Source: a virus. Taken from it: a stretch of 64,000 nucleotides of DNA. The stretch's first letter is position 1, and the number at the start of each line of letters is the position of its first letter. The stretch is from the UHGV virus genome UHGV-0134778, one strand, 5' to 3'. The notes beneath the pieces are model-generated. The model was not told where the DNA came from. It saw only the letters and a list, made by a program, of their open reading frames with translations, and ran no database searches. A program made the translations under genes and the position numbers. Shown here piece by piece: positions 1 to 64,000 of this stretch.

Positions 1-114
1 TGCCTCTAGGATCACCCAAGACATGTGCTCTGATATGTTTAACAGATACCTTGCATTTAAGGCCAACATAAACCCAGACGAAATTTCCAAAATTAAAACA
101 AGGAGAGCTAAATA

Positions 115-1098
115 ATGCTAAAACTGTGCACTGCAAAGATTATTGCCGACAGTATTTCCGAGAAAGGTAAGCGTATCACCACTTTTGAGCTAGAGTATCC
201 TCGAATTATTCACTCAGAGCTTATGACACATCGAGTGTTCAGCCGAAACGCCATGTCTTCTCGCGCAGTTCCTGTCGGTAAGATGCTGCAGCAGATCGTG
301 GAGAATCCGGCAATGCCAGTTCGCTTCGGTGTAAATAAGCGAGGGATGGAAGATGGTGGGGAACACGATCAAAAGATCCGTGTAGAGTACACTGACATGG
401 AGCTAACCCCTGAAGAGTTTTGGAAAGAAGCTGCAAAAAACGCCGCTTGGCATGCAGAGAAGTTCGCCCTTGCTGGTTACCATAAACAAGTATGTAACCG
501 CTTAGTGGAGCCGTTTCAGCGCATGAAAACAGTTGTAACAAGCACAGAGTGGAATAATTTTTTCCATCTCCGTTGCTGGCACGATGCGGATCCTACGATT
601 CAGATGTTGGCTAATTGTATGTGGGAAGCTCTTGTGAATAGCACTCCTGAAATCCTTAAACCAGGTCAATGGCACACTCCATATGTAGAGCACGTTTATT
701 TGGACGGAGAGTTTAACTACGCTGTACGTGACACAGAAGGGAAGCTATGCATTCTCGATACTAAAGAAGCCCTATCTATTAGTGCTAGTTGCTGTGCACA
801 AGTATCTTATCGAAATATTGACAGCACGTTTGAAAAGGCAGACAGTGTGGCTAAAAAATTGATTGGCGGGGATCGTATTCATGCAAGCCCTTACGAGCAC
901 CAGGCAACACCTATGGATCACGATAACGCAATGGAACGTTTAAACTACTACCTGTCTTCATGTGAAATCACACAGGACAGCTGTGTTTGGCAGGAAGGTG
1001 TAACCCATCAAGACCGTGATGGTAAATTCTGGTCTGCCAACTTTTGTGGGTGGGTTCAGCACAGACAGCTGCTTAATAACCACTTCATGAAAGGTTAA
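115..1098 (+). CDS. thyX: FAD-dependent thymidylate synthase, ThyX family (327 aa)
   Basis: ThyX-like signature THRVFSRNAMSSR (cf. RHRxxSxxxxSxR) and a later NFFHLRxxxxA motif; AGGAGA about 8 nt upstream of ATG. Confidence 0.7.
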   Translation: MLKLCTAKIIADSISEKGKRITTFELEYPRIIHSELMTHRVFSRNAMSSRAVPVGKMLQQIVENPAMPVRFGVNKRGMEDGGEHDQKIRVEYTDMELTPEEFWKEAAKNAAWHAEKFALAGYHKQVCNRLVEPFQRMKTVVTSTEWNNFFHLRCWHDADPTIQMLANCMWEALVNSTPEILKPGQWHTPYVEHVYLDGEFNYAVRDTEGKLCILDTKEALSISASCCAQVSYRNIDSTFEKADSVAKKLIGGDRIHASPYEHQATPMDHDNAMERLNYYLSSCEITQDSCVWQEGVTHQDRDGKFWSANFCGWVQHRQLLNNHFMKG

Positions 1099-1127
1099 TC
1101 CTATCACAGCGATAGGTAACTTTTGTG

Positions 1128-1156
1128 TTGACTAATAGTATTAGATAATCTATAAT
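1128..1156 (+). promoter_or_regulatory. sigma70-like promoter, TTGACT-N17-TATAAT
   Basis: Read directly: -35 TTGACT at 1128-1133, 17-nt spacer, -10 TATAAT at 1151-1156; followed by a 5' stem-loop GGCTCAC/GTGAGCC at 1161-1181. Confidence 0.6.
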
Positions 1157-1196
1157 AATGGCTCACTTTGTTGGTGAGCCAGAAATGGAGACAGGT

Positions 1197-1658
1197 ATGA
1201 GTAATGTTATGATTCCTAAAAAGACATTTATTTCAGTTACTTTAGATTTCCTATCTACTGTTCCCGGATTTAACGTTCGCACACGAAACGGTCTCCGAGC
1301 TGCACTCTTTGCTGTAGGGTTTGATTTAAAAAATATTGATGTTCTTCGTGGAAAAAACGTTCGATGCAAAAATAAGCCAACACATTATAGAAAGGCAGAT
1401 GTATTTGCTGGTGTCATGCGTGCAGACTTTAGATACCCGCAAATGTATAACGGTGTAGATATTTTAGATGTAGATAAAGCACCCGATGAGGCAATGCTTG
1501 TTCAAGATCTTCCCTATGATATCCCTGTAGAAGATCGTGTTAATGTAAGAAAGTATACAAAACAATCTGAAAAGGCTGAAGATATTCATATTGTTGATGA
1601 ACCTTTCAATTTTGAAGATCTGCATCGCCTGGAAAAATTATTCGGTATTGAAAGCTAA
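1197..1658 (+). CDS. hypothetical protein (track ORF 1158..1658; start moved to internal ATG)
   Basis: Track ATG at 1158 lies upstream of the predicted transcription start; ATG at 1197 has GGAGACAGG RBS. Confidence 0.5.
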   Translation: MSNVMIPKKTFISVTLDFLSTVPGFNVRTRNGLRAALFAVGFDLKNIDVLRGKNVRCKNKPTHYRKADVFAGVMRADFRYPQMYNGVDILDVDKAPDEAMLVQDLPYDIPVEDRVNVRKYTKQSEKAEDIHIVDEPFNFEDLHRLEKLFGIES

Positions 1659-1668
1659 GGTGGTGAAG

Positions 1669-1899
1669 ATGAGTCATAACTCCAAGTGGAAGGATCTTGG
1701 TTTTGCAAGTCGGGCAGAATATGTTGGTTGGCTTTGGTTCAACGGTCTGACAAACGATATTAAAATGTATGATGATGTTTACTATGACGAGTATACAGGT
1801 AAAATTATAAATATCTCTGTAGAAGAGGATACCTTTGTCCAGCAAGATACTGATACCTGCCTTGATAAATACGTTGATGAAGTGGAGGAAGCAAATTGA
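1669..1899 (+). CDS. hypothetical protein (77 aa; trimmed from track ORF 1591..1899)
   Basis: ATG at 1669 preceded by AAGGTGG; stop overlaps nrdA start. Confidence 0.5.
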   Translation: MSHNSKWKDLGFASRAEYVGWLWFNGLTNDIKMYDDVYYDEYTGKIINISVEEDTFVQQDTDTCLDKYVDEVEEAN

Positions 1900-4211
1900 T
1901 CACCAAGGTAATTAAAAGCAACGGATGTGAAGTGGCATTCGATCCAGAACGTTTAAATAAGGCGGCTATTTTCGGTGACGACGGTAACGGCAATTGGTCA
2001 CATATTGCACTGGATGCATACAAGCGGCTGTATGATGGATGTACAACCAAAGAAGTTAACCAAGCTATTATAGACTCTTGTGTTAGCCGTAAAGACGAAG
2101 CACATTCCCGTATGGCTGGTCGTGTTCTTATTGGTCAGATTTATAAAGAGGCTTTTGGAGGGTTTACAAAGATCCCTTCCTTACCATCATTTTACAATAC
2201 CATGGTTGAGAAAGGGTATTGGGAGGATATGGGTTATAGCTTTACCGAGCTAAACACTTTAGACGCTGTTATTGACCACAGTAAAGATCTCGGTTATGGC
2301 TATGCAGTCCTTAAACAGTTTCGAGACAAATACGGGATCAAGGATACTCTTAAAGACACCCTGTTCGAATCTCCACAGATGATGTTTATGGGGATAGCGA
2401 TGGCTGTCATGAAAAATATGCCGAAAGAACGCCGTATTGACGATGTTGTAAAATTATACACTTATCTGTCAGACTTAAAGATCAATGCCCCGACACCGTA
2501 CTTAAACGGGCTGCGCACAGGCAAGACAGGGTATGCATCTTGTTGTGTAATAAAAGCTGACGATACAGCAAAATCTATTGGTGTGGCACGTGAAGTTGCA
2601 TACACAATGACGGTTAACCAAGCAGGTATTGGCTACTATTTATCATCAAGATCTGCAGGTGATGGTGTTCGTGGTAACACTATTAAACATATGGGCAAGA
2701 TTCCATATTATCGAGGTATTGATGCTGGGGTTAAGGAGAACAGACAACAATCACGTGGCGGTTCTGCAACAGTATCATTCCTTGCACTGGACCCGCAGAT
2801 TGATGAGCTAATCCGTTTGAGAAACCCTATGACTGTTGCTTCAAAAAGAATCAACACCATGGACTACTCTATAGGTATTAATAGGTCGTTTATCAACCGT
2901 GTGGCTAAAAATTTAGATTGGATGCTTGTTTCTTATAAGCACGCGCCTCAACTGCATGAAGGTATCTTCACCATGTCTATGGAGGAGTTTGATGCCGAGG
3001 TTGATCGTATCGCTAAAGATGACAGTATTCCTAAAACATGGATCCGAGCTAGAGATCTTGCTGTTGAGCTGATCACGCAGCGCACCGAGGTTGGAAGGTT
3101 GTACGTATACTGGACAGATGAGATGAATAGACATACACCTTTTAAAGATGTGATCTATTCAAGTAACCTGTGTGCAGAAATAGCCCTCCCGACAAAAGGC
3201 TATTCAGATATGCGTAATATCTTCAAGTACGATGTTGATGATGGCGAAGTTGCATTGTGCTTCCTGTCATCTCTTGTAGCTGGAAGGGTTACCCCAGAGG
3301 AGTATGAGGATGTTGCATACTACACGGTGCTTATGATTGACAATGTTATGGAAATCATGACATATCCGTATGAAAATATGGAGAGCACTGTTAAAAAACG
3401 CAGATCCATCGGGGTTGGCCTTACCAATGTTGCACATTTTATTGCCAGCCACAAGGTTGCTTACGGGTCTCCTGAAAGTAAACAGCTTGTTCACGATCTT
3501 GCAGAGCTCCACAGCTACAGCTTGCATAAGGCAAGTTTACGATTGGCAAAAGAGCGGGGTGTCTGTGAGTGGATGCATAAAACAAAATACCCGGAGGGTT
3601 GGTTACCAATCGACACTTATAACAAAGAGGTCGATAGTGTGGTGAAAGATCCTTCTCTTAAGCAGGATTGGGAAGGGTTACGTAAAGAAATCATTGAAAA
3701 TGGTGGGCTACGTAATAGCGTTCTTGAAGCATATATGCCTAATGAAAGCTCTTCGCTGGCAACAAACACCACTAACGGGGTTTATCCTGTCCGTGAGCAC
3801 ATTATCTTTAAAAAGTCGCCACAAGGGCAGGTGCTGTTTATCGTTCCTGAATATGATGAACTGAAAGAGTATTATACCTCGGCTTGGGACGTTGATACTA
3901 ACGACATGATTGATATGTATGCTGTGATTCAAAAATTCACAGGACAGGCAATTAGTGCTGACCTATATATTGATTACACCAAGTTGAAAGATGGTAAAAT
4001 TTCAATGAAGGAGCAGCTGGGGTATCTTATCCGTGCTACTAAATTCGGGATGAAGACATGGTATTACTTAAACTCTCGGGTTGGTGCTGGTGACTCTTTG
4101 ACAGAGGAGCTCCACGCGAAGAAACAGGCTGAAGATGAAACCAGAAAGAACTATCCTTTGATTGCAGATAGTTCAGTTGAAGATCCATATTGCGAAAGTT
4201 GTGCACTGTAA
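1896..4211 (+). CDS. nrdA: ribonucleoside-diphosphate reductase large subunit, class I (771 aa)
   Basis: N-terminal ATP-cone (VIKSNGCEVAFDPERLNKA), NLCAEIALPT active-site motif, C-terminal CESC pair; TTG start with GGAGGA RBS. Confidence 0.9.
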   Translation: MITKVIKSNGCEVAFDPERLNKAAIFGDDGNGNWSHIALDAYKRLYDGCTTKEVNQAIIDSCVSRKDEAHSRMAGRVLIGQIYKEAFGGFTKIPSLPSFYNTMVEKGYWEDMGYSFTELNTLDAVIDHSKDLGYGYAVLKQFRDKYGIKDTLKDTLFESPQMMFMGIAMAVMKNMPKERRIDDVVKLYTYLSDLKINAPTPYLNGLRTGKTGYASCCVIKADDTAKSIGVAREVAYTMTVNQAGIGYYLSSRSAGDGVRGNTIKHMGKIPYYRGIDAGVKENRQQSRGGSATVSFLALDPQIDELIRLRNPMTVASKRINTMDYSIGINRSFINRVAKNLDWMLVSYKHAPQLHEGIFTMSMEEFDAEVDRIAKDDSIPKTWIRARDLAVELITQRTEVGRLYVYWTDEMNRHTPFKDVIYSSNLCAEIALPTKGYSDMRNIFKYDVDDGEVALCFLSSLVAGRVTPEEYEDVAYYTVLMIDNVMEIMTYPYENMESTVKKRRSIGVGLTNVAHFIASHKVAYGSPESKQLVHDLAELHSYSLHKASLRLAKERGVCEWMHKTKYPEGWLPIDTYNKEVDSVVKDPSLKQDWEGLRKEIIENGGLRNSVLEAYMPNESSSLATNTTNGVYPVREHIIFKKSPQGQVLFIVPEYDELKEYYTSAWDVDTNDMIDMYAVIQKFTGQAISADLYIDYTKLKDGKISMKEQLGYLIRATKFGMKTWYYLNSRVGAGDSLTEELHAKKQAEDETRKNYPLIADSSVEDPYCESCAL

Positions 4212-4215
4212 TTTA

Positions 4216-4238
4216 AAAAGGGGCTTCGGCCCCATTTT
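4216..4238 (+). terminator. intrinsic terminator/attenuator between nrdA and nrdB
   Basis: GGGGC-TTCG-GCCCC hairpin followed by ATTTT. Confidence 0.5.
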
Positions 4239-4250
4239 AGAGGTAGAATA

Positions 4251-5339
4251 ATGGCTGTATTTAATACTGAGAACACTGCTCATAAAACTGGTGATTATCC
4301 GCTGTTTTTAGGACAGCAGATGGGGATGTACGACTCTATTAACAAAAAGTACCCACAGCTGTTTGAACTATACAAAAAACAAAAAGAACAAGATTGGGCA
4401 GAGGACGAAGTAGATTTGTCACAGTCTATTTCGGATTTCGTAACATGCTCAAAGTCAACTTACGATGTGATGGTGCAGACACTTATGTGGCAATGGGAGG
4501 CAGACAGTGTTGCAGCAAGATCTATCATTTGTCTGTTTTCACCATTTATCACCAATAGTGAACTTTTCACCTTGTTGATGAAGCAGTCTGAGATTGAGGT
4601 TCTTCATGCATTAACTTACTCAGAGATTGTTAGACAATGCCTTCCTAATGCTCGTGAGATTATAGAAGAGATTCAGGAAAACCAGAACGTGCTGAGCAGA
4701 TCTGGAGTTATTGTCAAATATATGCAAGAGCTTGAGGTTATTGGTGCAAAATACCGACTGGATCCTTCCAGTGTTGAAGAGGATGTTGTACGGAAATGTA
4801 TCCTTAGAGCACTTTTTGCACTTTTAGCTCTAGAAAGTATTGAGTTTATTGCAAGTTTTGCATGTACGTTCGCAGTAGCTGAGCAAGGTATTTTTGTTCA
4901 AGTTGCACAACTCGTTCAAAAAATTATGCTTGATGAAATGCTGCATTCGAAAGGCGATTTTGCTATCATCGATATCCTGGTTGATGATCCTGCATGGGAG
5001 CAAAGCTTTCTTGAGATTAAGGGTGAGTTAAAAGAAATTCTTGACGAAGTGCGAATCAAGGAGTACGGTTGGAGTGACTATATTTTCAGCGAAGGAAGAG
5101 CAATTATAGGTCTTAACTCACCATTACTTAAAGAATGGGTTGACTATAACTGCTCACCGATTTATGATTACTACAACATCGACAAAGACTTTGTGCCGCC
5201 AACAAAGGACCCGTTACCGTTTATGCAGGTGTGGATGAAACCTTCACTGCAACAGACGGCTAACCAGGAAATGTCTAACACCGACTACCGCGTCAACACA
5301 ACTGTTAATGACGCTGAAGAAGAAATTTGGGAGTTTTAA
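4251..5339 (+). CDS. nrdB: ribonucleotide reductase small subunit, class I (362 aa)
   Basis: Di-iron ligand motifs EIEVLHALTYSE and DEMLHS; immediately after nrdA. Confidence 0.8.
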   Translation: MAVFNTENTAHKTGDYPLFLGQQMGMYDSINKKYPQLFELYKKQKEQDWAEDEVDLSQSISDFVTCSKSTYDVMVQTLMWQWEADSVAARSIICLFSPFITNSELFTLLMKQSEIEVLHALTYSEIVRQCLPNAREIIEEIQENQNVLSRSGVIVKYMQELEVIGAKYRLDPSSVEEDVVRKCILRALFALLALESIEFIASFACTFAVAEQGIFVQVAQLVQKIMLDEMLHSKGDFAIIDILVDDPAWEQSFLEIKGELKEILDEVRIKEYGWSDYIFSEGRAIIGLNSPLLKEWVDYNCSPIYDYYNIDKDFVPPTKDPLPFMQVWMKPSLQQTANQEMSNTDYRVNTTVNDAEEEIWEF

Positions 5340-5342
5340 TAT

Positions 5343-5621
5343 ATGAGTTGTGAAAAATCTTTTTTCATTATCATCTACGGTAAGGATAACTGCCCACATT
5401 GTGTAAGAGCAAAAGAATTTGCAGTAAGCAAAGGTATACCTTTCGTATACAAGACGCTCGGTGAAGGATACACAAAAGAAGAGCTTATTGAGAAGTGTAG
5501 TCCATTTGTTCCCAGAACGTTGCCTCAGATCTTCTTGGAAAGCAACCTTGATAGTGTCCACATAGGTGGTGCTGACGATTTCATCTCTTTTGTTAAGAAT
5601 GGTCTTGGAGAGAAAAAGTGA
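5343..5621 (+). CDS. glutaredoxin/thioredoxin-like redoxin, T4 NrdC-like (92 aa)
   Basis: CPHC active-site motif in a thioredoxin-fold-sized protein; position between nrdB and nrdD. Confidence 0.7.
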   Translation: MSCEKSFFIIIYGKDNCPHCVRAKEFAVSKGIPFVYKTLGEGYTKEELIEKCSPFVPRTLPQIFLESNLDSVHIGGADDFISFVKNGLGEKK

Positions 5622-6478
5622 AAGTTGTAAAACGGGACGGCAGAGAAGAGGTCTATAACGGAGTTAAGGTAATCAAGGCGGCAGAGTCCGCCTTACTTGA
5701 GTCTGGGCATACTGAAGAAGAAGCTTACCGGATCGCTTGTGCGGTTAATGAAGTTGTTGCCAACAATCTACCAACCGACCAGTGCACGATCTCTGTAAAA
5801 AATATCCATATCCTTGTTGAAGATGCTCTTATGGATATGGGTTTAAAATGTGCAGCCAGAGAATATATCCAGTATAGACAGACAAGAGATAATAACAGAG
5901 AGGCAGGTGGAAAACTGCTTGCAGATATTAGTGGCTTCTTGGATCGAACTTGTGATGAATTTACAAAAGAAAACGCAAATAAGCCCACTAATCATGTACA
6001 TACTCATCGTGACCTGCTTGCAGGTATCCTTAGCAAACACCTTGCATCAACACAGATACTGCCAGATCGTGTCTCCGAAGAGCACAACAAGGGATTCATC
6101 CATGTGCATGATCTTGACTATCTGATCAGTCCGTTAACAAACTGCTGTTTGGTGAATTATCCGGATATGCTGGAAAACGGATTCAACATTGGCAACGCCC
6201 ATGTCAGTAAGCCGAAGTCAATAGGGGTTGCAACAACAATCCTCAGCCAAATCTCTAGTGCAGTAGCTAGTGCTCAATATGGTGGTCAGACCATGAGCCA
6301 TATTGATCATTATCTGGCGCAGTATGCTGAAGCAACCTATGAGAAGAATCTTAAATTTTGTCAGGAACATTGGTTGCCAGATGCTGAGACTGTTGCAATG
6401 CAAATGACAGATAAAGACGTGTTTGATAGTATGCAAACTTTGCTCTACCAAATCAATACGTTAACTTCTGTCAACGGT
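5618..6478 (+). CDS. nrdD: anaerobic ribonucleotide reductase NrdD, exon 1
   Basis: ATP-cone N-terminus (KVVKRDGREEVYNGVKV); frame ends ...SVNG then TAA, which is the first codon of the intron; exon end CAACGGT pairs with intron GCCGTTG (P1, U.G at splice site). Confidence 0.8.
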
Positions 6479-7276
6479 TAACAAACTGGCCGTTGTAAAA
6501 CTCTCCTAACCTCATAAGAGGGGTCGGTAAATCCGGCTAACGGGGAACGCTAAGGCGAAAGCTATGCCAATCCCGTGACTAGTTCTTACAGGAGTTGGAA
6601 CGGTTGTAACGACTAACGAAAGGCAGAGATGCTTGACAAACATTTCTGAACCGAGTAGTGTAGGGGTTAGTTGAAATACTAACTTCGAAATGGAGAGACT
6701 CTATGAAAAAGATCATTCTTAATGGTGAAGAATCGAACTACGTGATTGATGAGGTTGGAAACGTATACGGAAAACGTGGAATGCTGCACCCCATATTGTG
6801 GGGAGGTTATGGAAAAGGTAACAAGCATGTCAAACGCCGCTATATGTATTCTTTCAACCACAAAGGTAAGAAGATTCGAATCCAAACTTCAAGGGTTGTT
6901 GCCTTGTATTGTTTGCCAGATGTCCCAGAAGACCCTGAAAACTGGGAAGTGAATCATAAAGATGGCAATACATTGAATGATCATCCGTCTAACCTGGAGT
7001 GGGTTTTGCCGGAAGATAATAAGAGACATGCTTTCCGAACAGGGCTTTGTCCAGGCAAGTGCTACAGGAAAGTGCAGGCATACCGAGGGAAAACCTTGGT
7101 GGGTGAATATCCTTCACTCTATGCCTGTGCAAAAGCCTTAAATTTGAACGTAGGGAACGTCCATAGGGCTATCGAAGGAAATGCCGAAGGTAAGCATCTC
7201 ACAATAAAGGGTTATTATCTTATTGAAGTAGAGTAAGAGATAGTCTGGCCCTGTGGAAACACAGGGGTGGAGACAG
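6479..7276 (+). mobile_element. group I self-splicing intron in nrdD (798 nt) carrying a homing endonuclease gene
   Basis: P1 pairing with U.G at 6478; intron begins with in-frame TAA; R/S-like P7 strands (GACTAG about 6576 and ATAGTCT about 7240); P9 hairpin CCCTGTG-GAAA-CACAGGG; terminal G at 7276; exon 2 begins CAG complementary to CUG 5' of the guide sequence (P10); length multiple of 3 so exons are co-frame. Confidence 0.75.
6703..7236 (+). CDS. HNH homing endonuclease, intron-encoded (177 aa)
   Basis: HNH motif EVNHKDGNTLNDHPSNLEWVLPEDNKRHA; lies wholly within the nrdD intron. Confidence 0.8.
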   Translation: MKKIILNGEESNYVIDEVGNVYGKRGMLHPILWGGYGKGNKHVKRRYMYSFNHKGKKIRIQTSRVVALYCLPDVPEDPENWEVNHKDGNTLNDHPSNLEWVLPEDNKRHAFRTGLCPGKCYRKVQAYRGKTLVGEYPSLYACAKALNLNVGNVHRAIEGNAEGKHLTIKGYYLIEVE

Positions 7277-8539
7277 CAGACTCCATTCATCACATTAAGT
7301 TTAGGACTGGATACCTCAATCTTTGGTAGAATGATTACCAAAAACTACCTGAAAGTCCACAAAATGGGTCTTGGTGAAGAACGTATCACACCTGTGTTCC
7401 CTAAGGTGTTGTTCTTCCTGGAGGAGGGTATCAACATGAACCCCGAGGATCCTAACTATGATTTGAAACGATTAGCTCTGGAATGCTCTGCAGAGCGGAT
7501 TTATCCTGACTTCGTATCTGTACCACTAAATAGAAAAGTGACAGGTTCAACAGAAGGTAATGTCACAAGCATGGGTTGCCGGAGTTTTCTTAGCAAATAC
7601 AATGACTTGGAAACAGGAGAGGAGAAATACCTTGGCAGATTTAACTTAGGTGTTGTTAGCCTTAACCTACCAATGATTGCAGCCAAAGCTAAAACGGAAG
7701 GTGTTGATTTCTTTGCAGTTCTTGACGAGTACTTGGATCTGGCCTACGAGGCTCACCTTGTAAGGGTTAACCGTCTAAAAGGAACAAAGGCAGGGCAGAA
7801 CCCCATCATGTGGTGTGAAGGAGCCCTTGCTCGCCTGGATCCTGAAGAGAGTATTGATAAACTTTTCTATGACGGGTATGCTTCCATAAGTATTGGATAT
7901 ATTGGTGTGTATGAAACCTGCCAGATTTTAGGCAGAGAGGGAGACAAGTCCTTAGCTCTTGGGATCCTTCAGCACATGAAAGACGCTTGTGATCGGTACA
8001 AAAAAGAAAGTGGTCTGGCATTCAGCTTGTACGGCACTCCTTCAGAGAGCTTGTGCTATAAGGCTGCAACATGTCTAGATCGTGAATATCCTGAAGTGTT
8101 GAAGCACGAGCACGAATACCTTACCAACAGTTTCCACCAGCCCGTGTGGATCAATAGTTCACCTTTTGACAAGTGGAAGTATGAGGAAGGTTTTGCTATG
8201 ATCTCTTCTGGCGGCAACATTGGATACATAGAAACACCTAACCTGAAAAACAACCCGGATGCTTTGGAAGCCCTTGTCGATTTCGGGTATAAACACATTA
8301 TGTATTTTGGTATTAACCAACCTGTGGATAAATGCCTTAAGTGTGGATTCTCTGGTGAGTTCAGTGCAACAGCTAAAGGCTTTGTATGCCCAGAGTGTGG
8401 AAACCATGAAGAAGGAACGATCAGCGTGATTAGACGTGTATCTGGGTATTTGTCTAGTCCAAACTCCCGTCCTTACAACAAAGGTAAGCAAGCGGAAGTT
8501 ATAGAACGGGTTAAGCACTACGGAAGTTGTGGTTGCTGA
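7277..8539 (+). CDS. nrdD: anaerobic ribonucleotide reductase NrdD, exon 2
   Basis: Glycyl-radical motif RRVSGYL near C-terminus preceded by CLKCG...CPECG zinc ribbon; the track's METQGW N-terminus (GTG at 7253) is intronic. Confidence 0.8.
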   Translation, partial: QTPFITLSLGLDTSIFGRMITKNYLKVHKMGLGEERITPVFPKVLFFLEEGINMNPEDPNYDLKRLALECSAERIYPDFVSVPLNRKVTGSTEGNVTSMGCRSFLSKYNDLETGEEKYLGRFNLGVVSLNLPMIAAKAKTEGVDFFAVLDEYLDLAYEAHLVRVNRLKGTKAGQNPIMWCEGALARLDPEESIDKLFYDGYASISIGYIGVYETCQILGREGDKSLALGILQHMKDACDRYKKESGLAFSLYGTPSESLCYKAATCLDREYPEVLKHEHEYLTNSFHQPVWINSSPFDKWKYEEGFAMISSGGNIGYIETPNLKNNPDALEALVDFGYKHIMYFGINQPVDKCLKCGFSGEFSATAKGFVCPECGNHEEGTISVIRRVSGYLSSPNSRPYNKGKQAEVIERVKHYGSCGC

Positions 8540-8602
8540 TACTTGACAAAAGCCACAAGGATGTGGCATATTGTTATCACACAGTAAACTAGGAGGTGCA
8601 GT

Positions 8603-8719
8603 ATGTCTACAGGTATTTATAAAATTTGCAAGTGCGGTTGTCATTGCAATCTTCGTTGGTGTAAGGCACTGGACGATTTTATTTGGCATTGTCCTAAATG
8701 CGATGCGGAGTACTTATGA
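8603..8719 (+). CDS. small Cys-rich zinc-ribbon-like protein (38 aa), below track cutoff
   Basis: AGGAGG 6 nt upstream of ATG; MSTGIYKICKCGCHCNLRWCKALDDFIWHCPKCDAEYL; stop overlaps nrdG start (ATGA). Confidence 0.45.
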   Translation: MSTGIYKICKCGCHCNLRWCKALDDFIWHCPKCDAEYL

Positions 8720-9189
8720 ATATTGTCGGATACACAGAAATATCCTACACCGAAGGGCCGGGTCTCAGGACGGCCTTGTGGGTATCTGGGTGCCCACACG
8801 CTTGTCCTGGTTGCTTTAATCAAGCATTTTGGTCAAAAGATAAGGGAAGAGAATTCACCGAAGAAGATTTGCAGAGAATTTTGTCAGATTTAGACAATGA
8901 ATCTATATGCGGTATTTCTTTGCTTGGTGGAGAACCTTTGGCTACGTATAATGAGCCCGGTATTATTAAACTTATGAGGAGAATTAAGGAAAAGTTTGGT
9001 GACAAGAAAACTATTCTTGTGTATACTGGGTTCACATTTGAGCATATCTCTAGTGATGTTCTTGAGCTGGCTGATATCATCATTGATGGCAAGTATGTAA
9101 AAGATTTACCAACAAAGAAACCATTCCGAGGCAGCGATAACCAAAGAATGTTTAAAAAGGTAGCAGGCGGTTGGGTTCAGGTTGACTAG
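8716..9189 (+). CDS. nrdG: anaerobic ribonucleotide reductase activating protein, radical SAM
   Basis: CPHACPGC (CxxxCxxC) radical-SAM cluster motif; GGAG RBS before ATG at 8716 (track ORF starts at 8698). Confidence 0.8.
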   Translation: MNIVGYTEISYTEGPGLRTALWVSGCPHACPGCFNQAFWSKDKGREFTEEDLQRILSDLDNESICGISLLGGEPLATYNEPGIIKLMRRIKEKFGDKKTILVYTGFTFEHISSDVLELADIIIDGKYVKDLPTKKPFRGSDNQRMFKKVAGGWVQVD

Positions 9190-9192
9190 TCG

Positions 9193-9222
9193 TTGACAAA
9201 GCTTTGGTAAGTTGGTTATAAT
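9193..9222 (+). promoter_or_regulatory. sigma70-like promoter
   Basis: TTGACA 9193-9198, 18-nt spacer, TATAAT 9217-9222. Confidence 0.55.
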
Positions 9223-9251
9223 TATCGTAATGAAAGCAGAGGAGGTGCCAA

Positions 9252-9364
9252 ATGGCTAAAAAAGCCTTGAAGAAGGCGTACAAGAAAGAGATTGCGCTTG
9301 AGCTTAAGAAAAAACACAAGCGTGAAAAGAAATGTCATGAAGATGAAGAGGGGGTGCAACAGTG
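9252..9364 (+). CDS. small highly basic protein (about 37 aa), below track cutoff
   Basis: GAGGAGG RBS then ATG; MAKKALKKAYKKEIALELKKKHKREKK...; end coordinate approximate. Confidence 0.35.
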
Positions 9365-9712
9365 ACACAAGAGCGTATTGATTTAGCCAGTAAGTTTGTA
9401 GATCTCATTTTGCCACGGTTGGTTACTCAACATGCAGACGCTATTTCTACCAATCTTGATGGCTTACGCCTAATGCTGAACCGAACAGATGATCCACGTA
9501 TTCGGGCCGATTTAGAGGCCTCTGCCAACAAACTGGAAAAGTTCTTGCAAGTAGATACGCAAGAAGCCTTGCACAAGATTATGGTGGAAGGTTTCTCTAA
9601 AGAATTCACCGTTAAAGAGCTTAAGGAGCTGATCCGCCAAGAAGAGATGAATATCCGAGTTCAGGCTGTTGCAAGCAGCATGGAAGCGGCTATTGAAAAA
9701 CTGTTGCAGTAG
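9362..9712 (+). CDS. hypothetical protein (116 aa)
   Basis: Co-oriented ORF; GTG start per track. Confidence 0.5.
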   Translation: MTQERIDLASKFVDLILPRLVTQHADAISTNLDGLRLMLNRTDDPRIRADLEASANKLEKFLQVDTQEALHKIMVEGFSKEFTVKELKELIRQEEMNIRVQAVASSMEAAIEKLLQ

Positions 9713-9750
9713 AAGTTCTTGACACATCTCAATCTGAAAGGAGTCCCAAC

Positions 9751-10539
9751 ATGGGTCGAGCTAAAGAAACAAAACGCATGCGTGATGAAGCCAAAGAGGC
9801 TCGCAAATCTGATCGTCTGCGTAAGGCTGCTGAGAAATTTGCTGACGAACGAGAGCACACAGCTCCAGCTCTCAGACCAATGAACAAAAAGCAGCAAAAG
9901 TATCTTGATTATCTAGGATCGCGTAAGATTATTATTGTAAACGGTGTGTTTGGATCCGGTAAGACATTCATGGCATCCGCATATGCAGGTGATCTTTTGC
10001 GTAAGAACGAGATTGATAAGATCATTGTTGCACGCCCTTACGTTCAGACAGGAAAGACTTCAGGGTTTAAACCTGGAAACGCAATGCAGAAACTGTGGCC
10101 CTATCTCCGAAGCATGATGGACACGATTTGTCGTCGTGTTGGCAAAGGTGCTTTTGCCGCAATGCTGGGAGATGGTCAGAACAGTCGTATCGAGATCTGT
10201 GAAGTTGAAAGCATTCGTGGTCGTAGTTTCGATGAGCGGTGCTTTGTCCTAATTGACGAGGCACAGCAAACTAACCCTGAAGAAATGTTATCAATTATCA
10301 CAAGGATCTCTGATCAGGCCACACTTGTAATCATGGGTGATAATAGCCAACGTGACATCCCTGGTAAGTCTGGGCTTGCATGGGTAACGGATTTCTTTAC
10401 TCGTCATCCAGATCCTGAGGTTGGGATGATTAGCTTTGATAGTCCAGACGATGTCGTTCGTTCTGGGTTGGGTCGTCAGATCGCACTCAATCTTATTGAG
10501 GATCGTGCAAATCATATTTGGACCCCTGTTTCCGAGTAA
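9751..10539 (+). CDS. phoH: PhoH-like ATPase (262 aa)
   Basis: Walker A GVFGSGKT, Walker B/PhoH box VLIDEAQQTNPEEM ... VIMGDNSQRDIP. Confidence 0.8.
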   Translation: MGRAKETKRMRDEAKEARKSDRLRKAAEKFADEREHTAPALRPMNKKQQKYLDYLGSRKIIIVNGVFGSGKTFMASAYAGDLLRKNEIDKIIVARPYVQTGKTSGFKPGNAMQKLWPYLRSMMDTICRRVGKGAFAAMLGDGQNSRIEICEVESIRGRSFDERCFVLIDEAQQTNPEEMLSIITRISDQATLVIMGDNSQRDIPGKSGLAWVTDFFTRHPDPEVGMISFDSPDDVVRSGLGRQIALNLIEDRANHIWTPVSE

Positions 10540-10543
10540 TACA

Positions 10544-10566
10544 GAAGGGTGGTTATTCCACCCTTA
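10544..10566 (+). terminator. stem-loop after phoH (possible terminator)
   Basis: AAGGGTGG-TTATT-CCACCCTT hairpin; weak U tract. Confidence 0.35.
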
Positions 10567-10583
10567 AATATCTAAAACAGTTG

Positions 10584-10612
10584 TTGACAAATAGGTAAGC
10601 TTTAGATATTAT
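10584..10612 (+). promoter_or_regulatory. sigma70-like promoter
   Basis: TTGACA 10584-10589, 17-nt spacer, TATTAT 10607-10612. Confidence 0.55.
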
Positions 10613-10640
10613 TATCGGACAAAACAGAGAGAAGGACAGT

Positions 10641-10952
10641 ATGGCTACAATACAAGAGAAACTGAATAAAATATACTGCCTGTTTGTCTATAACGGCGAG
10701 ACAATTTTGGCAAATAAGGGATCCAAGAATGTGTGGACCAAGGACAGCGGTGGTAATATAATTAACTTAGCGTTGCTACGTGAGCGCCGACACAGATTCT
10801 TTATCGAGTCTCGAATTATTGAAAGCAGCACTTGCTACAGAACAGGCGATAAAGTAATTGTTGACAATGATACGTGGTATGTGGTAGACTGGCAATCATT
10901 GAGCTGTGATGCTTCTGACAATCGTAAGTATTCCATAGTGATTGCTAAATAA
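10641..10952 (+). CDS. hypothetical protein (103 aa)
   Basis: Co-oriented ORF downstream of promoter. Confidence 0.5.
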   Translation: MATIQEKLNKIYCLFVYNGETILANKGSKNVWTKDSGGNIINLALLRERRHRFFIESRIIESSTCYRTGDKVIVDNDTWYVVDWQSLSCDASDNRKYSIVIAK

Positions 10953-11012
10953 AGGTAAATGTGAATCAGGTTTAAATAAATAGCTTTCAACTTCCAATAT
11001 TAAGGATTTCTC

Positions 11013-12062
11013 ATGAATTTAACACCTCGCAGAACCATGGTACACGGCATGAAAGAAAAACAGAACGGTTTCGAACCTATGAGTAATAAAATGTTTGGTA
11101 TGCCGGGCGGTATCATGGAAACATACAGCTACCCAACACCTGTTGTTGACCACGTTCTTTATATCGACGATTTGGAAGACTTACAAGACCATATGTCTCG
11201 TCTGCAGACGATCCGTATGGCTCAGCCGGAAGAAAGCATTCGGGTGATCATCAATAGCCCTGGGGGTTGCGTGCACATTGCAATGGCTTATCTGCAGGCA
11301 TTCCGAGAGTCTCAGGCAAGCGTTGTCGTACACGCTGAAGGGATGTGCTGCTCAGCAGGAACAATCTTATGGCTGGGTTGCAAAGAACGCACTGTGGCTC
11401 CGGACACAGAATTTATGTTCCACTACTATCAAGGTGGCACTTATGGTAACGGTGTGAACATGAATACTCAGGTCAGCTACTGGAAAAAACGTTTTGAACG
11501 CCTGATTGAAAAATACTACGGTGGGGTGCTGACAGAAGATGAGATCGCATCCATCACAGCTGGCGGTGAAGTGTGGTTGGATGGAGAAGAGCTGGCATCT
11601 AGAACTGGTGCTATCATCTTGGACGATGAAAACATTCAGCGCATTCAGAATGGACAGAAACCGAAAAAGCTTTTGGCAAAAAGAGATGAAGAAGGTGTGT
11701 TAGGTGAGGCAGGCCTTCCAGAGATTCACCAATGCACATCTTTGGACGAGCTGGTTCATGCTGTTGAGTCTGCAAAAGAAAATGGTATGAAAGGTGATGT
11801 TCACACTGTGTTCCTGAATCTACAGATGGAGAGTGGTGAGACCGTTAAGATTGCACTAGGTGAGATTACCTCGGAAGATCTGCAGCGATTCTCTGTGGTA
11901 GAGCTTCAGGACATTTTGTCCCAATTGAAAACTACCCTGAACGGAGGTGAAGAAGTTCAGGTGAAAGATAAGACTCGCAAGCGTCTGGTGGACAATATTA
12001 TTAAAACAGCAAAAGAGCTTAATGAAAAAATCCTGGGCGCAGGAATTGTCGAAGAAGCTTAA
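11013..12062 (+). CDS. ClpP-family serine peptidase-like protein with C-terminal extension (349 aa)
   Basis: ClpP-like motifs INSPGGCV, catalytic-Ser context GMCCSAG, His in FMFHYY; about 150 aa extra C-terminal region. Confidence 0.6.
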   Translation: MNLTPRRTMVHGMKEKQNGFEPMSNKMFGMPGGIMETYSYPTPVVDHVLYIDDLEDLQDHMSRLQTIRMAQPEESIRVIINSPGGCVHIAMAYLQAFRESQASVVVHAEGMCCSAGTILWLGCKERTVAPDTEFMFHYYQGGTYGNGVNMNTQVSYWKKRFERLIEKYYGGVLTEDEIASITAGGEVWLDGEELASRTGAIILDDENIQRIQNGQKPKKLLAKRDEEGVLGEAGLPEIHQCTSLDELVHAVESAKENGMKGDVHTVFLNLQMESGETVKIALGEITSEDLQRFSVVELQDILSQLKTTLNGGEEVQVKDKTRKRLVDNIIKTAKELNEKILGAGIVEEA

Positions 12063-12074
12063 ACATTAATTCTA

Positions 12075-12098
12075 AAGCCCTCTTCGGAGGGCTTTTAT
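12075..12098 (+). terminator. intrinsic terminator
   Basis: AGCCCTC-TTCG-GAGGGCT hairpin followed by TTTTAT. Confidence 0.55.
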
Positions 12099-12113
12099 GA
12101 TCTGGAGATTTGC

Positions 12114-12647
12114 ATGACTTGTGCTAGAAAACCTGACGAACAACGTAACGCCTATGATGAATATGTGACACCAGAGTGGTGTGCAGAAGGGTTGTATGAC
12201 CTCATTCCGTTCCCAGAAGATTGGACCTATTTGGAGCCTTGCAGGAATAGCGCCTCAGGTGTGTTCTACTCCCGTATGCCGTTAGGATCTGCATGGGGAG
12301 AAATCCAAGAAGGTGTTGACTATCTGAATACAGAATACAACCATGTTGACTGTATTATCACCAACCCGCCGTACAGCCTGGCTCGTGAGTTTGTGGACAA
12401 GGCGTTGAAAGATGCCGACGTAGTTATTATGCTTTTGCGTCTTAATTTTCTGGAAAGCAAGGCCAGATTTGAATGGTGGCTTGATAATGCCCCTACCACT
12501 GTGATCACAATATCTAAGCGTCCATCATTCCAATCGAATGGCAGAACTGACGGGCAAGCATATGCATATTTTGTGTGGGACAAGAAGAACCGTTTAGACC
12601 TACCGCCATTTATGTGGTTGGCACCTCCGGAGGCAGACTTGAAATGA
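12114..12647 (+). CDS. dam: phage Dam-type DNA N6-adenine methyltransferase (177 aa)
   Basis: NPPY catalytic motif (CIITNPPYS); N-terminal YVTPEW region typical of small phage Dam proteins. Confidence 0.65.
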   Translation: MTCARKPDEQRNAYDEYVTPEWCAEGLYDLIPFPEDWTYLEPCRNSASGVFYSRMPLGSAWGEIQEGVDYLNTEYNHVDCIITNPPYSLAREFVDKALKDADVVIMLLRLNFLESKARFEWWLDNAPTTVITISKRPSFQSNGRTDGQAYAYFVWDKKNRLDLPPFMWLAPPEADLK

Positions 12648-12928
12648 AAATGAGTGCTAAGGACAAGTTGCACCAGTTAGCGCTAAAACGTCCTGTAACT
12701 CTCCCTGACGAGCTTAACTCCATTTATGATGCGATTGTAGGGGAGATACAAAATAAGGCGTTAGCAGGCTTTCTGGGATGCGGATTTTCGATAAATCTTC
12801 CATCACACCTCTCAGACTACTTACCACACATCGTTGGGGATTTGAGGGCAGGAGGTCTGCAGGTGGATGTTGTTGGCATCTCCCCGGAGAAAAATAACAC
12901 AGTTGCCTACTTGACAGTGACCTGGTAG
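12644..12928 (+). CDS. hypothetical protein (track ORF 12575..12928 trimmed)
   Basis: ATG at 12644 overlaps dam stop (ATGA); GGAGG upstream. Confidence 0.5.
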   Translation: MKMSAKDKLHQLALKRPVTLPDELNSIYDAIVGEIQNKALAGFLGCGFSINLPSHLSDYLPHIVGDLRAGGLQVDVVGISPEKNNTVAYLTVTW

Positions 12929-12930
12929 TA

Positions 12931-13203
12931 GTGTATTTTGTTTTCAACAAGAGGGGGTCATCTATGTATAAGTCATTTTCAATCTACTCAAGACAGACAA
13001 AACACTACACAGAGATTCTGATCACTCAGAAAAAATCTGTGGAAGGTGAGTGGGAATATCATCATAAAATGTTGCGTCCAGACTGGGTTTTTGACAGGCT
13101 TATTGCTATGATCCCTCTTGGAGAAGTATACCCTCTGACAGGTCATAGGGATGCTTGGGATTTAATTGACTATATAGATTCATTTAAGGAGCCTAGATTA
13201 TGA
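12931..13203 (+). CDS. hypothetical protein (90 aa)
   Basis: Co-oriented packed ORF. Confidence 0.5.
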   Translation: MYFVFNKRGSSMYKSFSIYSRQTKHYTEILITQKKSVEGEWEYHHKMLRPDWVFDRLIAMIPLGEVYPLTGHRDAWDLIDYIDSFKEPRL

Positions 13204-13598
13204 AGATTGAGATTACTGAAGAAGGTAAGAAAGTCTCTGGTAACTATGCAACAGTTATCCGTGATGTAATGTTCGAAGTCACTAAGATTGGCACATCCAA
13301 GGTTGGTCAAACGGTGAGTGTGCAAGGTAATATCACCTCAGGAGAGAAGATATTCATCGTAATAAAAGGCCAGGACCCTGTAGAAGGGACAGTTGGACGT
13401 GGCGGATACCTGTGTATCTCTGAAGAGCCTCGCATGCTAGTTGCTGATAACTCTACAGGTAAAAAGCGGGTATGTAACACGGACGAGGTGATGATTATCT
13501 ATCCAGTCAACCCGGATGATCCGGCAACATGGATTGTGGGAAATGAAATCTTCTCTTTAGAAGAGTTATCCTTCCCAGCTCCGCGATCTGTTCAGTAA
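13200..13598 (+). CDS. hypothetical protein (132 aa)
   Basis: Co-oriented packed ORF, start overlaps previous stop. Confidence 0.55.
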   Translation: MKIEITEEGKKVSGNYATVIRDVMFEVTKIGTSKVGQTVSVQGNITSGEKIFIVIKGQDPVEGTVGRGGYLCISEEPRMLVADNSTGKKRVCNTDEVMIIYPVNPDDPATWIVGNEIFSLEELSFPAPRSVQ

Positions 13599-13637
13599 TA
13601 ATTTATCTTACCAGGGACGGTAAAAGTAGGAGGTAGC

Positions 13638-13871
13638 ATGAAAGTTAAATTTCTTACAGATTTAGGGTACCCTTCCTTGGTTGACTGTGTTGGTAAAATT
13701 GTGGAAGCAAAACGGCTATCTGCAAACGATAATGTTGTCATGGTTAAGGGAAAAGATTTACTAGCTGCAGGTGCAGAGTCTGGCAGGATCTCTCCTGACT
13801 ATACGTATTACCTGTCTTTAAGTAATCTACCAGAACGAGGCGGCAAAGGCCTTGAAGTTGTGGAGGAGTGA
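13638..13871 (+). CDS. hypothetical small acidic protein, 'VEVVEE-tail' paralog family
   Basis: MKVKFL...GKDLLAAGA...GLEVVEE; paralogous to 17196, 17413, 18925, 19287, 19555, 20359. Confidence 0.6.
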   Translation: MKVKFLTDLGYPSLVDCVGKIVEAKRLSANDNVVMVKGKDLLAAGAESGRISPDYTYYLSLSNLPERGGKGLEVVEE

Positions 13872-13876
13872 CAGGT

Positions 13877-14413
13877 ATGCTTCTGATTAACTGGGAAGAC
13901 CTCTATGGGGACAAAGACCCTGTTGCGTTTGTTGATCGTAGGTGGAGGTACACTGAAGAACAACTGGCTGCAAAAAATTTAACTGCAAAACGCAGAAAGA
14001 TCATCCAGTGCAAGTACAAATACGCACAGTTTGCTGCAAAAGTGTCTCCACAAATCGAGAGTTTTGTACTTAAATTGTATGACGAGTACCTCAAATTCAA
14101 ATTGGATTTTGTACAGGTATACCGTGCACAGGTACGTCCAGATACCAACATCTGTAGATGGAAGGTTGTTTGTGATGGTAAAGATTTGCCGCTCAGTTTG
14201 ACAATTGAGTGGCGTTGGGGGTATCATGAGTGCGGTTTGTATGATATTTGGGATGTCATTGTAGATCCTGCTAAGTACCTGAACACAGAGGAGCTGGAAT
14301 ATATCAATAAGGTTATTCTAGATATGTTTTTCAGCTACACCCATGAAAACTCTGAGAAAGAACGGGATAATTTTCTTGACACCCTCGGCAACCACCTGCA
14401 GTGTACAATTTAA
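13877..14413 (+). CDS. hypothetical protein (track ORF 13868..14413)
   Basis: ATG at 13877 with GGAGG upstream. Confidence 0.5.
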   Translation: MLLINWEDLYGDKDPVAFVDRRWRYTEEQLAAKNLTAKRRKIIQCKYKYAQFAAKVSPQIESFVLKLYDEYLKFKLDFVQVYRAQVRPDTNICRWKVVCDGKDLPLSLTIEWRWGYHECGLYDIWDVIVDPAKYLNTEELEYINKVILDMFFSYTHENSEKERDNFLDTLGNHLQCTI

Positions 14414-14431
14414 CCTACAAAGGAGGAGCCA

Positions 14432-14635
14432 ATGAGTATAGATGCTGTGCTGATAGGTTACCTGGTAGTAGCTGTTATAACAGCAGTAATCTTGGCAGGT
14501 ATATGCATCGTGTCTACCCGAAGGGTGAAGTTTGATGATTTTATCACCATCATCACTGCTGCGCCCTTTTGGCCTGTTGTTATCTTCATCGTAATAATGT
14601 GCCTAGTTGATTACCACAAGAATATCCGTAAGTAG
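14432..14635 (+). CDS. hypothetical small membrane protein (67 aa)
   Basis: Strongly hydrophobic throughout. Confidence 0.5.
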   Translation: MSIDAVLIGYLVVAVITAVILAGICIVSTRRVKFDDFITIITAAPFWPVVIFIVIMCLVDYHKNIRK

Positions 14636-14887
14636 AAAAAGGAGAGTAGGGATGGATACCGCACCTAAAACTGTTTATACTGTTCTTAAAGAGATTGCAT
14701 TCTACGCAGATCTTAGCCGGGCACCTTTATGGGAAAAGAATATGTATTTAAAATGGTGCGTGAAATTAGGGGGGCCTTCTAATGTTTCAAGCCATGTTTA
14801 TTGAAATGCTCTCTGGGGTATTACTGCTGGTAGCCATTTTAGGTGGCGCGGCGCTGATGTATAATTATCTTGAAAAAGGGGACAGTA

Positions 14888-15073
14888 ATGACAAAAAATA
14901 AATCCTTAGAACAGGCTGAAAACCTTCTCCACGAGCTGGTAAAGGAGTGGAAAGTTGAATACTCAGATTTTAATGCAAGAGAGGGGGAAGATTATTGGCC
15001 TACGGAGCGCTCAGAGGGAGAGTGGTATCAAGATTTCATAGAATGGCTATATCAGACGTGCGATGAGGGGTGA
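14888..15073 (+). CDS. hypothetical protein (track ORF 14870..15073 trimmed to ATG)
   Basis: ATG at 14888 preceded by AAAGGGGA. Confidence 0.45.
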   Translation: MTKNKSLEQAENLLHELVKEWKVEYSDFNAREGEDYWPTERSEGEWYQDFIEWLYQTCDEG

Positions 15074-15531
15074 CGATGTTTGTTAAATATGTAAAAACGT
15101 GCCTCAACAACCTTGGTAGAGAGCATTGGTACACACTGCTTGAAAAAGGAGAAATTTTAACAAAATCTGGAAAGATAACTTTGATACCTTTGGACGATAA
15201 AGACCCGTCACTACTTGTCATAGATGATTACGTTACAGGTGTGTCGTACGAGGTATCTGTGGAGAGGTTAATACGCAGATCTGGAGGTCCTTATGACCGA
15301 AGAGAGTATGTTTTCGATTCCGTTACAGAGAAGGAAGATCCGTCTCTAATGTTTAGGATGGTAATCAGGGATATGAAATCATCTATAAATAGGATCGTAA
15401 AGGACATTAAGGAGCCTTTTAGGGTAAAAGTTAAGAAGTTTTTTGATTCTAAGATCAACATACTTGCAGTTGTGCTAGGCGTAATTCAACTTCTGTTAAT
15501 TTTGCACTATTTTGAACTGTTGTTTAAGTAA
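15070..15531 (+). CDS. hypothetical protein (153 aa), hydrophobic C-terminus
   Basis: Co-oriented ORF with ATGA overlap. Confidence 0.5.
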   Translation: MTMFVKYVKTCLNNLGREHWYTLLEKGEILTKSGKITLIPLDDKDPSLLVIDDYVTGVSYEVSVERLIRRSGGPYDRREYVFDSVTEKEDPSLMFRMVIRDMKSSINRIVKDIKEPFRVKVKKFFDSKINILAVVLGVIQLLLILHYFELLFK

Positions 15532-15591
15532 TGTGCATTATGGCACAAAGGATGTGCCATAACTAAATAAACTAAGAAAGAGGTAGAGAGA

Positions 15592-15939
15592 ATGTCAAAG
15601 ATTAAATCGATATTAATGTGGGTGGCTGTTGTAGCTTTTGTAGGATACTGGACTTGGGAAACTGAATTAAAAGATATTGGGTATACCAGTCTTGAGAGTA
15701 AGGCGTGCATTGGCATAACCGATGCATTCAGGCAGAATGCTATGGATCACGAATGTGTCGATGCAGATATAGATGAGAAACTGTCTAAGGACAAAGATTT
15801 TTACCATGGTCATGCCTTGCTTGATAGTGGTGATACTGTAGAATTCTGGTCGTGGTTCCGTGAAGATGGGACAATAAAGACAGCAGTAAAGATTTCCAAC
15901 AAAGAGTTGATGCTGTTGCAGCAGAAGGAGGTGCAATGA
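15592..15939 (+). CDS. hypothetical protein with N-terminal transmembrane segment (115 aa)
   Basis: N-terminal hydrophobic helix ILMWVAVVAFVGYW; AGAGGTAGAGAG RBS. Confidence 0.5.
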   Translation: MSKIKSILMWVAVVAFVGYWTWETELKDIGYTSLESKACIGITDAFRQNAMDHECVDADIDEKLSKDKDFYHGHALLDSGDTVEFWSWFREDGTIKTAVKISNKELMLLQQKEVQ

Positions 15940-16205
15940 TCTGGATATCCTACGCTGATGGCACCATGCTGTATACTGCAGGTACTAGATATGAAGTTAA
16001 GGAGGACGATAAAAAATTTATCGTAAAAACATTTGACAAGGACGACAACCTTTTGCTAGAATTGACTTACAAGGTTGGGGATGTATCTAGCATCCAATTG
16101 GATTGCGGTCATAAAGATAACCCGCTCAAGAAACCTGGGGTAGGTAAAGCTTCAGAAGAACGCCTGTCTCGTATTGCAGAAAGCGTTTCTGCACAAAAAA
16201 TCTAA
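15936..16205 (+). CDS. hypothetical protein (89 aa)
   Basis: Overlapping start/stop with previous gene. Confidence 0.5.
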   Translation: MIWISYADGTMLYTAGTRYEVKEDDKKFIVKTFDKDDNLLLELTYKVGDVSSIQLDCGHKDNPLKKPGVGKASEERLSRIAESVSAQKI

Positions 16206-16220
16206 AAAGGGGACTAGAAA

Positions 16221-16415
16221 ATGAAAAACTTACATTTTAACACTTATTACTACAACACTTTGAATGATTTGTATTATATTGTTCGAAGTAAAAATCCTGA
16301 AACAGTCCTATTCTGCCGCGAACCTTTCAAAGGAGAGGAAGTGGAGTCTGAGATGAATGTTAGCCAGATTACCTCTTTGTTGCTCTCAGGTGCAATGGAA
16401 GAAGCAATATTCTAA
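16221..16415 (+). CDS. hypothetical protein (64 aa)
   Basis: Co-oriented packed ORF. Confidence 0.45.
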   Translation: MKNLHFNTYYYNTLNDLYYIVRSKNPETVLFCREPFKGEEVESEMNVSQITSLLLSGAMEEAIF

Positions 16416-16433
16416 ACCAGGCGGGAGGGTTTT

Positions 16434-16622
16434 ATGAAGCACTATTGTCTGTCTGGTAGGATGGGGGTGGATTGTGATTGGGTTTTCTTAAAACTTGTCA
16501 GCGTTCGAGAGTCCATCCCAGAGGAAGAGCAAGAAAGCGAGCTGATGTCATGGATCAACCATTACGGTAACACTTTTCGGCATGTTAAGGTAGAAGAGTT
16601 GCCAAGCGAGGCTGAATTATGA
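16434..16622 (+). CDS. hypothetical protein (62 aa)
   Basis: Co-oriented packed ORF. Confidence 0.45.
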   Translation: MKHYCLSGRMGVDCDWVFLKLVSVRESIPEEEQESELMSWINHYGNTFRHVKVEELPSEAEL

Positions 16623-16915
16623 AACTTTTTGAGTGGTTTAAAAAGTTTAAATATAAAGCTGTAGCCATCGTGCCGTGGTCCATTCAGTGGGTTGATGAAG
16701 GTGGTCTACCGATACCTGGTGACAAAGATACTGGGTACTGGATTATGATGGAGAACGGGTTTGGAAAGCGAAAGTATACGTGCACAAACTCTACTCGATC
16801 TGCACTTAATAGAGTGCCTGGTTACAAACTTATGGTTGTGTGGAAAATGTCAGGCGTGCCTCCAGCCAATGCTCAATTTCTTACTGACAATCCGACCACG
16901 GTAGAGGGAGATTGA
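16619..16915 (+). CDS. hypothetical protein (98 aa)
   Basis: ATGA overlap with previous gene. Confidence 0.5.
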   Translation: MKLFEWFKKFKYKAVAIVPWSIQWVDEGGLPIPGDKDTGYWIMMENGFGKRKYTCTNSTRSALNRVPGYKLMVVWKMSGVPPANAQFLTDNPTTVEGD

Positions 16916-17199
16916 TAATGAAAAAGATTAACAGTAGTGAAGTAGAGTTTAAACTTGTCGGAAAAGGCACTTACTGGGAAGTTCGTCAAAAGGTATATTT
17001 GTTCGGTCTTATTCCCTACTGGTCTAAATTCTACTGGGGAGCTAACGAGTTGGGAAGATACGCCACCAAATCAATGGCACTTATTGGTATAGCAGAGTAC
17101 ATTGCAGCCCGAGACAGGGTTGGAACCACTTATTACTACACTGCTGACGATATTCGTAACAGTGTTTACGTCCCACAACCACCTGATGGAGACCGTTGA
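16912..17199 (+). CDS. hypothetical protein (95 aa)
   Basis: ATGA overlap with previous gene. Confidence 0.5.
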   Translation: MIMKKINSSEVEFKLVGKGTYWEVRQKVYLFGLIPYWSKFYWGANELGRYATKSMALIGIAEYIAARDRVGTTYYYTADDIRNSVYVPQPPDGDR

Positions 17200-17423
17200 T
17201 GAAAGTTAAAGTTTTAGATTCAAGCTTCTATATTGGTCAGGAGCCTTTAGTAGGAAAAGTGTTTACTGCTGTCCCTAACGAAGATTACCCTGACCTTTTA
17301 AAAATAAAAGGAGCAGATCTTATTGCCGCTGGTGCATCTCAGGAATGCTTTGACAGTCAGTGGACCTATAACTTTGCCCTAGGTGAGGATGTAGAGGTAG
17401 TGGAGGACGATCATGAAGGTTAA
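17196..17423 (+). CDS. hypothetical small acidic protein, 'VEVVEE-tail' paralog
   Basis: MMKVKVLDS...GADLIAAGA...EDVEVVEDDHEG. Confidence 0.6.
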   Translation: MMKVKVLDSSFYIGQEPLVGKVFTAVPNEDYPDLLKIKGADLIAAGASQECFDSQWTYNFALGEDVEVVEDDHEG

Positions 17424-17667
17424 AATTCTTGATTCTAACGTCTACTTGGGACAATCCTTCCTGAATGGAAAGGTCGTTCCTGCGGTATACTTTGAAGGGT
17501 TGCCGTGGGATGATCCTGTGCGGCAACATCACAGTTATGTAGGCCACAACGTGGTGTTTATCTTGGGATCAGACCTGATCACCGCTGGTGCACCTGAATA
17601 TTATTTCGGGGAAGAGTCCTACTATGCCTTTGGGGTAGGGTCAGATGCAGATATTGTAGAGCTGTGA
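17413..17667 (+). CDS. hypothetical small acidic protein, 'VEVVEE-tail' paralog
   Basis: MKVKILDSNVYLGQ...SDLITAGAP...SDADIVEL. Confidence 0.6.
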   Translation: MKVKILDSNVYLGQSFLNGKVVPAVYFEGLPWDDPVRQHHSYVGHNVVFILGSDLITAGAPEYYFGEESYYAFGVGSDADIVEL

Positions 17668-17679
17668 TGGGTAACCGTT

Positions 17680-18078
17680 GTGAAAAATAAACTGTTTAAA
17701 GTTACAATGAAAATTCGCGGAGCTTGGAGCGTAAAGCAAGGGCGCATCCCAGAGTTTGAGAAAGACTTCTACGTAGTCTCCACCTCTGAAGAGGCTGCAT
17801 GCTGGCAGGCTGGATATGCCTATGCAAGAACCTGGTACGAAGGATACCAGACTGGAGGCTATGACGGAGAAATTGTCAGCAAGGGTGTGGAAGAAATTAA
17901 TGTGTTGACAAGTGAAAAAGTTTTTGTTATAGTGCATCCTGATTCTAGAGTGAAGCATTACTGGAATGCCAGAACAAAAACCTGGACACCGTTTGCAGAT
18001 TCTGCTACACCGCTTTTAAACCAGAAAGCTCTTGACTCTGCCCCAAGCTATGGGGTTGTTGAAGAAAAGATAAGCTGA
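17680..18078 (+). CDS. hypothetical protein (132 aa), paralog of 19887..20282
   Basis: Shared pattern HPxS...YW...WTP...L with 19887..20282. Confidence 0.6.
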   Translation: MKNKLFKVTMKIRGAWSVKQGRIPEFEKDFYVVSTSEEAACWQAGYAYARTWYEGYQTGGYDGEIVSKGVEEINVLTSEKVFVIVHPDSRVKHYWNARTKTWTPFADSATPLLNQKALDSAPSYGVVEEKIS

Positions 18079-18095
18079 AATAGTGGGGTACTTAC

Positions 18096-18386
18096 ATGAT
18101 GGATTTAGTTTTGGACACTGATAACACCGAATCGTTTAAAAAAGATGGTGTAATAAGCATGGACCAACCCTGCCATGCCAAGATTGACTCAAAATGGACC
18201 TACAAGTTTGACGGTGAGATCTTCGCAAATGATGAGAAGGTCGTGGATGCTGTAGCCATTTTAAACGCTTTAGGGTATGACCCTGTGAACTCATTGATCA
18301 AGGATCCTGTTGAGTTTGCAGAGTATGTTCGTAAAATGGCAGATCTTGCAGTAGATATTTTAAAAACTATCGACGACAAGCTGTAA
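18096..18386 (+). CDS. hypothetical protein (96 aa)
   Basis: Co-oriented ORF. Confidence 0.5.
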   Translation: MMDLVLDTDNTESFKKDGVISMDQPCHAKIDSKWTYKFDGEIFANDEKVVDAVAILNALGYDPVNSLIKDPVEFAEYVRKMADLAVDILKTIDDKL

Positions 18387-18392
18387 AAACTG

Positions 18393-18421
18393 TTGACACA
18401 ACACTTGATCTTTAGTATCAT
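18393..18421 (+). promoter_or_regulatory. sigma70-like promoter upstream of hpf
   Basis: TTGACA 18393-18398, 17-nt spacer, TATCAT 18416-18421; followed by stem-loop AGAGGG-TTTGGTT-CCCTCT. Confidence 0.55.
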
Positions 18422-18468
18422 TATTTTCAAAGAGGGTTTGGTTCCCTCTTCTTTAAAAGGAGCACGTT

Positions 18469-18786
18469 ATGCAGATTGAAATCACTGGCAACGTAGAGAT
18501 CACTGAAGGTATGGTGTCTTTCATTTCCCACAAAATGTCCAAACTGGAGCGTTTGCACCCATCTGCCAACTATGCACGTGTGAGTGTAAAAGTTGAAAAT
18601 GATCACCAGGAAGTTATGGCTTTTATTTTTGACAATTCTGGGAAAGAAGTTATCGCCAAAGCTAAAGGTAGCGATGCTTACGAGGCAACTGACCGTATGG
18701 TGGATGTTGCAGCACGCCAGTTGGCTAAATGCGGTGGAAAGAAAGGTAAGGGAAAAGGTAAAGTAAAGATTGACTTTTTAGATTAA
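18469..18786 (+). CDS. hpf: ribosome hibernation promoting factor / ribosome-associated inhibitor homolog (105 aa)
   Basis: Close match by eye to bacterial HPF/YfiA: MQIEITGNVEITEGM...KLERL...VSVKVEN...AKAKGSDAYEATDRMVDVAARQLAK. Confidence 0.7.
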   Translation: MQIEITGNVEITEGMVSFISHKMSKLERLHPSANYARVSVKVENDHQEVMAFIFDNSGKEVIAKAKGSDAYEATDRMVDVAARQLAKCGGKKGKGKGKVKIDFLD

Positions 18787-18795
18787 GGTGCTACA

Positions 18796-18897
18796 ATGGG
18801 CATGATTAAGAAATTAGTCCCAAATGTAGAGATTGCATGCTTTGAAATTATGTTTGCAATCGCAGTTGTAGTTAATGTGTTAGGTTACGGCTATTAA
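18796..18897 (+). CDS. small hydrophobic peptide (33 aa), below track cutoff
   Basis: AAGGTG RBS; MGMIKKLVPNVEIACFEIMFAIAVVVNVLGYGY. Confidence 0.35.
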   Translation: MGMIKKLVPNVEIACFEIMFAIAVVVNVLGYGY

Positions 18898-18924
18898 TTA
18901 TCAAATAATTGAGGAGACCTCTAA

Positions 18925-19194
18925 ATGAAAATTAAATTATTCAAAACTGAGCTGGCAGACAAAAACTGCGGACTGGTTGAAGGCATGATCGTTGAAGCAC
19001 AACCAGTTGACTACATGAAGGTGGTTCGTGATGCCCTGGGTGAAGGTTTTGATCTGATGGAGCCAGCTCTGCGAGAAGATGTCATCGAGATGGCTAAAAA
19101 GCACACACCGGAAGGTTTGGTAGTGTTTGTTGCACCAGGTAACGGGGAAGAGTTGATTGTAACTCCGGATGTGTATGAGGTTGTAGAAGAGTAA
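18925..19194 (+). CDS. hypothetical small acidic protein, 'VEVVEE-tail' paralog
   Basis: MKIKLFK...VTPDVYEVVEE. Confidence 0.6.
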   Translation: MKIKLFKTELADKNCGLVEGMIVEAQPVDYMKVVRDALGEGFDLMEPALREDVIEMAKKHTPEGLVVFVAPGNGEELIVTPDVYEVVEE

Positions 19195-19286
19195 TCCTGC
19201 TTGGGTTGGAATACTTTCCTCGACAAGAAAGGTTTATAATTATTTGTGGGAAAGGAATCCCCATCTCTTACCAGAGGTGATACTAT

Positions 19287-19550
19287 ATGATTGTTTATTT
19301 TAAAACTTCAGGTGGATACCCTGATTCTCAAAGCTTGATTGGAAAAACGTGCACAGCATACTCACCTCTTGATGAGGAGGTAAGTGGTATCCTACGAGAT
19401 ATGTATCGGATTGATCCACAAGAAGCTTTTGATCAAAACCTTGTATTTGTCAAGGGATCAGACATAAAGTCTTTGGGGGCATTCCCTGAAGCAGATGATG
19501 ATGCTGTTTATTCGTTTATGACACCTTTTGAAGCTATGGTTGTGGGGTAA
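19287..19550 (+). CDS. hypothetical small protein, related to the 'VEVVEE' family
   Basis: MIVYFKTSGGYP...VKGSDIKSLGA...; first gene of duplicated 3-gene module. Confidence 0.55.
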   Translation: MIVYFKTSGGYPDSQSLIGKTCTAYSPLDEEVSGILRDMYRIDPQEAFDQNLVFVKGSDIKSLGAFPEADDDAVYSFMTPFEAMVVG

Positions 19551-19554
19551 GAAT

Positions 19555-19887
19555 ATGAAAGTACGCTTTATTGGTGAAACAATTCCTGTGCATCTCCGGT
19601 CTCCTGAAGACTCTGCAGATCTTGCATCTCAAAAGGCGAGAGGGTATGATAAGAAAGTGATCTCAAGCAATGTAGAGCTTGAGGCCACCAGTCTGCCTGA
19701 CCCAGCTGCATTCTTCAATCATTATGGCTACTATTTTAGCAATCTGATGAATATTGGTGAGCTTGTGTTTATTAGTGGTGGAGAGATAGTTAGCAAGCTT
19801 GGTGGAGATCCGGATATCTTTCATGAAACCTGTCCTTTTGCATTTGTGGTGGGTTCAGATGTGGAAGTTATTGAGGAGGTTCGGTAA
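19555..19887 (+). CDS. hypothetical small acidic protein, 'VEVVEE-tail' paralog (track ORF 19528..19887 trimmed)
   Basis: ATG at 19555 with GGGGTAAG upstream; ...GSDVEVIEEVR. Confidence 0.55.
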   Translation: MKVRFIGETIPVHLRSPEDSADLASQKARGYDKKVISSNVELEATSLPDPAAFFNHYGYYFSNLMNIGELVFISGGEIVSKLGGDPDIFHETCPFAFVVGSDVEVIEEVR

Positions 19888-20282
19888 TGGTAAGTCTATA
19901 CCGTGTTGAGTATAGCTCGGATACTGTATACAACGTAAGAAGCAAAGATCGCAGTGATAGAGTGCAAGAAATGTATGTTCTTGCAGATAGTCCGTTATCT
20001 GCAGCGTTCAAGGCAGGAGCTCTTGCATCTCGTTGGAAATTTGAGGGTGGATCTTTCTATGAAGAAACCCTCGAAGATTCTGTTGTTATTTCTTCTGTAG
20101 AGGTTTCAACCGACTACGAAGGGAAAAAGTTCGTAATGCGGCACCCACACAGCAACATTGCGTACTACTGGGATGTTCTGAACAATGAGTGGACACCTGA
20201 TCTTCAGAAGGCCACTGTTCTAACCCCATTCCTGGCAGATAAGTTCCCACCAGAAGGTAATTTATCTGCACTGTTTCAGTAA
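19887..20282 (+). CDS. hypothetical protein (131 aa), paralog of 17680..18078
   Basis: Shared HPHS..YYW...WTP motif. Confidence 0.6.
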   Translation: MVSLYRVEYSSDTVYNVRSKDRSDRVQEMYVLADSPLSAAFKAGALASRWKFEGGSFYEETLEDSVVISSVEVSTDYEGKKFVMRHPHSNIAYYWDVLNNEWTPDLQKATVLTPFLADKFPPEGNLSALFQ

Positions 20283-20300
20283 TTTTATGCCACACAGGTG

Positions 20301-20329
20301 TTGACAACACCAACCCTGTGTGCAATAAT
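20301..20329 (+). promoter_or_regulatory. sigma70-like promoter with flanking palindrome
   Basis: TTGACA 20301-20306, 17-nt spacer, AATAAT; inverted repeat CACAGG...CCTGTG brackets the -35. Confidence 0.45.
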
Positions 20330-20358
20330 ACCTTCATCTTAACAAGATAGGAGACCGA

Positions 20359-20619
20359 TTGATGAAGATTAAATTGAAAAACCTTGAAACGGCAGAGATT
20401 CAGGAAGGTGTTGATTTCCGTTCTAAAGATGGAGACATCCTAGAGGCGAATGTCCCGACATATAAGTTGATTAAAGGTTTTGGCAACGTTCCGGAGGAGG
20501 ATATTACAGACATTCTTATGATGTTGATCCTTGACGGGACTGTGTTTGTAGGTGAAGGTGAGAACGCTATTGCAATCCCGAGCCATTTTTATGAAGTAGT
20601 TGACGAAGAGGTGCTGTAA
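20359..20619 (+). CDS. hypothetical small acidic protein, 'VEVVEE-tail' paralog
   Basis: MMKIKLKN...SHFYEVVDEEVL. Confidence 0.6.
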   Translation: MMKIKLKNLETAEIQEGVDFRSKDGDILEANVPTYKLIKGFGNVPEEDITDILMMLILDGTVFVGEGENAIAIPSHFYEVVDEEVL

Positions 20620-20970
20620 ATGAAAGTAGAGATCACAGGTTTTGATATGAATGCGGTTCCGGAAGATATTTTAGCTAAACTCCCGGAAGGTTTTGGTAAC
20701 GGTGTTGTGGTTGATGCTGTTCCTCCTACCAAAGACATCCTGCTGCAGTATGGTGTGGCAGAGGAAGATGTTGATAAAGTTCTTACAATGATGGCAATCG
20801 ACCGTGTTGTCGTTGTTAAAGGTCTTGAAGGTTTTGATAACGATCCTCTGATTATTCGTGGTGATGACTATCGTATCATCGACAACGAAGGTCAGGGGTT
20901 CTACGAACCTTCTGCTGAAGATGTTCTTAACTTACTACTGGAAGCAGGTACCGTAGAGGAGGCAGAATAA
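20620..20970 (+). CDS. hypothetical acidic protein (116 aa)
   Basis: Co-oriented; acidic C-terminus GTVEEAE. Confidence 0.5.
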   Translation: MKVEITGFDMNAVPEDILAKLPEGFGNGVVVDAVPPTKDILLQYGVAEEDVDKVLTMMAIDRVVVVKGLEGFDNDPLIIRGDDYRIIDNEGQGFYEPSAEDVLNLLLEAGTVEEAE

Positions 20971-21299
20971 TGAAAATTGATCCGTTACTGAAGGCTCGTG
21001 CAGAAAAAGCATACACTATTAAGCTGACCTCTCTGGTTCCTACTTGTCATCCAGATGTAGGTTGGCCTGAAGGTCTGGTAGAGGGGACTGTAACAGCCGC
21101 ATATCTCCCTAACATCAAATACCTCATGGAGATCTTGGAGATGGATGAGGAAACGGCAGAACAGTTCCAGTTAGACATGAAGCAAAGTGGGACTCTGGTT
21201 ATTCACGGGTGGTATAATACTAAAGATGCAGAAGATCCCCTGGTAACTTCTAATCTGGCATATGAGATCTTAGGGCCTTTGAACTTGGGGGAAGACTAA
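20970..21299 (+). CDS. hypothetical protein (109 aa)
   Basis: Co-oriented packed ORF. Confidence 0.5.
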   Translation: MKIDPLLKARAEKAYTIKLTSLVPTCHPDVGWPEGLVEGTVTAAYLPNIKYLMEILEMDEETAEQFQLDMKQSGTLVIHGWYNTKDAEDPLVTSNLAYEILGPLNLGED

Positions 21300-21586
21300 T
21301 GAAAGATTTGGTTAAGATCAAGATTAAAGACACCAATGGAGAACTCAGCCATTTTGGAATTAACGATGGTGACGAGCTGATCGCCCACCTGCCTACCAAG
21401 GAAGTTGTAAGCAAAGCGGTTGCCGGAGAAGAAGATGCAATGCAGGCTGCAGGTGTGGATGAAAACTATGTAGCAATGTGTATGTGCCGAGATCAGGTTG
21501 TTCTGTATAAAGCGTATCGACCAAATGGAGCACCTGAGTGGCTTGTTTTCCGACCCGAAGGATATGAAATTTTAGAGACGCTATGA
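21299..21586 (+). CDS. hypothetical protein (95 aa)
   Basis: Co-oriented packed ORF. Confidence 0.5.
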   Translation: MKDLVKIKIKDTNGELSHFGINDGDELIAHLPTKEVVSKAVAGEEDAMQAAGVDENYVAMCMCRDQVVLYKAYRPNGAPEWLVFRPEGYEILETL

Positions 21587-21675
21587 TAAATCTTGCCAAG
21601 GTTGCAACGGCACTGTTAATTATTTGCTGGATAGTGACCTTGGCACTATGTCTTGTATTTCATTAAGGGGGCTGT

Positions 21676-21939
21676 ATGAACATCTTGGTGTGGGTTGTAG
21701 CAGTAGCGTTTGTTGCGTGCCTCTCTTGTTGGGTTGCTGTGAGGATTTCTATAGCCACTCTTCGGAAATTAGGGTTCTCAGAGTGGGATATTAATATCCT
21801 TTCTTTTCGCAATGAGACAATCTCAGCCGCCCTGCTGTGTAAGAAGTTTAAGTGGGAACCTTGTGAGGTCATGAACTATCTAAGAACAGGAGATATTCCT
21901 GAGAGATTTAAAAAAGTTCTTGACGGCAAAGACAAATGA
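21676..21939 (+). CDS. hypothetical membrane protein (87 aa)
   Basis: N-terminal hydrophobic helix ILVWVVAVAFVACLSCWVAV. Confidence 0.5.
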   Translation: MNILVWVVAVAFVACLSCWVAVRISIATLRKLGFSEWDINILSFRNETISAALLCKKFKWEPCEVMNYLRTGDIPERFKKVLDGKDK

Positions 21940-22094
21940 TAGTATAGTGACTAACAAGAGGTGAGGAATGACTGATTTTACTGAAGCTTTAATGATGGCC
22001 TTATCTGTTTTAGCGCTATCGGTGTGTTTTGGGGCGTTATTCACATCTCTGGTTAAAGTTTTACATACCATATTCTCACCCAAGGAGCACAGTA

Positions 22095-22346
22095 ATGACG
22101 AAGATTGACTTAAATGCTGGCGACCATGTTGTTGTCAAATGCATCGGGGATTATCTTGGATTCACAATCGGCAATACTTACGAGGCAGTGGTGGCGAAGG
22201 TTTATCATGATAAAGTCCTTAGCCTTGTATTTGACTGTGATGATGACGGAGATGACCGCTACGTCTGTGAGGTGCTGGCACGTGACGATAGTGAAGACCA
22301 GAAATTCCTGGTTATCGAACTGAACGGTATTTTTGTAGAACGTTAA
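22095..22346 (+). CDS. hypothetical protein (track ORF 22029..22346 trimmed)
   Basis: ATG at 22095 preceded by AAGGAG. Confidence 0.5.
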   Translation: MTKIDLNAGDHVVVKCIGDYLGFTIGNTYEAVVAKVYHDKVLSLVFDCDDDGDDRYVCEVLARDDSEDQKFLVIELNGIFVER

Positions 22347-22374
22347 TTTAAAACAATATAAGGAGACTCTTACT

Positions 22375-22680
22375 ATGGCTAAATCTAAAGTTGAACTGTT
22401 CACCTCTCTGCCTTCTGACACTGCAGAGCGTGATCGCCTCCGTAAAACAATTGAAGAGCTGGTGGAACTTCAGCTTCAGATTAAAGATCTGAAAGACGCT
22501 ATCAAGGATATTATTCTTGTAGAGAAACAGGATCACCTGTATTCTCCTAAGTTTATCAAGTCATTGGTGGCTACCGAATTCGATATCCGCTATGAAGCTG
22601 AAAAACGTCGAGCTAAAATCGAAGAAGAGGTTGAGCACATGTCTGAAGCAGACATTCTGTTCAAACGCTCTGCAGAATAA
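22375..22680 (+). CDS. hypothetical coiled-coil protein (101 aa)
   Basis: AAGGAGA RBS; heptad-like charged sequence. Confidence 0.55.
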   Translation: MAKSKVELFTSLPSDTAERDRLRKTIEELVELQLQIKDLKDAIKDIILVEKQDHLYSPKFIKSLVATEFDIRYEAEKRRAKIEEEVEHMSEADILFKRSAE

Positions 22681-22686
22681 CAACGA

Positions 22687-22711
22687 AGAGGGGTCTTGGC
22701 CCCTCTTTTTT
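22687..22711 (+). terminator. intrinsic terminator
   Basis: GAGGGGTC-TTGG-CCCCTC hairpin followed by TTTTTT. Confidence 0.6.
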
Positions 22712-22734
22712 ACTATCTATGAAGGAGATTAGAG

Positions 22735-23061
22735 ATGCTAATGCCGATTACTGTAAAAGAACTAAATGAACGTGATGCAGGAGGCCTGTGGCCTGCACGG
22801 AAAATACGCTGCGTTTATATGAAAGAGAATCTTGAACACCTTGATCAACAGATTGCGGTTGGCGATATTTTCGAAGTTCTCTATTCTAATCGTCGCAACT
22901 GGGAAACCATTCAACCTTCCGGTTTTGTTCTTGCCAGACTTGATACCGGAGAAGTGATTATCCCTGGGCTGGATATTGTCTTCGAAATTATCCAGGAGTG
23001 GGATCCTGATAAGATTAAATATGAAGAGTTATTCGGTGAAGGTATTATCAGGCCTGTATGA
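22735..23061 (+). CDS. hypothetical protein (108 aa)
   Basis: GAAGGAGA RBS. Confidence 0.5.
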   Translation: MLMPITVKELNERDAGGLWPARKIRCVYMKENLEHLDQQIAVGDIFEVLYSNRRNWETIQPSGFVLARLDTGEVIIPGLDIVFEIIQEWDPDKIKYEELFGEGIIRPV

Positions 23062-23369
23062 GGTGGATTATGTCTACAACGACAGCTAAATACTCCTATA
23101 TGCCAGCAACCTCGGCAGAAATAGACTTCAGTTTTGATGTGTTTCCATTGTTTGAGGTGGTTCTGGCATACCCAACAATACTATCTACTCCTGAATCCCT
23201 TGTACCTGTTAAGTTGCAGAACGCTATGCATTCCATGCATTACAACAATAAATGTAGGCACAGATGGTGTCAAGACGAGGAAAAAGATCTGGAGAGTTTG
23301 AAAGATTTTGACAGTCACCTTTTGACACCTTTTAGTTACTCAAACCTAGACAAGCCTTCATGGGTATAG
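23058..23369 (+). CDS. hypothetical protein (103 aa)
   Basis: ATGA overlap with previous gene. Confidence 0.5.
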   Translation: MRWIMSTTTAKYSYMPATSAEIDFSFDVFPLFEVVLAYPTILSTPESLVPVKLQNAMHSMHYNNKCRHRWCQDEEKDLESLKDFDSHLLTPFSYSNLDKPSWV

Positions 23370-23393
23370 CAAAATATCAAATTTAAGGCACAT

Positions 23394-23420
23394 AGGACGC
23401 TATGTGGCGTCCTTTTCTTT
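23394..23420 (+). terminator. intrinsic terminator
   Basis: AGGACGC-TATGTG-GCGTCCT hairpin followed by TTTCTTT. Confidence 0.55.
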
Positions 23421-23582
23421 ATCTGGTGCACGATTCCATACCTTAAGCAGTTAATCTCATTACAGAGCGTTTAAAGGCGGCTTACAAGCAACTCTCTATT
23501 TCGAGCGTAGCGAGAACGCACGTCCGTTTTGACCCAAATCACCATACGCTCGGATTTTAACCAAACCCTCGCGGCGTTTCTG

Positions 23583-23611
23583 TTGACACATTACCGCTCC
23601 AGTGATAATAT
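23583..23611 (+). promoter_or_regulatory. sigma70-like promoter
   Basis: TTGACA 23583-23588, 17-nt spacer, TAATAT 23606-23611. Confidence 0.5.
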
Positions 23612-23631
23612 CCACACATCATTTGGAGAAT

Positions 23632-23733
23632 ATGGGATACACAATGAAAACATTGTCAGAGGTTTTGGTGGTGATCCTGATGATCATTACGTCCATAGTG
23701 GCTGTTGCCGGAATACTCACGGGTGGAACATGA
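23632..23733 (+). CDS. small hydrophobic peptide (33 aa), below track cutoff
   Basis: GGAG RBS 4 nt upstream; MGYTMKTLSEVLVVILMIITSIVAVAGILTGGT; lies inside doubtful track ORF 23529..23942. Confidence 0.4.
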   Translation: MGYTMKTLSEVLVVILMIITSIVAVAGILTGGT

Positions 23734-24063
23734 TAAACACACATGCATCTGAAGAGACATCCAAAGGAGTGACTATATGTCCCTTGGCTGAGCCAGTGAA
23801 AGAGGAAAACTTAGATTCTGAAGATTCTCCATCTTCGCTCCAGGTAGATCCTGAGGCTGATGACCTAACGTGGGAAGACATCGTAGACATCTGGTTCTCC
23901 ATTATGCCTGAGCACGAAGAGTTCAGAGGTGGCAGACTATGAAGCACCGAGCCCACACAGGTTCCTCATGCTAAAGCATGGCCTGAAGAGGCAAACGTGC
24001 ATAATTCCTGTGCATTGGAACGTATAAAACCCTGTTCACACTCTCATTTCTAGAGGAGATTTC

Positions 24064-24279
24064 ATGAAGATAGAAATATTTGGTGGAGCTGACAACACTT
24101 GTGGCCTGATTTACCTCGAATTCGATGAATCGTACCTGCCAGAAGTGTTAAACATGGATTCTGTTGCTGAGGCTTTGGGAGTAAGTCCTAAAGATCTCTA
24201 CTCTGGTGCTGAGATTGATGGTTGGGAGGAGACCATGAACATCGATTTCAGTGAAGTAGGTGATGAACCGCTGGACTGA
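24064..24279 (+). CDS. hypothetical acidic protein (71 aa), last plus-strand gene of block
   Basis: AGAGGAGA RBS upstream. Confidence 0.5.
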   Translation: MKIEIFGGADNTCGLIYLEFDESYLPEVLNMDSVAEALGVSPKDLYSGAEIDGWEETMNIDFSEVGDEPLD

Positions 24280-25802
24280 CACACAATTAGTTGCCCGGCT
24301 AAAGTGCTGGAAGCACCCATAACATCTTCCAACTAAATTTCCTACCAACACAGTTACTTACCCACCACACATGACTGTTTGCTTGTTTAGTGAGCAGTCA
24401 TCCCTTGACATTCTTGCCTATCTTGATAAAATTAAGTTCTTCTCTTTTCTTTTACCGAGTAATTCGGGTTTTCTGTTCTCTTCGGTTTGAAGGGGTATGG
24501 AGATACACCTGAGTGAACAGGGTGAACAACCGAACCTTTAGCTATGGCATTAGCATGGCGAAGCGGACGGGTGACGAAAGAGGGGCCGGAGGACACCAGT
24601 CACTGCCATATAGTATATGGGTGATAACCTGAAGAGTCTGAATAAGTGTTTAAGTACCAGTCAGAGGAAAAGGTGAATGGTAGCCGAAGGGGGAGGGGGG
24701 TTTCTTATATCTTTAATTTGTATACTTTATATACACTTGTAAACCAATTCAATTAGGATCTGTTTACCACACAAAGTGGATGGAGACAAATATCACCTAT
24801 TAAACTTGAATTATTTATAGAAAATACCACAACACTACTTAAGTCTTTGATTTTACACACAAATCCTACAGATACTCACCCTCCATATTTAACATACTTG
24901 TAACATATCCCATACTCTACCTGTCTGATCAATTTACCCAACTACATCCCCATATTTTTCCTGTCTGTACTACCCCTGCCCCGCCGGGAGTCCCGTCATA
25001 TCTGGCTTCCCAGCAAATATCACACCCACAAATATCATTGCCTGAAGAGGGTTTCATCCCATAATACACACCTTGCCTGAAGAGCGATTCATACACCAAC
25101 TAAATTTTTTAATTGACCCCTCCCCGCCGCCGGAGAGGTTGGCTTTTCCCACACAGGCCTGAAGAGTCAGCCAGAAATATCTGAACAGGCCCAGTTATAC
25201 CACGATTTTGACATGACCGACAGGAGTGCTACCCTGTCAGGAGCCGGTAGCGACTGGAGTGCTGCCAGGCGGACGAAATGGGAATACTTCTCATTCTTAT
25301 AACAATTCTCAAATATCGAGGCAGTGAGGCAAATTAATAGGTGAGGCCGTTCACACAGTGGCACAACATTTGCAACCTATCTTGTGGGGTGAATGAGAAT
25401 ACCTATCATTGTGAGAATAGTTATCATTACGGGCAATTTAACATAATACCCATTATGCGCACCACTGGCGATACATACAGGGATTGATAACATGGGTTAC
25501 TGTTTACGCACATAACAATTATATTTCTTACTATTTGTGCGGGATATAGTTAGCAACCAATAGATTAGATATTGACCTGCGGACTTCTGACCGTCCAGAC
25601 GTCTAAACGCCCACACAACAAGGGTTATACATACATTCCTGAATGTAAACAGGGCCGCAAAAATGCTACCATACCAGTTTGTAAATTTTTCATGCAGCAC
25701 TTGACAAAGAGGAGAAAAACTTGTCTGACACTTTTGCCACTTTTGACACTTTTACCTTTGACACAATATGACACAATAACGGCTGTTACTATTCCATATC
25801 TC

Positions 25803-25858
25803 ACTGTTTACGCATAGACTGTTTACGCCTGAATAGTTTACGCCCAAACTGTTTACAC
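25803..25858 (+). repeat. four tandem iteron-like repeats ACTGTTTACGC
   Basis: ACTGTTTACGC at 25803 and 25818, AGTTTACGC at 25835, ACTGTTTACAC at 25848; further copies near 25508 and 26322. Confidence 0.7.
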
Positions 25859-25869
25859 AGAGATGATGA

Positions 25870-26163
25870 GCCATGCCATTCGTTTGCATGAAAACAATTA
25901 ACAAGATAACAATTAACAAGTTAATAATCTTTCGCTGGCTATGCCAGGTGACTAGGTCACCCCTTCGGGCGTTTATATGACATAATATAAAAGCAGGGCA
26001 ACTATTAGAAGATCTATAGTTGCCTTGCTTGTTATGTCATGATTAACTAAATACAAGGCAACTATGATCTGAGTAATAGATTGCAGAAAAACTATCACGG
26101 GGGTGATGGTTACTGCTTTTATATTATGTCGCGACTCCGTCGCGCCATGCCATTCGTTTGCAT
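25870..26163. repeat. composite element: 20-bp direct repeats flanking 18-bp inverted repeats and GGCAACTAT hairpins
   Basis: DR GCCATGCCATTCGTTTGCAT at 25870 and 26144; IR GACATAATATAAAAGCAG (25979-25996) vs CTGCTTTTATATTATGTC (26113-26130); GGCAACTAT/ATAGTTGCC four times; palindromes GGTGACTAGGTCACC and GCGACTCCGTCGC. Confidence 0.7.
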
Positions 26164-26780
26164 AGTTGCCTTATTGTTACAGGTAAAATAATTACATTAT
26201 TAATTATTTCTTATCTTTCTCTTAGTCATCTAATGATTCCAGTCAGTATAGTAATGTACAGTAAACATTAGACGACTAAAGATTTCTCTGTTTATGATAA
26301 CTCATCGTGATAATTTCGGGCTGTTTACGAAAAATGTTGACACCTGAGCTGATTTATGTTATGCAGTCTACACGAATAATTATTTTATGCAGGTATTGAC
26401 TATTCCGTTATTCTGTGGTTGGAATAAATACTTTGCAGGCTATAGAATGGCGTGCGTACGTGAATTCTGAGATCTGGCGGCTATAGTTATACTCGATTTT
26501 TCGCGTAGAACACGCTTTAGATGCTGTGTAAGTGTATGACTTATAAAGATTTTTAGTTGTTGACAAGATATTGGAGATGTGCATCAGGTTAAAATTTGTG
26601 CAATAGCGGCATTACGTGCACTTTTGGGAGAGAAAACGGGTAAAAATGGACTTGCTACCACACAATGAAAAATTATGCAATAGTTATTTTCCATGTATAT
26701 TTGTACAGTATGTGGGATTGATGGCTAGTCAATTATTCCACTTGCCAGGTAGGGCCGTTTATGGTAGGAGAAGAGCAGAC

Positions 26781-26805
26781 AAAAAGAAAGGGGCCTAAGC
26801 CCCTT
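26781..26805 (-). terminator. intrinsic terminator ending the minus-strand block
   Basis: On minus strand AAGGGGC-TTAG-GCCCCTT hairpin followed by TCTTTTT. Confidence 0.6.
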
Positions 26806-26823
26806 GATAATTCAGTTAAAAAA

Positions 26824-27243
26824 TTATAATGATTCGTATATTTCAAAAATCCGATTTGCCAGGTCGTTACGGTAGCTGAATTTTTCCTCACGTTTGATCA
26901 TAAGATCTTTATAGCCGTACTCTTTAAGCACTTCATTAACTTTATGGCGGCATACTTTCATATTATCCTGCGCGTCACCAATAAATCTGTTGCTATGGTG
27001 CATGGCTTTAATTTCTTCTTCCAGGACCAGGGCAACTATGCGGACCGGATCAAGCTGATAGGCGGTAACATCCATGCGGCATTGTAAACGGCTTTTTACG
27101 TCTGCCACCGGATATACTGCAACCTCTTCCCCGTCAACATTGACAATAATTAGTTTACCATCGATTTCGAATCCTTTCGCCGCCGGACCGTGACAAAAAG
27201 CGTTATCAAAGCTATATGCCGGATTATTAGATTTAATGTTCAT
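26824..27243 (-). CDS. hypothetical protein (139 aa)
   Basis: Co-oriented minus-strand ORF. Confidence 0.55.
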   Translation of the reverse strand: MNIKSNNPAYSFDNAFCHGPAAKGFEIDGKLIIVNVDGEEVAVYPVADVKSRLQCRMDVTAYQLDPVRIVALVLEEEIKAMHHSNRFIGDAQDNMKVCRHKVNEVLKEYGYKDLMIKREEKFSYRNDLANRIFEIYESL

Positions 27244-27387
27244 GGTGTTTTTACCTCTTAGTTAATTTTCTTACAACTTCCCTTCAAAAAAGAATATAGC
27301 AAAACTGCCGATCCCTGTCAACCAGGGATAGCGTAATTTTTATGTGATCAAGGGGCTTTATTGCCCCTGACCATGTAACTTGTTGTA

Positions 27388-27651
27388 TTATTTGTTGCTC
27401 ATCCAGTTTTCCCAAGCTGCCTGATAATCTGCCTCACTACGGCGGATCTCTTCTTGCTCTTCAAGGCGGATCTCTTCTTCCAGGTACCCCAAGATGTCAG
27501 CCTTTTTAGTCTGGCGTAGCATCCAGTCATCTTTTTTGCGAGTGAAGATCTTATAAGCTTTCTCGCAAACCTCTTTTTTGCTACCTTTCTGGACTTCAAG
27601 AACACGATAAGCCATATATTGAACTAATTTGAGCTGATCAAGACGTTTCAT
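27388..27651 (-). CDS. hypothetical protein (87 aa)
   Basis: AAAGAGG RBS; upstream GC hairpin. Confidence 0.55.
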   Translation of the reverse strand: MKRLDQLKLVQYMAYRVLEVQKGSKKEVCEKAYKIFTRKKDDWMLRQTKKADILGYLEEEIRLEEQEEIRRSEADYQAAWENWMSNK

Positions 27652-27711
27652 GATGTTTACCTCTTTGTGCGGTTCTGATTAGTGGGCCTTTTGGCCCGTG
27701 TCATTATCTTA

Positions 27712-27984
27712 TTACTTATGGCGGCAGAATTCAAGCGTTTTTAATTGATAATCTTCCTCAGCTTGGAGTACGACCGCCTCGATCATTTCGTTGGCATTGT
27801 TAAAGCCATAACCTTTAGCGAACTCATCCGCGCCACCTTCGTGATCATGTTCTGCGTTCATCGCTTCCACAAAATGGAATTCCAAATTGTTGAGGTAGGG
27901 GCTTGATGTTCCGTCCTCTTTTTCGATGAGATCCCAAATAGCATTAAAACGTGATTCGACTTCTTGATTAATCCAGCTTGACAT
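27712..27984 (-). CDS. hypothetical acidic protein (90 aa)
   Basis: GGAGAGAGG RBS; upstream GC hairpin. Confidence 0.55.
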   Translation of the reverse strand: MSSWINQEVESRFNAIWDLIEKEDGTSSPYLNNLEFHFVEAMNAEHDHEGGADEFAKGYGFNNANEMIEAVVLQAEEDYQLKTLEFCRHK

Positions 27985-28201
27985 AGTGTTTTCCTCTCTC
28001 CTGGTTGTTGTGTGGGCACTTTTGCCCCTTCAAGATAAATGTTACCTCACCCCATGGCAGATGTCAACGGTTTTTATAGTTCTTATATGACAGGCAGGCC
28101 CGGTGATTGTCTCCCCCTGTTCCCAAGTGCCGCCCGTTTAATAAGAATAGCAAAAGGGGCCGAACAAGTCAACCCCAAAATCAGTACCAAAACACTTTTA
28201 T

Positions 28202-28513
28202 TTATACGGTCCGATCATTGGCCTTTGTCCAGGACCTGGCGATCCGTTTCCCGGTCACCTGGAACGGAGGCTGCATTGTGTGTAATGAGTCCAGAGTAAG
28301 GGAGGACCGTTTACGGCGTATCTTCAGGATCGCTAACGTATTGTCCATCTCACGGCCAGGTCCTGGGCGGTATGGTGTGCCTCCAGCGTTAAGGTTGATG
28401 ATCTCATGTATTGAGATCCGGCGTTGTTTTGCTTCCGCATCTTTGAAGATAGCCAGCGGAGGCGCTATGCGTTGCCGATACCAATCTAAAACGGTTGGCG
28501 TAATAGCGATCAT
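28202..28513 (-). CDS. hypothetical protein (103 aa)
   Basis: GGGGGTAAAAT RBS; preferred over antisense track ORF 28107..28562. Confidence 0.45.
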   Translation of the reverse strand: MIAITPTVLDWYRQRIAPPLAIFKDAEAKQRRISIHEIINLNAGGTPYRPGPGREMDNTLAILKIRRKRSSLTLDSLHTMQPPFQVTGKRIARSWTKANDRTV

Positions 28514-28701
28514 ATTTTACCCCCTATGTAGTCCGGTCGGTTTTTCTCTGTCATACGCTTAAGCAATTCTTGCATGTTGCTTATGGCTTGTAGTGTATCC
28601 TCTTCAAGGGATGAATCAAGATAATCAGGATCATTCTTCACCTTGCAATGATTATGATAACGCAGCACCGCCAGTACTTTTTTAACTTCTTCTGCTGTCA
28701 T
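28510..28701 (-). CDS. hypothetical protein (63 aa)
   Basis: ATGA overlap with downstream gene. Confidence 0.5.
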   Translation of the reverse strand: MTAEEVKKVLAVLRYHNHCKVKNDPDYLDSSLEEDTLQAISNMQELLKRMTEKNRPDYIGGKI

Positions 28702-28846
28702 TATTCCACCTAAAACAATGAGTTAATATATAACATTAGATCGCTGACCACCAGGACAACACTGATCAGCACATGCCTAACCATAAAGGGAAAGATCGCC
28801 AACATTGCCACCACGATCCCCATGGTAATAATTATCTTTCTCATGG

Positions 28847-29131
28847 TTAACGGTTCACGTAAGTTTTCCCGTTTACGGTTATCGGCAGATCCTCCAGGTC
28901 TGGATCTTCTTTAAGGTCGCGAGCAAGTTCACCGCACCGGACGCCCTCGAATCCGTAGTACTCTGTCGTTCCGTCCTTAAAAGTTTTTGCGGCAAGGCAT
29001 AAGCGATAAGTAACACCGATTTGATTGACGGCATGGATATCAGTTAGATCTACCTCTTTTGCCAGCTCTTTGGCCATTACAGGCGCATTAAGTCCAATAA
29101 CCAAGGCAACCACTGCGATCATCTTTTTCAT
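28847..29131 (-). CDS. hypothetical secreted protein (94 aa)
   Basis: Signal-peptide-like N-terminus MKKMIAVVALVIGLNAPVMA. Confidence 0.55.
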   Translation of the reverse strand: MKKMIAVVALVIGLNAPVMAKELAKEVDLTDIHAVNQIGVTYRLCLAAKTFKDGTTEYYGFEGVRCGELARDLKEDPDLEDLPITVNGKTYVNR

Positions 29132-29220
29132 GTTTTCTATTCTCTTTCTGTTGCGTTTAAGGCGGCGACAACCGCCTGTTTATGCTTTGTCGGTTAATAG
29201 GGCGTACGGTATAGATTAAA

Positions 29221-29445
29221 CTATGCTGTACGCTCAACTATGACAACGGCTTGAGGGATCTCACCTTCCACCACTATCAAGGCTTTTTTCTGCGTAATAG
29301 ATATCTTTACCCGCTTCAGCGTGGCGGTAAAGTCTTTCATTTCGTCACGTGGTGTTTTAGTGCAATGCCAGATCTCAGGCTTACCTATTTGCAAGCCGCG
29401 TAAAAATTCCGTTTTTCCTGTTTTGTTCGTGATCATTTGTTTCAC
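29221..29445 (-). CDS. hypothetical protein (74 aa)
   Basis: Co-oriented ORF. Confidence 0.5.
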   Translation of the reverse strand: MKQMITNKTGKTEFLRGLQIGKPEIWHCTKTPRDEMKDFTATLKRVKISITQKKALIVVEGEIPQAVVIVERTA

Positions 29446-29446
29446 C

Positions 29447-29551
29447 TTACCCGATACCGTTGGAAGACAAGATCATATTAGCCATGGTTGCAATCAGGCC
29501 AATACCCAGGGCAATAACCAGGATCACCGCATCAATTAATTTCTGTTTCAT
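29447..29551 (-). CDS. small hydrophobic peptide (34 aa), below track cutoff
   Basis: AAGAGGAAAACAAG RBS; MKQKLIDAVILVIALGIGLIATMANMILSSNGIG. Confidence 0.4.
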   Translation of the reverse strand: MKQKLIDAVILVIALGIGLIATMANMILSSNGIG

Positions 29552-29897
29552 CTTGTTTTCCTCTTCTTGTTCCAGGTGGCGGACCATTCCGCCGCCTTAT
29601 GTATTATGCTTTGTTAGATGGTTGTTTGTTGTCAAACTGTTTTAACGATAATCATCGTACGCTTTATTAACCTGGCGAATATAACATTCAAAAGCCAGAT
29701 CAATAGATTTATATTCACGGATATATTCACCATAGGAAACTACATACATTTCTATAGCCTCCTCATATGCGAGGAGAATAGAATCCAAGCCTACGATCTC
29801 AGTCTTTGCAATAATAGCCATGATTTTTTATCCTCTTTGTGGTTGGTGGGGCTTGTTGCCCCCTTTGATTTATATACTACAGTCTTATAGGGTCATG

Positions 29898-30131
29898 TCA
29901 ACTATTTTCAAAAAATTTTTCTGCTGTGATATTTTTCCCGGTAGGGTTCGCTACTTTTAAAATTCTATCATGCACCGGACGCCCGAAAGAATAAGATCCG
30001 TATACAGTAAACCAATAATCACCGTCAGGCTGTACTATTACCGCCGCATATGGTACGCCTTTTTCATTATTGCTCACAAAATAGATCACATTGCCATTAA
30101 TAGCCTCAGCGCGTTTAATTTGTTCCATCAT
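29898..30131 (-). CDS. hypothetical protein (77 aa)
   Basis: AAAGAGAGG RBS; upstream GC hairpin. Confidence 0.55.
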   Translation of the reverse strand: MMEQIKRAEAINGNVIYFVSNNEKGVPYAAVIVQPDGDYWFTVYGSYSFGRPVHDRILKVANPTGKNITAEKFFENS

Positions 30132-30187
30132 GATGATTTGCCTCTCTTTATTTTCATAATTGGGGGGCCTTTTCGGCCCCGCCAGGT

Positions 30188-30472
30188 TTATTTATTGATA
30201 GCGTGCAGCGGGAAAGGTACGCCAGGTTGATAGATAACTTTTACAACCTCATCAGGACAAAAGAAGTTGCAGAACTCACCGCAATAGGCCTCATCCTCTT
30301 TCAACTCTTCATCAACATACTCAAAAAAGTAGTCGATGCTTGGATAATCCTGGCCGGGATTATAGTCGACCATCGTTAATAGTAACTCTTGATCATTCCG
30401 TAGGATATGCATACCCGCTTTTAAGTATTTTGCTTCCATTTCTACTACATCGCCAACGGTAACAATAGCCAT
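30188..30472 (-). CDS. hypothetical acidic protein (94 aa)
   Basis: Co-oriented ORF; upstream GC hairpin. Confidence 0.55.
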   Translation of the reverse strand: MAIVTVGDVVEMEAKYLKAGMHILRNDQELLLTMVDYNPGQDYPSIDYFFEYVDEELKEDEAYCGEFCNFFCPDEVVKVIYQPGVPFPLHAINK

Positions 30473-30696
30473 GGTTTTAACTCCTATCTATCCGGTTAAT
30501 GATTGGGGGCCGCCCCCCTGATACGTCCTATTATCCATATTGTAGGGCTTGATGCAAGTACTTCTTTAAATTTTTTTAAGCGCCTTGGGGGCCGCTGTAA
30601 CGCTAAAATAATAAAGGCCATGCAACCGCATAGCCTTTATGTGATTATATCGCTTCAGGCCCTGCTAGGGGCCTTATTTTGCATCATTTGCCGGAA

Positions 30697-31017
30697 TTAT
30701 TCAGAGAAAACATCGTTCACAATAGCGATCACAATGCCGCCCACCTTGTCACGGTCAACAATGCACAAATCACCATAGATCATGTGGTAGTCTGGATGAT
30801 CTTTCACGGAATAGTCAATGAGCGTTTTCTTGTCGTCCAGCTTTGTAACTTCCATTCTCATAACGATACGAGAATCATCAAAGGCATTATTCCGAAAAGT
30901 CATAGCCTGACCACCAGGGCACCCAGTGATCTCCACTTCCACGCCGTCTACGATCTGACCATCAAAGAAATAAAGATTATTGGCGGGTATAAACATGATC
31001 ATTGCTCCTTTTTGCAC
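30697..31017 (-). CDS. hypothetical protein (106 aa)
   Basis: AAAGGAG RBS; 45-bp repeat upstream. Confidence 0.55.
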   Translation of the reverse strand: MQKGAMIMFIPANNLYFFDGQIVDGVEVEITGCPGGQAMTFRNNAFDDSRIVMRMEVTKLDDKKTLIDYSVKDHPDYHMIYGDLCIVDRDKVGGIVIAIVNDVFSE

Positions 31018-31040
31018 TGATTATTTTAACAGGGTTTAAA

Positions 31041-31085
31041 TTTACTTTATTGATGGCCCTGGAGTCAAGGCCATCTAAAAATAAA
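31041..31085 (-). repeat. 45-bp conserved intergenic repeat, copy 1 (promoter-like)
   Basis: TTTACTTTATTGATGGCCCTGGAGTCAAGGCCATCTAAAAATAAA; on minus strand contains TTGACT-N18-TAAATT and an ATGGCC/GGCCAT stem. Confidence 0.7.
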
Positions 31086-31087
31086 TT

Positions 31088-31288
31088 TTACAGATCTACA
31101 ATCTCTTTAATTCGTTTTACTGCTGCCTCAGCGCCTTGAGGGTAGAAATTATGATAACCAATCACGCGGGTAATACTGATCGCCGCTTGGTGGTCCTCGT
31201 AGTCGCCTTTGAATATTTCTTGACCATCAACCAGCACAGCAATTTTTTCTTCTTTTTTGAAGTTAATAACGCGGATATTGTTGCTCAT
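31088..31288 (-). CDS. hypothetical protein (66 aa)
   Basis: Co-oriented ORF. Confidence 0.5.
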   Translation of the reverse strand: MSNNIRVINFKKEEKIAVLVDGQEIFKGDYEDHQAAISITRVIGYHNFYPQGAEAAVKRIKEIVDL

Positions 31289-31772
31289 TTTGTTTCCCCT
31301 TTTGGAACTTTGTCTGTGTGGTGGGGAGTGTCTCCCCGTTGATTGTTATTATCCATATTCTGGACCGGATTGCAACACTCAGGAAGAAAAATTTTTTGAA
31401 AAAAGTTAGGCCCCCAGGGATCGGGGGCCGTTATCAGTTGCTTACAGCGATAAAATACATCCCTACGCCTAACAATATTTCAAGGGCGATGATCTCCAGC
31501 CATACCATAACACGGCGCGCCTTATCGGTGCGGGGCTTATCCTTGGGTGTCATCGTCTCCCTCTTTCCTCCTGTTAGTAGTGACGTGGTTTACAATGGTC
31601 CCCAGGAGTACTATCGCCACGCACATTACGAGAAAAATTATTTCTTCCGTTGTTCGGTCCATTGTTATAAAACCTCTCAAGATCAGGCCTAAAAGTAAAT
31701 CTTTCGTTATTGAATCCGTCACGCCAGGCGGCTGGCTTCAAATCTTCACTAAATGGATTAATTAACGTGGCA

Positions 31773-32144
31773 TTATTTAAACGGTTGGCCCACATATTTT
31801 CTATTCCTCTCAAATAGGCGATCCGCCTCAGTTAAACATATCTCATGGGCGTGATCTCTGGTTTTAGCTTCATCAAAAACCTGTTGTGCAAGGCTGCAAC
31901 GTAGGGAGACTGGAAGATCACTATAATAGGCGTTGACAAACGTTTGAGCGTCGTACAGGTCTGAAAATACTTTACCCTTTCTATTATTCCCCTTGTCAAC
32001 AATTGCAAGGATAACCAATACAATAGTTGCAACCACCCCCAGGAAAATAGATATAATAAACCATAAAAAGGCGGATCTTCCCATCTTGCCAGCGATCCAG
32101 GCGTTAAACAAGGCAACCAATATAGCCAAAATAATAAATTCCAT
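31773..32144 (-). CDS. hypothetical membrane protein (123 aa)
   Basis: Two hydrophobic helices at N-terminus. Confidence 0.55.
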   Translation of the reverse strand: MEFIILAILVALFNAWIAGKMGRSAFLWFIISIFLGVVATIVLVILAIVDKGNNRKGKVFSDLYDAQTFVNAYYSDLPVSLRCSLAQQVFDEAKTRDHAHEICLTEADRLFERNRKYVGQPFK

Positions 32145-32210
32145 TCTATGTACCCTCTTACAATTCTGCGTAGCAATAAGGCGGCAAATATGCCGCCGCC
32201 TGTTACCTGA

Positions 32211-32627
32211 TTAAAAATTATCGCCGTAAATCTTTCCGCTTTCTACCCATACCACCACGCGAGGCATACTATCCCACACGTCTTGTTTTAGATTGAGCGC
32301 GTGCAATTCTTCGGTGGTGCTCATACCAGGCACGGGCTGATTGTATACTGCAAAACGACCACCTGCATAATCATAGGCCAGAGTTAAATCACACTGGATC
32401 ATCTTTTTGATCATGGCGTTAAGCATAGCGTTAGCCGCATATTGGTCACGTTTTAAAGGCAACTCTTTGATTAGTTTGCGATAGTTTTCGATATGGTCGC
32501 ACACTGTTTCACGTGGAAGATCTTTCATATCTTCACGGAATGTAACCAGGTTAAACATAACGGTGTCAATAGCCTTGGTGGTGTTTTTCATGATGTTTTC
32601 CTCTTTGTTTTGTGTGGGGCAAGTCAT
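32211..32627 (-). CDS. hypothetical protein (138 aa)
   Basis: AAAGAGGAAAACATC RBS; upstream GC hairpin. Confidence 0.55.
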   Translation of the reverse strand: MTCPTQNKEENIMKNTTKAIDTVMFNLVTFREDMKDLPRETVCDHIENYRKLIKELPLKRDQYAANAMLNAMIKKMIQCDLTLAYDYAGGRFAVYNQPVPGMSTTEELHALNLKQDVWDSMPRVVVWVESGKIYGDNF

Positions 32628-32681
32628 CTCGCCCCCTTGATTTTTAATATAGCAGGTTTTTAGATTATTGCAACACTTTTC

Positions 32682-33305
32682 TTATGAAAAACTCATCTCA
32701 CCATATTCATCTACATCAAACCGCCAGTCGTTGGCCTGGATGAGGTCGATCAAGGTCTCGACTGCAAATTGTTCGTCGTAGGCATTCTCCAGATCTACGT
32801 AAACCTTGCGAGAAATTTCTCTGACCGTCTCAGTGATCAACTCTTCCAGCTCTTCAACCTTGCTTTCTTGCTTGGCGGTCAGATTCAGCCAAGTAGTATC
32901 AATGTATCCGCTTACAGTGTTTTCGTGACTATGGCGGCTATATGGATCACGCTCAACACTTGCAGATAGCTCGCCATCGTGCATTGTGCCGAACAAGTGA
33001 CGAATTGAGCGGAATTTAGTCAGAGATTTGACTTTACGCAAGAATTTTTCTAAATCAACGTTTTCAGCACTGATTGACGCGCCGTCACCCTGGCACCAAA
33101 AGCCGGACCAATGTACTTCGGTATCTTCAAGGCCATACTCTGGAAAAACATATTCTTTATAGTATTCAATCACGCTTTCTGCAAAAAAGTTATCCCCGCT
33201 GTGTTCTTCTCTTTCGCGGACCATTTCAACGGCTTTTTCTTTTTGTTCGTCGGTCAGCACGTCGAAAGATAAGTTGTAACCTGTGGTAATGTTAACGGTG
33301 GTCAT
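32682..33305 (-). CDS. hypothetical acidic protein (207 aa)
   Basis: AGGAGAAAATATC RBS; promoter and hairpin upstream. Confidence 0.6.
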   Translation of the reverse strand: MTTVNITTGYNLSFDVLTDEQKEKAVEMVREREEHSGDNFFAESVIEYYKEYVFPEYGLEDTEVHWSGFWCQGDGASISAENVDLEKFLRKVKSLTKFRSIRHLFGTMHDGELSASVERDPYSRHSHENTVSGYIDTTWLNLTAKQESKVEELEELITETVREISRKVYVDLENAYDEQFAVETLIDLIQANDWRFDVDEYGEMSFS

Positions 33306-33362
33306 GATATTTTCTCCTGTTTTCTTTATTAGTGGCGGGAAGTTTTCCCGCCTGTGTGTTTA

Positions 33363-33390
33363 ATTATACTTATTGAGATTTACTTGTCAA
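33363..33390 (-). promoter_or_regulatory. sigma70-like promoter (minus strand)
   Basis: Minus strand TTGACA (plus 33385-33390), 16-nt spacer, TATAAT (plus 33363-33368). Confidence 0.5.
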
Positions 33391-33640
33391 CACTATTTTT
33401 TAAATTATTGTGGCGTAAAATGTTCAAGATCTCTTCAACGTCATCAACACGGCGGCAATTTTTAAACGCTACCAATTGCCCCATGATTTTAATCACTGGG
33501 CGGCCTTGCCAGTGCCCCTGGAGAAAGCGCGCCTTGACTTTATCGGTGGAGCTATCACGCCACCAAATGGCCTTGTTGTTGCAGTAGTAAAAATTATTCA
33601 GGACAACATCAACCTTATCAAAATTTTTTAATTTACGCAT
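33380..33640 (-). CDS. hypothetical protein (86 aa)
   Basis: Co-oriented ORF. Confidence 0.5.
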   Translation of the reverse strand: MRKLKNFDKVDVVLNNFYYCNNKAIWWRDSSTDKVKARFLQGHWQGRPVIKIMGQLVAFKNCRRVDDVEEILNILRHNNLKNSVDK

Positions 33641-33881
33641 GGCGTTTACTCCTTTCTCTCTTTGATGTGGTTAGTATAGCTAACCTGTTTAAGATGTCAA
33701 GCTTTAAATAAAATCACTGTCAATAATATTTTTAACGCCATAAAACGGCCCTGGGCGATGTTTTCAGGTTAAGAAAGGGGATTGCATAGGTGGGGGCCTT
33801 TTTGGCGCTTATAGGGCCAACCAGGGGCGCTATTCGTAGGATAGAAATAAAAAGCCCCGCACAATGGCGGGGCGTTGGTTG

Positions 33882-34103
33882 TTATTTGTCTTTATGGCGG
33901 TATCGTTCTGCCTGTCGTTCACGTTCCAAAAGTAGGCCAGGCAATTTACGATCATAATGATTTCGCCAGATCTTTCCAAATCTTTTTGGCTTATTCAGTT
34001 TATTGTTACGCTGGCGGCGTTCCGGCAACTCTTCGGAATCATGAGGACGCTTTACAATTTTTTCGAAATTAATTTTCATAGCTTCCCCCTTTACTGATTT
34101 CAA
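33882..34103 (-). CDS. hypothetical basic protein (73 aa)
   Basis: Co-oriented ORF. Confidence 0.45.
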   Translation of the reverse strand: MKSVKGEAMKINFEKIVKRPHDSEELPERRQRNNKLNKPKRFGKIWRNHYDRKLPGLLLERERQAERYRHKDK

Positions 34104-34440
34104 TATTTGCCTGAATCGCCCGGATACGGCGTTTTATAACCTCCTGATCCGTGCAATCATATCCCCAAAAGTCTACAATTTTTGCGCCCCCAGCTTTTAA
34201 GCGGTATAGTGTTTCTTGCATCTTGTAAGCTGGGATCGGTCGTGGTGTTACCTGGTCGCCTTTCTCATCCTTGTACTTGATAATATAATCTTCATTGTCG
34301 TTGAATACCCAAAATGGGTATTCTGTAAGGGCGTTGCTCTCTTTTTCGTTTTTGGATTGGATCTTGTTTACAATTAAAGCCGTAGCAATAGCGCCAATGA
34401 TAAAACTTGCACCGCTGATCATGTTACTTTCTCCTTTCAT
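34069..34440 (-). CDS. hypothetical membrane-anchored protein (123 aa)
   Basis: N-terminal helix ISGASFIIGAIATALIV. Confidence 0.5.
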   Translation of the reverse strand: MKGESNMISGASFIIGAIATALIVNKIQSKNEKESNALTEYPFWVFNDNEDYIIKYKDEKGDQVTPRPIPAYKMQETLYRLKAGGAKIVDFWGYDCTDQEVIKRRIRAIQANIEISKGGSYEN

Positions 34441-34497
34441 GGTGTTAATAAATTATCTTTATAGATGGCCCTGCAGCCAGGACCACCGAAAAAATAA

Positions 34498-34743
34498 CTA
34501 TTTCACAATGCCTACAAAACAGATCCCGCCTTCCCCGACGTAGGCAATATCGGTCACTTTATAGTCGGTTAAGATCTGTTTATTCAGATCATTAATAAAA
34601 TCGGTCATTGCGTTGGTGTAGTTGTCTTCCATATCTAAGGCATAATCCCAGGTGTAAACCTTTTTACGTCCGAAGCCTTTTACCATGATACGGGCGCTTT
34701 TGGTGTTGGTAGGCGCATAATATTTGGTGATTAGTGCTGCCAT
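34498..34743 (-). CDS. hypothetical protein (81 aa)
   Basis: Co-oriented ORF; 45-bp repeat upstream. Confidence 0.55.
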   Translation of the reverse strand: MAALITKYYAPTNTKSARIMVKGFGRKKVYTWDYALDMEDNYTNAMTDFINDLNKQILTDYKVTDIAYVGEGGICFVGIVK

Positions 34744-34786
34744 GGTTTTAACTCCTCTGTATTAGTTCAGTGTTAACAGTGTAAAG

Positions 34787-34831
34787 TTTACTTTATTGAT
34801 GGCCCTGGAGTCAAGGCCATCTAAAAATAAA
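34787..34831 (-). repeat. 45-bp conserved intergenic repeat, copy 2
   Basis: Identical 45-mer to 31041..31085; diverged copy at about 34457..34497. Confidence 0.7.
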
Positions 34832-34832
34832 T

Positions 34833-35174
34833 TTACTCGTTTTCTTCCAGTTCTGCAAGCTCTTCTTTTGCTTCTTCCAACTCTGTCTGTAATTCCTGGT
34901 ATTCTTCATCGTCCTCAATATCCAGGCTGTCGATGTAGTCGCTAAATCCGCAGCGGTAAGCGATAGGATCTAGCTCCTTGAGGATACGCGACGGAAGAAA
35001 AGAAATGTTTCCGATCATGATTTCGCCGTAGACCTCGTCTAACCATTCATCATAGTTTTCGTCGTACTTGTCCTCGTCGATTTCAAAGTTATCGATCTTG
35101 TTCTCAAGGTCTGCGATCTGTTTTTTCAGTGCGGCAACCTGAATAGCTTTTTCTGCGGTGGTCATAGTAGTCAT
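34833..35174 (-). CDS. hypothetical acidic coiled-coil protein (113 aa)
   Basis: AAAGGAGAAAAC RBS. Confidence 0.55.
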   Translation of the reverse strand: MTTMTTAEKAIQVAALKKQIADLENKIDNFEIDEDKYDENYDEWLDEVYGEIMIGNISFLPSRILKELDPIAYRCGFSDYIDSLDIEDDEEYQELQTELEEAKEELAELEENE

Positions 35175-35225
35175 GGCGTTTTCTCCTTTTGTGTGTTCTG
35201 GGAAGTTTTCCCGTTTACGTGTTTA

Positions 35226-35253
35226 AGTATACCGATTCAGATTAGCTTGTCAA
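35226..35253 (-). promoter_or_regulatory. sigma70-like promoter (minus strand)
   Basis: Minus strand TTGACA (plus 35248-35253), 16-nt spacer, TATACT. Confidence 0.45.
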
Positions 35254-35373
35254 TTAAAAATTTAAGAAAAATTTTGCAAAACTGTTAGCGCTACTCATTA
35301 ACATTTGCGCCAGGATGTACCCGACAACGCAAACGATAATAGTTACCTTTGTGTATTGGCGTGTAGTGCTCAT
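35254..35373 (-). CDS. small hydrophobic peptide (39 aa), below track cutoff
   Basis: GGGGGG RBS; MSTTRQYTKVTIIVCVVGYILAQMLMSSANSFAKFFLNF. Confidence 0.4.
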   Translation of the reverse strand: MSTTRQYTKVTIIVCVVGYILAQMLMSSANSFAKFFLNF

Positions 35374-35408
35374 CTTAAAGCCCCCTTTTTTCGCTTAACT
35401 GAGATTAA

Positions 35409-35453
35409 TTTACTTTATTGATGGCCCTGGAGTCAAGGCCATCTAAAAATAAA
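35409..35453 (-). repeat. 45-bp conserved intergenic repeat, copy 3
   Basis: Identical 45-mer. Confidence 0.7.
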
Positions 35454-35454
35454 C

Positions 35455-35859
35455 TTAGTAAGTTTTCAGTACTTTCCCGTCCAACCTGTCAAGCTGAATC
35501 TCGATAGCTGCAGAAAACCTATTGTACACCACGTCGCCCATGGAATCCAACCAGTCTATGACGTTATATACTTGCTCTTTGTTCTTGCAGGTCCGGATCC
35601 GTTTCATGATGTAAGCCGGATCAATATTGGTACTTTCGTTAGTGTTCCCCTGTACCTGATTTGCCGTATTAGTTACATCTTTAATGGCCTTTACCACCAC
35701 CTGGAAGGGCTTTAAGGTGCCTTTTGCGTTCATCTCACGCGCTTTTGCGGCGCGGTTGTTATATGTTACACAACGGCGGCAAATGTTCACCAAATGCATG
35801 TCAATAATTTTTTCATCGTTTGCCAGTTCGTTCATGATGCGGCGTACGTTCTTATTCAT
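35455..35859 (-). CDS. hypothetical protein (134 aa)
   Basis: AAAGGAAAAAGATC RBS; upstream GC hairpin. Confidence 0.55.
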   Translation of the reverse strand: MNKNVRRIMNELANDEKIIDMHLVNICRRCVTYNNRAAKAREMNAKGTLKPFQVVVKAIKDVTNTANQVQGNTNESTNIDPAYIMKRIRTCKNKEQVYNVIDWLDSMGDVVYNRFSAAIEIQLDRLDGKVLKTY

Positions 35860-35941
35860 GATCTTTTTCCTTTGTGTTGGCGGGAAACATTCCCGCCTTT
35901 TGTGACTAGTTTACTTGAATTTTGCAGCGTGTCAACAATTT

Positions 35942-36340
35942 TTATTCGTGGGCGCATGTTACAATGTGCTTTTTATAGCCCAGGTGGTTAGCAAGTGCCG
36001 ACAAAAACTCTTCTTCATAGATCCAGCCGTTGGCAGTGATCCCCATAGCATTTAATGCGCTCTCAAGTGCTGCATTAGCTTTATCGTAGCCGTGACCGCT
36101 CGCCTTCCCGCCAGTATAACCGTACTTATTGTTCTTGTTGTCGTGAATCCAAAAAACGCAGTATTGAGTGTTCCCGCTGGCGGCGGCATAATACCGGATC
36201 TCAGCTACTTCGTGCAAATTATTGTCATCGTCCAGGCCCACCAGATTATAAGCCTTGTAAAATCCACGATCACGGCGGCAGTTCTTGACATCAGAAAAAG
36301 AAAAGTCCGCATTATCAAAATTAAAGGTAGTGGTTTTCAT
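35942..36340 (-). CDS. hypothetical protein (132 aa)
   Basis: Co-oriented ORF. Confidence 0.55.
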   Translation of the reverse strand: MKTTTFNFDNADFSFSDVKNCRRDRGFYKAYNLVGLDDDNNLHEVAEIRYYAAASGNTQYCVFWIHDNKNNKYGYTGGKASGHGYDKANAALESALNAMGITANGWIYEEEFLSALANHLGYKKHIVTCAHE

Positions 36341-36404
36341 GATTTTATCCTCTTAGTGTCTTTTGTGCTTTTAGTGTATTTGGTGTCGGACTATATGTCA
36401 ATAC

Positions 36405-36602
36405 TTATTTTTTATTAAACCAGTGGTTGATCTGTCCTTTTGTCAGGGCGCAACGATTAAGCTGTTGCCGGGTATAGCTCTGACCGCGACGGAATTTATA
36501 AAGGCCTTGCCCGTTGTTGATGGTTACGTCCACCTGGCAAATCATTTGATCGGTGACGGCCTGGCGAGTGTTGCGACGTACTTTAATTCCGTAGGCGTTC
36601 AT
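36405..36602 (-). CDS. hypothetical basic protein (65 aa)
   Basis: Co-oriented ORF. Confidence 0.45.
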   Translation of the reverse strand: MNAYGIKVRRNTRQAVTDQMICQVDVTINNGQGLYKFRRGQSYTRQQLNRCALTKGQINHWFNKK

Positions 36603-37059
36603 GATTTTTATCCTCTCTGTTAATTAGTGTGGTGTTGTTCACCTTGCGAGGATAAGAATAACAGAACTATCCGAGCTGTCAACCGTTAGTTAGAATTATT
36701 TTTTGGGCAGAATTCTCCAGCCGCCGCCACTGCCAGGTTAACCATCATTTTTTCGTACTCTTCTTTATGTTCCAACGCTCCCGCCATAGCCTTTTCAACC
36801 AGGGTGATAGCCTCAGCGTCATTAATCGCTACATTTCCAGGGGATCAAATTACCTTTCATTTTTGTACCTCCTCTTCAATTGTTACCTGCCCTGTAGCAT
36901 AGGCCTACCAGGTTTGCAAGTTTTCACTCTCTCCTACCTGGTCAGTCAGGTCCTGCCAGGCTGGCCCCGCCAGGTTGCAGCGGTTGGTGCATTATGTTAG
37001 AAAAAATTTTTGAAGAAGTGTTGACAGCGGCCCCGCCAGGTGGCACAATATACCTATCG

Positions 37060-37340
37060 AAAGGACGGCAGGCACCGGTGACGGGGGAGACAACCACCGG
37101 GGATAGGCGCTGCATAAAATGAGAACGGTTATCATTATCATTTAAAAATTTATGCAAAAAATCCTTGCTTTCTTTGTCCTGTGTGATACTATAATAACAA
37201 GCCGGGGCAACAGGGGCCGGGAGACAATCACCGGGGGTGCCCGTTATTCTGCAAACGAGAATGATTATCATTCAAAATTCTAAATGAGAACTCCTCGCAT
37301 TTAATAAATTTAATTAGCATGCTAATTACCCTCCGTAACA
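37060..37340. repeat. two tandem copies of an approximately 135-bp repeat unit
   Basis: GGGAGACAACCACCGGGG...GAGAACGGTTATCATT (37084-) vs GGGAGACAATCACCGGGG...GAGAATGATTATCATT (37219-). Confidence 0.65.
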
Positions 37341-37399
37341 ATTTCCTATAAAACAATATCTCATAAAATATTCCCATATATAAATTTTAAAAATCCATT

Positions 37400-37569
37400 T
37401 CTGAAAACGAAAAATCGATTTCGTCCCCAAAAATTTTAGGTCGAGCGCCGGAACGATTTCCAGAAAATCTGATTCAGAAAACGAAAAACAGATCGAGTAC
37501 TAAGAAATTTATCGAGAAAAATTTTCAGAAAATCAGGTATTTGAAATGAAAAACAGATCGAGTACCGAG
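37400..37569. repeat. three iteron-like direct repeats GAAAACGAAAAAC(A)GATCGAGTAC
   Basis: Copies at about 37400, 37475 and 37543 in an A-rich tract. Confidence 0.6.
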
Positions 37570-37879
37570 AGAGATGTGCCGAAACTTTCTGATAGGTAAT
37601 GGACTTATTGTTATAAAAGGTCAGAGGTAAGCTGGGAAAGTTCTGGTAGAAGGGTGAGAGTATGTGCGGAAAATCTGGAATAGTGACTTAAAGTACGGTG
37701 CGAACGATAGAATGAGCAGCACAGCTTATCGTGCCTGTCTTGAAAAAATCCATTTTAGTTTTCGATCCATTTTCTGATTTTCTAAGAATTTTAAAATATC
37801 CGGCCAGGTGAAATATCAAAAGGAGGAAATCCATTTTAGAAATCCTCCTTATGTTTGATGTGCCAGGGATTTTCAAGTA

Positions 37880-38209
37880 TCAACTATCTTTGTTTTTAGG
37901 CTTGTACATGCGTAGAGGTATAGTCTTTGTAACATTCCATCTCCCCAACCCTTCCCAGTTCCAATTGTGAGCGTGATACCCGGTTATGCATGCACTGCTG
38001 GCGTGATCATAAGCATAAGAGAACGCTATGCGAACCAGGTGGGGCCAGTCTTTCCACGGCTGTGGCCCGTAAGCCTTTCTCCAACACCGACACAAACTAA
38101 ATGTCTCAAGAATAGGCAGGATAACAAATCCATACACCACCACCAAGATGATCAGCGCAATGATTGTCAGGAATACATACCCTGCAGTTGAAATAATGAT
38201 CTCTGTCAT
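37880..38209 (-). CDS. hypothetical membrane protein (109 aa)
   Basis: N-terminal helix YVFLTIIALIILVVVYGFVILPI. Confidence 0.5.
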   Translation of the reverse strand: MTEIIISTAGYVFLTIIALIILVVVYGFVILPILETFSLCRCWRKAYGPQPWKDWPHLVRIAFSYAYDHASSACITGYHAHNWNWEGLGRWNVTKTIPLRMYKPKNKDS

Positions 38210-38409
38210 TTGTCATCCCCTTTCTTACGGATATAGATGTGAGAGCCTGCTTGTACATAAATTTCCCGACCATCTTCTGCAAAGATGTGGAATACACGGT
38301 CGCCTTCGTATTCAATACGGGATATCTTCATAACGGTCTTCCCACCCGGGATGCGGATCTCATCACCAACAGCAATGTTCCATGCAGATTTAAGCTTAAA
38401 CATCTGCAC
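38206..38409 (-). CDS. hypothetical protein (67 aa)
   Basis: ATGA overlap. Confidence 0.5.
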   Translation of the reverse strand: MQMFKLKSAWNIAVGDEIRIPGGKTVMKISRIEYEGDRVFHIFAEDGREIYVQAGSHIYIRKKGDDK

Positions 38410-38641
38410 CCTCCTTTGGGAGCTCTAACTCTGGCATAGCCATATACGCCACAACAGGGTTGTAATCAAAGTAGAAATGACCGTTAATTATCCCAGTTTT
38501 GTGGGCATAGTCACCAGATCCCGCAAGAACAATTTCGCAAACTCCGAAATCCACCTTGCCACTCTCATCTGCCATGGCTACAATATACTTTCCTAGAGGC
38601 ATGTTTTTAACGCCGTCTACAAATGTCCACCCTTTGTTCAT
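38396..38641 (-). CDS. hypothetical protein (81 aa)
   Basis: Co-oriented ORF. Confidence 0.5.
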   Translation of the reverse strand: MNKGWTFVDGVKNMPLGKYIVAMADESGKVDFGVCEIVLAGSGDYAHKTGIINGHFYFDYNPVVAYMAMPELELPKEGADV

Positions 38642-38661
38642 ACTTTATCTCCTGCACTTTC

Positions 38662-38994
38662 TTAAGGTAACCAGTAAACAATCTCGCCCTTCAGCTTCAT
38701 GTCGTTTCCAACATAGATTTCCCAGCCATCCATCTTAGCAACTGTAGGCCCAAAGTCATCCGCACCCCTTACCTCTTTCCAGGCTCCGTAGTCAGGTTGC
38801 CAGATATAGAATCCACCTTCTTTGTCCCATGCTCCGTACACTACGTTTAACAGGTTTCCCATTGCAACAATGGTGGGCCGTGGGAATAATACATCTACAG
38901 ATGCGCCACAATTTCGGGTATCTTTTAAGTTGCAATCCCAAAAGATGTCTGCCAGTGTGGCGGCGATAGCTTTACGTCTTTCTAATGTTACCAT
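38662..38994 (-). CDS. hypothetical protein (110 aa)
   Basis: Co-oriented ORF. Confidence 0.5.
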   Translation of the reverse strand: MVTLERRKAIAATLADIFWDCNLKDTRNCGASVDVLFPRPTIVAMGNLLNVVYGAWDKEGGFYIWQPDYGAWKEVRGADDFGPTVAKMDGWEIYVGNDMKLKGEIVYWLP

Positions 38995-39004
38995 AGCACA
39001 ATAC

Positions 39005-39196
39005 TCACTTGTTGTTAAGAAGTTCTAATGCTTTCTGTTTTACTTTATCAAGATCTGTTGATTCAAAAACTGTGCGATATCCCCAACTTTGCCCATAGGA
39101 GTAACTGCAATCTCCGTAACACCATTGCTCAATTTGATAGTATTCAAGGAATGGGTGCTGTCTAACTATGATACCGTCTCGATTAAAAATTACCAT
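39005..39196 (-). CDS. hypothetical protein (63 aa)
   Basis: Co-oriented ORF. Confidence 0.45.
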   Translation of the reverse strand: MVIFNRDGIIVRQHPFLEYYQIEQWCYGDCSYSYGQSWGYRTVFESTDLDKVKQKALELLNNK

Positions 39197-39259
39197 AATG
39201 TATCCCTCTCTGCTGGTTTATGTTTGTATTATACACCGCAGTTTTCAGATGTCAATCTT

Positions 39260-39511
39260 TTACAGGTTACTCCAGTATAATCGGCATTTACATTTTGGGC
39301 AATGAGGTTCTTTTATGTAATAGCCGTCAGTCTTTGGAACACTTTTTGGTGCAGTTTTAAGATTGTACCGAGTAAAACACCGGAAGCATGTTACCTCTCC
39401 GACCTGTTGATCGTTGATCCACTCACCAGAGTAAAGCTCTTTCTTGTTTCTCATAATTATCTCTCCAATCCTCTGCAATCTTCTACCAGAATCTCCAGCC
39501 AGAAAGCACAC
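39260..39511 (-). CDS. hypothetical Cys-rich protein, possible zinc finger (83 aa)
   Basis: CFRC...CPKCKC cysteine pairs. Confidence 0.45.
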   Translation of the reverse strand: MCFLAGDSGRRLQRIGEIIMRNKKELYSGEWINDQQVGEVTCFRCFTRYNLKTAPKSVPKTDGYYIKEPHCPKCKCRLYWSNL

Positions 39512-39705
39512 GGGAACACTTTGAGGATTGAATCTTTACTCGGTTCGGAAGTTCTTTTTCCATAGGGCAGGTAGAAATACCCTCCTGCAGATTCAAACAT
39601 GGCTCCTTCTGTTGTATCTATCACAGCTAGAATTAAGATTTTAGTCTCCATAGTGTTCCCCTGTCTTAGTCATTGTGGTGACTATACCACCTCAAACTCC
39701 GGCTG

Positions 39706-40164
39706 TCAACACTCTTTGTACTCCACCACGATAATATCTATATCAAAAGTGGCAAGGTTAATAACGTCCTCCACGTGTCCCCACTTCAAGCCGCCTATGC
39801 CGCACCCAATCTTAGGTATGTAGAATGGTAAAGTCGATCTCTTGAATATCTCATTTACTCGCTCAAAGCCTTTCAGAATTGAGAAATACTCAGCATTAGG
39901 TCCTGGGTAGAACTGAGTGTATAGATTGATTCCGTATACAATACCTTTCGGAGATAAGTGCTCCCACCGAGAGAACGCTCCTAGCTTACTTAGGCAACCG
40001 TAGGTAGTCGTTTTGTCAGCCGCCAATGCTTGAGGGAACTCACGGGAAATTTGTTTTGCTACACCCTTACCCATTGTGTGGAAGCAGTTACAACCGTGGA
40101 TCAGGTGACCAGCACCGCTCTTAAAAAGGGAGATTAGATCTCCCTCTACAGTATCAATAATCAC
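39706..40164 (-). CDS. macro-domain (ADP-ribose-binding/processing)-like protein (about 152 aa)
   Basis: Macro-like motifs GDLISLF, HGCNCFHTMGKGVAKQI, IPKIGCGIGGLKW; likely GTG start at 40164 with GAGGAG RBS (track ORF extends to 40263). Confidence 0.45.
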   Translation of the reverse strand: MIIDTVEGDLISLFKSGAGHLIHGCNCFHTMGKGVAKQISREFPQALAADKTTTYGCLSKLGAFSRWEHLSPKGIVYGINLYTQFYPGPNAEYFSILKGFERVNEIFKRSTLPFYIPKIGCGIGGLKWGHVEDVINLATFDIDIIVVEYKEC

Positions 40165-40579
40165 GATATGCCAGCTCCTCTTCCACAATTTCAAAAAACT
40201 CAGTCCAGCACTGTGGCATATTAGAGTTACCGAAGTGGCTTTCATAGTAAAGGTTCTCACCACTCGGAAGATAGAAATCTGTTACCTCGTAGAATCCACA
40301 ATCGTCGCACTCACCTTCTTCAAACTTGGCCTCAACCTTAATACCGAGGAAGGTGAAAAGTTTATGAATATCTTCAGTTTCGAACTCCCAGTGAATGTTG
40401 TTTTCCGCATCGGTGTAGAACTGGATCAGCAGACCATTGTCCAGTTTACCAAAATACTCTGTGAAGTAACTCCCTTCCCAGAAATCTTTATGACAAATAA
40501 TATCCATGCGTTTGCCCATAATAATGGTGTGAGCGTTTTGGGCATCGTCACGAATCAGTTTTGGCATTTCATAGATCAT
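40154..40579 (-). CDS. hypothetical acidic protein (141 aa)
   Basis: GGAGAACTAAG RBS before ATG at 40579. Confidence 0.55.
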   Translation of the reverse strand: MIYEMPKLIRDDAQNAHTIIMGKRMDIICHKDFWEGSYFTEYFGKLDNGLLIQFYTDAENNIHWEFETEDIHKLFTFLGIKVEAKFEEGECDDCGFYEVTDFYLPSGENLYYESHFGNSNMPQCWTEFFEIVEEELAYRDY

Positions 40580-40647
40580 CTTAGTTCTCCGGGTTCAACA
40601 GGTGGTGGCGCTATAGGAAGATCATAAAACATGGCGATCACATTCTC

Positions 40648-40845
40648 TTACGCAGGAATTGCTTCAAACAGGCCGTTATCGATACCATCCTTCAAGTAAA
40701 GATTATACTCTATGTCAGTATCTGTGTAAAGGGCAGCATCTAGCATTCTATCTGTGAGTCCATCCATTGGGTGGAGAAACCACCACCCACGCCAGTCAAA
40801 GTAACAACCTGGTGCATCTTCTCTCACACGGATTCGATAAATCAT
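40648..40845 (-). CDS. hypothetical protein (65 aa)
   Basis: Co-oriented ORF. Confidence 0.45.
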   Translation of the reverse strand: MIYRIRVREDAPGCYFDWRGWWFLHPMDGLTDRMLDAALYTDTDIEYNLYLKDGIDNGLFEAIPA

Positions 40846-40941
40846 GGGCAGTGGCCTCCTGTTAGTTACACATCCCAGTTTTCTTCGTTCATCACATCCT
40901 CCAGCTCTACAAGGTTATAATTGCACACCTTCCAACCAGTG

Positions 40942-41358
40942 TCAACAGAAAACTTCAACAAATTCTTCCACAGTTTTAATGTCGTGGGAAAAAGGTTTGC
41001 GGCTATAACGGGCAATAGCACTGTCAACCACCTCCCGGTACTCCAAATCTCCAGAATATTTCATGAAGCATTGCAGAGTCTCCGGACAGATAGCCAGATA
41101 GCTCCACCACCCCTCTTCGGATTGGTAGTCAAATCCCATGCTCTCCAGCCACGAAGCGTATACACCTGCACCTTCCAGCCAGTGAGTATTTTCATCAAGG
41201 AACTTGTTAACAGTCATGTGAGCTTCTAAGCATTTATCCAGCTCTTTTCCGTTAACCAGCCACGCACTGACAGTGGCACATCCAAGGTCCACAGATTGAG
41301 TTGATAAATTGTATTGATCATAGTTCTCAGGTTTAACAATGATATCTTCTAATGTCAT
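40942..41358 (-). CDS. hypothetical protein (138 aa)
   Basis: AAAGAGG RBS directly after terminator. Confidence 0.55.
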   Translation of the reverse strand: MTLEDIIVKPENYDQYNLSTQSVDLGCATVSAWLVNGKELDKCLEAHMTVNKFLDENTHWLEGAGVYASWLESMGFDYQSEEGWWSYLAICPETLQCFMKYSGDLEYREVVDSAIARYSRKPFSHDIKTVEEFVEVFC

Positions 41359-41371
41359 TTTTCAGGCCTCT

Positions 41372-41405
41372 TTATACAAAAATGCCCCACCCTTTCGGGC
41401 AGGGC
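41372..41405 (-). terminator. intrinsic terminator after SSB-like gene
   Basis: Minus strand GCCCTGCC-CGAAAG-GGTGGGGC hairpin followed by ATTTTTGTAT; identical hairpin at 51530-51551. Confidence 0.6.
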
Positions 41406-41420
41406 TATGTTAACTAGATG

Positions 41421-42647
41421 TTAAAAAGGGATGTCATCATCAAAGGTGTACTGTGCCGGATTCTGATCCATCGGGTCGTCTTCCCCATCATCTACAGGAG
41501 GAGCGTCTACAGTGTTTTGCTGTGGAGAGGCTTCCTGTTTGGCAGCTTGAGGTTCTTGATGGTCAGTGGTCCCAGCACCGTTCTTGATCCAATCATACAA
41601 CGGTTCAGCAAGATTAGTCAAGACATCTTTTGCCTCTGCAGTAATTGCTACTGCAAAATCATCAACTTTCGTTTTCTTGTCAATACGGCGACAAGCGTTC
41701 AATACCGCATTACCAACACTGGCACCTACTTCATCTTCAGTTCGGTTGGTGGCTTGAGCGTACTCTTTCTTAAGCTCGATGGTGACCACGTGCAGTGTTT
41801 TAGCCACATCTAAAGGGCTGTCAATCTTAAACCCGCGATCCAGGATGATCTGCAATGCATTGATACTGTGCCCTGTCTCTACACCGATGGGGTCGTAAGA
41901 GGATTTACGCTTACCACCAGAACCTTGTGTACCGTTCTCTGCTTTAGGCGGGTAGGCCTTGAAGCCGCTGATAATATTCCCGGTATCTTTGTCAACAATA
42001 GCCGCAACACGACCGCCAACCACCAGGTCTTTAAGCTGCTCATCGGAGACAACCATAGCACCTTCGCCAATCTTGTGGTCATTGACAGTAACCACGTTAC
42101 CAACAATCTGAGTCACATCACCATAGATGCGTAAAACGTCCTGATTGGCATTCTGCTGAGGTTTCTGCTTCTGGCCTTGTGATTGTGTGCCTTGTTGCTG
42201 TTTTTGTTGCTGTGGAGCTGCTGGAGCCTCTCCTGCCCCCAGCTTAACCATTTTAGCCAATGAGCCTTTGTAGTAGGTCTTACCGTTATGCTCATTTGCC
42301 TTTAAAGGGATATTTACGATCCATCCTGGCGTTACTGTTTCCCACTTGTCATCAATTTTAACAGAGACGGAATCTTGATGACCTGGTTTGAGCAATTTAT
42401 CACCCATGCTGATCCAAACTTCTTCACCACCTTGGAGTAGGTTATCAGAAGAATCCAGCTCAGAAATCAGTAAAGAGATGGTGTGGCTGGACTCAATTTT
42501 CTTACCTTGCCACACAGTGGTTTTAATACCTGTTGTGGGATCAGCACCTTTGATTGGCTTGATGCTGACACGTTTAATCATACCGTGAGCCAGTAAAACA
42601 GTTTCACGAGGATTCATCGGGTTGGCAAATTGTTGAATAACGCTCAT
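41421..42647 (-). CDS. putative single-stranded DNA-binding protein with SSB-type acidic C-terminal tail (about 408 aa)
   Basis: C-terminus ends DDDIPF (bacterial SSB tip); Q-rich linker; start set at ATG 42647 (GGAGACAAAT RBS); track's 457-aa N-terminus overlaps the upstream gene. Confidence 0.45.
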   Translation of the reverse strand: MSVIQQFANPMNPRETVLLAHGMIKRVSIKPIKGADPTTGIKTTVWQGKKIESSHTISLLISELDSSDNLLQGGEEVWISMGDKLLKPGHQDSVSVKIDDKWETVTPGWIVNIPLKANEHNGKTYYKGSLAKMVKLGAGEAPAAPQQQKQQQGTQSQGQKQKPQQNANQDVLRIYGDVTQIVGNVVTVNDHKIGEGAMVVSDEQLKDLVVGGRVAAIVDKDTGNIISGFKAYPPKAENGTQGSGGKRKSSYDPIGVETGHSINALQIILDRGFKIDSPLDVAKTLHVVTIELKKEYAQATNRTEDEVGASVGNAVLNACRRIDKKTKVDDFAVAITAEAKDVLTNLAEPLYDWIKNGAGTTDHQEPQAAKQEASPQQNTVDAPPVDDGEDDPMDQNPAQYTFDDDIPF

Positions 42648-43057
42648 TATTTGTCTCCTTGTTCTTCGTTGGTGTTTGCTGTGTGTGCAAACCCTGCTTG
42701 AATTAATTTGTCCTGCACTTGAGCCAACAGGCCCATTGCAAAACTTGTCGTCCCAGAAAGGGCCATTAGCATATCTCGTTGCTGAGCTACCCAACCTAAG
42801 GCATAATCCAAACGACGATATTTTTCTTCTTCGCGCAGAGCCTGGAATAACTGTTCAGCCTCTGGTTGTTGTGTGAGCTCCTGAAGTCTCCCCATGAAAG
42901 AAGAAAGTACCAGCAGAAGAGACACTTGATCTTTGCTTAACCCTAAGAAAAATTCTTGAGGTTGTTCTTGCTCGTTCATCGCAACCGACGTTTGATCGTT
43001 CATTTGTTCCATTGTGGAATCTCCGATTTTATTTGAACAACATAAAGGAGACACCAT
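42647..43057 (-). CDS. hypothetical protein (136 aa)
   Basis: Stop overlaps SSB-like start. Confidence 0.55.
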   Translation of the reverse strand: MVSPLCCSNKIGDSTMEQMNDQTSVAMNEQEQPQEFFLGLSKDQVSLLLVLSSFMGRLQELTQQPEAEQLFQALREEEKYRRLDYALGWVAQQRDMLMALSGTTSFAMGLLAQVQDKLIQAGFAHTANTNEEQGDK

Positions 43058-43094
43058 TTTAGCATCTCCTTCTGTAAATTACAACAGGTATTTG

Positions 43095-43340
43095 TTAGCC
43101 AATTACTTCGAAAGTACCCCAACTCCCGTTCAGCAGGCAGGTGATCGGATCACCATCATCGTCAATTATTTCAAAGTTTTCAACATCCAGAATATGGTCA
43201 TCGAACACAATACTTTCGTCACCACCACCAGAAACAACAGTGTATTCCTTACCTTGAGTCAAGTTTTGACACCCTTTGCCACCAAAACCTACTTCAACAC
43301 AACGTACTTTCTGTCCTGCGCGAGCAACTACTTCAGCCAT
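43095..43340 (-). CDS. hypothetical acidic protein (81 aa)
   Basis: Co-oriented ORF. Confidence 0.5.
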   Translation of the reverse strand: MAEVVARAGQKVRCVEVGFGGKGCQNLTQGKEYTVVSGGGDESIVFDDHILDVENFEIIDDDGDPITCLLNGSWGTFEVIG

Positions 43341-43357
43341 CTTAAGGTCTCCTGATA

Positions 43358-43678
43358 TTAATCGTCAAGTTCAAAATAGATTTTAACAGCTTCATCAAAG
43401 ATTGGAATCCCGATGTTGTTGATAAGCTGCCAAACTACCATATCTTTTCCTGGATCTGGGAGAATGTCAACCTTTCTCCATGCGCTGTATATCCAGTTCG
43501 GACCGCCTTCTGCACTAACTGGTAGATTTTCACCAGCTTCCTGTAGATACTTATACAGCAAAAGATATTCTGGGTACTCTAGAACACTATCTTCTGTAGT
43601 ATACAGCAGTTCACGGTATACTTTCAAGAATCCTGTTGGGTTGATGTTTTCAGTCTTCATTTGCTGCTTCTCCTGCAT
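43358..43678 (-). CDS. hypothetical protein (106 aa)
   Basis: Co-oriented ORF. Confidence 0.5.
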   Translation of the reverse strand: MQEKQQMKTENINPTGFLKVYRELLYTTEDSVLEYPEYLLLYKYLQEAGENLPVSAEGGPNWIYSAWRKVDILPDPGKDMVVWQLINNIGIPIFDEAVKIYFELDD

Positions 43679-44069
43679 TCATCAGATCTGCCATAGCGTC
43701 ACCAACGAAGAGGACAACCACGTCGTTGACAGCGTCAGCATCATCTTTATTGATGTTGCTGAATTTGGGGCACACTGCAATGACCATATAGACCCCGTTG
43801 CCCAACTGAACAGTGCGTGTAGTGCACATCAGTGTGGTGCTTGTGCCTTCTTTAAAGGCAAATCCTTGCAGACGTTCTTCCAGAGAGTCACCTGTTGATT
43901 TCAACAAGGCAAGATCTCCCAATGCGTAGGTAGTGTCCTCATAGGTAAGTCCAGAGGTCAATGTTACCTTTCCATCAGAGACTATAATAACTCCATCGGC
44001 ACCGTCAAGCTCAGAGGCTTCAAAGATATTAATATCCCAAATGTTTTTCATCACGCGCTTCCTCGTCAT
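43650..44069 (-). CDS. hypothetical protein (139 aa)
   Basis: Co-oriented ORF; start may be internal. Confidence 0.5.
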   Translation of the reverse strand: MTRKRVMKNIWDINIFEASELDGADGVIIVSDGKVTLTSGLTYEDTTYALGDLALLKSTGDSLEERLQGFAFKEGTSTTLMCTTRTVQLGNGVYMVIAVCPKFSNINKDDADAVNDVVVLFVGDAMADLMNAGEAANED

Positions 44070-44313
44070 CTAATGAGTTGAAGATTTCACCGAAGTATTC
44101 TAAGACTTCCAGCTCACGGGTGGTGCAGAAAACACAGTCCCCGTTGTCATCTTCGATAACGGCCTCTTTGCCAAGAACATCCACTTCAAATTCATCGTTT
44201 AACAGAACGGAACCTGTGTAAACTTTATCTGCCGTGCAGTCCCGAAAAGCAGAGTCCTTCTCCAAGTAGTCTGGCTTAACCTTGGCTTTAATTCGTTGAT
44301 ATTGTTTGGTCAT
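44029..44313 (-). CDS. hypothetical protein, paralog of 44377..44631 (track ORF 44029..44373 trimmed)
   Basis: Shared VKPDYLEKDSAFRDCTADKVY / LKPECVANDRAFKDCTIGTVY motif; ATG 44313 with AAAGGGGA RBS. Confidence 0.55.
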   Translation of the reverse strand: MTKQYQRIKAKVKPDYLEKDSAFRDCTADKVYTGSVLLNDEFEVDVLGKEAVIEDDNGDCVFCTTRELEVLEYFGEIFNSLDDEEARDEKHLGY

Positions 44314-44344
44314 TGCTGTGGTCCCCTTTCGTTTTGATAGGGCC

Positions 44345-44373
44345 ATCATATTAGGCCCTATCGCTGTTGTCAA
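44345..44373 (-). promoter_or_regulatory. sigma70-like promoter (minus strand)
   Basis: Minus strand TTGACA (plus 44368-44373), 17-nt spacer, TATGAT. Confidence 0.5.
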
Positions 44374-44376
44374 GTA

Positions 44377-44631
44377 TTAATGCTCAGGTTTTACAAAAAC
44401 TACTTCGTTAACAGTGCACCAGACAGAATCTCCTTCATCATCTTTAAAGGTAAGACACTGGGCTGAGTTTTCCAGCTCATCAAGTTCTTCTTGTGATAAA
44501 TAGGTCCCTTCTTCCAGAAGGGCTTTTACCAGAGGGTTCTCACAAAACTCTGCTTCATAAACTGTACCGATTGTGCAATCTTTAAAAGCTCGGTCATTTG
44601 CAACGCATTCTGGCTTCAAAGTAATTTTCAT
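44377..44631 (-). CDS. hypothetical protein (84 aa), paralog of 44029..44313
   Basis: See paralog motif. Confidence 0.55.
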   Translation of the reverse strand: MKITLKPECVANDRAFKDCTIGTVYEAEFCENPLVKALLEEGTYLSQEELDELENSAQCLTFKDDEGDSVWCTVNEVVFVKPEH

Positions 44632-44681
44632 CTTGGCGGTCTCCTTAATTATTTAAAATCAACGCTCTGTCTGTGTGGGGT

Positions 44682-44710
44682 ATCTTACATCTACCCCAAC
44701 TTGTTGTCAA
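44682..44710 (-). promoter_or_regulatory. sigma70-like promoter (minus strand)
   Basis: Minus strand TTGACA (plus 44705-44710), 17-nt spacer, TAAGAT. Confidence 0.5.
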
Positions 44711-45105
44711 CGACTATTTTCAATCATCCACCAAGGATCGAGATAAGTTTGTTGACTTTTTGCCCACTGGCAAACTTCATTGTACATCTGGATCTCTTTG
44801 TCCGTCAGTTCACGAATAGGCTCATCTATACCCTCATTTTTGTGGTAATCCCAGTCGGCATCGATTTCCCACAACCATGACTTACGATCTTCACGCTTAC
44901 GCACACAGAAGTCCCCAGGACGGCCTGCCAGTGCATTTAAGAACTCGTTCTCCGCTCTCTCCTGGAGAATACTGAGGAGCAAAACGTTGGAGCACGACCG
45001 TAAGATATGCTTCAGCTCACAATCATCGATCTCAACTTCAATACGTTGCTTGACTGTGTGGGTACCTTTTACTAACATTCTACCTCCTCTAGACGAACTC
45101 TGCAA
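44707..45105 (-). CDS. hypothetical protein (132 aa)
   Basis: Co-oriented ORF. Confidence 0.55.
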   Translation of the reverse strand: MQSSSRGGRMLVKGTHTVKQRIEVEIDDCELKHILRSCSNVLLLSILQERAENEFLNALAGRPGDFCVRKREDRKSWLWEIDADWDYHKNEGIDEPIRELTDKEIQMYNEVCQWAKSQQTYLDPWWMIENSR

Positions 45106-45283
45106 GGGTTGTGTTGTTCACTGCACCGCAGTAGATGGAGTATCCCAACCCGTTAGGGTGTAGAAACCACGGCACACCTTGATCATCCTTCACGTATACA
45201 TCTCCATTTTCCGTAAAGGGCCAATACTCTTCTCCAAGGGTAAAATACCTACTCATACCTTCAGCCAGATACTTTACTTTCAT
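45089..45283 (-). CDS. hypothetical small protein, paralog family with 45280 and 45504
   Basis: Shared pattern G..Y.V...DD.G..W(F/Y). Confidence 0.5.
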   Translation of the reverse strand: MKVKYLAEGMSRYFTLGEEYWPFTENGDVYVKDDQGVPWFLHPNGLGYSIYCGAVNNTTLAEFV

Positions 45284-45507
45284 AGATCCTCTTCAACAGC
45301 TACAAACTTGGCAAGTAGGGTGGTTCCATAGATATGATACTCACCGTTTGCCAGATGGGAGATATACCAGGAGATACCGTCCTCGTCTTCGATCATATTG
45401 TTTCTGCGATCCTTATCGTAATACACCTTGTAGGTCTTTCCTTCTTTAAAGAATGACAAGCCTGTCATCTTTTCTTCTACAAACGTAGCTTTAACCAAAG
45501 TTGTCAT
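45280..45507 (-). CDS. hypothetical small protein, paralog
   Basis: KVYYDKDRRNNMIEDEDGISWYISH. Confidence 0.5.
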   Translation of the reverse strand: MTTLVKATFVEEKMTGLSFFKEGKTYKVYYDKDRRNNMIEDEDGISWYISHLANGEYHIYGTTLLAKFVAVEEDL

Positions 45508-45788
45508 TGATCTGCCTCCTTCTTGTTGAGCCGGAACACTGCAATAATGACATTTCCAAGATGCAGTGTCAAATCATTTCCCAGATACCACAGCATCCCA
45601 CGGTCATCTTTAATGAAAGGGTAACAATCTGGTGCCTTCCAGACATTGTACACTTTCCCAACCTGAAAGAAATCAGGCCCTGTTGGGATTTTGGTGCCAG
45701 GCCACACTTGAGATACCTGAACACACTCCACCTGCATAATAACAGGAATAGTCATGGATGTAAATGTTTTTGTCGGTTCTACTACCAT
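45504..45788 (-). CDS. hypothetical small protein, paralog (track ORF 45504..45878 trimmed)
   Basis: ATG at 45788 with GAGAGGAG RBS; avoids overlap with polymerase 3' end. Confidence 0.5.
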   Translation of the reverse strand: MVVEPTKTFTSMTIPVIMQVECVQVSQVWPGTKIPTGPDFFQVGKVYNVWKAPDCYPFIKDDRGMLWYLGNDLTLHLGNVIIAVFRLNKKEADQ

Positions 45789-45837
45789 AAAAGTCTCCTC
45801 TCTGTCTAACAACACTTCCGTGTGTTGATAGTTTACA

Positions 45838-48615
45838 TTAGTGACAATCACCCCAGTTACGACCACACAAGTATTCACCTGTGATCTGGAACGGAACGCC
45901 CATCATTTTAGAAGCTTGCCAGAAGCAATGTACCACCATTTCGCCCACAGGGCTCCAGATAAGTTCAAGCTTTCCGTCATCGTTCAAGATAGGATCGTAT
46001 ACCGTATTTCCATCCCTGTCAACTACTTCGTTTCCTTCTTCATCCTTGCGTGCCTTTTTGTACTTATGACCGTCGAACACATGAAGTTTAGCCTCCTGCT
46101 GGGACTTAAATGTTTCCAGCTCTTCAATTGTGTCGAAGGTGTATACAGTTTTATACTTAGGTGTGTCAGGGACTTGAAGTTGATATTCGTCATGGTAATA
46201 AATAATACGACGAACACCCTCATCATACCATCCACGCTTCACCATCTGGTGGTGCATGAGTATCCCAACTAAGTCACACAATGATGCACCGCCATTTTGC
46301 TGATATGCATTAAGCAAAGAGTGTTTAGATCGGGTCCAAATGGCATGACCGTCAAAAGAGTAGATAAATTTCTTACCTGTTGCTTCCCAGAATTTCTCCA
46401 GATCCTCTTTACGACCCTTAAGACCTGGGTTGGCATCCCAGAGAGCGTCAATTACTCTCTGTCCCAGTTCTGGAGAGATATCTAGCATATCTGCAACTTT
46501 ATCTTTTTGTGCCCCGTACATAACCCCATACGTGACAGGCTTACCATCGTTACGAGACACCTCCCTGCCTGCTACTTTTGTATATGCCTCAGCATTGTTT
46601 TGGTGCGCATCTCCGTTACTTACAACATCATAATACAGACCGTTGTCAAACTCAAAGGCACCCCAGGCCCCGATGAGCTGCTCTAAGTTGGACCCGTCAA
46701 TACCGATCTCAAAGTATCCTGGAGGAACACCCCACAGACTACGCATCTCTTTACCCATAACCACTTTAGGAGATGGTTTAGGCATGTTTGCACAAATGCT
46801 GTGTTTCTGTCTGGAAGTGTTTGTTAATCCAGAACTTTTAGCAGGAAGCTTATGGTCAATCTTCAAACGTGGATGATTAAGAAGACCAGTATCAACCTTA
46901 TCCTCCTTGATTGGATCAAGGACCGATCTACGGTTTCGCAAGGATAACCACAAGACGATATCTTTAGCCATCTCTCCGTTCAACTTTTCAAGATTCGGAC
47001 ATAGGTGTCCAAACGTATCTTTCAGTTGCGGAGAAGTAATAAGCGCTCTGGCTTTTCTACGTATCTTCCCAAACACTTCCTTTTTAATCCTTTCTGAGTT
47101 AGGGAAGCTTCGGAACTTGTGCACGGTTGTCTGAAACTTAGCATCAGTTTTGTTCCAGAAGTTGATAATTAGGTCACAATACTCTGACTCTAAAAGCTCG
47201 TCCATATATGCATATACTCGTGCATCAACATCAGCATCAGGCAGAGCTTTCTTCTTGCTGTCCTTGGTTACATCTTTAGTTCTCCACATTGTTGGGAGCC
47301 AACCAGCGCTGATCAAATATCGCTTAATATCGTCCTGGTTGCTGATCTTCATAGGTATCTTGCAGTCAGGCATCCGCTTCTGCTGCAGATCACTTATTGC
47401 CTGATCCATTAGTTCTTTAGGTAAAGGATGTGGTGTAGAGGTTCCTTTGATATACCCCCTCAAGAAATCAGCCATCTTATCTGGGTCTTTACAGCCCATC
47501 TCTTCACACCATTTTATCCCCATTTTGCTGACATCCCCTGTGGAGGTAAATGCTCGCTTAGGAGGAGCTTTGAACTCTAAAGCGCTCATGTCCACAGGAT
47601 AGCCAAGCTTGTCTTTTAACCATTTCCAACCATTATTGGAGATTGTCCCATCCTGGTTAAACGGCTTTTCAGGGAACTTAGGCCGCTGAGACATTGATAA
47701 CTCTTTTAAAGGAAGTTGTGGTTCAACACGATCAGCGATCTCCTTCATCCACGCATCGCAGCGGTCACGTAAAGCAATAGCTCCATCTATGTCGAAATAC
47801 ACACCCTGTCGAGCCTGCAGCTCCATCAGGAAATGCTGCAGCATGCCTCGGCGTAATGCATTCTTCCAGGTAATCTTCTTGAATCCTTTAGGCTTCTCTT
47901 TGGCAGGGTCATACATAAAGTTCTGCATGTCAGATTTGCCGTAGAATACACCTTTTGATTCCGCTACCAACTCTTTCCAGAGCAACTCCTGGATGATAAC
48001 GTCCTCGAACACACGATCCACATATTTCCACAGCGGAAGCTCACGCCAGTCATCGATTTGAACTTTCTGGTTACCAAGGGCATAGCCCCATGCCATAAGG
48101 CCATGAGGTCCAACAGGCTGCATTTTCTTGGTAACTGGATTGAATACTGCGTCCGGACAACCTTTTGGCAAAGGGCGGTCAGGCCACAAGATTCGACTCA
48201 TCGCTAACGTATCAAACAGATTAACCTGGTGGTCGTTGATAGTTCCCATGCATTTAGGATCACGGAACATATCAAAATGAATACCGGATAATCTTTCCAT
48301 CAGCATAAAGTCGTAACTGTAGCAGTTATGGCAGTTCAAAGCCGTAGGTGACCAGTCTGAATTGCCTGTAAGCCAGCCTTCCAACTCTGAAAAATCTGCT
48401 ATGCGAGCCTCAAAATCTGTATAAAGGGTCTTCTTTGCCAGAATGAAGTTCTTAGCTTTCTCCACATCCTCTTCAGAGTAGTGTGTGCGGTCATTTAGAG
48501 GAAGGAACAGCATAAAACGGTTCTTATTCAGCTCTTTAAACAAACCGCAGTGATAATAAAGATCTGGGTCTTCCAGCAAGCCAGAGGCCTCAAAATCGAA
48601 CGACCACATGCTCAT
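45838..48615 (-). CDS. DNA polymerase, family A (Pol I/T7-like) with 3'-5' exonuclease domain (925 aa)
   Basis: Exo I FDFEASG; Pol A motif A IGIDGSNLEQL; motif B RNDGKPVTYGVMYGA; motif C YYHDEY. Confidence 0.85.
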   Translation of the reverse strand: MSMWSFDFEASGLLEDPDLYYHCGLFKELNKNRFMLFLPLNDRTHYSEEDVEKAKNFILAKKTLYTDFEARIADFSELEGWLTGNSDWSPTALNCHNCYSYDFMLMERLSGIHFDMFRDPKCMGTINDHQVNLFDTLAMSRILWPDRPLPKGCPDAVFNPVTKKMQPVGPHGLMAWGYALGNQKVQIDDWRELPLWKYVDRVFEDVIIQELLWKELVAESKGVFYGKSDMQNFMYDPAKEKPKGFKKITWKNALRRGMLQHFLMELQARQGVYFDIDGAIALRDRCDAWMKEIADRVEPQLPLKELSMSQRPKFPEKPFNQDGTISNNGWKWLKDKLGYPVDMSALEFKAPPKRAFTSTGDVSKMGIKWCEEMGCKDPDKMADFLRGYIKGTSTPHPLPKELMDQAISDLQQKRMPDCKIPMKISNQDDIKRYLISAGWLPTMWRTKDVTKDSKKKALPDADVDARVYAYMDELLESEYCDLIINFWNKTDAKFQTTVHKFRSFPNSERIKKEVFGKIRRKARALITSPQLKDTFGHLCPNLEKLNGEMAKDIVLWLSLRNRRSVLDPIKEDKVDTGLLNHPRLKIDHKLPAKSSGLTNTSRQKHSICANMPKPSPKVVMGKEMRSLWGVPPGYFEIGIDGSNLEQLIGAWGAFEFDNGLYYDVVSNGDAHQNNAEAYTKVAGREVSRNDGKPVTYGVMYGAQKDKVADMLDISPELGQRVIDALWDANPGLKGRKEDLEKFWEATGKKFIYSFDGHAIWTRSKHSLLNAYQQNGGASLCDLVGILMHHQMVKRGWYDEGVRRIIYYHDEYQLQVPDTPKYKTVYTFDTIEELETFKSQQEAKLHVFDGHKYKKARKDEEGNEVVDRDGNTVYDPILNDDGKLELIWSPVGEMVVHCFWQASKMMGVPFQITGEYLCGRNWGDCH

Positions 48616-48673
48616 ATACAGTTCTCCTTAAAGGGGAGGCGGTTGTACTACCCCTCCCACTCTTGGTTAAACA

Positions 48674-50752
48674 TTAAAAAGGTGTTTCGTCGTCTTCAAA
48701 ACCGGGGACGTGGTTAGAGGACGGATCATCATACTGAGGATCTTCCTGTGTGTCAACTGGGGTAACAGTAGGAGTTACAACCTTATCAGCCACAACCTTG
48801 CCCACAGGTGTTTCCACAACTGCATGATCTTGATCCTCAAACATAGCCTGAGGTCTCCAAACAACCTCCCCACCTTCTCCGTCTGTAAACATTTGCATTT
48901 CTTTATCCCAGTACCAATTGCTGGCATCGTGGAACTTGCCTGTGTGAGGATCCATAACTAAAGTGTCCGCAATACCTAGGGTTTTTGCTGGGCGGTTTTT
49001 AAGACTTACCAGTCGGACACGTCCACGGGAACGATCCACCATCTCTTCTGCTTCTACCCCAACAACTACCCAGCTGAGTTGCTCCAATCCGGCACTACCT
49101 CGAAGGTTCTCTTTTCGTACAGGGTACCAGAAAGGCAACGGATTCCCATCCTTATCCTTAGGAGGTACAATCTCTGTACGTTTCAGGTGAGCAATCACCA
49201 GGATAAACACATTAAACTGCTTACAGAACGCGGCTAGTTGAGTCATAGCCATGTCAAGTTCTTTGCGCTCATCCTTAACATTAAGCCCTGAAATCACCAT
49301 AGACAAGTGATCCAGCACAATGTAACGGCAGTGATACAGGCACACCATTTGTTTAAGCTTAGTGATCAGCTCATCCACAGGGATGGAGCCGAAATGCTTG
49401 AACACTTTGATTTTTCCGGTCTTGGCCCAAGATTGATGAATCTCAGCGTGCTCCTGGTCGGTCAGGAACTGACTGGGGTCTTCAACAAACTCTTTAACAT
49501 CAAACCCCAGCTGGTTAGCGTACAGAGAGTTGATTGCTTCCTCAGGATCCTCTTCAAGGTGAATCAGACACAGGCGATCATCCTCTTCATAATCATCAGC
49601 TTTAGGGCATGTTGGATCCATCAAGTATCTTGCAATGCAGTGTTCCAGCTTCTTGGCTATAGTTGTTTTACCACCGCCAGATGGGCCTGTTAGCATCATC
49701 AAGGTGCCTTTGTGGAGCCCTTTCAGCATCTTCTGCAATTTAGGGAACTCCGCACTGATATCCACGCCATTGGAAGTCTTCTTACGAAGAGATTCAATGG
49801 AGAAGTCTTCTAAATCAGATACAGCATCAGGCACATATTTGACTGGGTGACGGAACATGTTGACAATATCTTCCAGCTTTTTAGCCTTCAGCATGTCACG
49901 AATATCTTTTACACCATCGGGATCGTTTACCTCTCCTGGGTATTCCACGTGGTAAACGTTGTCAGCCATTAAAAATGCTGCGATATTATGTGTGGCTTCA
50001 ACACCTTTGATAACGTGTTTTTGCTTCTCTACCTCGTTAGCTGCATCGTTGTCCATTGCAAGGACCACTGTTCCATAGCTACGGATAAATTTCTCATTGT
50101 TCGCAAAAGTGTCTACGGCGTTTGCACACCCGCAGTTAATTCCAACAAAAGGCAGGCAGGGTTTTCCTGCCAGGTCTCCGCCGTTGATAACTGCATCAAT
50201 CCCATCTTGAACTTCTTTAGCCCACTGCTTCACCTTCGCTGGGGCTTTAGCATTGGTGAGAATGCCCTTCACTTGTATCTGATATGCAGCTTGCCATGCT
50301 GCAATAACATCACCCTCCCCCTCGCAGACGTTAATCTGTTTACGGTTGTTGGAGGATGCACACAGCTTTTGACCAAACATCTGAGAGTTGGCCTTTACTA
50401 TGCCAACAACTGAGAAATGGCCTCTTTGCTCTTTAGGGATTGTCCAGTCACGCTTTTTAAAGCCGGATAGATTACCGTAGCGGTCGTAATATGGGAAATA
50501 TGTTGCGGTGACCGTTACCCCGTCTTCCTGAGACAATGCTGATCGCACACCAAAATATTGTGCAGCCATCAGTCCGATATTTTGTTGTGGAACAGGGACA
50601 ATTTTAGTATTTTCTAAAACAGTCTCTACAGTTTCAACCTCTTTTTCATCACGATAGTCTCGTTTCACACTTCCCCCACTTTTATACTTAGTTGCTTTCG
50701 GGTTTGGCTCACCGAAACGGTTGTATGCAGATGCCATGAATTTACTGCCCAT
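48674..50752 (-). CDS. primase-helicase (TOPRIM + DnaB-like helicase; T7 gp4-like) (692 aa)
   Basis: TOPRIM acidic motif VCEGEGDVIAAW; Walker A GPSGGGKT; acidic C-terminal tail ending DDETPF; no N-terminal Cys4 zinc finger. Confidence 0.75.
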   Translation of the reverse strand: MGSKFMASAYNRFGEPNPKATKYKSGGSVKRDYRDEKEVETVETVLENTKIVPVPQQNIGLMAAQYFGVRSALSQEDGVTVTATYFPYYDRYGNLSGFKKRDWTIPKEQRGHFSVVGIVKANSQMFGQKLCASSNNRKQINVCEGEGDVIAAWQAAYQIQVKGILTNAKAPAKVKQWAKEVQDGIDAVINGGDLAGKPCLPFVGINCGCANAVDTFANNEKFIRSYGTVVLAMDNDAANEVEKQKHVIKGVEATHNIAAFLMADNVYHVEYPGEVNDPDGVKDIRDMLKAKKLEDIVNMFRHPVKYVPDAVSDLEDFSIESLRKKTSNGVDISAEFPKLQKMLKGLHKGTLMMLTGPSGGGKTTIAKKLEHCIARYLMDPTCPKADDYEEDDRLCLIHLEEDPEEAINSLYANQLGFDVKEFVEDPSQFLTDQEHAEIHQSWAKTGKIKVFKHFGSIPVDELITKLKQMVCLYHCRYIVLDHLSMVISGLNVKDERKELDMAMTQLAAFCKQFNVFILVIAHLKRTEIVPPKDKDGNPLPFWYPVRKENLRGSAGLEQLSWVVVGVEAEEMVDRSRGRVRLVSLKNRPAKTLGIADTLVMDPHTGKFHDASNWYWDKEMQMFTDGEGGEVVWRPQAMFEDQDHAVVETPVGKVVADKVVTPTVTPVDTQEDPQYDDPSSNHVPGFEDDETPF

Positions 50753-51506
50753 TAATTCTGCTCCTTACTGCAGGCTCGTTTGCTAAGAATACAGCTTTAG
50801 CCCAGCCACGTGGTGTGAGGCTTCGAATCATCTTCGTCCTTGCACTCTTTCCACCTAGCTTAGCGTGTTGCATAGAATAACCGCTAACCGCATCCACTAT
50901 TTGCGGGACAGGTTTTGTGGCTGGGATTATAAATCCATTGCCTATCCAACCGCAAGTTATTTTTGGGTAGGCATCACGTGGAGCTATAAATTCAGGAAAC
51001 CATGGGTTTACATCATCTTCTGGTAAATAACCGCCATAATCTGAAGGATGAAAACGATAATCAGGTTTTCGCCACAGTGTGGACATAACCCCCACAGGGT
51101 TCTCTACATGCCACGGGCAATCGTAAATCTCTCCCAACTCTTCTGCAACCCGAGCATCTTTTACAGCATTAATTTGAATCAGAGGGTCCTTAGCCAGCTT
51201 TTTCTTAAAATGTGCAGCGCCTGATACTGCTAGATGCGTGCACGGAGGAAATGCAAGAATAAAGTCTGGAGCTGGGTACATGCAAAAAGTTTCTTGAGGG
51301 AACCACGGGTCAATCCAATAATCCACGTAGTGAATGTTTGGATGATCTGTTATCACCTCTGCATAACTGCCATGGTCAGCGCCTTCTGCGTTAAAGCACA
51401 GGCACAGATATCCAGCTTTTGCCCAGTCAATGACTGCACCGCCAGATCCGTCAAATAGACTCCACACAACACCTTTGTGGTGGTGTTCTTTATAGATAAA
51501 TTTCAA
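50742..51506 (-). CDS. C5-cytosine DNA methyltransferase-like protein (about 254 aa)
   Basis: Motif I LFDGSGGA, motif IV AFPPCTHLAVSG, motif VI HVENPVG; start moved to TTG at 51506 with AGGAGA RBS because the track GTG start lies inside the terminator hairpin. Confidence 0.55.
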   Translation of the reverse strand: MKFIYKEHHHKGVVWSLFDGSGGAVIDWAKAGYLCLCFNAEGADHGSYAEVITDHPNIHYVDYWIDPWFPQETFCMYPAPDFILAFPPCTHLAVSGAAHFKKKLAKDPLIQINAVKDARVAEELGEIYDCPWHVENPVGVMSTLWRKPDYRFHPSDYGGYLPEDDVNPWFPEFIAPRDAYPKITCGWIGNGFIIPATKPVPQIVDAVSGYSMQHAKLGGKSARTKMIRSLTPRGWAKAVFLANEPAVRSRINGQ

Positions 51507-51519
51507 TTTGCTGTCTCCT

Positions 51520-51551
51520 AATGCAAAAAGCCCCACCCTTTCGGGCAGGGC
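51520..51551 (-). terminator. intrinsic terminator (same sequence as 41384-41405)
   Basis: Minus strand GCCCTGCC-CGAAAG-GGTGGGGC then TTTTTGCATT. Confidence 0.55.
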
Positions 51552-51557
51552 CTAGTG

Positions 51558-52040
51558 TTAAACCCGGATACCTATTGTATACTCGGTGGATACCAATGTC
51601 AAATCTAAATTTAAAATTTCTTGCATCTCATAGTATGCATCCAGGGTGAGATACATTTCCCCATCCTTTTCTACATACTTGTCCAAGTGCTTGAGGCATT
51701 TCGGATAACTATCAAGGGCAGCCTTTAGGCACTCAAACTCTGTGCTGTTGATGAGTCCTTCCATCTTGGCTACCCGTTCTGGGGTAACGATAGCACTGTA
51801 GTGAGATTTAGCTTCCTGGATGCAATGGGTCCAAGCATCAACTTTCTCTTCGAAAAGTCCGAAGAACTTCTTTTTGGTGAGCTTCAGATTCTTTAAGTGC
51901 TTAAGCACTCGGTTACCGATCACGGCCACATCACGAAACTTAAGGATCACTTTGTCGATATCCTCGCGGCCTATTTTCACAAAGCAAGCCTCACACATTT
52001 CAGGAGCTGCGTAACCTACTTTCCACATAAAATCTGACAT
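51558..52040 (-). CDS. hypothetical protein (160 aa)
   Basis: Co-oriented ORF. Confidence 0.55.
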   Translation of the reverse strand: MSDFMWKVGYAAPEMCEACFVKIGREDIDKVILKFRDVAVIGNRVLKHLKNLKLTKKKFFGLFEEKVDAWTHCIQEAKSHYSAIVTPERVAKMEGLINSTEFECLKAALDSYPKCLKHLDKYVEKDGEMYLTLDAYYEMQEILNLDLTLVSTEYTIGIRV

Positions 52041-52052
52041 AACACTATCCCC

Positions 52053-52451
52053 TTATTCTTCCTGAAAAGCAACGATATCATATGAACTTGCAGACGATCC
52101 TGGTGAAGAATGACTCCAGTCTAGGTCATCAGAGTAGTCAGCGTACTGTGCACCACTACGTAGTTTATATTTTACCCACTTACCTGGTGCAGGGTTTTCA
52201 CCACCTTCCCATACTTCCCAGCCTTCTGGCAGGCCGTCCTGGGGACAGTCATCCACCTCACTAATAATCTTAGGGTTTGGCACCAAGATCCCTGCAGGCT
52301 CTTCCTTCCGGATAAGTGTCCACACAACGTAGGTGTCTGAGCAGGCGCATGATAGCAAAGTATATCCACTATTCAGAACTTCTGCAAGCTCTTTTTCAGC
52401 ATCTTCCAATTTGGTTAAGTGGTATTGGATAACCTTCACACCTGTAATCAT
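52053..52451 (-). CDS. hypothetical protein (132 aa)
   Basis: Co-oriented ORF. Confidence 0.55.
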   Translation of the reverse strand: MITGVKVIQYHLTKLEDAEKELAEVLNSGYTLLSCACSDTYVVWTLIRKEEPAGILVPNPKIISEVDDCPQDGLPEGWEVWEGGENPAPGKWVKYKLRSGAQYADYSDDLDWSHSSPGSSASSYDIVAFQEE

Positions 52452-52795
52452 CAGAAACCTCCCACTTCTTCAGCAAATGCAGCTGCTGTCGTCGCTGCAT
52501 CCAGATAGGACTCTAGTTCACGGGCTGCACGTTTGTAAATTGAGTGGCGCATATCGTTTGGCAGTTTGTGGAAGTCCACCTCTTCACCGTTGTGGTAAAC
52601 ATGCACATCGGTAATTTGTCTAAATCCGTAATAGTCAACATCAGAATCACGGCACTCTGGGTCTGGCAACTGGACAACTGCCTGAGCTTCCACAGTGAAC
52701 ATCTCGTCAAGTTCGAAATCGATTTCAAAAGTGTATGGTTTATAACGTTTCATCATTTGATTGTACTCTTTATTGGTCAGACTTATCTTTCGCAA
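52451..52795 (-). CDS. hypothetical protein (114 aa)
   Basis: Overlapping stop/start. Confidence 0.5.
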   Translation of the reverse strand: MRKISLTNKEYNQMMKRYKPYTFEIDFELDEMFTVEAQAVVQLPDPECRDSDVDYYGFRQITDVHVYHNGEEVDFHKLPNDMRHSIYKRAARELESYLDAATTAAAFAEEVGGF

Positions 52796-54095
52796 TTAAG
52801 GTCGGGGTAAGTTTGTAATAACGGAAGCCACCACCACCTTCCCAGTTTACAGACTTAGAAATACCACCTTGATCTTCACCATCGATCACTTTTTCCAAGC
52901 GCGGAATAATATGGGTATGACAATGATCACCTAGCTCGATTGAGATCCAACGTCTTTTCATCTTGTGAGCTACAGCAGCAGTAGTTCCCGAACCACCGAA
53001 TGAATCCAATACCAAATCGCCTTCTCGCGTACACATTTCGAAAATCCGCTTCAAAAGCGCTTCTGGTTTTTTCCCATTTTTGAAACTAACGCCGCCTTCA
53101 TTTGCTATTCCATTCCAACTAATGTCTGTCCAAACATCAGTTATTAGTTCCGCAGGTTGCATCTCACCGTCAATTTCCAAAAGCCTGTTGGAGTAAAAGA
53201 CCATTTGCCTACCATTTGCGATATAAAATCCTTCAACATCTTCATTTGGATGTACATAAACCTTATCCCTGTCTTTCTTTGACTTCTCGATAGTTTCTTT
53301 TCTCTTTATTTTAGCTCCACCGCCAATTGCAACAGATTGAAATACACGTTCTGCATTATCAATTGCGAATTGTGCTAATTCATCATCGAATGTATCAGGC
53401 AGTTTTTTCTTGGCTTCTTTTGCATCTTTATAGCCATTGGCCTTTGCAAACGCATCGGCAATACCGCACCACGTCCAATTTTTATAATGGTCATCCGGGT
53501 TTAATAGGTATTTGTTATATCCTGTATCATACCCTTTAGGTATATAGATTTTGTTAAGCGGTTTCTTGGTGCGATCTTTTGCATATACAAGCAAAAAGTT
53601 TGCTGTGGAGAAAACTGTGGCTCCTGTTGCCTTAAATCCCGAAGGAGAATTTGTGGTCATCGATATGGTATTTAACTGATTTGCACGACCAAAAATCTCG
53701 TCCATCAAAACTTTTAAATATGCCATTTCGCAATCATCTAAGTGAACGAATATTACCCCATCATCACTTAGAAGATTACGAATTATTTCTAACCTATCCC
53801 TCATTAAGCCCAGCCAAATGGAATGCTCCAGGCTATCATCGTAGTGCTCAAAAGCCCTCCCGGTATTGAATGGTGGGTCTATGTAAACACACTTCACTTT
53901 GCCTGCATACTCTTGCTCTATCGCCTTCAATGCTAATAAGTTATCTCCAAAAATCAGTTTATTATCAAAAATATCGTTTTCGGTCACTTTCTGGCTGTGG
54001 TAAGATTTGCTAGAATCTTCTAACAAAATGTACGGCTCTAACTTTTTGCGCTCGTTTTTACCTATCCAGGTAAGTTCTAATTTGGTTTTACTCAT
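52770..54095 (-). CDS. DNA methyltransferase, beta-class amino-MTase (N6-adenine or N4-cytosine) (441 aa)
   Basis: Motif IV DPPF (VYIDPPFN) precedes motif I (LDSFGGSGTT), the beta-class order. Confidence 0.75.
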   Translation of the reverse strand: MSKTKLELTWIGKNERKKLEPYILLEDSSKSYHSQKVTENDIFDNKLIFGDNLLALKAIEQEYAGKVKCVYIDPPFNTGRAFEHYDDSLEHSIWLGLMRDRLEIIRNLLSDDGVIFVHLDDCEMAYLKVLMDEIFGRANQLNTISMTTNSPSGFKATGATVFSTANFLLVYAKDRTKKPLNKIYIPKGYDTGYNKYLLNPDDHYKNWTWCGIADAFAKANGYKDAKEAKKKLPDTFDDELAQFAIDNAERVFQSVAIGGGAKIKRKETIEKSKKDRDKVYVHPNEDVEGFYIANGRQMVFYSNRLLEIDGEMQPAELITDVWTDISWNGIANEGGVSFKNGKKPEALLKRIFEMCTREGDLVLDSFGGSGTTAAVAHKMKRRWISIELGDHCHTHIIPRLEKVIDGEDQGGISKSVNWEGGGGFRYYKLTPTLIAKDKSDQ

Positions 54096-54156
54096 CGTTT
54101 GGTGCTCTCCTTAGTTTTTGTGGGGAGGGGTGCCTCCCCTTTATACTCACATCTTA

Positions 54157-54498
54157 CTACTCAAGGTCTTCAGAGTCAAGCTCAAAAAGAATCAAACTGT
54201 GCATGCCTGCAGAGAGATTAACACACCCTGCAACAATAAGGGTTTGATAGTAAGGTTCAGCACCCTCAATATCTTCGTTAAAATCCACAACAAGGTAGTC
54301 ACCTTTGTTAAAGGTGTATTTGTCCGATGTAAACGCAAAACCTGCCCAGTCCCCTACTGCAGGATCTTTATCAGTCACCTTTGTTAGCAGTAGATCTTTT
54401 TCACGAGATCTTTTAGTAAAATCGTGAATCACAACATCCTTCTCTTCAGAAGTCGGATTGCCACACACGTAGTTAACGATATTTCTCCACAAACTCAT
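54157..54498 (-). CDS. hypothetical protein (113 aa)
   Basis: Co-oriented ORF. Confidence 0.5.
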   Translation of the reverse strand: MSLWRNIVNYVCGNPTSEEKDVVIHDFTKRSREKDLLLTKVTDKDPAVGDWAGFAFTSDKYTFNKGDYLVVDFNEDIEGAEPYYQTLIVAGCVNLSAGMHSLILFELDSEDLE

Positions 54499-55865
54499 AC
54501 GTCCCCCTTTTCTGCTCTAGTTTCAAAATCTTTCCTGACTTTCTCGTCTAAGCCAGGGAAAGTTGTATTATAAAACTCTACGACTCTCGGGTCAACAATA
54601 ATATCCACCTCTCTTAATGGACGCAACAAGTTTATTCCTTGTATCGTCTTAACCCGACTCAAGGCAACATACGTCATTCCGGGAGAGAAAGCTCCGTTCT
54701 TTCCGAGGTCTAGGTTGTAACAATCTAACGTAAGTCCTTGACTTTTATGCGATGTTACTGCGTACCCAGATTTCAAAGGAAGTTGCTCATAAGACCCGAT
54801 CACAACCCTCTCTATGAACTTCTCCATCTTCCTTTCGGCAATATTGTACCTCTGGGAAGGTTTGTACTCGTTATTCTCCCACAATCTTGGCTCAATTTCA
54901 ACCTGTGTTCCGTCTTCTAGCTCAACTACTACGGATTTGGTCTTGAATTTTACCACTGTGGCACGTGTCCCGTTAACATAATACGGAACTTTGTGAGTAG
55001 GGTCAACATCGTTTGAGGTTATCATAACCTTCATCCCTATCTTCAGCCTCATTTCCTGCTCCACAGGTAGTGTGGAAGGGAACTTACCTTTCATTTTACC
55101 AATGTAGGTCTTCTCTGGGGCCTTGATGGCATCATAGAAACGTCTGTTCACCTCCTCTGCTTGCTTATTGGTGGCACAGATGGTCAAGGCATCTGTTGGG
55201 ACACCACCATGATAGCAACGAGTGTTAAGCTCTGCTACAACCTCTTTTATGCGACGACCTTCACGAACACAGTTCAACATTGTGGCGAAGCGAACAGATT
55301 CCTGACGGAACTGGTCTACTAAGGCTATGTTGTGAAGATTAAGATCCTCCCAAGATTCTGTATAGCAACACAGGTCTGTGTGGTAGAAGTTGAAGTAGGC
55401 TTCTTTCTCCATAGAAGAGACAACTGGAGGTGCTTGGTAGAAATCTCCAAACAATAACACCTGAATGCCTCCGAAAGGTTTGTCATTTTTCCGAAGAAAG
55501 CGGAGTTTTCTATCCATCTCTATGAACTTGTCAGCACGGATCATAGAGATTTCATCGATAATCAGGATGGTAAATGCCTTGCTTTTCAGAGGCTTTGCTG
55601 TTTTTGCCCTTATTGCTGTCCAGTCTGACTCCATGCTCACACCTGCGGCAAGATCGAAAGTTCGGTGCGCTGTTGCTCCATTAACGTTTAAAGCGGCTAC
55701 CCCTGTCGGGGCAACCGTTATGCAAGAGTCTCCATACATGGACTGGATCATGTTGATAAGATATGTCTTCCCGGTTCCACCAGGTCCACTTACGAAGACA
55801 TTCTCACCGCTCATGATTGCAACAAGGGCAGCATCTGTGCCTACATCGTACTGCCCTTTTTCCAT
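54495..55865 (-). CDS. SF1B DNA helicase, Dda/RecD/Pif1-like (456 aa)
   Basis: Walker A VSGPGGTGKT, motif Ia TVAPTGVAA, C-terminal YVALSRVKT. Confidence 0.75.
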   Translation of the reverse strand: MEKGQYDVGTDAALVAIMSGENVFVSGPGGTGKTYLINMIQSMYGDSCITVAPTGVAALNVNGATAHRTFDLAAGVSMESDWTAIRAKTAKPLKSKAFTILIIDEISMIRADKFIEMDRKLRFLRKNDKPFGGIQVLLFGDFYQAPPVVSSMEKEAYFNFYHTDLCCYTESWEDLNLHNIALVDQFRQESVRFATMLNCVREGRRIKEVVAELNTRCYHGGVPTDALTICATNKQAEEVNRRFYDAIKAPEKTYIGKMKGKFPSTLPVEQEMRLKIGMKVMITSNDVDPTHKVPYYVNGTRATVVKFKTKSVVVELEDGTQVEIEPRLWENNEYKPSQRYNIAERKMEKFIERVVIGSYEQLPLKSGYAVTSHKSQGLTLDCYNLDLGKNGAFSPGMTYVALSRVKTIQGINLLRPLREVDIIVDPRVVEFYNTTFPGLDEKVRKDFETRAEKGDV

Positions 55866-57106
55866 TACGCCTCCTCGTAGATAATGTCGATAGTATTACC
55901 GTCGCGGTCAACCACGTACTCAATTGGGTCGCCATCTTTGCGCGATTCTGGAGCTACTACGATTTCGTAGCGGCATGCACGGCACTTGGCGCTGTTGTGT
56001 TGGTAAGGTACACTAACTACATCGGCAGGGTCAACCATAACCGTCATCACAGTTCCGTAGCTCTTTGCATACTCTTTGCTGGCACAGTGCAGGCCATAAG
56101 AGCATGCAGCTTCCGGATCATCCTCTACAAAGTTACGAGGCATGGATACAAAAGCCCCCTGGTATTGTGGGACTTTACCACTGTGCCAATCCACCCACTT
56201 GTCGCCGTTAAACTGAACCCCTTTGTAGCAAATGATTCGACCATCTTCTGCAATCTGAATGTCGTTTGCCTGCATAAAATCGTAGAGCATGTTTACAGAT
56301 TTTGCAGAAGGATTGCGTAGCAGGCGAACGAGGAATTTCACATAGCGGTCATCCAGTGTTCCGTCTGCATAATCTTTCTCAATTTTCTTTGCAATGGTGG
56401 ATCGCATCTCTACACCGTAGTAGTAGAGCTTACCATCTTTCATGATCAGGTTGTCTGCAAGTGTGGTGAACTCATTCTTGCGTTCCAGCCAGACAAGGAT
56501 TTCACCAATTGCCTCGTCATATTCCTGAACAGAGATATGGTCGAAGACTTTCTGGTAAACTTCCTCACTTTCACTGCGGCGAATTTCAAAAATACCTTCG
56601 TTGCAGGTGATCTGGAGGAGTTCCCCGCAAATAACCACCAAAGGCTCGATGCTTCGGGTCTGTTGCTGAGACACACTGCTCACCACCTCCAGCACCGGGT
56701 CTTTTACTTCTACTAAAGGTTCTTCTGACTTGATTGCTACCCCAGTGAACCCTACACCGTGAACAACACACAGTGGATATACCACACCCCAACGTTTAAC
56801 GGAACCTTCTCCTAAATCTAAGATCATGGCGTACTTACCGTTATCTTCCAGCCCATATCGAAATAAACGGGCCTCTTCACGGGTTTCAAAATCCTCACGG
56901 GTGTAGCAGACGCTGTCACGGTCAGGATCGAACAACTCTGGGGCACCTACTGCCAGTGTCCAGGTTGTGTTACCTTTCTCAATAGCGCATGTGAAACCCT
57001 TCTTCTCAAGCTCTGCACGGCGGTCACGTGCTTCTTTACGAGTTTTGAAATGTTCGTAGATGAAAATCATCTTGGTCTCCTTATTTGATGTTATTCTTTG
57101 TATCAA
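55865..57106 (-). CDS. rIIB: rIIB-like protein (413 aa)
   Basis: C-terminal half recalled as matching T4 rIIB: LYDFMQANDIQIAEDG, CSYGLHCASKEY, VDPADVVSVP...AKCRACRYEIVV; adjacent to rIIA. Confidence 0.7.
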   Translation of the reverse strand: MIQRITSNKETKMIFIYEHFKTRKEARDRRAELEKKGFTCAIEKGNTTWTLAVGAPELFDPDRDSVCYTREDFETREEARLFRYGLEDNGKYAMILDLGEGSVKRWGVVYPLCVVHGVGFTGVAIKSEEPLVEVKDPVLEVVSSVSQQQTRSIEPLVVICGELLQITCNEGIFEIRRSESEEVYQKVFDHISVQEYDEAIGEILVWLERKNEFTTLADNLIMKDGKLYYYGVEMRSTIAKKIEKDYADGTLDDRYVKFLVRLLRNPSAKSVNMLYDFMQANDIQIAEDGRIICYKGVQFNGDKWVDWHSGKVPQYQGAFVSMPRNFVEDDPEAACSYGLHCASKEYAKSYGTVMTVMVDPADVVSVPYQHNSAKCRACRYEIVVAPESRKDGDPIEYVVDRDGNTIDIIYEEA

Positions 57107-59063
57107 TCAGTTCACGGTATTCAATCATAGCAGGAGTGTCCCAATATTTCAAGCCTACATGCTTCAAAAGTGGATATTTCTTTTCCAATCTTGCAATATA
57201 GGCCTTCCCGCACTTAACCCGGTTGGCGATTAAGATTTTGGCACGATGATTTAGCTCACCGTACTTCCACGTGGTGCTACCTTCCCACTTGTGGAAATGT
57301 GGCCGATAACTTCCAAAATCCTGCATGGGGATAATTTTACCTAACTGTCTGTACAGGCTGTCATATGAAGTTTCATTTGCTGCGCGAGTTAGTAAGAATT
57401 TCCAAGCATCCTCTTTCAACAAATGTTCCACATTCTTCTCTGTAACATATTGGCAATCAGGATCAGTCCAAAGCAGACGAGATTCCGACACCAGGTACAG
57501 ATCTTCCCCTTCAGGAATCTGGAGTGCCGCACGCACACGGTCATAATCTTGCTGGTAGATGTTGCTCATCTGCCCTAGCCAACAACTTCCGCGTTGGATA
57601 TCCCCCTCATACGGTATGCAGTGCTTAATCTTCCTGAACTCTGCCTTAGTAATACGCTCACGCCGGAAGTAACCATCCTTCTCAAGTTTTTTAACCCAAT
57701 AGCCTGGTTCGTAACGGGTTTTGGTTTCACCTTTCTTCGTAGGTCGGCGTGGAAGCTCCGATAACAATTTGACCGTATCTGCAAAAAACGGATGGTGTGC
57801 CGCCTCTTTAAACTCTTTCACCAGATCCGTGTTACGGCAATAGAAAACGTTGCGTCCGGTAATCTCGCTTAAGTAGTTACACTTATTCCGGTTATATTTG
57901 CCGTCTCCGTCGTTAAATACTAAATAAACTCCCCGTAAGAATTCTACCTTTCCGTAGCAGGCGTAACCTATGCGGCCTTTATTTAAGCCGCCAGCGAAGA
58001 TCTCGCAGTCCCCCAAATTTCCTAGCCCTGTTTCTTCCCAGCGGTCATACATAAAATTCTTACCGAAGATGTGCCCGAACACTCCACTGTTCTTCATCAT
58101 CTCGCGTGCTTCTGAGGATGTTTTTGCTGTCTCCAGTTCTGCAACAACTTCTGCTCCACGAAGGCGAATGCCTTCTTTGACAAAAGCTTCCAAACGCTCT
58201 TGGAATCCACCATCGTCGTGACCTTCTATGGTCCATTCACGCCCTGGGTTAATATTGCAATCTCCGATAGGGATCTCTACACAAATTGCAGGATAATCTA
58301 TTAGTGTCTCCAGGAACTTAGAACGGTAAGGTTGGTGACCCATTACCACACGACTCTCGTCAGAGCTGGTATAACCCTTCAGGATGGTCATCTTCCAACC
58401 ATCTTTTTCATAATAATACTGCGCCTCTACTTTGTCTCCCTCCAGCATCTTGCTCGTCATCGGGTCGGTGACAGTGAACGGAAATTTTGCATAGCGCAGG
58501 CATGATGCAATAGCGGTGCGATATTTCAGAACATGCTCTTTCTTAACATGAAACTGAACTTTTACCCCGTTGTGCTCTTCAGTCTTCCGCTCACGGATCT
58601 TGGTGACATTTGGGATACCCTGGTCCAAGAACAATAGGTATGTGCTTTCCACACCGTTGTGCACACTGATTACATCGAAAGTGTCCACCATGCTGAACGG
58701 GGCCTTTGAACCAACACCTTTATTGCCTACCAGAGCGTTGCTGTTGCGCTTGGTCGACTCACCGAGGTTCATGAAAGTGTTACGGACCATCTCTTCTGAC
58801 ATGCCTAATCCAACGTCCTGCACAAAGAAGTATGGTTCAAGGTCTGTAGGAGAGTGAATGATGATCGGTACATCACCTCGTCCAGACTCAACATGTGAGT
58901 CCACAGCATTGAAGATCGGTTCACGGCAGCTTGCCAGTACCTTATCTTCATAAATCCCTTTGATGATTAGCCCAAAAGTCTCTTTGTTCAGAGAAATTGA
59001 TCCCCTGGTTACCTCCATATTCCCAGTTAGCACCGCTTTAGTTTCATTGCTGTTTACAATCAT
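57081..59063 (-). CDS. rIIA: rIIA-like protein with N-terminal GHKL ATPase fold (660 aa)
   Basis: Bergerat-fold motifs EPIFNAVDSH and FVQDVGLGMS; sits directly upstream of rIIB. Confidence 0.7.
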   Translation of the reverse strand: MIVNSNETKAVLTGNMEVTRGSISLNKETFGLIIKGIYEDKVLASCREPIFNAVDSHVESGRGDVPIIIHSPTDLEPYFFVQDVGLGMSEEMVRNTFMNLGESTKRNSNALVGNKGVGSKAPFSMVDTFDVISVHNGVESTYLLFLDQGIPNVTKIRERKTEEHNGVKVQFHVKKEHVLKYRTAIASCLRYAKFPFTVTDPMTSKMLEGDKVEAQYYYEKDGWKMTILKGYTSSDESRVVMGHQPYRSKFLETLIDYPAICVEIPIGDCNINPGREWTIEGHDDGGFQERLEAFVKEGIRLRGAEVVAELETAKTSSEAREMMKNSGVFGHIFGKNFMYDRWEETGLGNLGDCEIFAGGLNKGRIGYACYGKVEFLRGVYLVFNDGDGKYNRNKCNYLSEITGRNVFYCRNTDLVKEFKEAAHHPFFADTVKLLSELPRRPTKKGETKTRYEPGYWVKKLEKDGYFRRERITKAEFRKIKHCIPYEGDIQRGSCWLGQMSNIYQQDYDRVRAALQIPEGEDLYLVSESRLLWTDPDCQYVTEKNVEHLLKEDAWKFLLTRAANETSYDSLYRQLGKIIPMQDFGSYRPHFHKWEGSTTWKYGELNHRAKILIANRVKCGKAYIARLEKKYPLLKHVGLKYWDTPAMIEYRELIDTKNNIK

Positions 59064-59560
59064 TTATTGCGCTCCTTGTAGTAGATATGGCTCCCGAATT
59101 GAGCTGTCCTCTGCATCTTTTTTGCCCATTTCGGTCGTACTTTTGTTGTATGGTAGTGTGTTGCTCCGCCTGTTATATCCATAGCCATGTATGCAACATG
59201 GTTGTTATTATAGACCTTTAGAAGCATCTTTGCAAGACTTTTAGCGTGATCCCATGAATCTTTTTCTGTCACCTTAAAAGTTTTGCCGTGGTTTGTCCAC
59301 GAAAACTGGTTAGGTTGGTAGACAATCTTTCTTATAGTGTCTGGGTATTTGGGGTGAGATTTCCTGTTTAGTGTGGCAAATCCGGATGCCAGCATACCCA
59401 TCGTGCCATCCCCTCTAGCCTCCCTGTAGATATTGCATGCTAGAATGTTTTCCTTAGTATCCGACGGCTTGCAAGTGTGATATACTTTTTGTTTTGGTGC
59501 TGCAACAACAGGCAGCGATAAAAATGCGCTCAAAATAATAGCAAAGATTTTAATTTTCAC
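59060..59560 (-). CDS. secreted cell-wall hydrolase, SleB/CwlJ-like (166 aa)
   Basis: Signal peptide MKIKIFAIILSAFLSLPVVAA; motifs NIYREARGDG, ATLNR, NQFSW. Confidence 0.5.
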   Translation of the reverse strand: MKIKIFAIILSAFLSLPVVAAPKQKVYHTCKPSDTKENILACNIYREARGDGTMGMLASGFATLNRKSHPKYPDTIRKIVYQPNQFSWTNHGKTFKVTEKDSWDHAKSLAKMLLKVYNNNHVAYMAMDITGGATHYHTTKVRPKWAKKMQRTAQFGSHIYYKERNK

Positions 59561-59609
59561 AATAGCTCCAAATAGAAAATCCCCGCCGAAGCGGGGTGTG
59601 TCTTAGAAA

Positions 59610-59990
59610 TTAATCGTAGTGTGCCAAAATCTCTCCATCGTTGCAAGTCCCCTCTACGAAGTTGTGAAGATTCATGCATTCATCTTGATAGAAGAATTTA
59701 CCGCTTTTCAGCCGTAGACCAAACAACTCCGCATCTCCACGATGGCAAGCCTCTACAAGTTCATAGATTTCATACGGTAATTCCCCATCGTCATGGAAGA
59801 ACCCCGCTTTATCGTTGACATAGATGAAGAAATAGTCACTGCTGTCGCAAGCGTCCAGTATTTTAAACCAGATTTCATCCACATCTTTTTCTCGGATATC
59901 GATCACACAAGCGGAGCTGCATTCGTACTCCTTCTCCGGCTCCTCGGTCAATACCACCAAGTAGTTTCCCCGCTTACCTACTTTAGCCAT
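59610..59990 (-). CDS. hypothetical acidic protein (126 aa)
   Basis: Co-oriented ORF. Confidence 0.55.
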   Translation of the reverse strand: MAKVGKRGNYLVVLTEEPEKEYECSSACVIDIREKDVDEIWFKILDACDSSDYFFIYVNDKAGFFHDDGELPYEIYELVEACHRGDAELFGLRLKSGKFFYQDECMNLHNFVEGTCNDGEILAHYD

Positions 59991-59999
59991 ACAACCTCC

Positions 60000-61184
60000 T
60001 CAAGCTTTAGCTAAAATGGCGCTAAACTCTTCACCAAACTCTTTTACAATCTTCATCAGGTTTGGGTATGCTTTGATCAGCTGAGCAACGATCTTGTCCC
60101 TGCCTTTACCAATAAGTAAGGCATTTCCTAAGGCGTTAGGTTTCATCATCGCCATAAAGACTGAGAATACAAAGTCTCGGTTCTCATCCTTGAAATTTTC
60201 CCAAAGGAAATCAAGGAAGTTTGCCACACAGCTGACGAGATCTTCGTCGGAGATACTTGCATTTTCCATCATATTACGAATAGCGATACAACCTTCAGAC
60301 CCCAGAATCCACAAGATGTCTGGCTGCTTAGGACCTACATATTCTTTGCAGCCTCCTGCCATAATCCGACCGATTTCTGGCAAGTTTCGTTTCTTGGTGT
60401 GGTAGGTCCAAATTTCTACCGCTGCAGTGTGACCAATTGCACCTTGTAGAAGGACACGGGCCATAGCGTCAGAAATAATACCGCTGTCAAAATCGTGCAG
60501 GATGTCAGATGCAGCAACCCAAGATCGCGGTGTAGCAAAAGATGGACAATTAATCTCAGCCATGGCCTCATAATTATCGATGGCTGATGGGACTCTTTTC
60601 AGATATCCAATTACCGAGGAGTGCACCCCATTAAGGAATGCATAGTCCTCAATAAACACCTCTGCACTGCTTGTAACTTCTACAATGATAAAGCGGTTAG
60701 CTAGAGGAGCTTCGAGCGCCGAAAGAACAGCACCGTCTGTAGCACGGTTACCTGCAGCTACAAAAACAGAGCCCTTAGGAAATGCATAGGTGCCGCACTT
60801 GTGGTCGAGCATAATTTGCATTGCAACCTTCTGCAGGTAGTTATCTGCATGAGTAAGCTCATCTAGAAAGATAATTCCGCTCCAGTCCGGATCTGCAGGC
60901 CAAAATTCTGGAATTGCAAACACTGTGCGTGTAGTCCCATCCGACTCTACAGGGATAGGTAGCCCAGATAAGTCAGCAGGATCTTTATCTGACAACCGCA
61001 CGTCAACCAGGTTGTCATCTCGCTCGCCGAACATATTATCAGCAATCTGCTTCATCACCTGGCTCTTCCCCACGCCCATCGGTCCTAAAATCAGGACAGA
61101 TCGGTTATGACGCTGGGCAAATTGAATAATAGCTGGCAACTCGCGGACAGTGATTTGACCACTTTCGAATACGTTTCTTGACAT
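60000..61184 (-). CDS. AAA+ ATPase, MoxR/AAA_5-like (394 aa)
   Basis: Walker A ILGPMGVGKS, Walker B IIFLDEL. Confidence 0.6.
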   Translation of the reverse strand: MSRNVFESGQITVRELPAIIQFAQRHNRSVLILGPMGVGKSQVMKQIADNMFGERDDNLVDVRLSDKDPADLSGLPIPVESDGTTRTVFAIPEFWPADPDWSGIIFLDELTHADNYLQKVAMQIMLDHKCGTYAFPKGSVFVAAGNRATDGAVLSALEAPLANRFIIVEVTSSAEVFIEDYAFLNGVHSSVIGYLKRVPSAIDNYEAMAEINCPSFATPRSWVAASDILHDFDSGIISDAMARVLLQGAIGHTAAVEIWTYHTKKRNLPEIGRIMAGGCKEYVGPKQPDILWILGSEGCIAIRNMMENASISDEDLVSCVANFLDFLWENFKDENRDFVFSVFMAMMKPNALGNALLIGKGRDKIVAQLIKAYPNLMKIVKEFGEEFSAILAKA

Positions 61185-61453
61185 TAGTAAAAGTCCTCTA
61201 CTTGTGTGTAAGTGTTTTCAAAGTTTTCCAAAACAGACATCACATCGGATCTGTCAATATCATACGCAACTCTCCAGCCATATGCAACCCTTTCTGCTGT
61301 TGCCTCTTCTGGCGCTAGTCGTCTGCTGGCATAAAAGAGTGTTGGAGTACACTTTCTTGCTTGCCCTCTAACTTTCCCATAATAATATCTGTGAATATCT
61401 TTGTCAAAATTTAATTCTTTTTCTGCACGAAGTTCGTACTGCTGGTATAACAT
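61184..61453 (-). CDS. hypothetical protein (89 aa)
   Basis: Overlapping stop/start. Confidence 0.5.
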   Translation of the reverse strand: MLYQQYELRAEKELNFDKDIHRYYYGKVRGQARKCTPTLFYASRRLAPEEATAERVAYGWRVAYDIDRSDVMSVLENFENTYTQVEDFY

Positions 61454-61497
61454 CTCTACTGCTCCTTAAGCAGCATCCTTGCCGCCATCCCTACCCA

Positions 61498-61878
61498 CTA
61501 AAATGCAGTCCGAATCCAGACAAGGTTCTTATCTGCCCAATCATAGAGGCAAGTCATTGCACTATTGAATTGCTCACACGGAGGATAATCTTCTTCCATC
61601 TTGCGCATAGCAGAGCCTTGTGGGTAAAGCTCCCGTGCTGCAAACCACGCGTCGTAGTCATCAACGGTATCGAAGTAGTATACAACATCCTCCAACTCAG
61701 GATCGAACTTTGAACTATCAGGATCCAGCTGTTCAGGGAACTTGGAGCGTAACTTGCCAGCCACAATACTTGCCAACTCGCTAACATGTTTGTTGTCCCA
61801 CTCTACCAGTTTCCCGTCTTCAGTTATGCGTCCTAACCACTGATCATGAAGGTCAACTGTTGTCTTCCACTGGGCCAT
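61498..61878 (-). CDS. hypothetical protein (126 aa)
   Basis: Co-oriented ORF. Confidence 0.55.
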   Translation of the reverse strand: MAQWKTTVDLHDQWLGRITEDGKLVEWDNKHVSELASIVAGKLRSKFPEQLDPDSSKFDPELEDVVYYFDTVDDYDAWFAARELYPQGSAMRKMEEDYPPCEQFNSAMTCLYDWADKNLVWIRTAF

Positions 61879-61880
61879 TA

Positions 61881-62138
61881 TCAGTCTACCTCTTCTTCTC
61901 GTTGCAGTTCAAGATACCCATAGGTCTGGATATCTTCAAAGGTGTGGAACTCTCCATCTGCCGCTAAGGCACGGACAACCTGGCATAGAGTTTTATAAGG
62001 TACTTTCTCCAAACCCATATTCAGCGCAGGAAAAACCTTATCTAAGTCAACAAAATATACAAACTGTAGCTCACCAGTTTCAAAAGGCGTATCTTCGATA
62101 AACATCTTCTCGGCATTAGTTAAGATTTGCACTTTCAT
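61881..62138 (-). CDS. hypothetical acidic protein (85 aa)
   Basis: Co-oriented ORF. Confidence 0.5.
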   Translation of the reverse strand: MKVQILTNAEKMFIEDTPFETGELQFVYFVDLDKVFPALNMGLEKVPYKTLCQVVRALAADGEFHTFEDIQTYGYLELQREEEVD

Positions 62139-62494
62139 TATTCTGCCTCCTCTTCTTTTTCTTCAGCATTAGTTTCAGTACCACCCCACTCTGGAGTTTC
62201 CACCTCGACAGTAAACTCACGCACTACACGGTAATTGCCCATGAAGCGCTCCACTTCTTCAAGGCTTATGGAGAGGCCATTGGCAACCAAGTCTGCAGCA
62301 CCCTTCTCTACCAGGTAGTCCAGATTGGCTTCCAAGGCTTCAGGCTCAAACCCTGTCAATGCAATCATATAACCTTCCCCTTCATCAGGGAGGGCAATAC
62401 AGCCCAACTGATTTTCTTTAAAAAAGCAGTGACCATCACTATTGATTGGTTGCTCATTGCAGTAAATAGCTGCACGATAAGTAACTTTAGACAT
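62138..62494 (-). CDS. hypothetical acidic protein (118 aa)
   Basis: Overlapping stop/start. Confidence 0.5.
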   Translation of the reverse strand: MSKVTYRAAIYCNEQPINSDGHCFFKENQLGCIALPDEGEGYMIALTGFEPEALEANLDYLVEKGAADLVANGLSISLEEVERFMGNYRVVREFTVEVETPEWGGTETNAEEKEEEAE

Positions 62495-62506
62495 TGATAG
62501 GCCTCC

Positions 62507-62785
62507 TTAGGCAACTGTCATTTTACATTCTTGAAATTTTAGCACAAGACGGTGATTGTGTCTAGTGTCTAAAAAGATTTTTTCAACCATCAGGCACACG
62601 GTATAACCGTCTGTCTTGTTGACAACAAAATCCCCAGGGTGAGGGAGAATGTCCCCAGGATTGGGGAAACATAACCCGCTCAAGAAGGCATCATCGGTGG
62701 TGGACTTAATGGATTTCCACACACTATCTGCCTGAACATTCTCACCAACATAATATACACTACCACATGACTTCATCATAGTCAA
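62507..62785 (-). CDS. hypothetical protein (92 aa)
   Basis: Co-oriented ORF. Confidence 0.5.
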   Translation of the reverse strand: MTMMKSCGSVYYVGENVQADSVWKSIKSTTDDAFLSGLCFPNPGDILPHPGDFVVNKTDGYTVCLMVEKIFLDTRHNHRLVLKFQECKMTVA

Positions 62786-63681
62786 ATCTCCGCGTAAATT
62801 AAACTGGAATCAGTATACTTCTTTAGTGGGTAAATATCCTGTCCATAGATGCCGTCATTAAACACCTCATCTACCCAAAGGCTACACTTATATCCCATCA
62901 TCTCTAAAACACCCATCTCTTCTTCGGTAAACTTATCACCGCTCTTGCAAGATGTCAACACCTCATTCTGTACTCTTGCTACCTCGAAGCGATTATTGGC
63001 AATATCGCTATTGGCGATCAAATACTCACCTAAAGGGTGTGCGGCATTAAAGATGCACAGTGGGCGGTTGACGTAATAGTCTCCCGGTGTATAAAAATTG
63101 TTGAGATCCTTCACCAGAACATTCTTATCAGTCACTTCATTTATAACATCATGCATATCACACATCTTTATATGTTTGAGGATTCCATCCCCCATCACAA
63201 AATAAAAACTTGCTGAGACACTCTCGGCATAGATCTTACTAGATCCGTTGTAGTTGTATTTTACGCGAATGCTTACAGGGGTTTTGCCTGTCGCGTTAGC
63301 CATCATCCAAAGGAACGGAAGTTCAAACTTCTCCTCTGAGGAAACAAAAGGTGAAGTTGCCAGAGATCGGAAACCACCAGAGAAGTTGAAAGTTACAGAG
63401 CCGCTCCGGCGATATGATACCGCATATTCTACTTTTATATCGACATAGCCGTTGGAGTAAGTGTGGCCTCCATTATCCAGATATGTCCATTTATCAGATC
63501 CGGATACCAGCCTACGCTCAATAACCTTCATTACTATAGGAATTAGCGGGTTGGTACAAACCGATTTTGAAGTAGCTTTATCATCCAAAGCCTCGTAAAT
63601 TGCAGAAAGGATATCACCTGCTGAGAGATTGGTTGTGATATCTTGTTTCCACCTGGTGCTAAAACTGTTAAGATTTGCCAT
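62782..63681 (-). CDS. hypothetical protein (299 aa), first gene of minus-strand block
   Basis: Long ORF; divergent from plus-strand promoter at 63764. Confidence 0.6.
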   Translation of the reverse strand: MANLNSFSTRWKQDITTNLSAGDILSAIYEALDDKATSKSVCTNPLIPIVMKVIERRLVSGSDKWTYLDNGGHTYSNGYVDIKVEYAVSYRRSGSVTFNFSGGFRSLATSPFVSSEEKFELPFLWMMANATGKTPVSIRVKYNYNGSSKIYAESVSASFYFVMGDGILKHIKMCDMHDVINEVTDKNVLVKDLNNFYTPGDYYVNRPLCIFNAAHPLGEYLIANSDIANNRFEVARVQNEVLTSCKSGDKFTEEEMGVLEMMGYKCSLWVDEVFNDGIYGQDIYPLKKYTDSSLIYAEI

Positions 63682-63763
63682 GCGTAAGTGCTCCTATGTT
63701 AGTTTTCTTTTGAATGGGTGCACTATATCGTGGATTTAGAGTAAAGTCAACACGTTTTTCAGG

Positions 63764-63792
63764 TTGACATCTTCTCAGGCACTTGGTAAGAT
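63764..63792 (+). promoter_or_regulatory. sigma70-like promoter
   Basis: TTGACA 63764-63769, 17-nt spacer, TAAGAT 63787-63792. Confidence 0.5.
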
Positions 63793-63823
63793 TTCTCCAC
63801 CCACAGAGAACAAGAGACAACTC

Positions 63824-64000
63824 ATGAATCTTGAAAAATATTATACACCAGAAGAGTTAGAGCGCTTGCTCAAAAAATACAGACGCAAACAGAATAACGC
63901 ACGGAAACGGGATATAGAGTTCAACCTGTCATGGGAAGAATATCTCCTATTTGGTAAAAAACTTTTAGGAGAGGGAGTATGCGACTATACCCTTATACCT
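63824..64000 (+). CDS. freestanding HNH-family endonuclease, 5' fragment (runs off window)
   Basis: N-terminal pattern RKRDIEFNLSWEEYLLFGKKLLGEGVCDY resembles phage HNH endonuclease N-termini; catalytic motif not in window. Confidence 0.4.
   Translation, partial: MNLEKYYTPEELERLLKKYRRKQNNARKRDIEFNLSWEEYLLFGKKLLGEGVCDYTLIP

Follow-up and report, generated by a model that had tools for sequence, protein, structure and literature searches.

The locus analysed here raises the question of whether a phage-encoded MoxR-like AAA+ ATPase stands on its own or is one half of a conventional pair with a VWA-domain protein. The window, that is, the whole stretch of 64,000 nucleotides under analysis, is 99.7% identical to ECP26 and 97% identical to FV3, and belongs to the Vequintavirus lineage (rV5/FV3/ECP26-like E. 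coli phages). The phage carrying the ATPase gene is a 137-kb non-jumbo myophage. Translation of the ATG-to-stop ORF at 60000–61184 on the minus strand yields a MoxR-class AAA+ ATPase, and deposited genes with 99–100% identity to this ORF are already labelled "MoxR ATPase" in public records. We propose that the product of the ORF is probably the AAA+ motor in a system of two proteins homologous to gp24/gp25 of phage N4. Within this explanation, the identity of the ATPase and its pairing with a VWA partner are held with high confidence. The features of the window that bear on the question are listed in Table 1.

Table 1. Coordinates, strands and bases of assignment of the features discussed in the text.
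Feature	Position	Strand	Details and basis
Terminator-like GC-rich hairpin with T-rich tail (CCCCGCTTCGGCGGGG ATTTTCTATT)	59581..59596	-	Consensus match only
126-aa acidic ORF downstream of the ATPase gene, pI 4.4	59610..59990	-	phrog_12370; lineage-specific, outside the conserved pair
MoxR-class AAA+ ATPase, N4 gp24 homolog, phrog_1297	60000..61184	-	394 aa
Sensor-2 arginine R220 (ATPRSW), start of lid helix	60525..60527	-	Alignment and model
Sensor-1 N146 (AAGNR) through R164 (LANRF, candidate arginine finger)	60693..60749	-	Alignment and model
Walker B codons I104-I-F-L-D108-E109-L110	60855..60875	-	Translation and alignment
Walker A/P-loop codons G34-P-M-G-V-G-K40-S41	61062..61085	-	Translation and alignment
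89-aa ORF upstream of the ATPase gene	61184..61453	-	Lineage-specific, outside the conserved pair
Sigma-70-like promoter TTGACT-17-TATAGT, 10/12	63722..63750	-	Consensus match; same site in ECP26
Sigma-70-like promoter TTGACA-17-TAAGAT with TG, 10/12	63764..63792	+	Consensus match; also in ECP26
5' end of 329-aa ORF, cut by the window end, phrog_3118	63824..64000	+	Start identical to the ECP26 ORF

The preliminary description of this DNA, made from the letters and translations, had pointed to an ORF with the motifs ILGPMGVGKS and IIFLDEL, and this ORF proved to be real: the protein matches phrog_1297 'ATPase' with E=2.4e-110, and the two motifs, at residues 32–41 and 104–110, are preserved in an alignment of 32 sequences that extends down to 30% identity. 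Invariant positions in this alignment comprise G37, G39, K40 and S41 of Walker A, L107, D108 and E109 of Walker B, the residues A144, G145, N146, R147, N163 and R164, and P219 and R220. Because the catalytic motifs are invariant down to 30% identity, the P-loop of the ATPase is far beyond chance. R164 is a candidate for the arginine finger, assigned by its position alone. In the protein, the N-terminal alpha/beta AAA+ domain covers approximately residues 1–170, and the remainder (approximately residues 174–394) comprises the helical lid and an additional helical region at the C-terminus. The core of the predicted structure contains five beta strands (residues 29–33, 59–63, 104–108, 140–145 and 165–170) that are succeeded by helices, with R220 carried on helix 219–233. 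A beta-hairpin (residues 77–88) is placed in the model between strand 59–63 and the Walker B strand, with pLDDT values below 50 for residues 66–80 and 84–88, and short strands precede the sensor-1 strand at approximately residues 129–134; these are the parts of the model in which the insertions of AAA+ clade 7, a helix-2 insert and a beta-hairpin before sensor-1, were sought. The classical attributes of AAA+ proteins, namely Walker A and B, sensor-1, sensor-2 and a core-then-lid order, are thus all present.

The assignment to the MoxR/AAA_5 class was approached through profiles, folds and genomic association. A direct search with AAA_5 and MoxR models, which had been suggested as a check, fell short of the Pfam cut-offs: the ATPase scores 16.9 bits against AAA_5 (PF07728; cut-off 22) and 15.7 bits against bpMoxR (PF20030; cut-off 27), both below the gathering threshold, with no match to AAA_3 (PF07726) and, among the NCBIfam models, nothing approaching any cut-off. 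The part of the check that stood comes from relatives at 33–36% identity (E ~1e-44 to the query), which carry precomputed Pfam AAA_3/AAA_5 matches, and the Pfam link of the ATPase is therefore transitive rather than direct. In a structure search, the closest solved folds are NorQ and CbbQ2, ranks 1 to 12 of the Foldseek results are all occupied by MoxR proteins, and the best matches of the ATPase profile in the PDB are the AAA_5 modules of midasin (E 3e-10). The association with a VWA/MIDAS partner that marks the MoxR class is also found for the ATPase in the locus census described below. The designation as a single-module ATPase nearest to the MoxR/AAA_5 group (NorQ, CbbQ, midasin) consequently holds, as had been anticipated. 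Another AAA+ clade, for example that of the clamp loaders, had been named as the finding that would overturn it; clamp-loader and RFC models give no significant match to the ATPase (RFC, 14.7 versus 317 bits). Single-sequence phmmer searches of the PDB returned ClpB/ClpC matches restricted to the P-loop (residues ~13–66, E 1e-4 or weaker), which are uninformative for the clade. PADLOC yielded marginal P-loop matches only for the ATPase, and membership in a known defence system is not supported by it.

No VWA domain is recognisable in the two ORFs adjoining the ATPase gene (59610–59990 and 61184–61453), in agreement with the preliminary description. Taking as a yardstick the ~130–180 aligned residues that a VWA domain spans in the fold comparison of the partner, their products of 126 and 89 aa are too small; the DxSxS motif is absent from both translations, neither ORF has a Pfam, NCBIfam or PADLOC match, and neither has homologs in loci outside Vequintavirus in the related-locus census. 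Both were rejected as VWA candidates on size, motif, family match and co-conservation. The PHROG label 'ATPase' attached to the 89-aa ORF was rejected as well, the P-loop being absent. The acidic character ascribed to the small proteins of the neighbourhood is borne out, with pI values of 4.2–5.4 in five of the six ORFs of up to 126 aa in 59610–62785 and of 6.2 in the sixth.

A VWA protein is found on the far side of the window boundary. The tail of the window is identical to ECP26 in 317 of 319 nt, and in ECP26 and FV3 the gene directly after the 329-aa ORF encodes a protein of 486–497 aa with DUF2201_N and DUF2201 domains. Its window-equivalent position is ~64847–66307, i.e. 850–2300 nt past the window end, and in ECP26, FV3 and the IMG/VR contig L012 it is located 3.6 kb upstream of the ATPase gene on the opposite strand. 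From these genomes, 97–99.7% identical, we infer that the window's own genome carries the partner. The FV3 protein (L001:7734-9227) matches PF13203 (5e-28) and PF09967 (6.5e-11), both above gathering scores, and the ECP26/FV3 partner matches phrog_1314 (1.8e-122). The partner is composed of an N-terminal HExxH zinc-peptidase domain (DUF2201_N), classed in Pfam as a putative metallopeptidase, and a C-terminal VWA/MIDAS domain (DUF2201) that resembles BchD and NorD in fold comparison. HExxH and DxSGS occur together in 64 of 64 partners, and in eight verified partners H108, E109, H112, H117, D351, S353, S355, T414 and D438 are invariant. A PADLOC search with the partner gave no match. The public labels "HNH endonuclease" and "anti-sigma factor" given to partner proteins are misleading, and checks that rely on annotation miss the pairing because of them.

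The census of related loci shows how general the pairing is. It covered 91 loci, 81 of them with sufficient flanking DNA, and a partner is present in all 81; each of the ten loci without one ends no more than 1.1 kb downstream of the ATPase gene. The partner directly follows the ATPase gene in 75 of the 81 (74 with a gap of 14–272 nt, and L065 with overlapping frames), and lies 1.4 kb downstream of it in L007. In the Vequintavirinae-like loci (L001, L008, L011, L012 and L013) this co-directional downstream arrangement is not encountered, and the partner is located 3.6–4.3 kb upstream on the opposite strand. Adjacency is therefore the usual arrangement in the family but no defining trait. The apparent orphan status of the ATPase is a consequence of the window boundary combined with the lineage-specific relocation of the partner gene, and the claim that it lacks a VWA partner is not sustained. 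The preliminary description had itself allowed that a VWA fold in a neighbour would make this a conventional pair, and such a fold was found, in a gene that is not an immediate neighbour. The pairwise divergences of the ATPase and the partner correlate with r=0.97, a value that could stem from shared vertical descent alone and is no proof of coupling. Overall, the pair is present in roughly 700–800 sequenced phage genomes, including essentially all 119 Vequintavirus records, and in phages of very different hosts; tblastn searches located both proteins in jumbo phages, among them RaK2, 121Q, Bacillus phage G and Pseudomonas phages of phiKZ size.

In Vequintavirus, a 142-bp intergenic region separates the divergent ATPase and partner operons and carries sigma-70-like promoters placed back to back. 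The minus-strand promoter may head the gene run that holds the ATPase, judging from its consensus match and position, whereas the plus-strand promoter faces the operon that bears the partner in ECP26 and FV3. The TAA stop of the 89-aa ORF shares one base with the ATPase ATG (TAATG), and an AGAGGA Shine-Dalgarno-like sequence is positioned 11 nt upstream of this ATG; the two genes appear to be co-transcribed and translationally coupled. The hairpin just past the 126-aa gene is the probable 3' end of the ATPase transcription unit, a reading taken from the sequence. Neighbouring genes include rIIA/rIIB and one for a Dda-like helicase, along with numerous small acidic ORFs that are specific to the lineage and of a kind typical of early regions. 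More generally, early/middle genes (rIIA/rIIB and those for helicase, thymidylate synthase, dCTP deaminase and FEN) surround the pair in Vequintavirus, in N4-like phages and in the 360-aa clade.

A working model for the pair follows the analogous NorQ-NorD, CbbQ-CbbO and RavA-ViaA systems. The ATPase would form a hexameric ring, with the VWA domain of the adaptor docking on or in its pore, and the MIDAS metal site of the adaptor would capture an acidic residue of the target protein. ATP hydrolysis would then pull on adaptor and target, and the fused zinc-peptidase domain may cleave the remodelled target. We regard the ring/VWA/MIDAS mechanism, as transferred from these systems, as reasonably likely. 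In Vequintavirinae, the adaptor gene would have been relocated from directly downstream of the ATPase gene to the opposite strand, 3.6 kb upstream. The likeliest target would be a phage protein processed or matured in early-to-middle infection, with virion morphogenesis as the foremost, and still tentative, candidate process for the pair. [quoted passage not shown] The location of the pair among early/middle genes, outside the structural modules, weakens the morphogenesis reading. A search of the open-access literature retrieved no functional study of the pair, and no interaction, ATPase or protease activity shown for the family.

The same early/middle setting would also suit a host-directed ATP-dependent protease that remodels and cleaves a host defence or housekeeping protein for take-over or counter-defence. 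Both operons start at sigma-70-like promoters, which suggests early transcription by the host RNA polymerase, the genes lie beside rIIA/rIIB, the helicase and small acidic ORFs typical of early regions, and the N4 pair is transcribed in the middle phase, not late (PMC4193335). In addition, MoxR-vWA modules belong to bacterial conflict systems (PMC7159879). Counter-defence genes are usually sporadic and host-specific, however, whereas this pair is core (it supplies two of the 14 genes in the N4-like core, occurs in essentially all 119 Vequintavirus records and is conserved in phages with very different hosts), and PADLOC returned no noteworthy match. We therefore consider host targeting unlikely. 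A more specific version, in which a MoxR motor, MIDAS capture and a zincin constitute a trans-acting AAA+ protease for host proteins and the split operons allow motor and adaptor to be regulated independently, is slightly less likely again. If host targeting were true, the pair would represent a new class of viral take-over or counter-defence protease, common to many lytic phage lineages.

A second alternative assigns the pair to metal-cofactor insertion or activation, as for NorQD, CbbQO, CoxD and the Mg/Co chelatases, with HExxH serving as a metal-handling module. In line with such a role, NorQ, which acts in Fe insertion, and CbbQ, a Rubisco activase, are the nearest relatives of the ATPase with solved structures, the partner has a VWA domain like those of BchD and NorD, and genes for thymidylate synthase or dCTP deaminase recur in the vicinity of the pair (N4, N4-like phages, RaK2 and the 360-aa clade). 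On the other hand, HExxH with an invariant glutamate is a catalytic zincin signature and the domain is a putative metallopeptidase in Pfam, no nucleotide-metabolism gene adjoins either pair gene in Vequintavirus, and no candidate client enzyme is co-conserved. The metal-chaperone role is accordingly improbable, to a greater degree than host targeting.

The proposal that an orphan MoxR-like ATPase and its flanking small acidic proteins constitute a new chaperone-like or anti-defence module without a VWA protein is hardly tenable: it is true that the flanking genes encode small acidic proteins without assigned function and that translation of the ATPase appears to be coupled to that of the 89-aa ORF, but the VWA/MIDAS partner is 3.6 kb away in near-identical genomes and present in every informative locus, and the co-conservation census confines the 126-aa and 89-aa neighbours to Vequintavirus. 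Equally hard to sustain is a merely superficial MoxR likeness of a clamp loader, a Clp/Hsp100-like unfoldase or a McrB-like GTPase, given that Clp/RFC matches span the P-loop only (~13–70) and are far under family cut-offs, that the Foldseek ranking and the midasin AAA_5 profile matches point to MoxR, and that a VWA/MIDAS protein, the kind of partner that distinguishes MoxR, midasin and chelatase systems, is its obligate companion in the genome.

The ATPase and its partner are thus a conventional MoxR-VWA pair, already described and functionally uncharacterised. An ATPase paired with a VWA protein was already documented when the N4 genome was annotated, and the combination of MoxR with a metallopeptidase-vWA protein was made explicit by Iyer et al. 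(2021). The value of the present finding is mainly corrective, as it explains the orphan appearance of the ATPase and exposes the misleading labels of the partner. The pair is core in N4-like phages, and E. coli Vequintaviruses and N4 offer tractable systems for the study of its role.

Among known systems, the closest is the N4 pair, which comprises gp24 (AAA ATPase) and gp25 (vWFA protein), both among the core genes of N4-like phages (Schitoviridae; PMC4193335), and which has no assigned function in PMC2784036 and PMC4193335. The ATPase aligns to gp24 over 280 columns with an hhalign probability of 99.9% (E 7.8e-35), and the ECP26/FV3 partner to gp25 with a probability of 100% (E 2.7e-38). 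Like the partner, gp25 carries DUF2201_N (3e-87) and DUF2201, and the gene order in N4 is similar, with the ATPase gene and, further on, rIIA, rIIB and a helicase. The identity is only ~25–28%, and gp24 and gp25 are adjacent and co-directional, in contrast to the distant, opposite-strand partner of Vequintavirinae (3.6–4.3 kb upstream). The Vequintavirus ATPase is also longer at its C-terminus (394 versus 352 aa). The partner exceeds gp25 in length (486 versus 380 aa) and has insertions in its peptidase domain.

An identical architecture, with a MoxR ATPase and a vWA protein bearing an N-terminal metallopeptidase domain, was described for group 2.2 jumbo phages as a chaperone-cochaperone pair (Iyer et al. 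2021, Viruses 13:63; PMC7824862), whereas the pair analysed here resides in a non-jumbo phage. Its role in virion assembly with proteolytic processing is a prediction of that study. The examples ASV44729.1 and ASV44728.2 are likened to the present pair by architecture.

NorQ-NorD and CbbQ-CbbO share with the phage pair an organisation in which the AAA+ protein has a single module and the VWA adaptor is a protein of its own, and the C-terminal VWA fold of the partner, with a full MIDAS motif, is NorD-like. In the NorQ-NorD system a 'finger' of the NorD VWA domain enters the NorQ pore, and target binding takes place at the MIDAS site (PMC13036017; PMC9976466). Sequence identity to NorQ/CbbQ is 15–19%, and these proteins (250–270 aa) are without the extra C-terminal helical region of ~130 residues found in the phage ATPase. 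An HExxH peptidase domain is lacking in NorD and CbbO, which have metabolic enzymes (cNOR, Rubisco) as clients.

The only virus-encoded MoxR-VWA pair with biochemical data is that of ATV, in which p618 (MoxR) and p892 (VWA) interact and the ATPase is stimulated (PMC4124505). The resemblance to the phage pair is one of shared class. ATV is an archaeal virus, p618 is a virion component of 618 aa and p892 has no peptidase domain. Midasin (Rea1/Mdn1) differs in its organisation: this eukaryotic protein of 4,700–4,900 aa, which acts in ribosome biogenesis, unites six AAA modules and, in cis, a MIDAS domain in one chain.

The ATPase carries a complete set of catalytic motifs and a MoxR-like fold. 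The Walker A sequence ILGPMGVGKS (residues 32–41) and the Walker B sequence IIFLDEL (residues 104–110) are present as first described, and their catalytic residues (G37, G39, K40 and S41; D108 and E109) are invariant in an alignment with 31 homologs, the lowest at 30% identity. The same holds for AAGNR with N146 (sensor-1), LANRF with R164, a candidate arginine finger, and ATPRSW with R220 (sensor-2). Because these motifs are invariant across homologs, the ATPase is genuine and not a chance P-loop. Its ATG shares one base with the stop codon TAA of the 89-aa ORF before it (TAATG), and the sequence AGAGGA is found 11 nt upstream of the start codon. The protein matches phrog_1297, labelled "ATPase", with an E-value of 2.4e-110. 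Its scores lie below the Pfam gathering values for AAA_5 (16.9 against 22) and bpMoxR (15.7 against 27), and NCBIfam and single-sequence PDB searches gave matches confined to the P-loop. Homologs with 33–36% identity (E about 1e-44) contain AAA_3 and AAA_5, and the best solved relatives of the family profile are the AAA_5 modules of midasin (E 3e-10). These homolog domains and profile matches support the proposed placement of the ATPase in the MoxR/AAA_5 group, although its own scores stay below the Pfam thresholds.

Over 59000–62500, the window shares 99.7% identity with Escherichia phage vB_EcoM-ECP26 (ECP26) and 97% with phage FV3. Matches to this segment come from 119 records of rV5-like myophages (Vequintavirinae), and in many of them the gene already has the label "MoxR ATPase". 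Downstream of the ATPase, the minus strand encodes, in order, a 126-aa ORF, a SleB-type cell-wall hydrolase, rIIA, rIIB and a Dda/Pif1-like helicase. The order ATPase, rIIA, rIIB, SF1 helicase (54495–61184, minus strand) parallels that of podophage N4 (fetched locus L094, 1939–14277), in which gp24 and gp25 are followed by rIIA (gp33), rIIB (gp34) and a helicase (gp37). This likeness suggests that the two phages share an ancient early/middle module and that the gp25 homolog moved out of it in Vequintavirinae. The helicase (54495–55865, minus strand) is a single intact ORF of 456 aa in the window and is split in ECP26 (fetched locus L011, 2498–3866) into two CDSs, 'helicase' and 'RecD-like helicase'; the difference suggests that one of the sequences has a frameshift or a sequencing error. 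The GC skew flips from positive to negative at ~22–24 kb (window ~22000–26000) and stays negative to the window end; the minus-strand gene run at 54–64 kb falls within this negative part.

Inspection of relatives from four clades revealed that, in three of them, a protein of 414–522 aa with the Pfam domains DUF2201_N (putative metallopeptidase) and DUF2201 (VWA-like) is encoded directly after the ATPase. This partner lies 1.4 kb downstream of the ATPase in a 42%-identical relative; in a 54%-identical Vequintavirinae-like genome it is found on the other strand, 4.3 kb upstream. The ORFs of at least 80 aa in 91 fetched loci and the window were searched with HMMs built from the ATPase and from eight verified partners. 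The partner is present in 81 of the 91 loci, directly downstream on the same strand in 74 (gap 14–272 nt) and with overlapping ATPase and partner reading frames in one more (L065). All 10 partnerless loci stop at most 1067 nt past the ATPase. The window is the sole sequence with downstream room yet no partner, and no other ORF in it resembles the partner. In the near-identical genomes the partner starts 3.6 kb upstream of the ATPase, whereas the window has just 2783 nt on that side. The ECP26 gene would occupy about 64847–66307 in window coordinates, past the end at 64000; the window still covers the intergenic region between the divergent operons and takes in 177 nt at the 5' end of a 329-aa ORF that precedes the partner gene, and this tail is identical to ECP26 at 317 of 319 nt. 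The preliminary description had seen no VWA partner; this apparent absence is due to the window edge and to a displacement of the partner gene that is specific to Vequintavirinae. Unlike the partner, the small flanking ORFs of 126 aa and 89 aa have no homolog beyond Vequintavirus loci. Pairwise divergences of ATPase and partner correlate with r=0.97, which is consistent with a co-inherited pair and is not proof of coupling.

The partner is an adaptor that co-occurs obligately with the ATPase; its zincin site looks catalytic, and its MIDAS/VWA domain is complete. All 64 non-redundant partners (64/64) contain HExxH and DxSGS, and the zincin-type site (H108, E109, H112, H117) and the full MIDAS motif (D351, S353, S355, T414, D438) are invariant among eight diverse partners. 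With an intact VWA/MIDAS protein as its partner, the ATPase therefore belongs to a conventional pair, the outcome that the preliminary description had named as refuting its own reading, with the one difference that the two genes do not lie next to each other. Public names for the partner are 'HNH endonuclease', 'anti-sigma factor', 'DNA repair ATPase' and 'hypothetical', with 'putative metallopeptidase' in some only. The partner family phrog_1314 is labelled 'HNH endonuclease', and its members carry the DUF2201_N zincin and DUF2201 VWA/MIDAS domains; phrog_13164, the family of the 89-aa ORF (61184–61453), is labelled 'ATPase' and has neither P-loop nor Pfam match. Both PHROGs labels look wrong. 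In FV3 and ECP26 the 299-aa ORF (62782–63681, minus strand) bears the label 'putative alpha 1-3 fucosyltransferase', which looks unsupported. Its FV3 ortholog has no Pfam match, the window ORF belongs to phrog_12338 (function label unknown), and no homolog was found among non-Vequintavirus loci.

Coordinates of the ATPase, of partner genes and of candidate expression signals
Feature	Sequence	Coordinates	Strand	Basis or remark
ATPase ORF, 394 aa	window	61184 to 60000	minus	translation
Sigma-70-like promoter	window	63750-63722	minus	consensus match in 142-bp divergent region
Sigma-70-like promoter	window	63764-63792	plus	consensus match in 142-bp divergent region, back-to-back with 63750-63722
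Terminator-like hairpin	window	59596-59581	minus	after the 126-aa gene
Partner, 497-aa ORF	FV3	7734-9227	plus	DUF2201_N 5e-28, DUF2201 6.5e-11
Partner, annotated "anti-sigma factor"	ECP26 (L011)	12848-14308		same gene as in FV3

The pair is probably expressed early to middle, given the back-to-back sigma-70-like promoters and the middle class of the pair in N4. The top sigma-70-like match of the region (61379–61407, minus strand; TTGACA-17-TATTAT, 11/12) sits inside the 89-aa ORF, ~195 nt upstream of the ATPase start, and could be an internal promoter driving the ATPase apart from the upstream small genes. The 329-aa ORF, cut by the window end (63824–64000, plus strand), belongs to phrog_3118, 'HNH endonuclease', with weaker matches to families labelled endonuclease VII, decoy of host sigma70 and Srd anti-sigma factor. 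It lies directly before the partner gene, which it abuts or overlaps in FV3, and may thus be co-expressed with it.

By analogy with NorQ–NorD, the phage ATPase would form a hexamer on which the VWA domain of the adaptor docks. MIDAS mutants of NorD keep NorQ binding and lose client activation, and the MIDAS site was therefore assigned to target binding (PMC9976466). The corresponding site of the phage adaptor would bind a client protein through one of the client's acidic residues. Remodelling of both proteins by ATP hydrolysis would follow, and the client would then be cleaved by the peptidase domain fused to the adaptor. A phage protein in morphogenesis is the favoured, if somewhat doubtful, candidate client. 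In its favour are the core-gene status of the pair and the viral precedent of ATV, an archaeal virus, as well as RaK2, where the genes around the pair are annotated as virion structural proteins, and roseophage RPP1, with virion-protein genes near the gp24/25 homologs. Our reserve stems from the location of the pair in most lineages, among replication, nucleotide-metabolism and rII genes and not in structural modules. In the Staphylococcus jumbo phage vB_SauM-UFV_DC4, an 'AAA family ATPase' gene adjoins a 'Metallopeptidase' gene, and a MoxR-like ATPase is reported in purified virion preparations, for which the authors ask confirmation (PMC10638138). If homologous to the phage pair, these proteins would hint at virion association.

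A metal-insertion chaperone is suggested by the closest solved relatives of the ATPase and by the recurrence of thymidylate synthase and dCTP deaminase as neighbours, but the invariant glutamate of HExxH points to catalysis. A host-directed protease for take-over or counter-defence is compatible with early to middle expression, whereas the conservation of the pair as core genes in phages of very different hosts speaks against this reading. The census and the fold results contradict two further readings, a different AAA+ clade and an orphan module.

In tblastn, 675 phage records matched the partner and 813 matched the ATPase; the lineages include Vequintavirinae, N4-like podophages of many hosts, RaK2/121Q-type and phiKZ-size jumbo phages, Bacillus phage G and Atu_ph07 (ATPase match). 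Record notes pointed to gp24 and gp25 of coliphage N4. The former matches the ATPase profile (probability 99.9%, E 8e-35) and the latter the partner profile (probability 100%, E 3e-38) as well as DUF2201_N (3e-87). Zhao et al. (2009) listed gp24 as a putative AAA ATPase and gp25 in the vWFA superfamily, with functions unknown (PMC2784036), and Chan et al. (2014) included the two genes in the 14-gene core of N4-like phages and noted that N4 transcribes them in the middle class (PMC4193335). The literature searched yielded no experimental work on the pair. The gene at 60000–61184, annotated in earlier records, belongs to a known phage gene pair that is widely conserved and whose function is proposed by analogy. 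The same architecture, a MoxR protein and a vWA protein with an N-terminal metallopeptidase, is described in jumbo phages by Iyer et al. (2021; PMC7824862), who proposed that such pairs act in virion assembly, with proteolytic processing, and cited the precedent of ATV p618/p892 (PMC7824862; PMC4124505).
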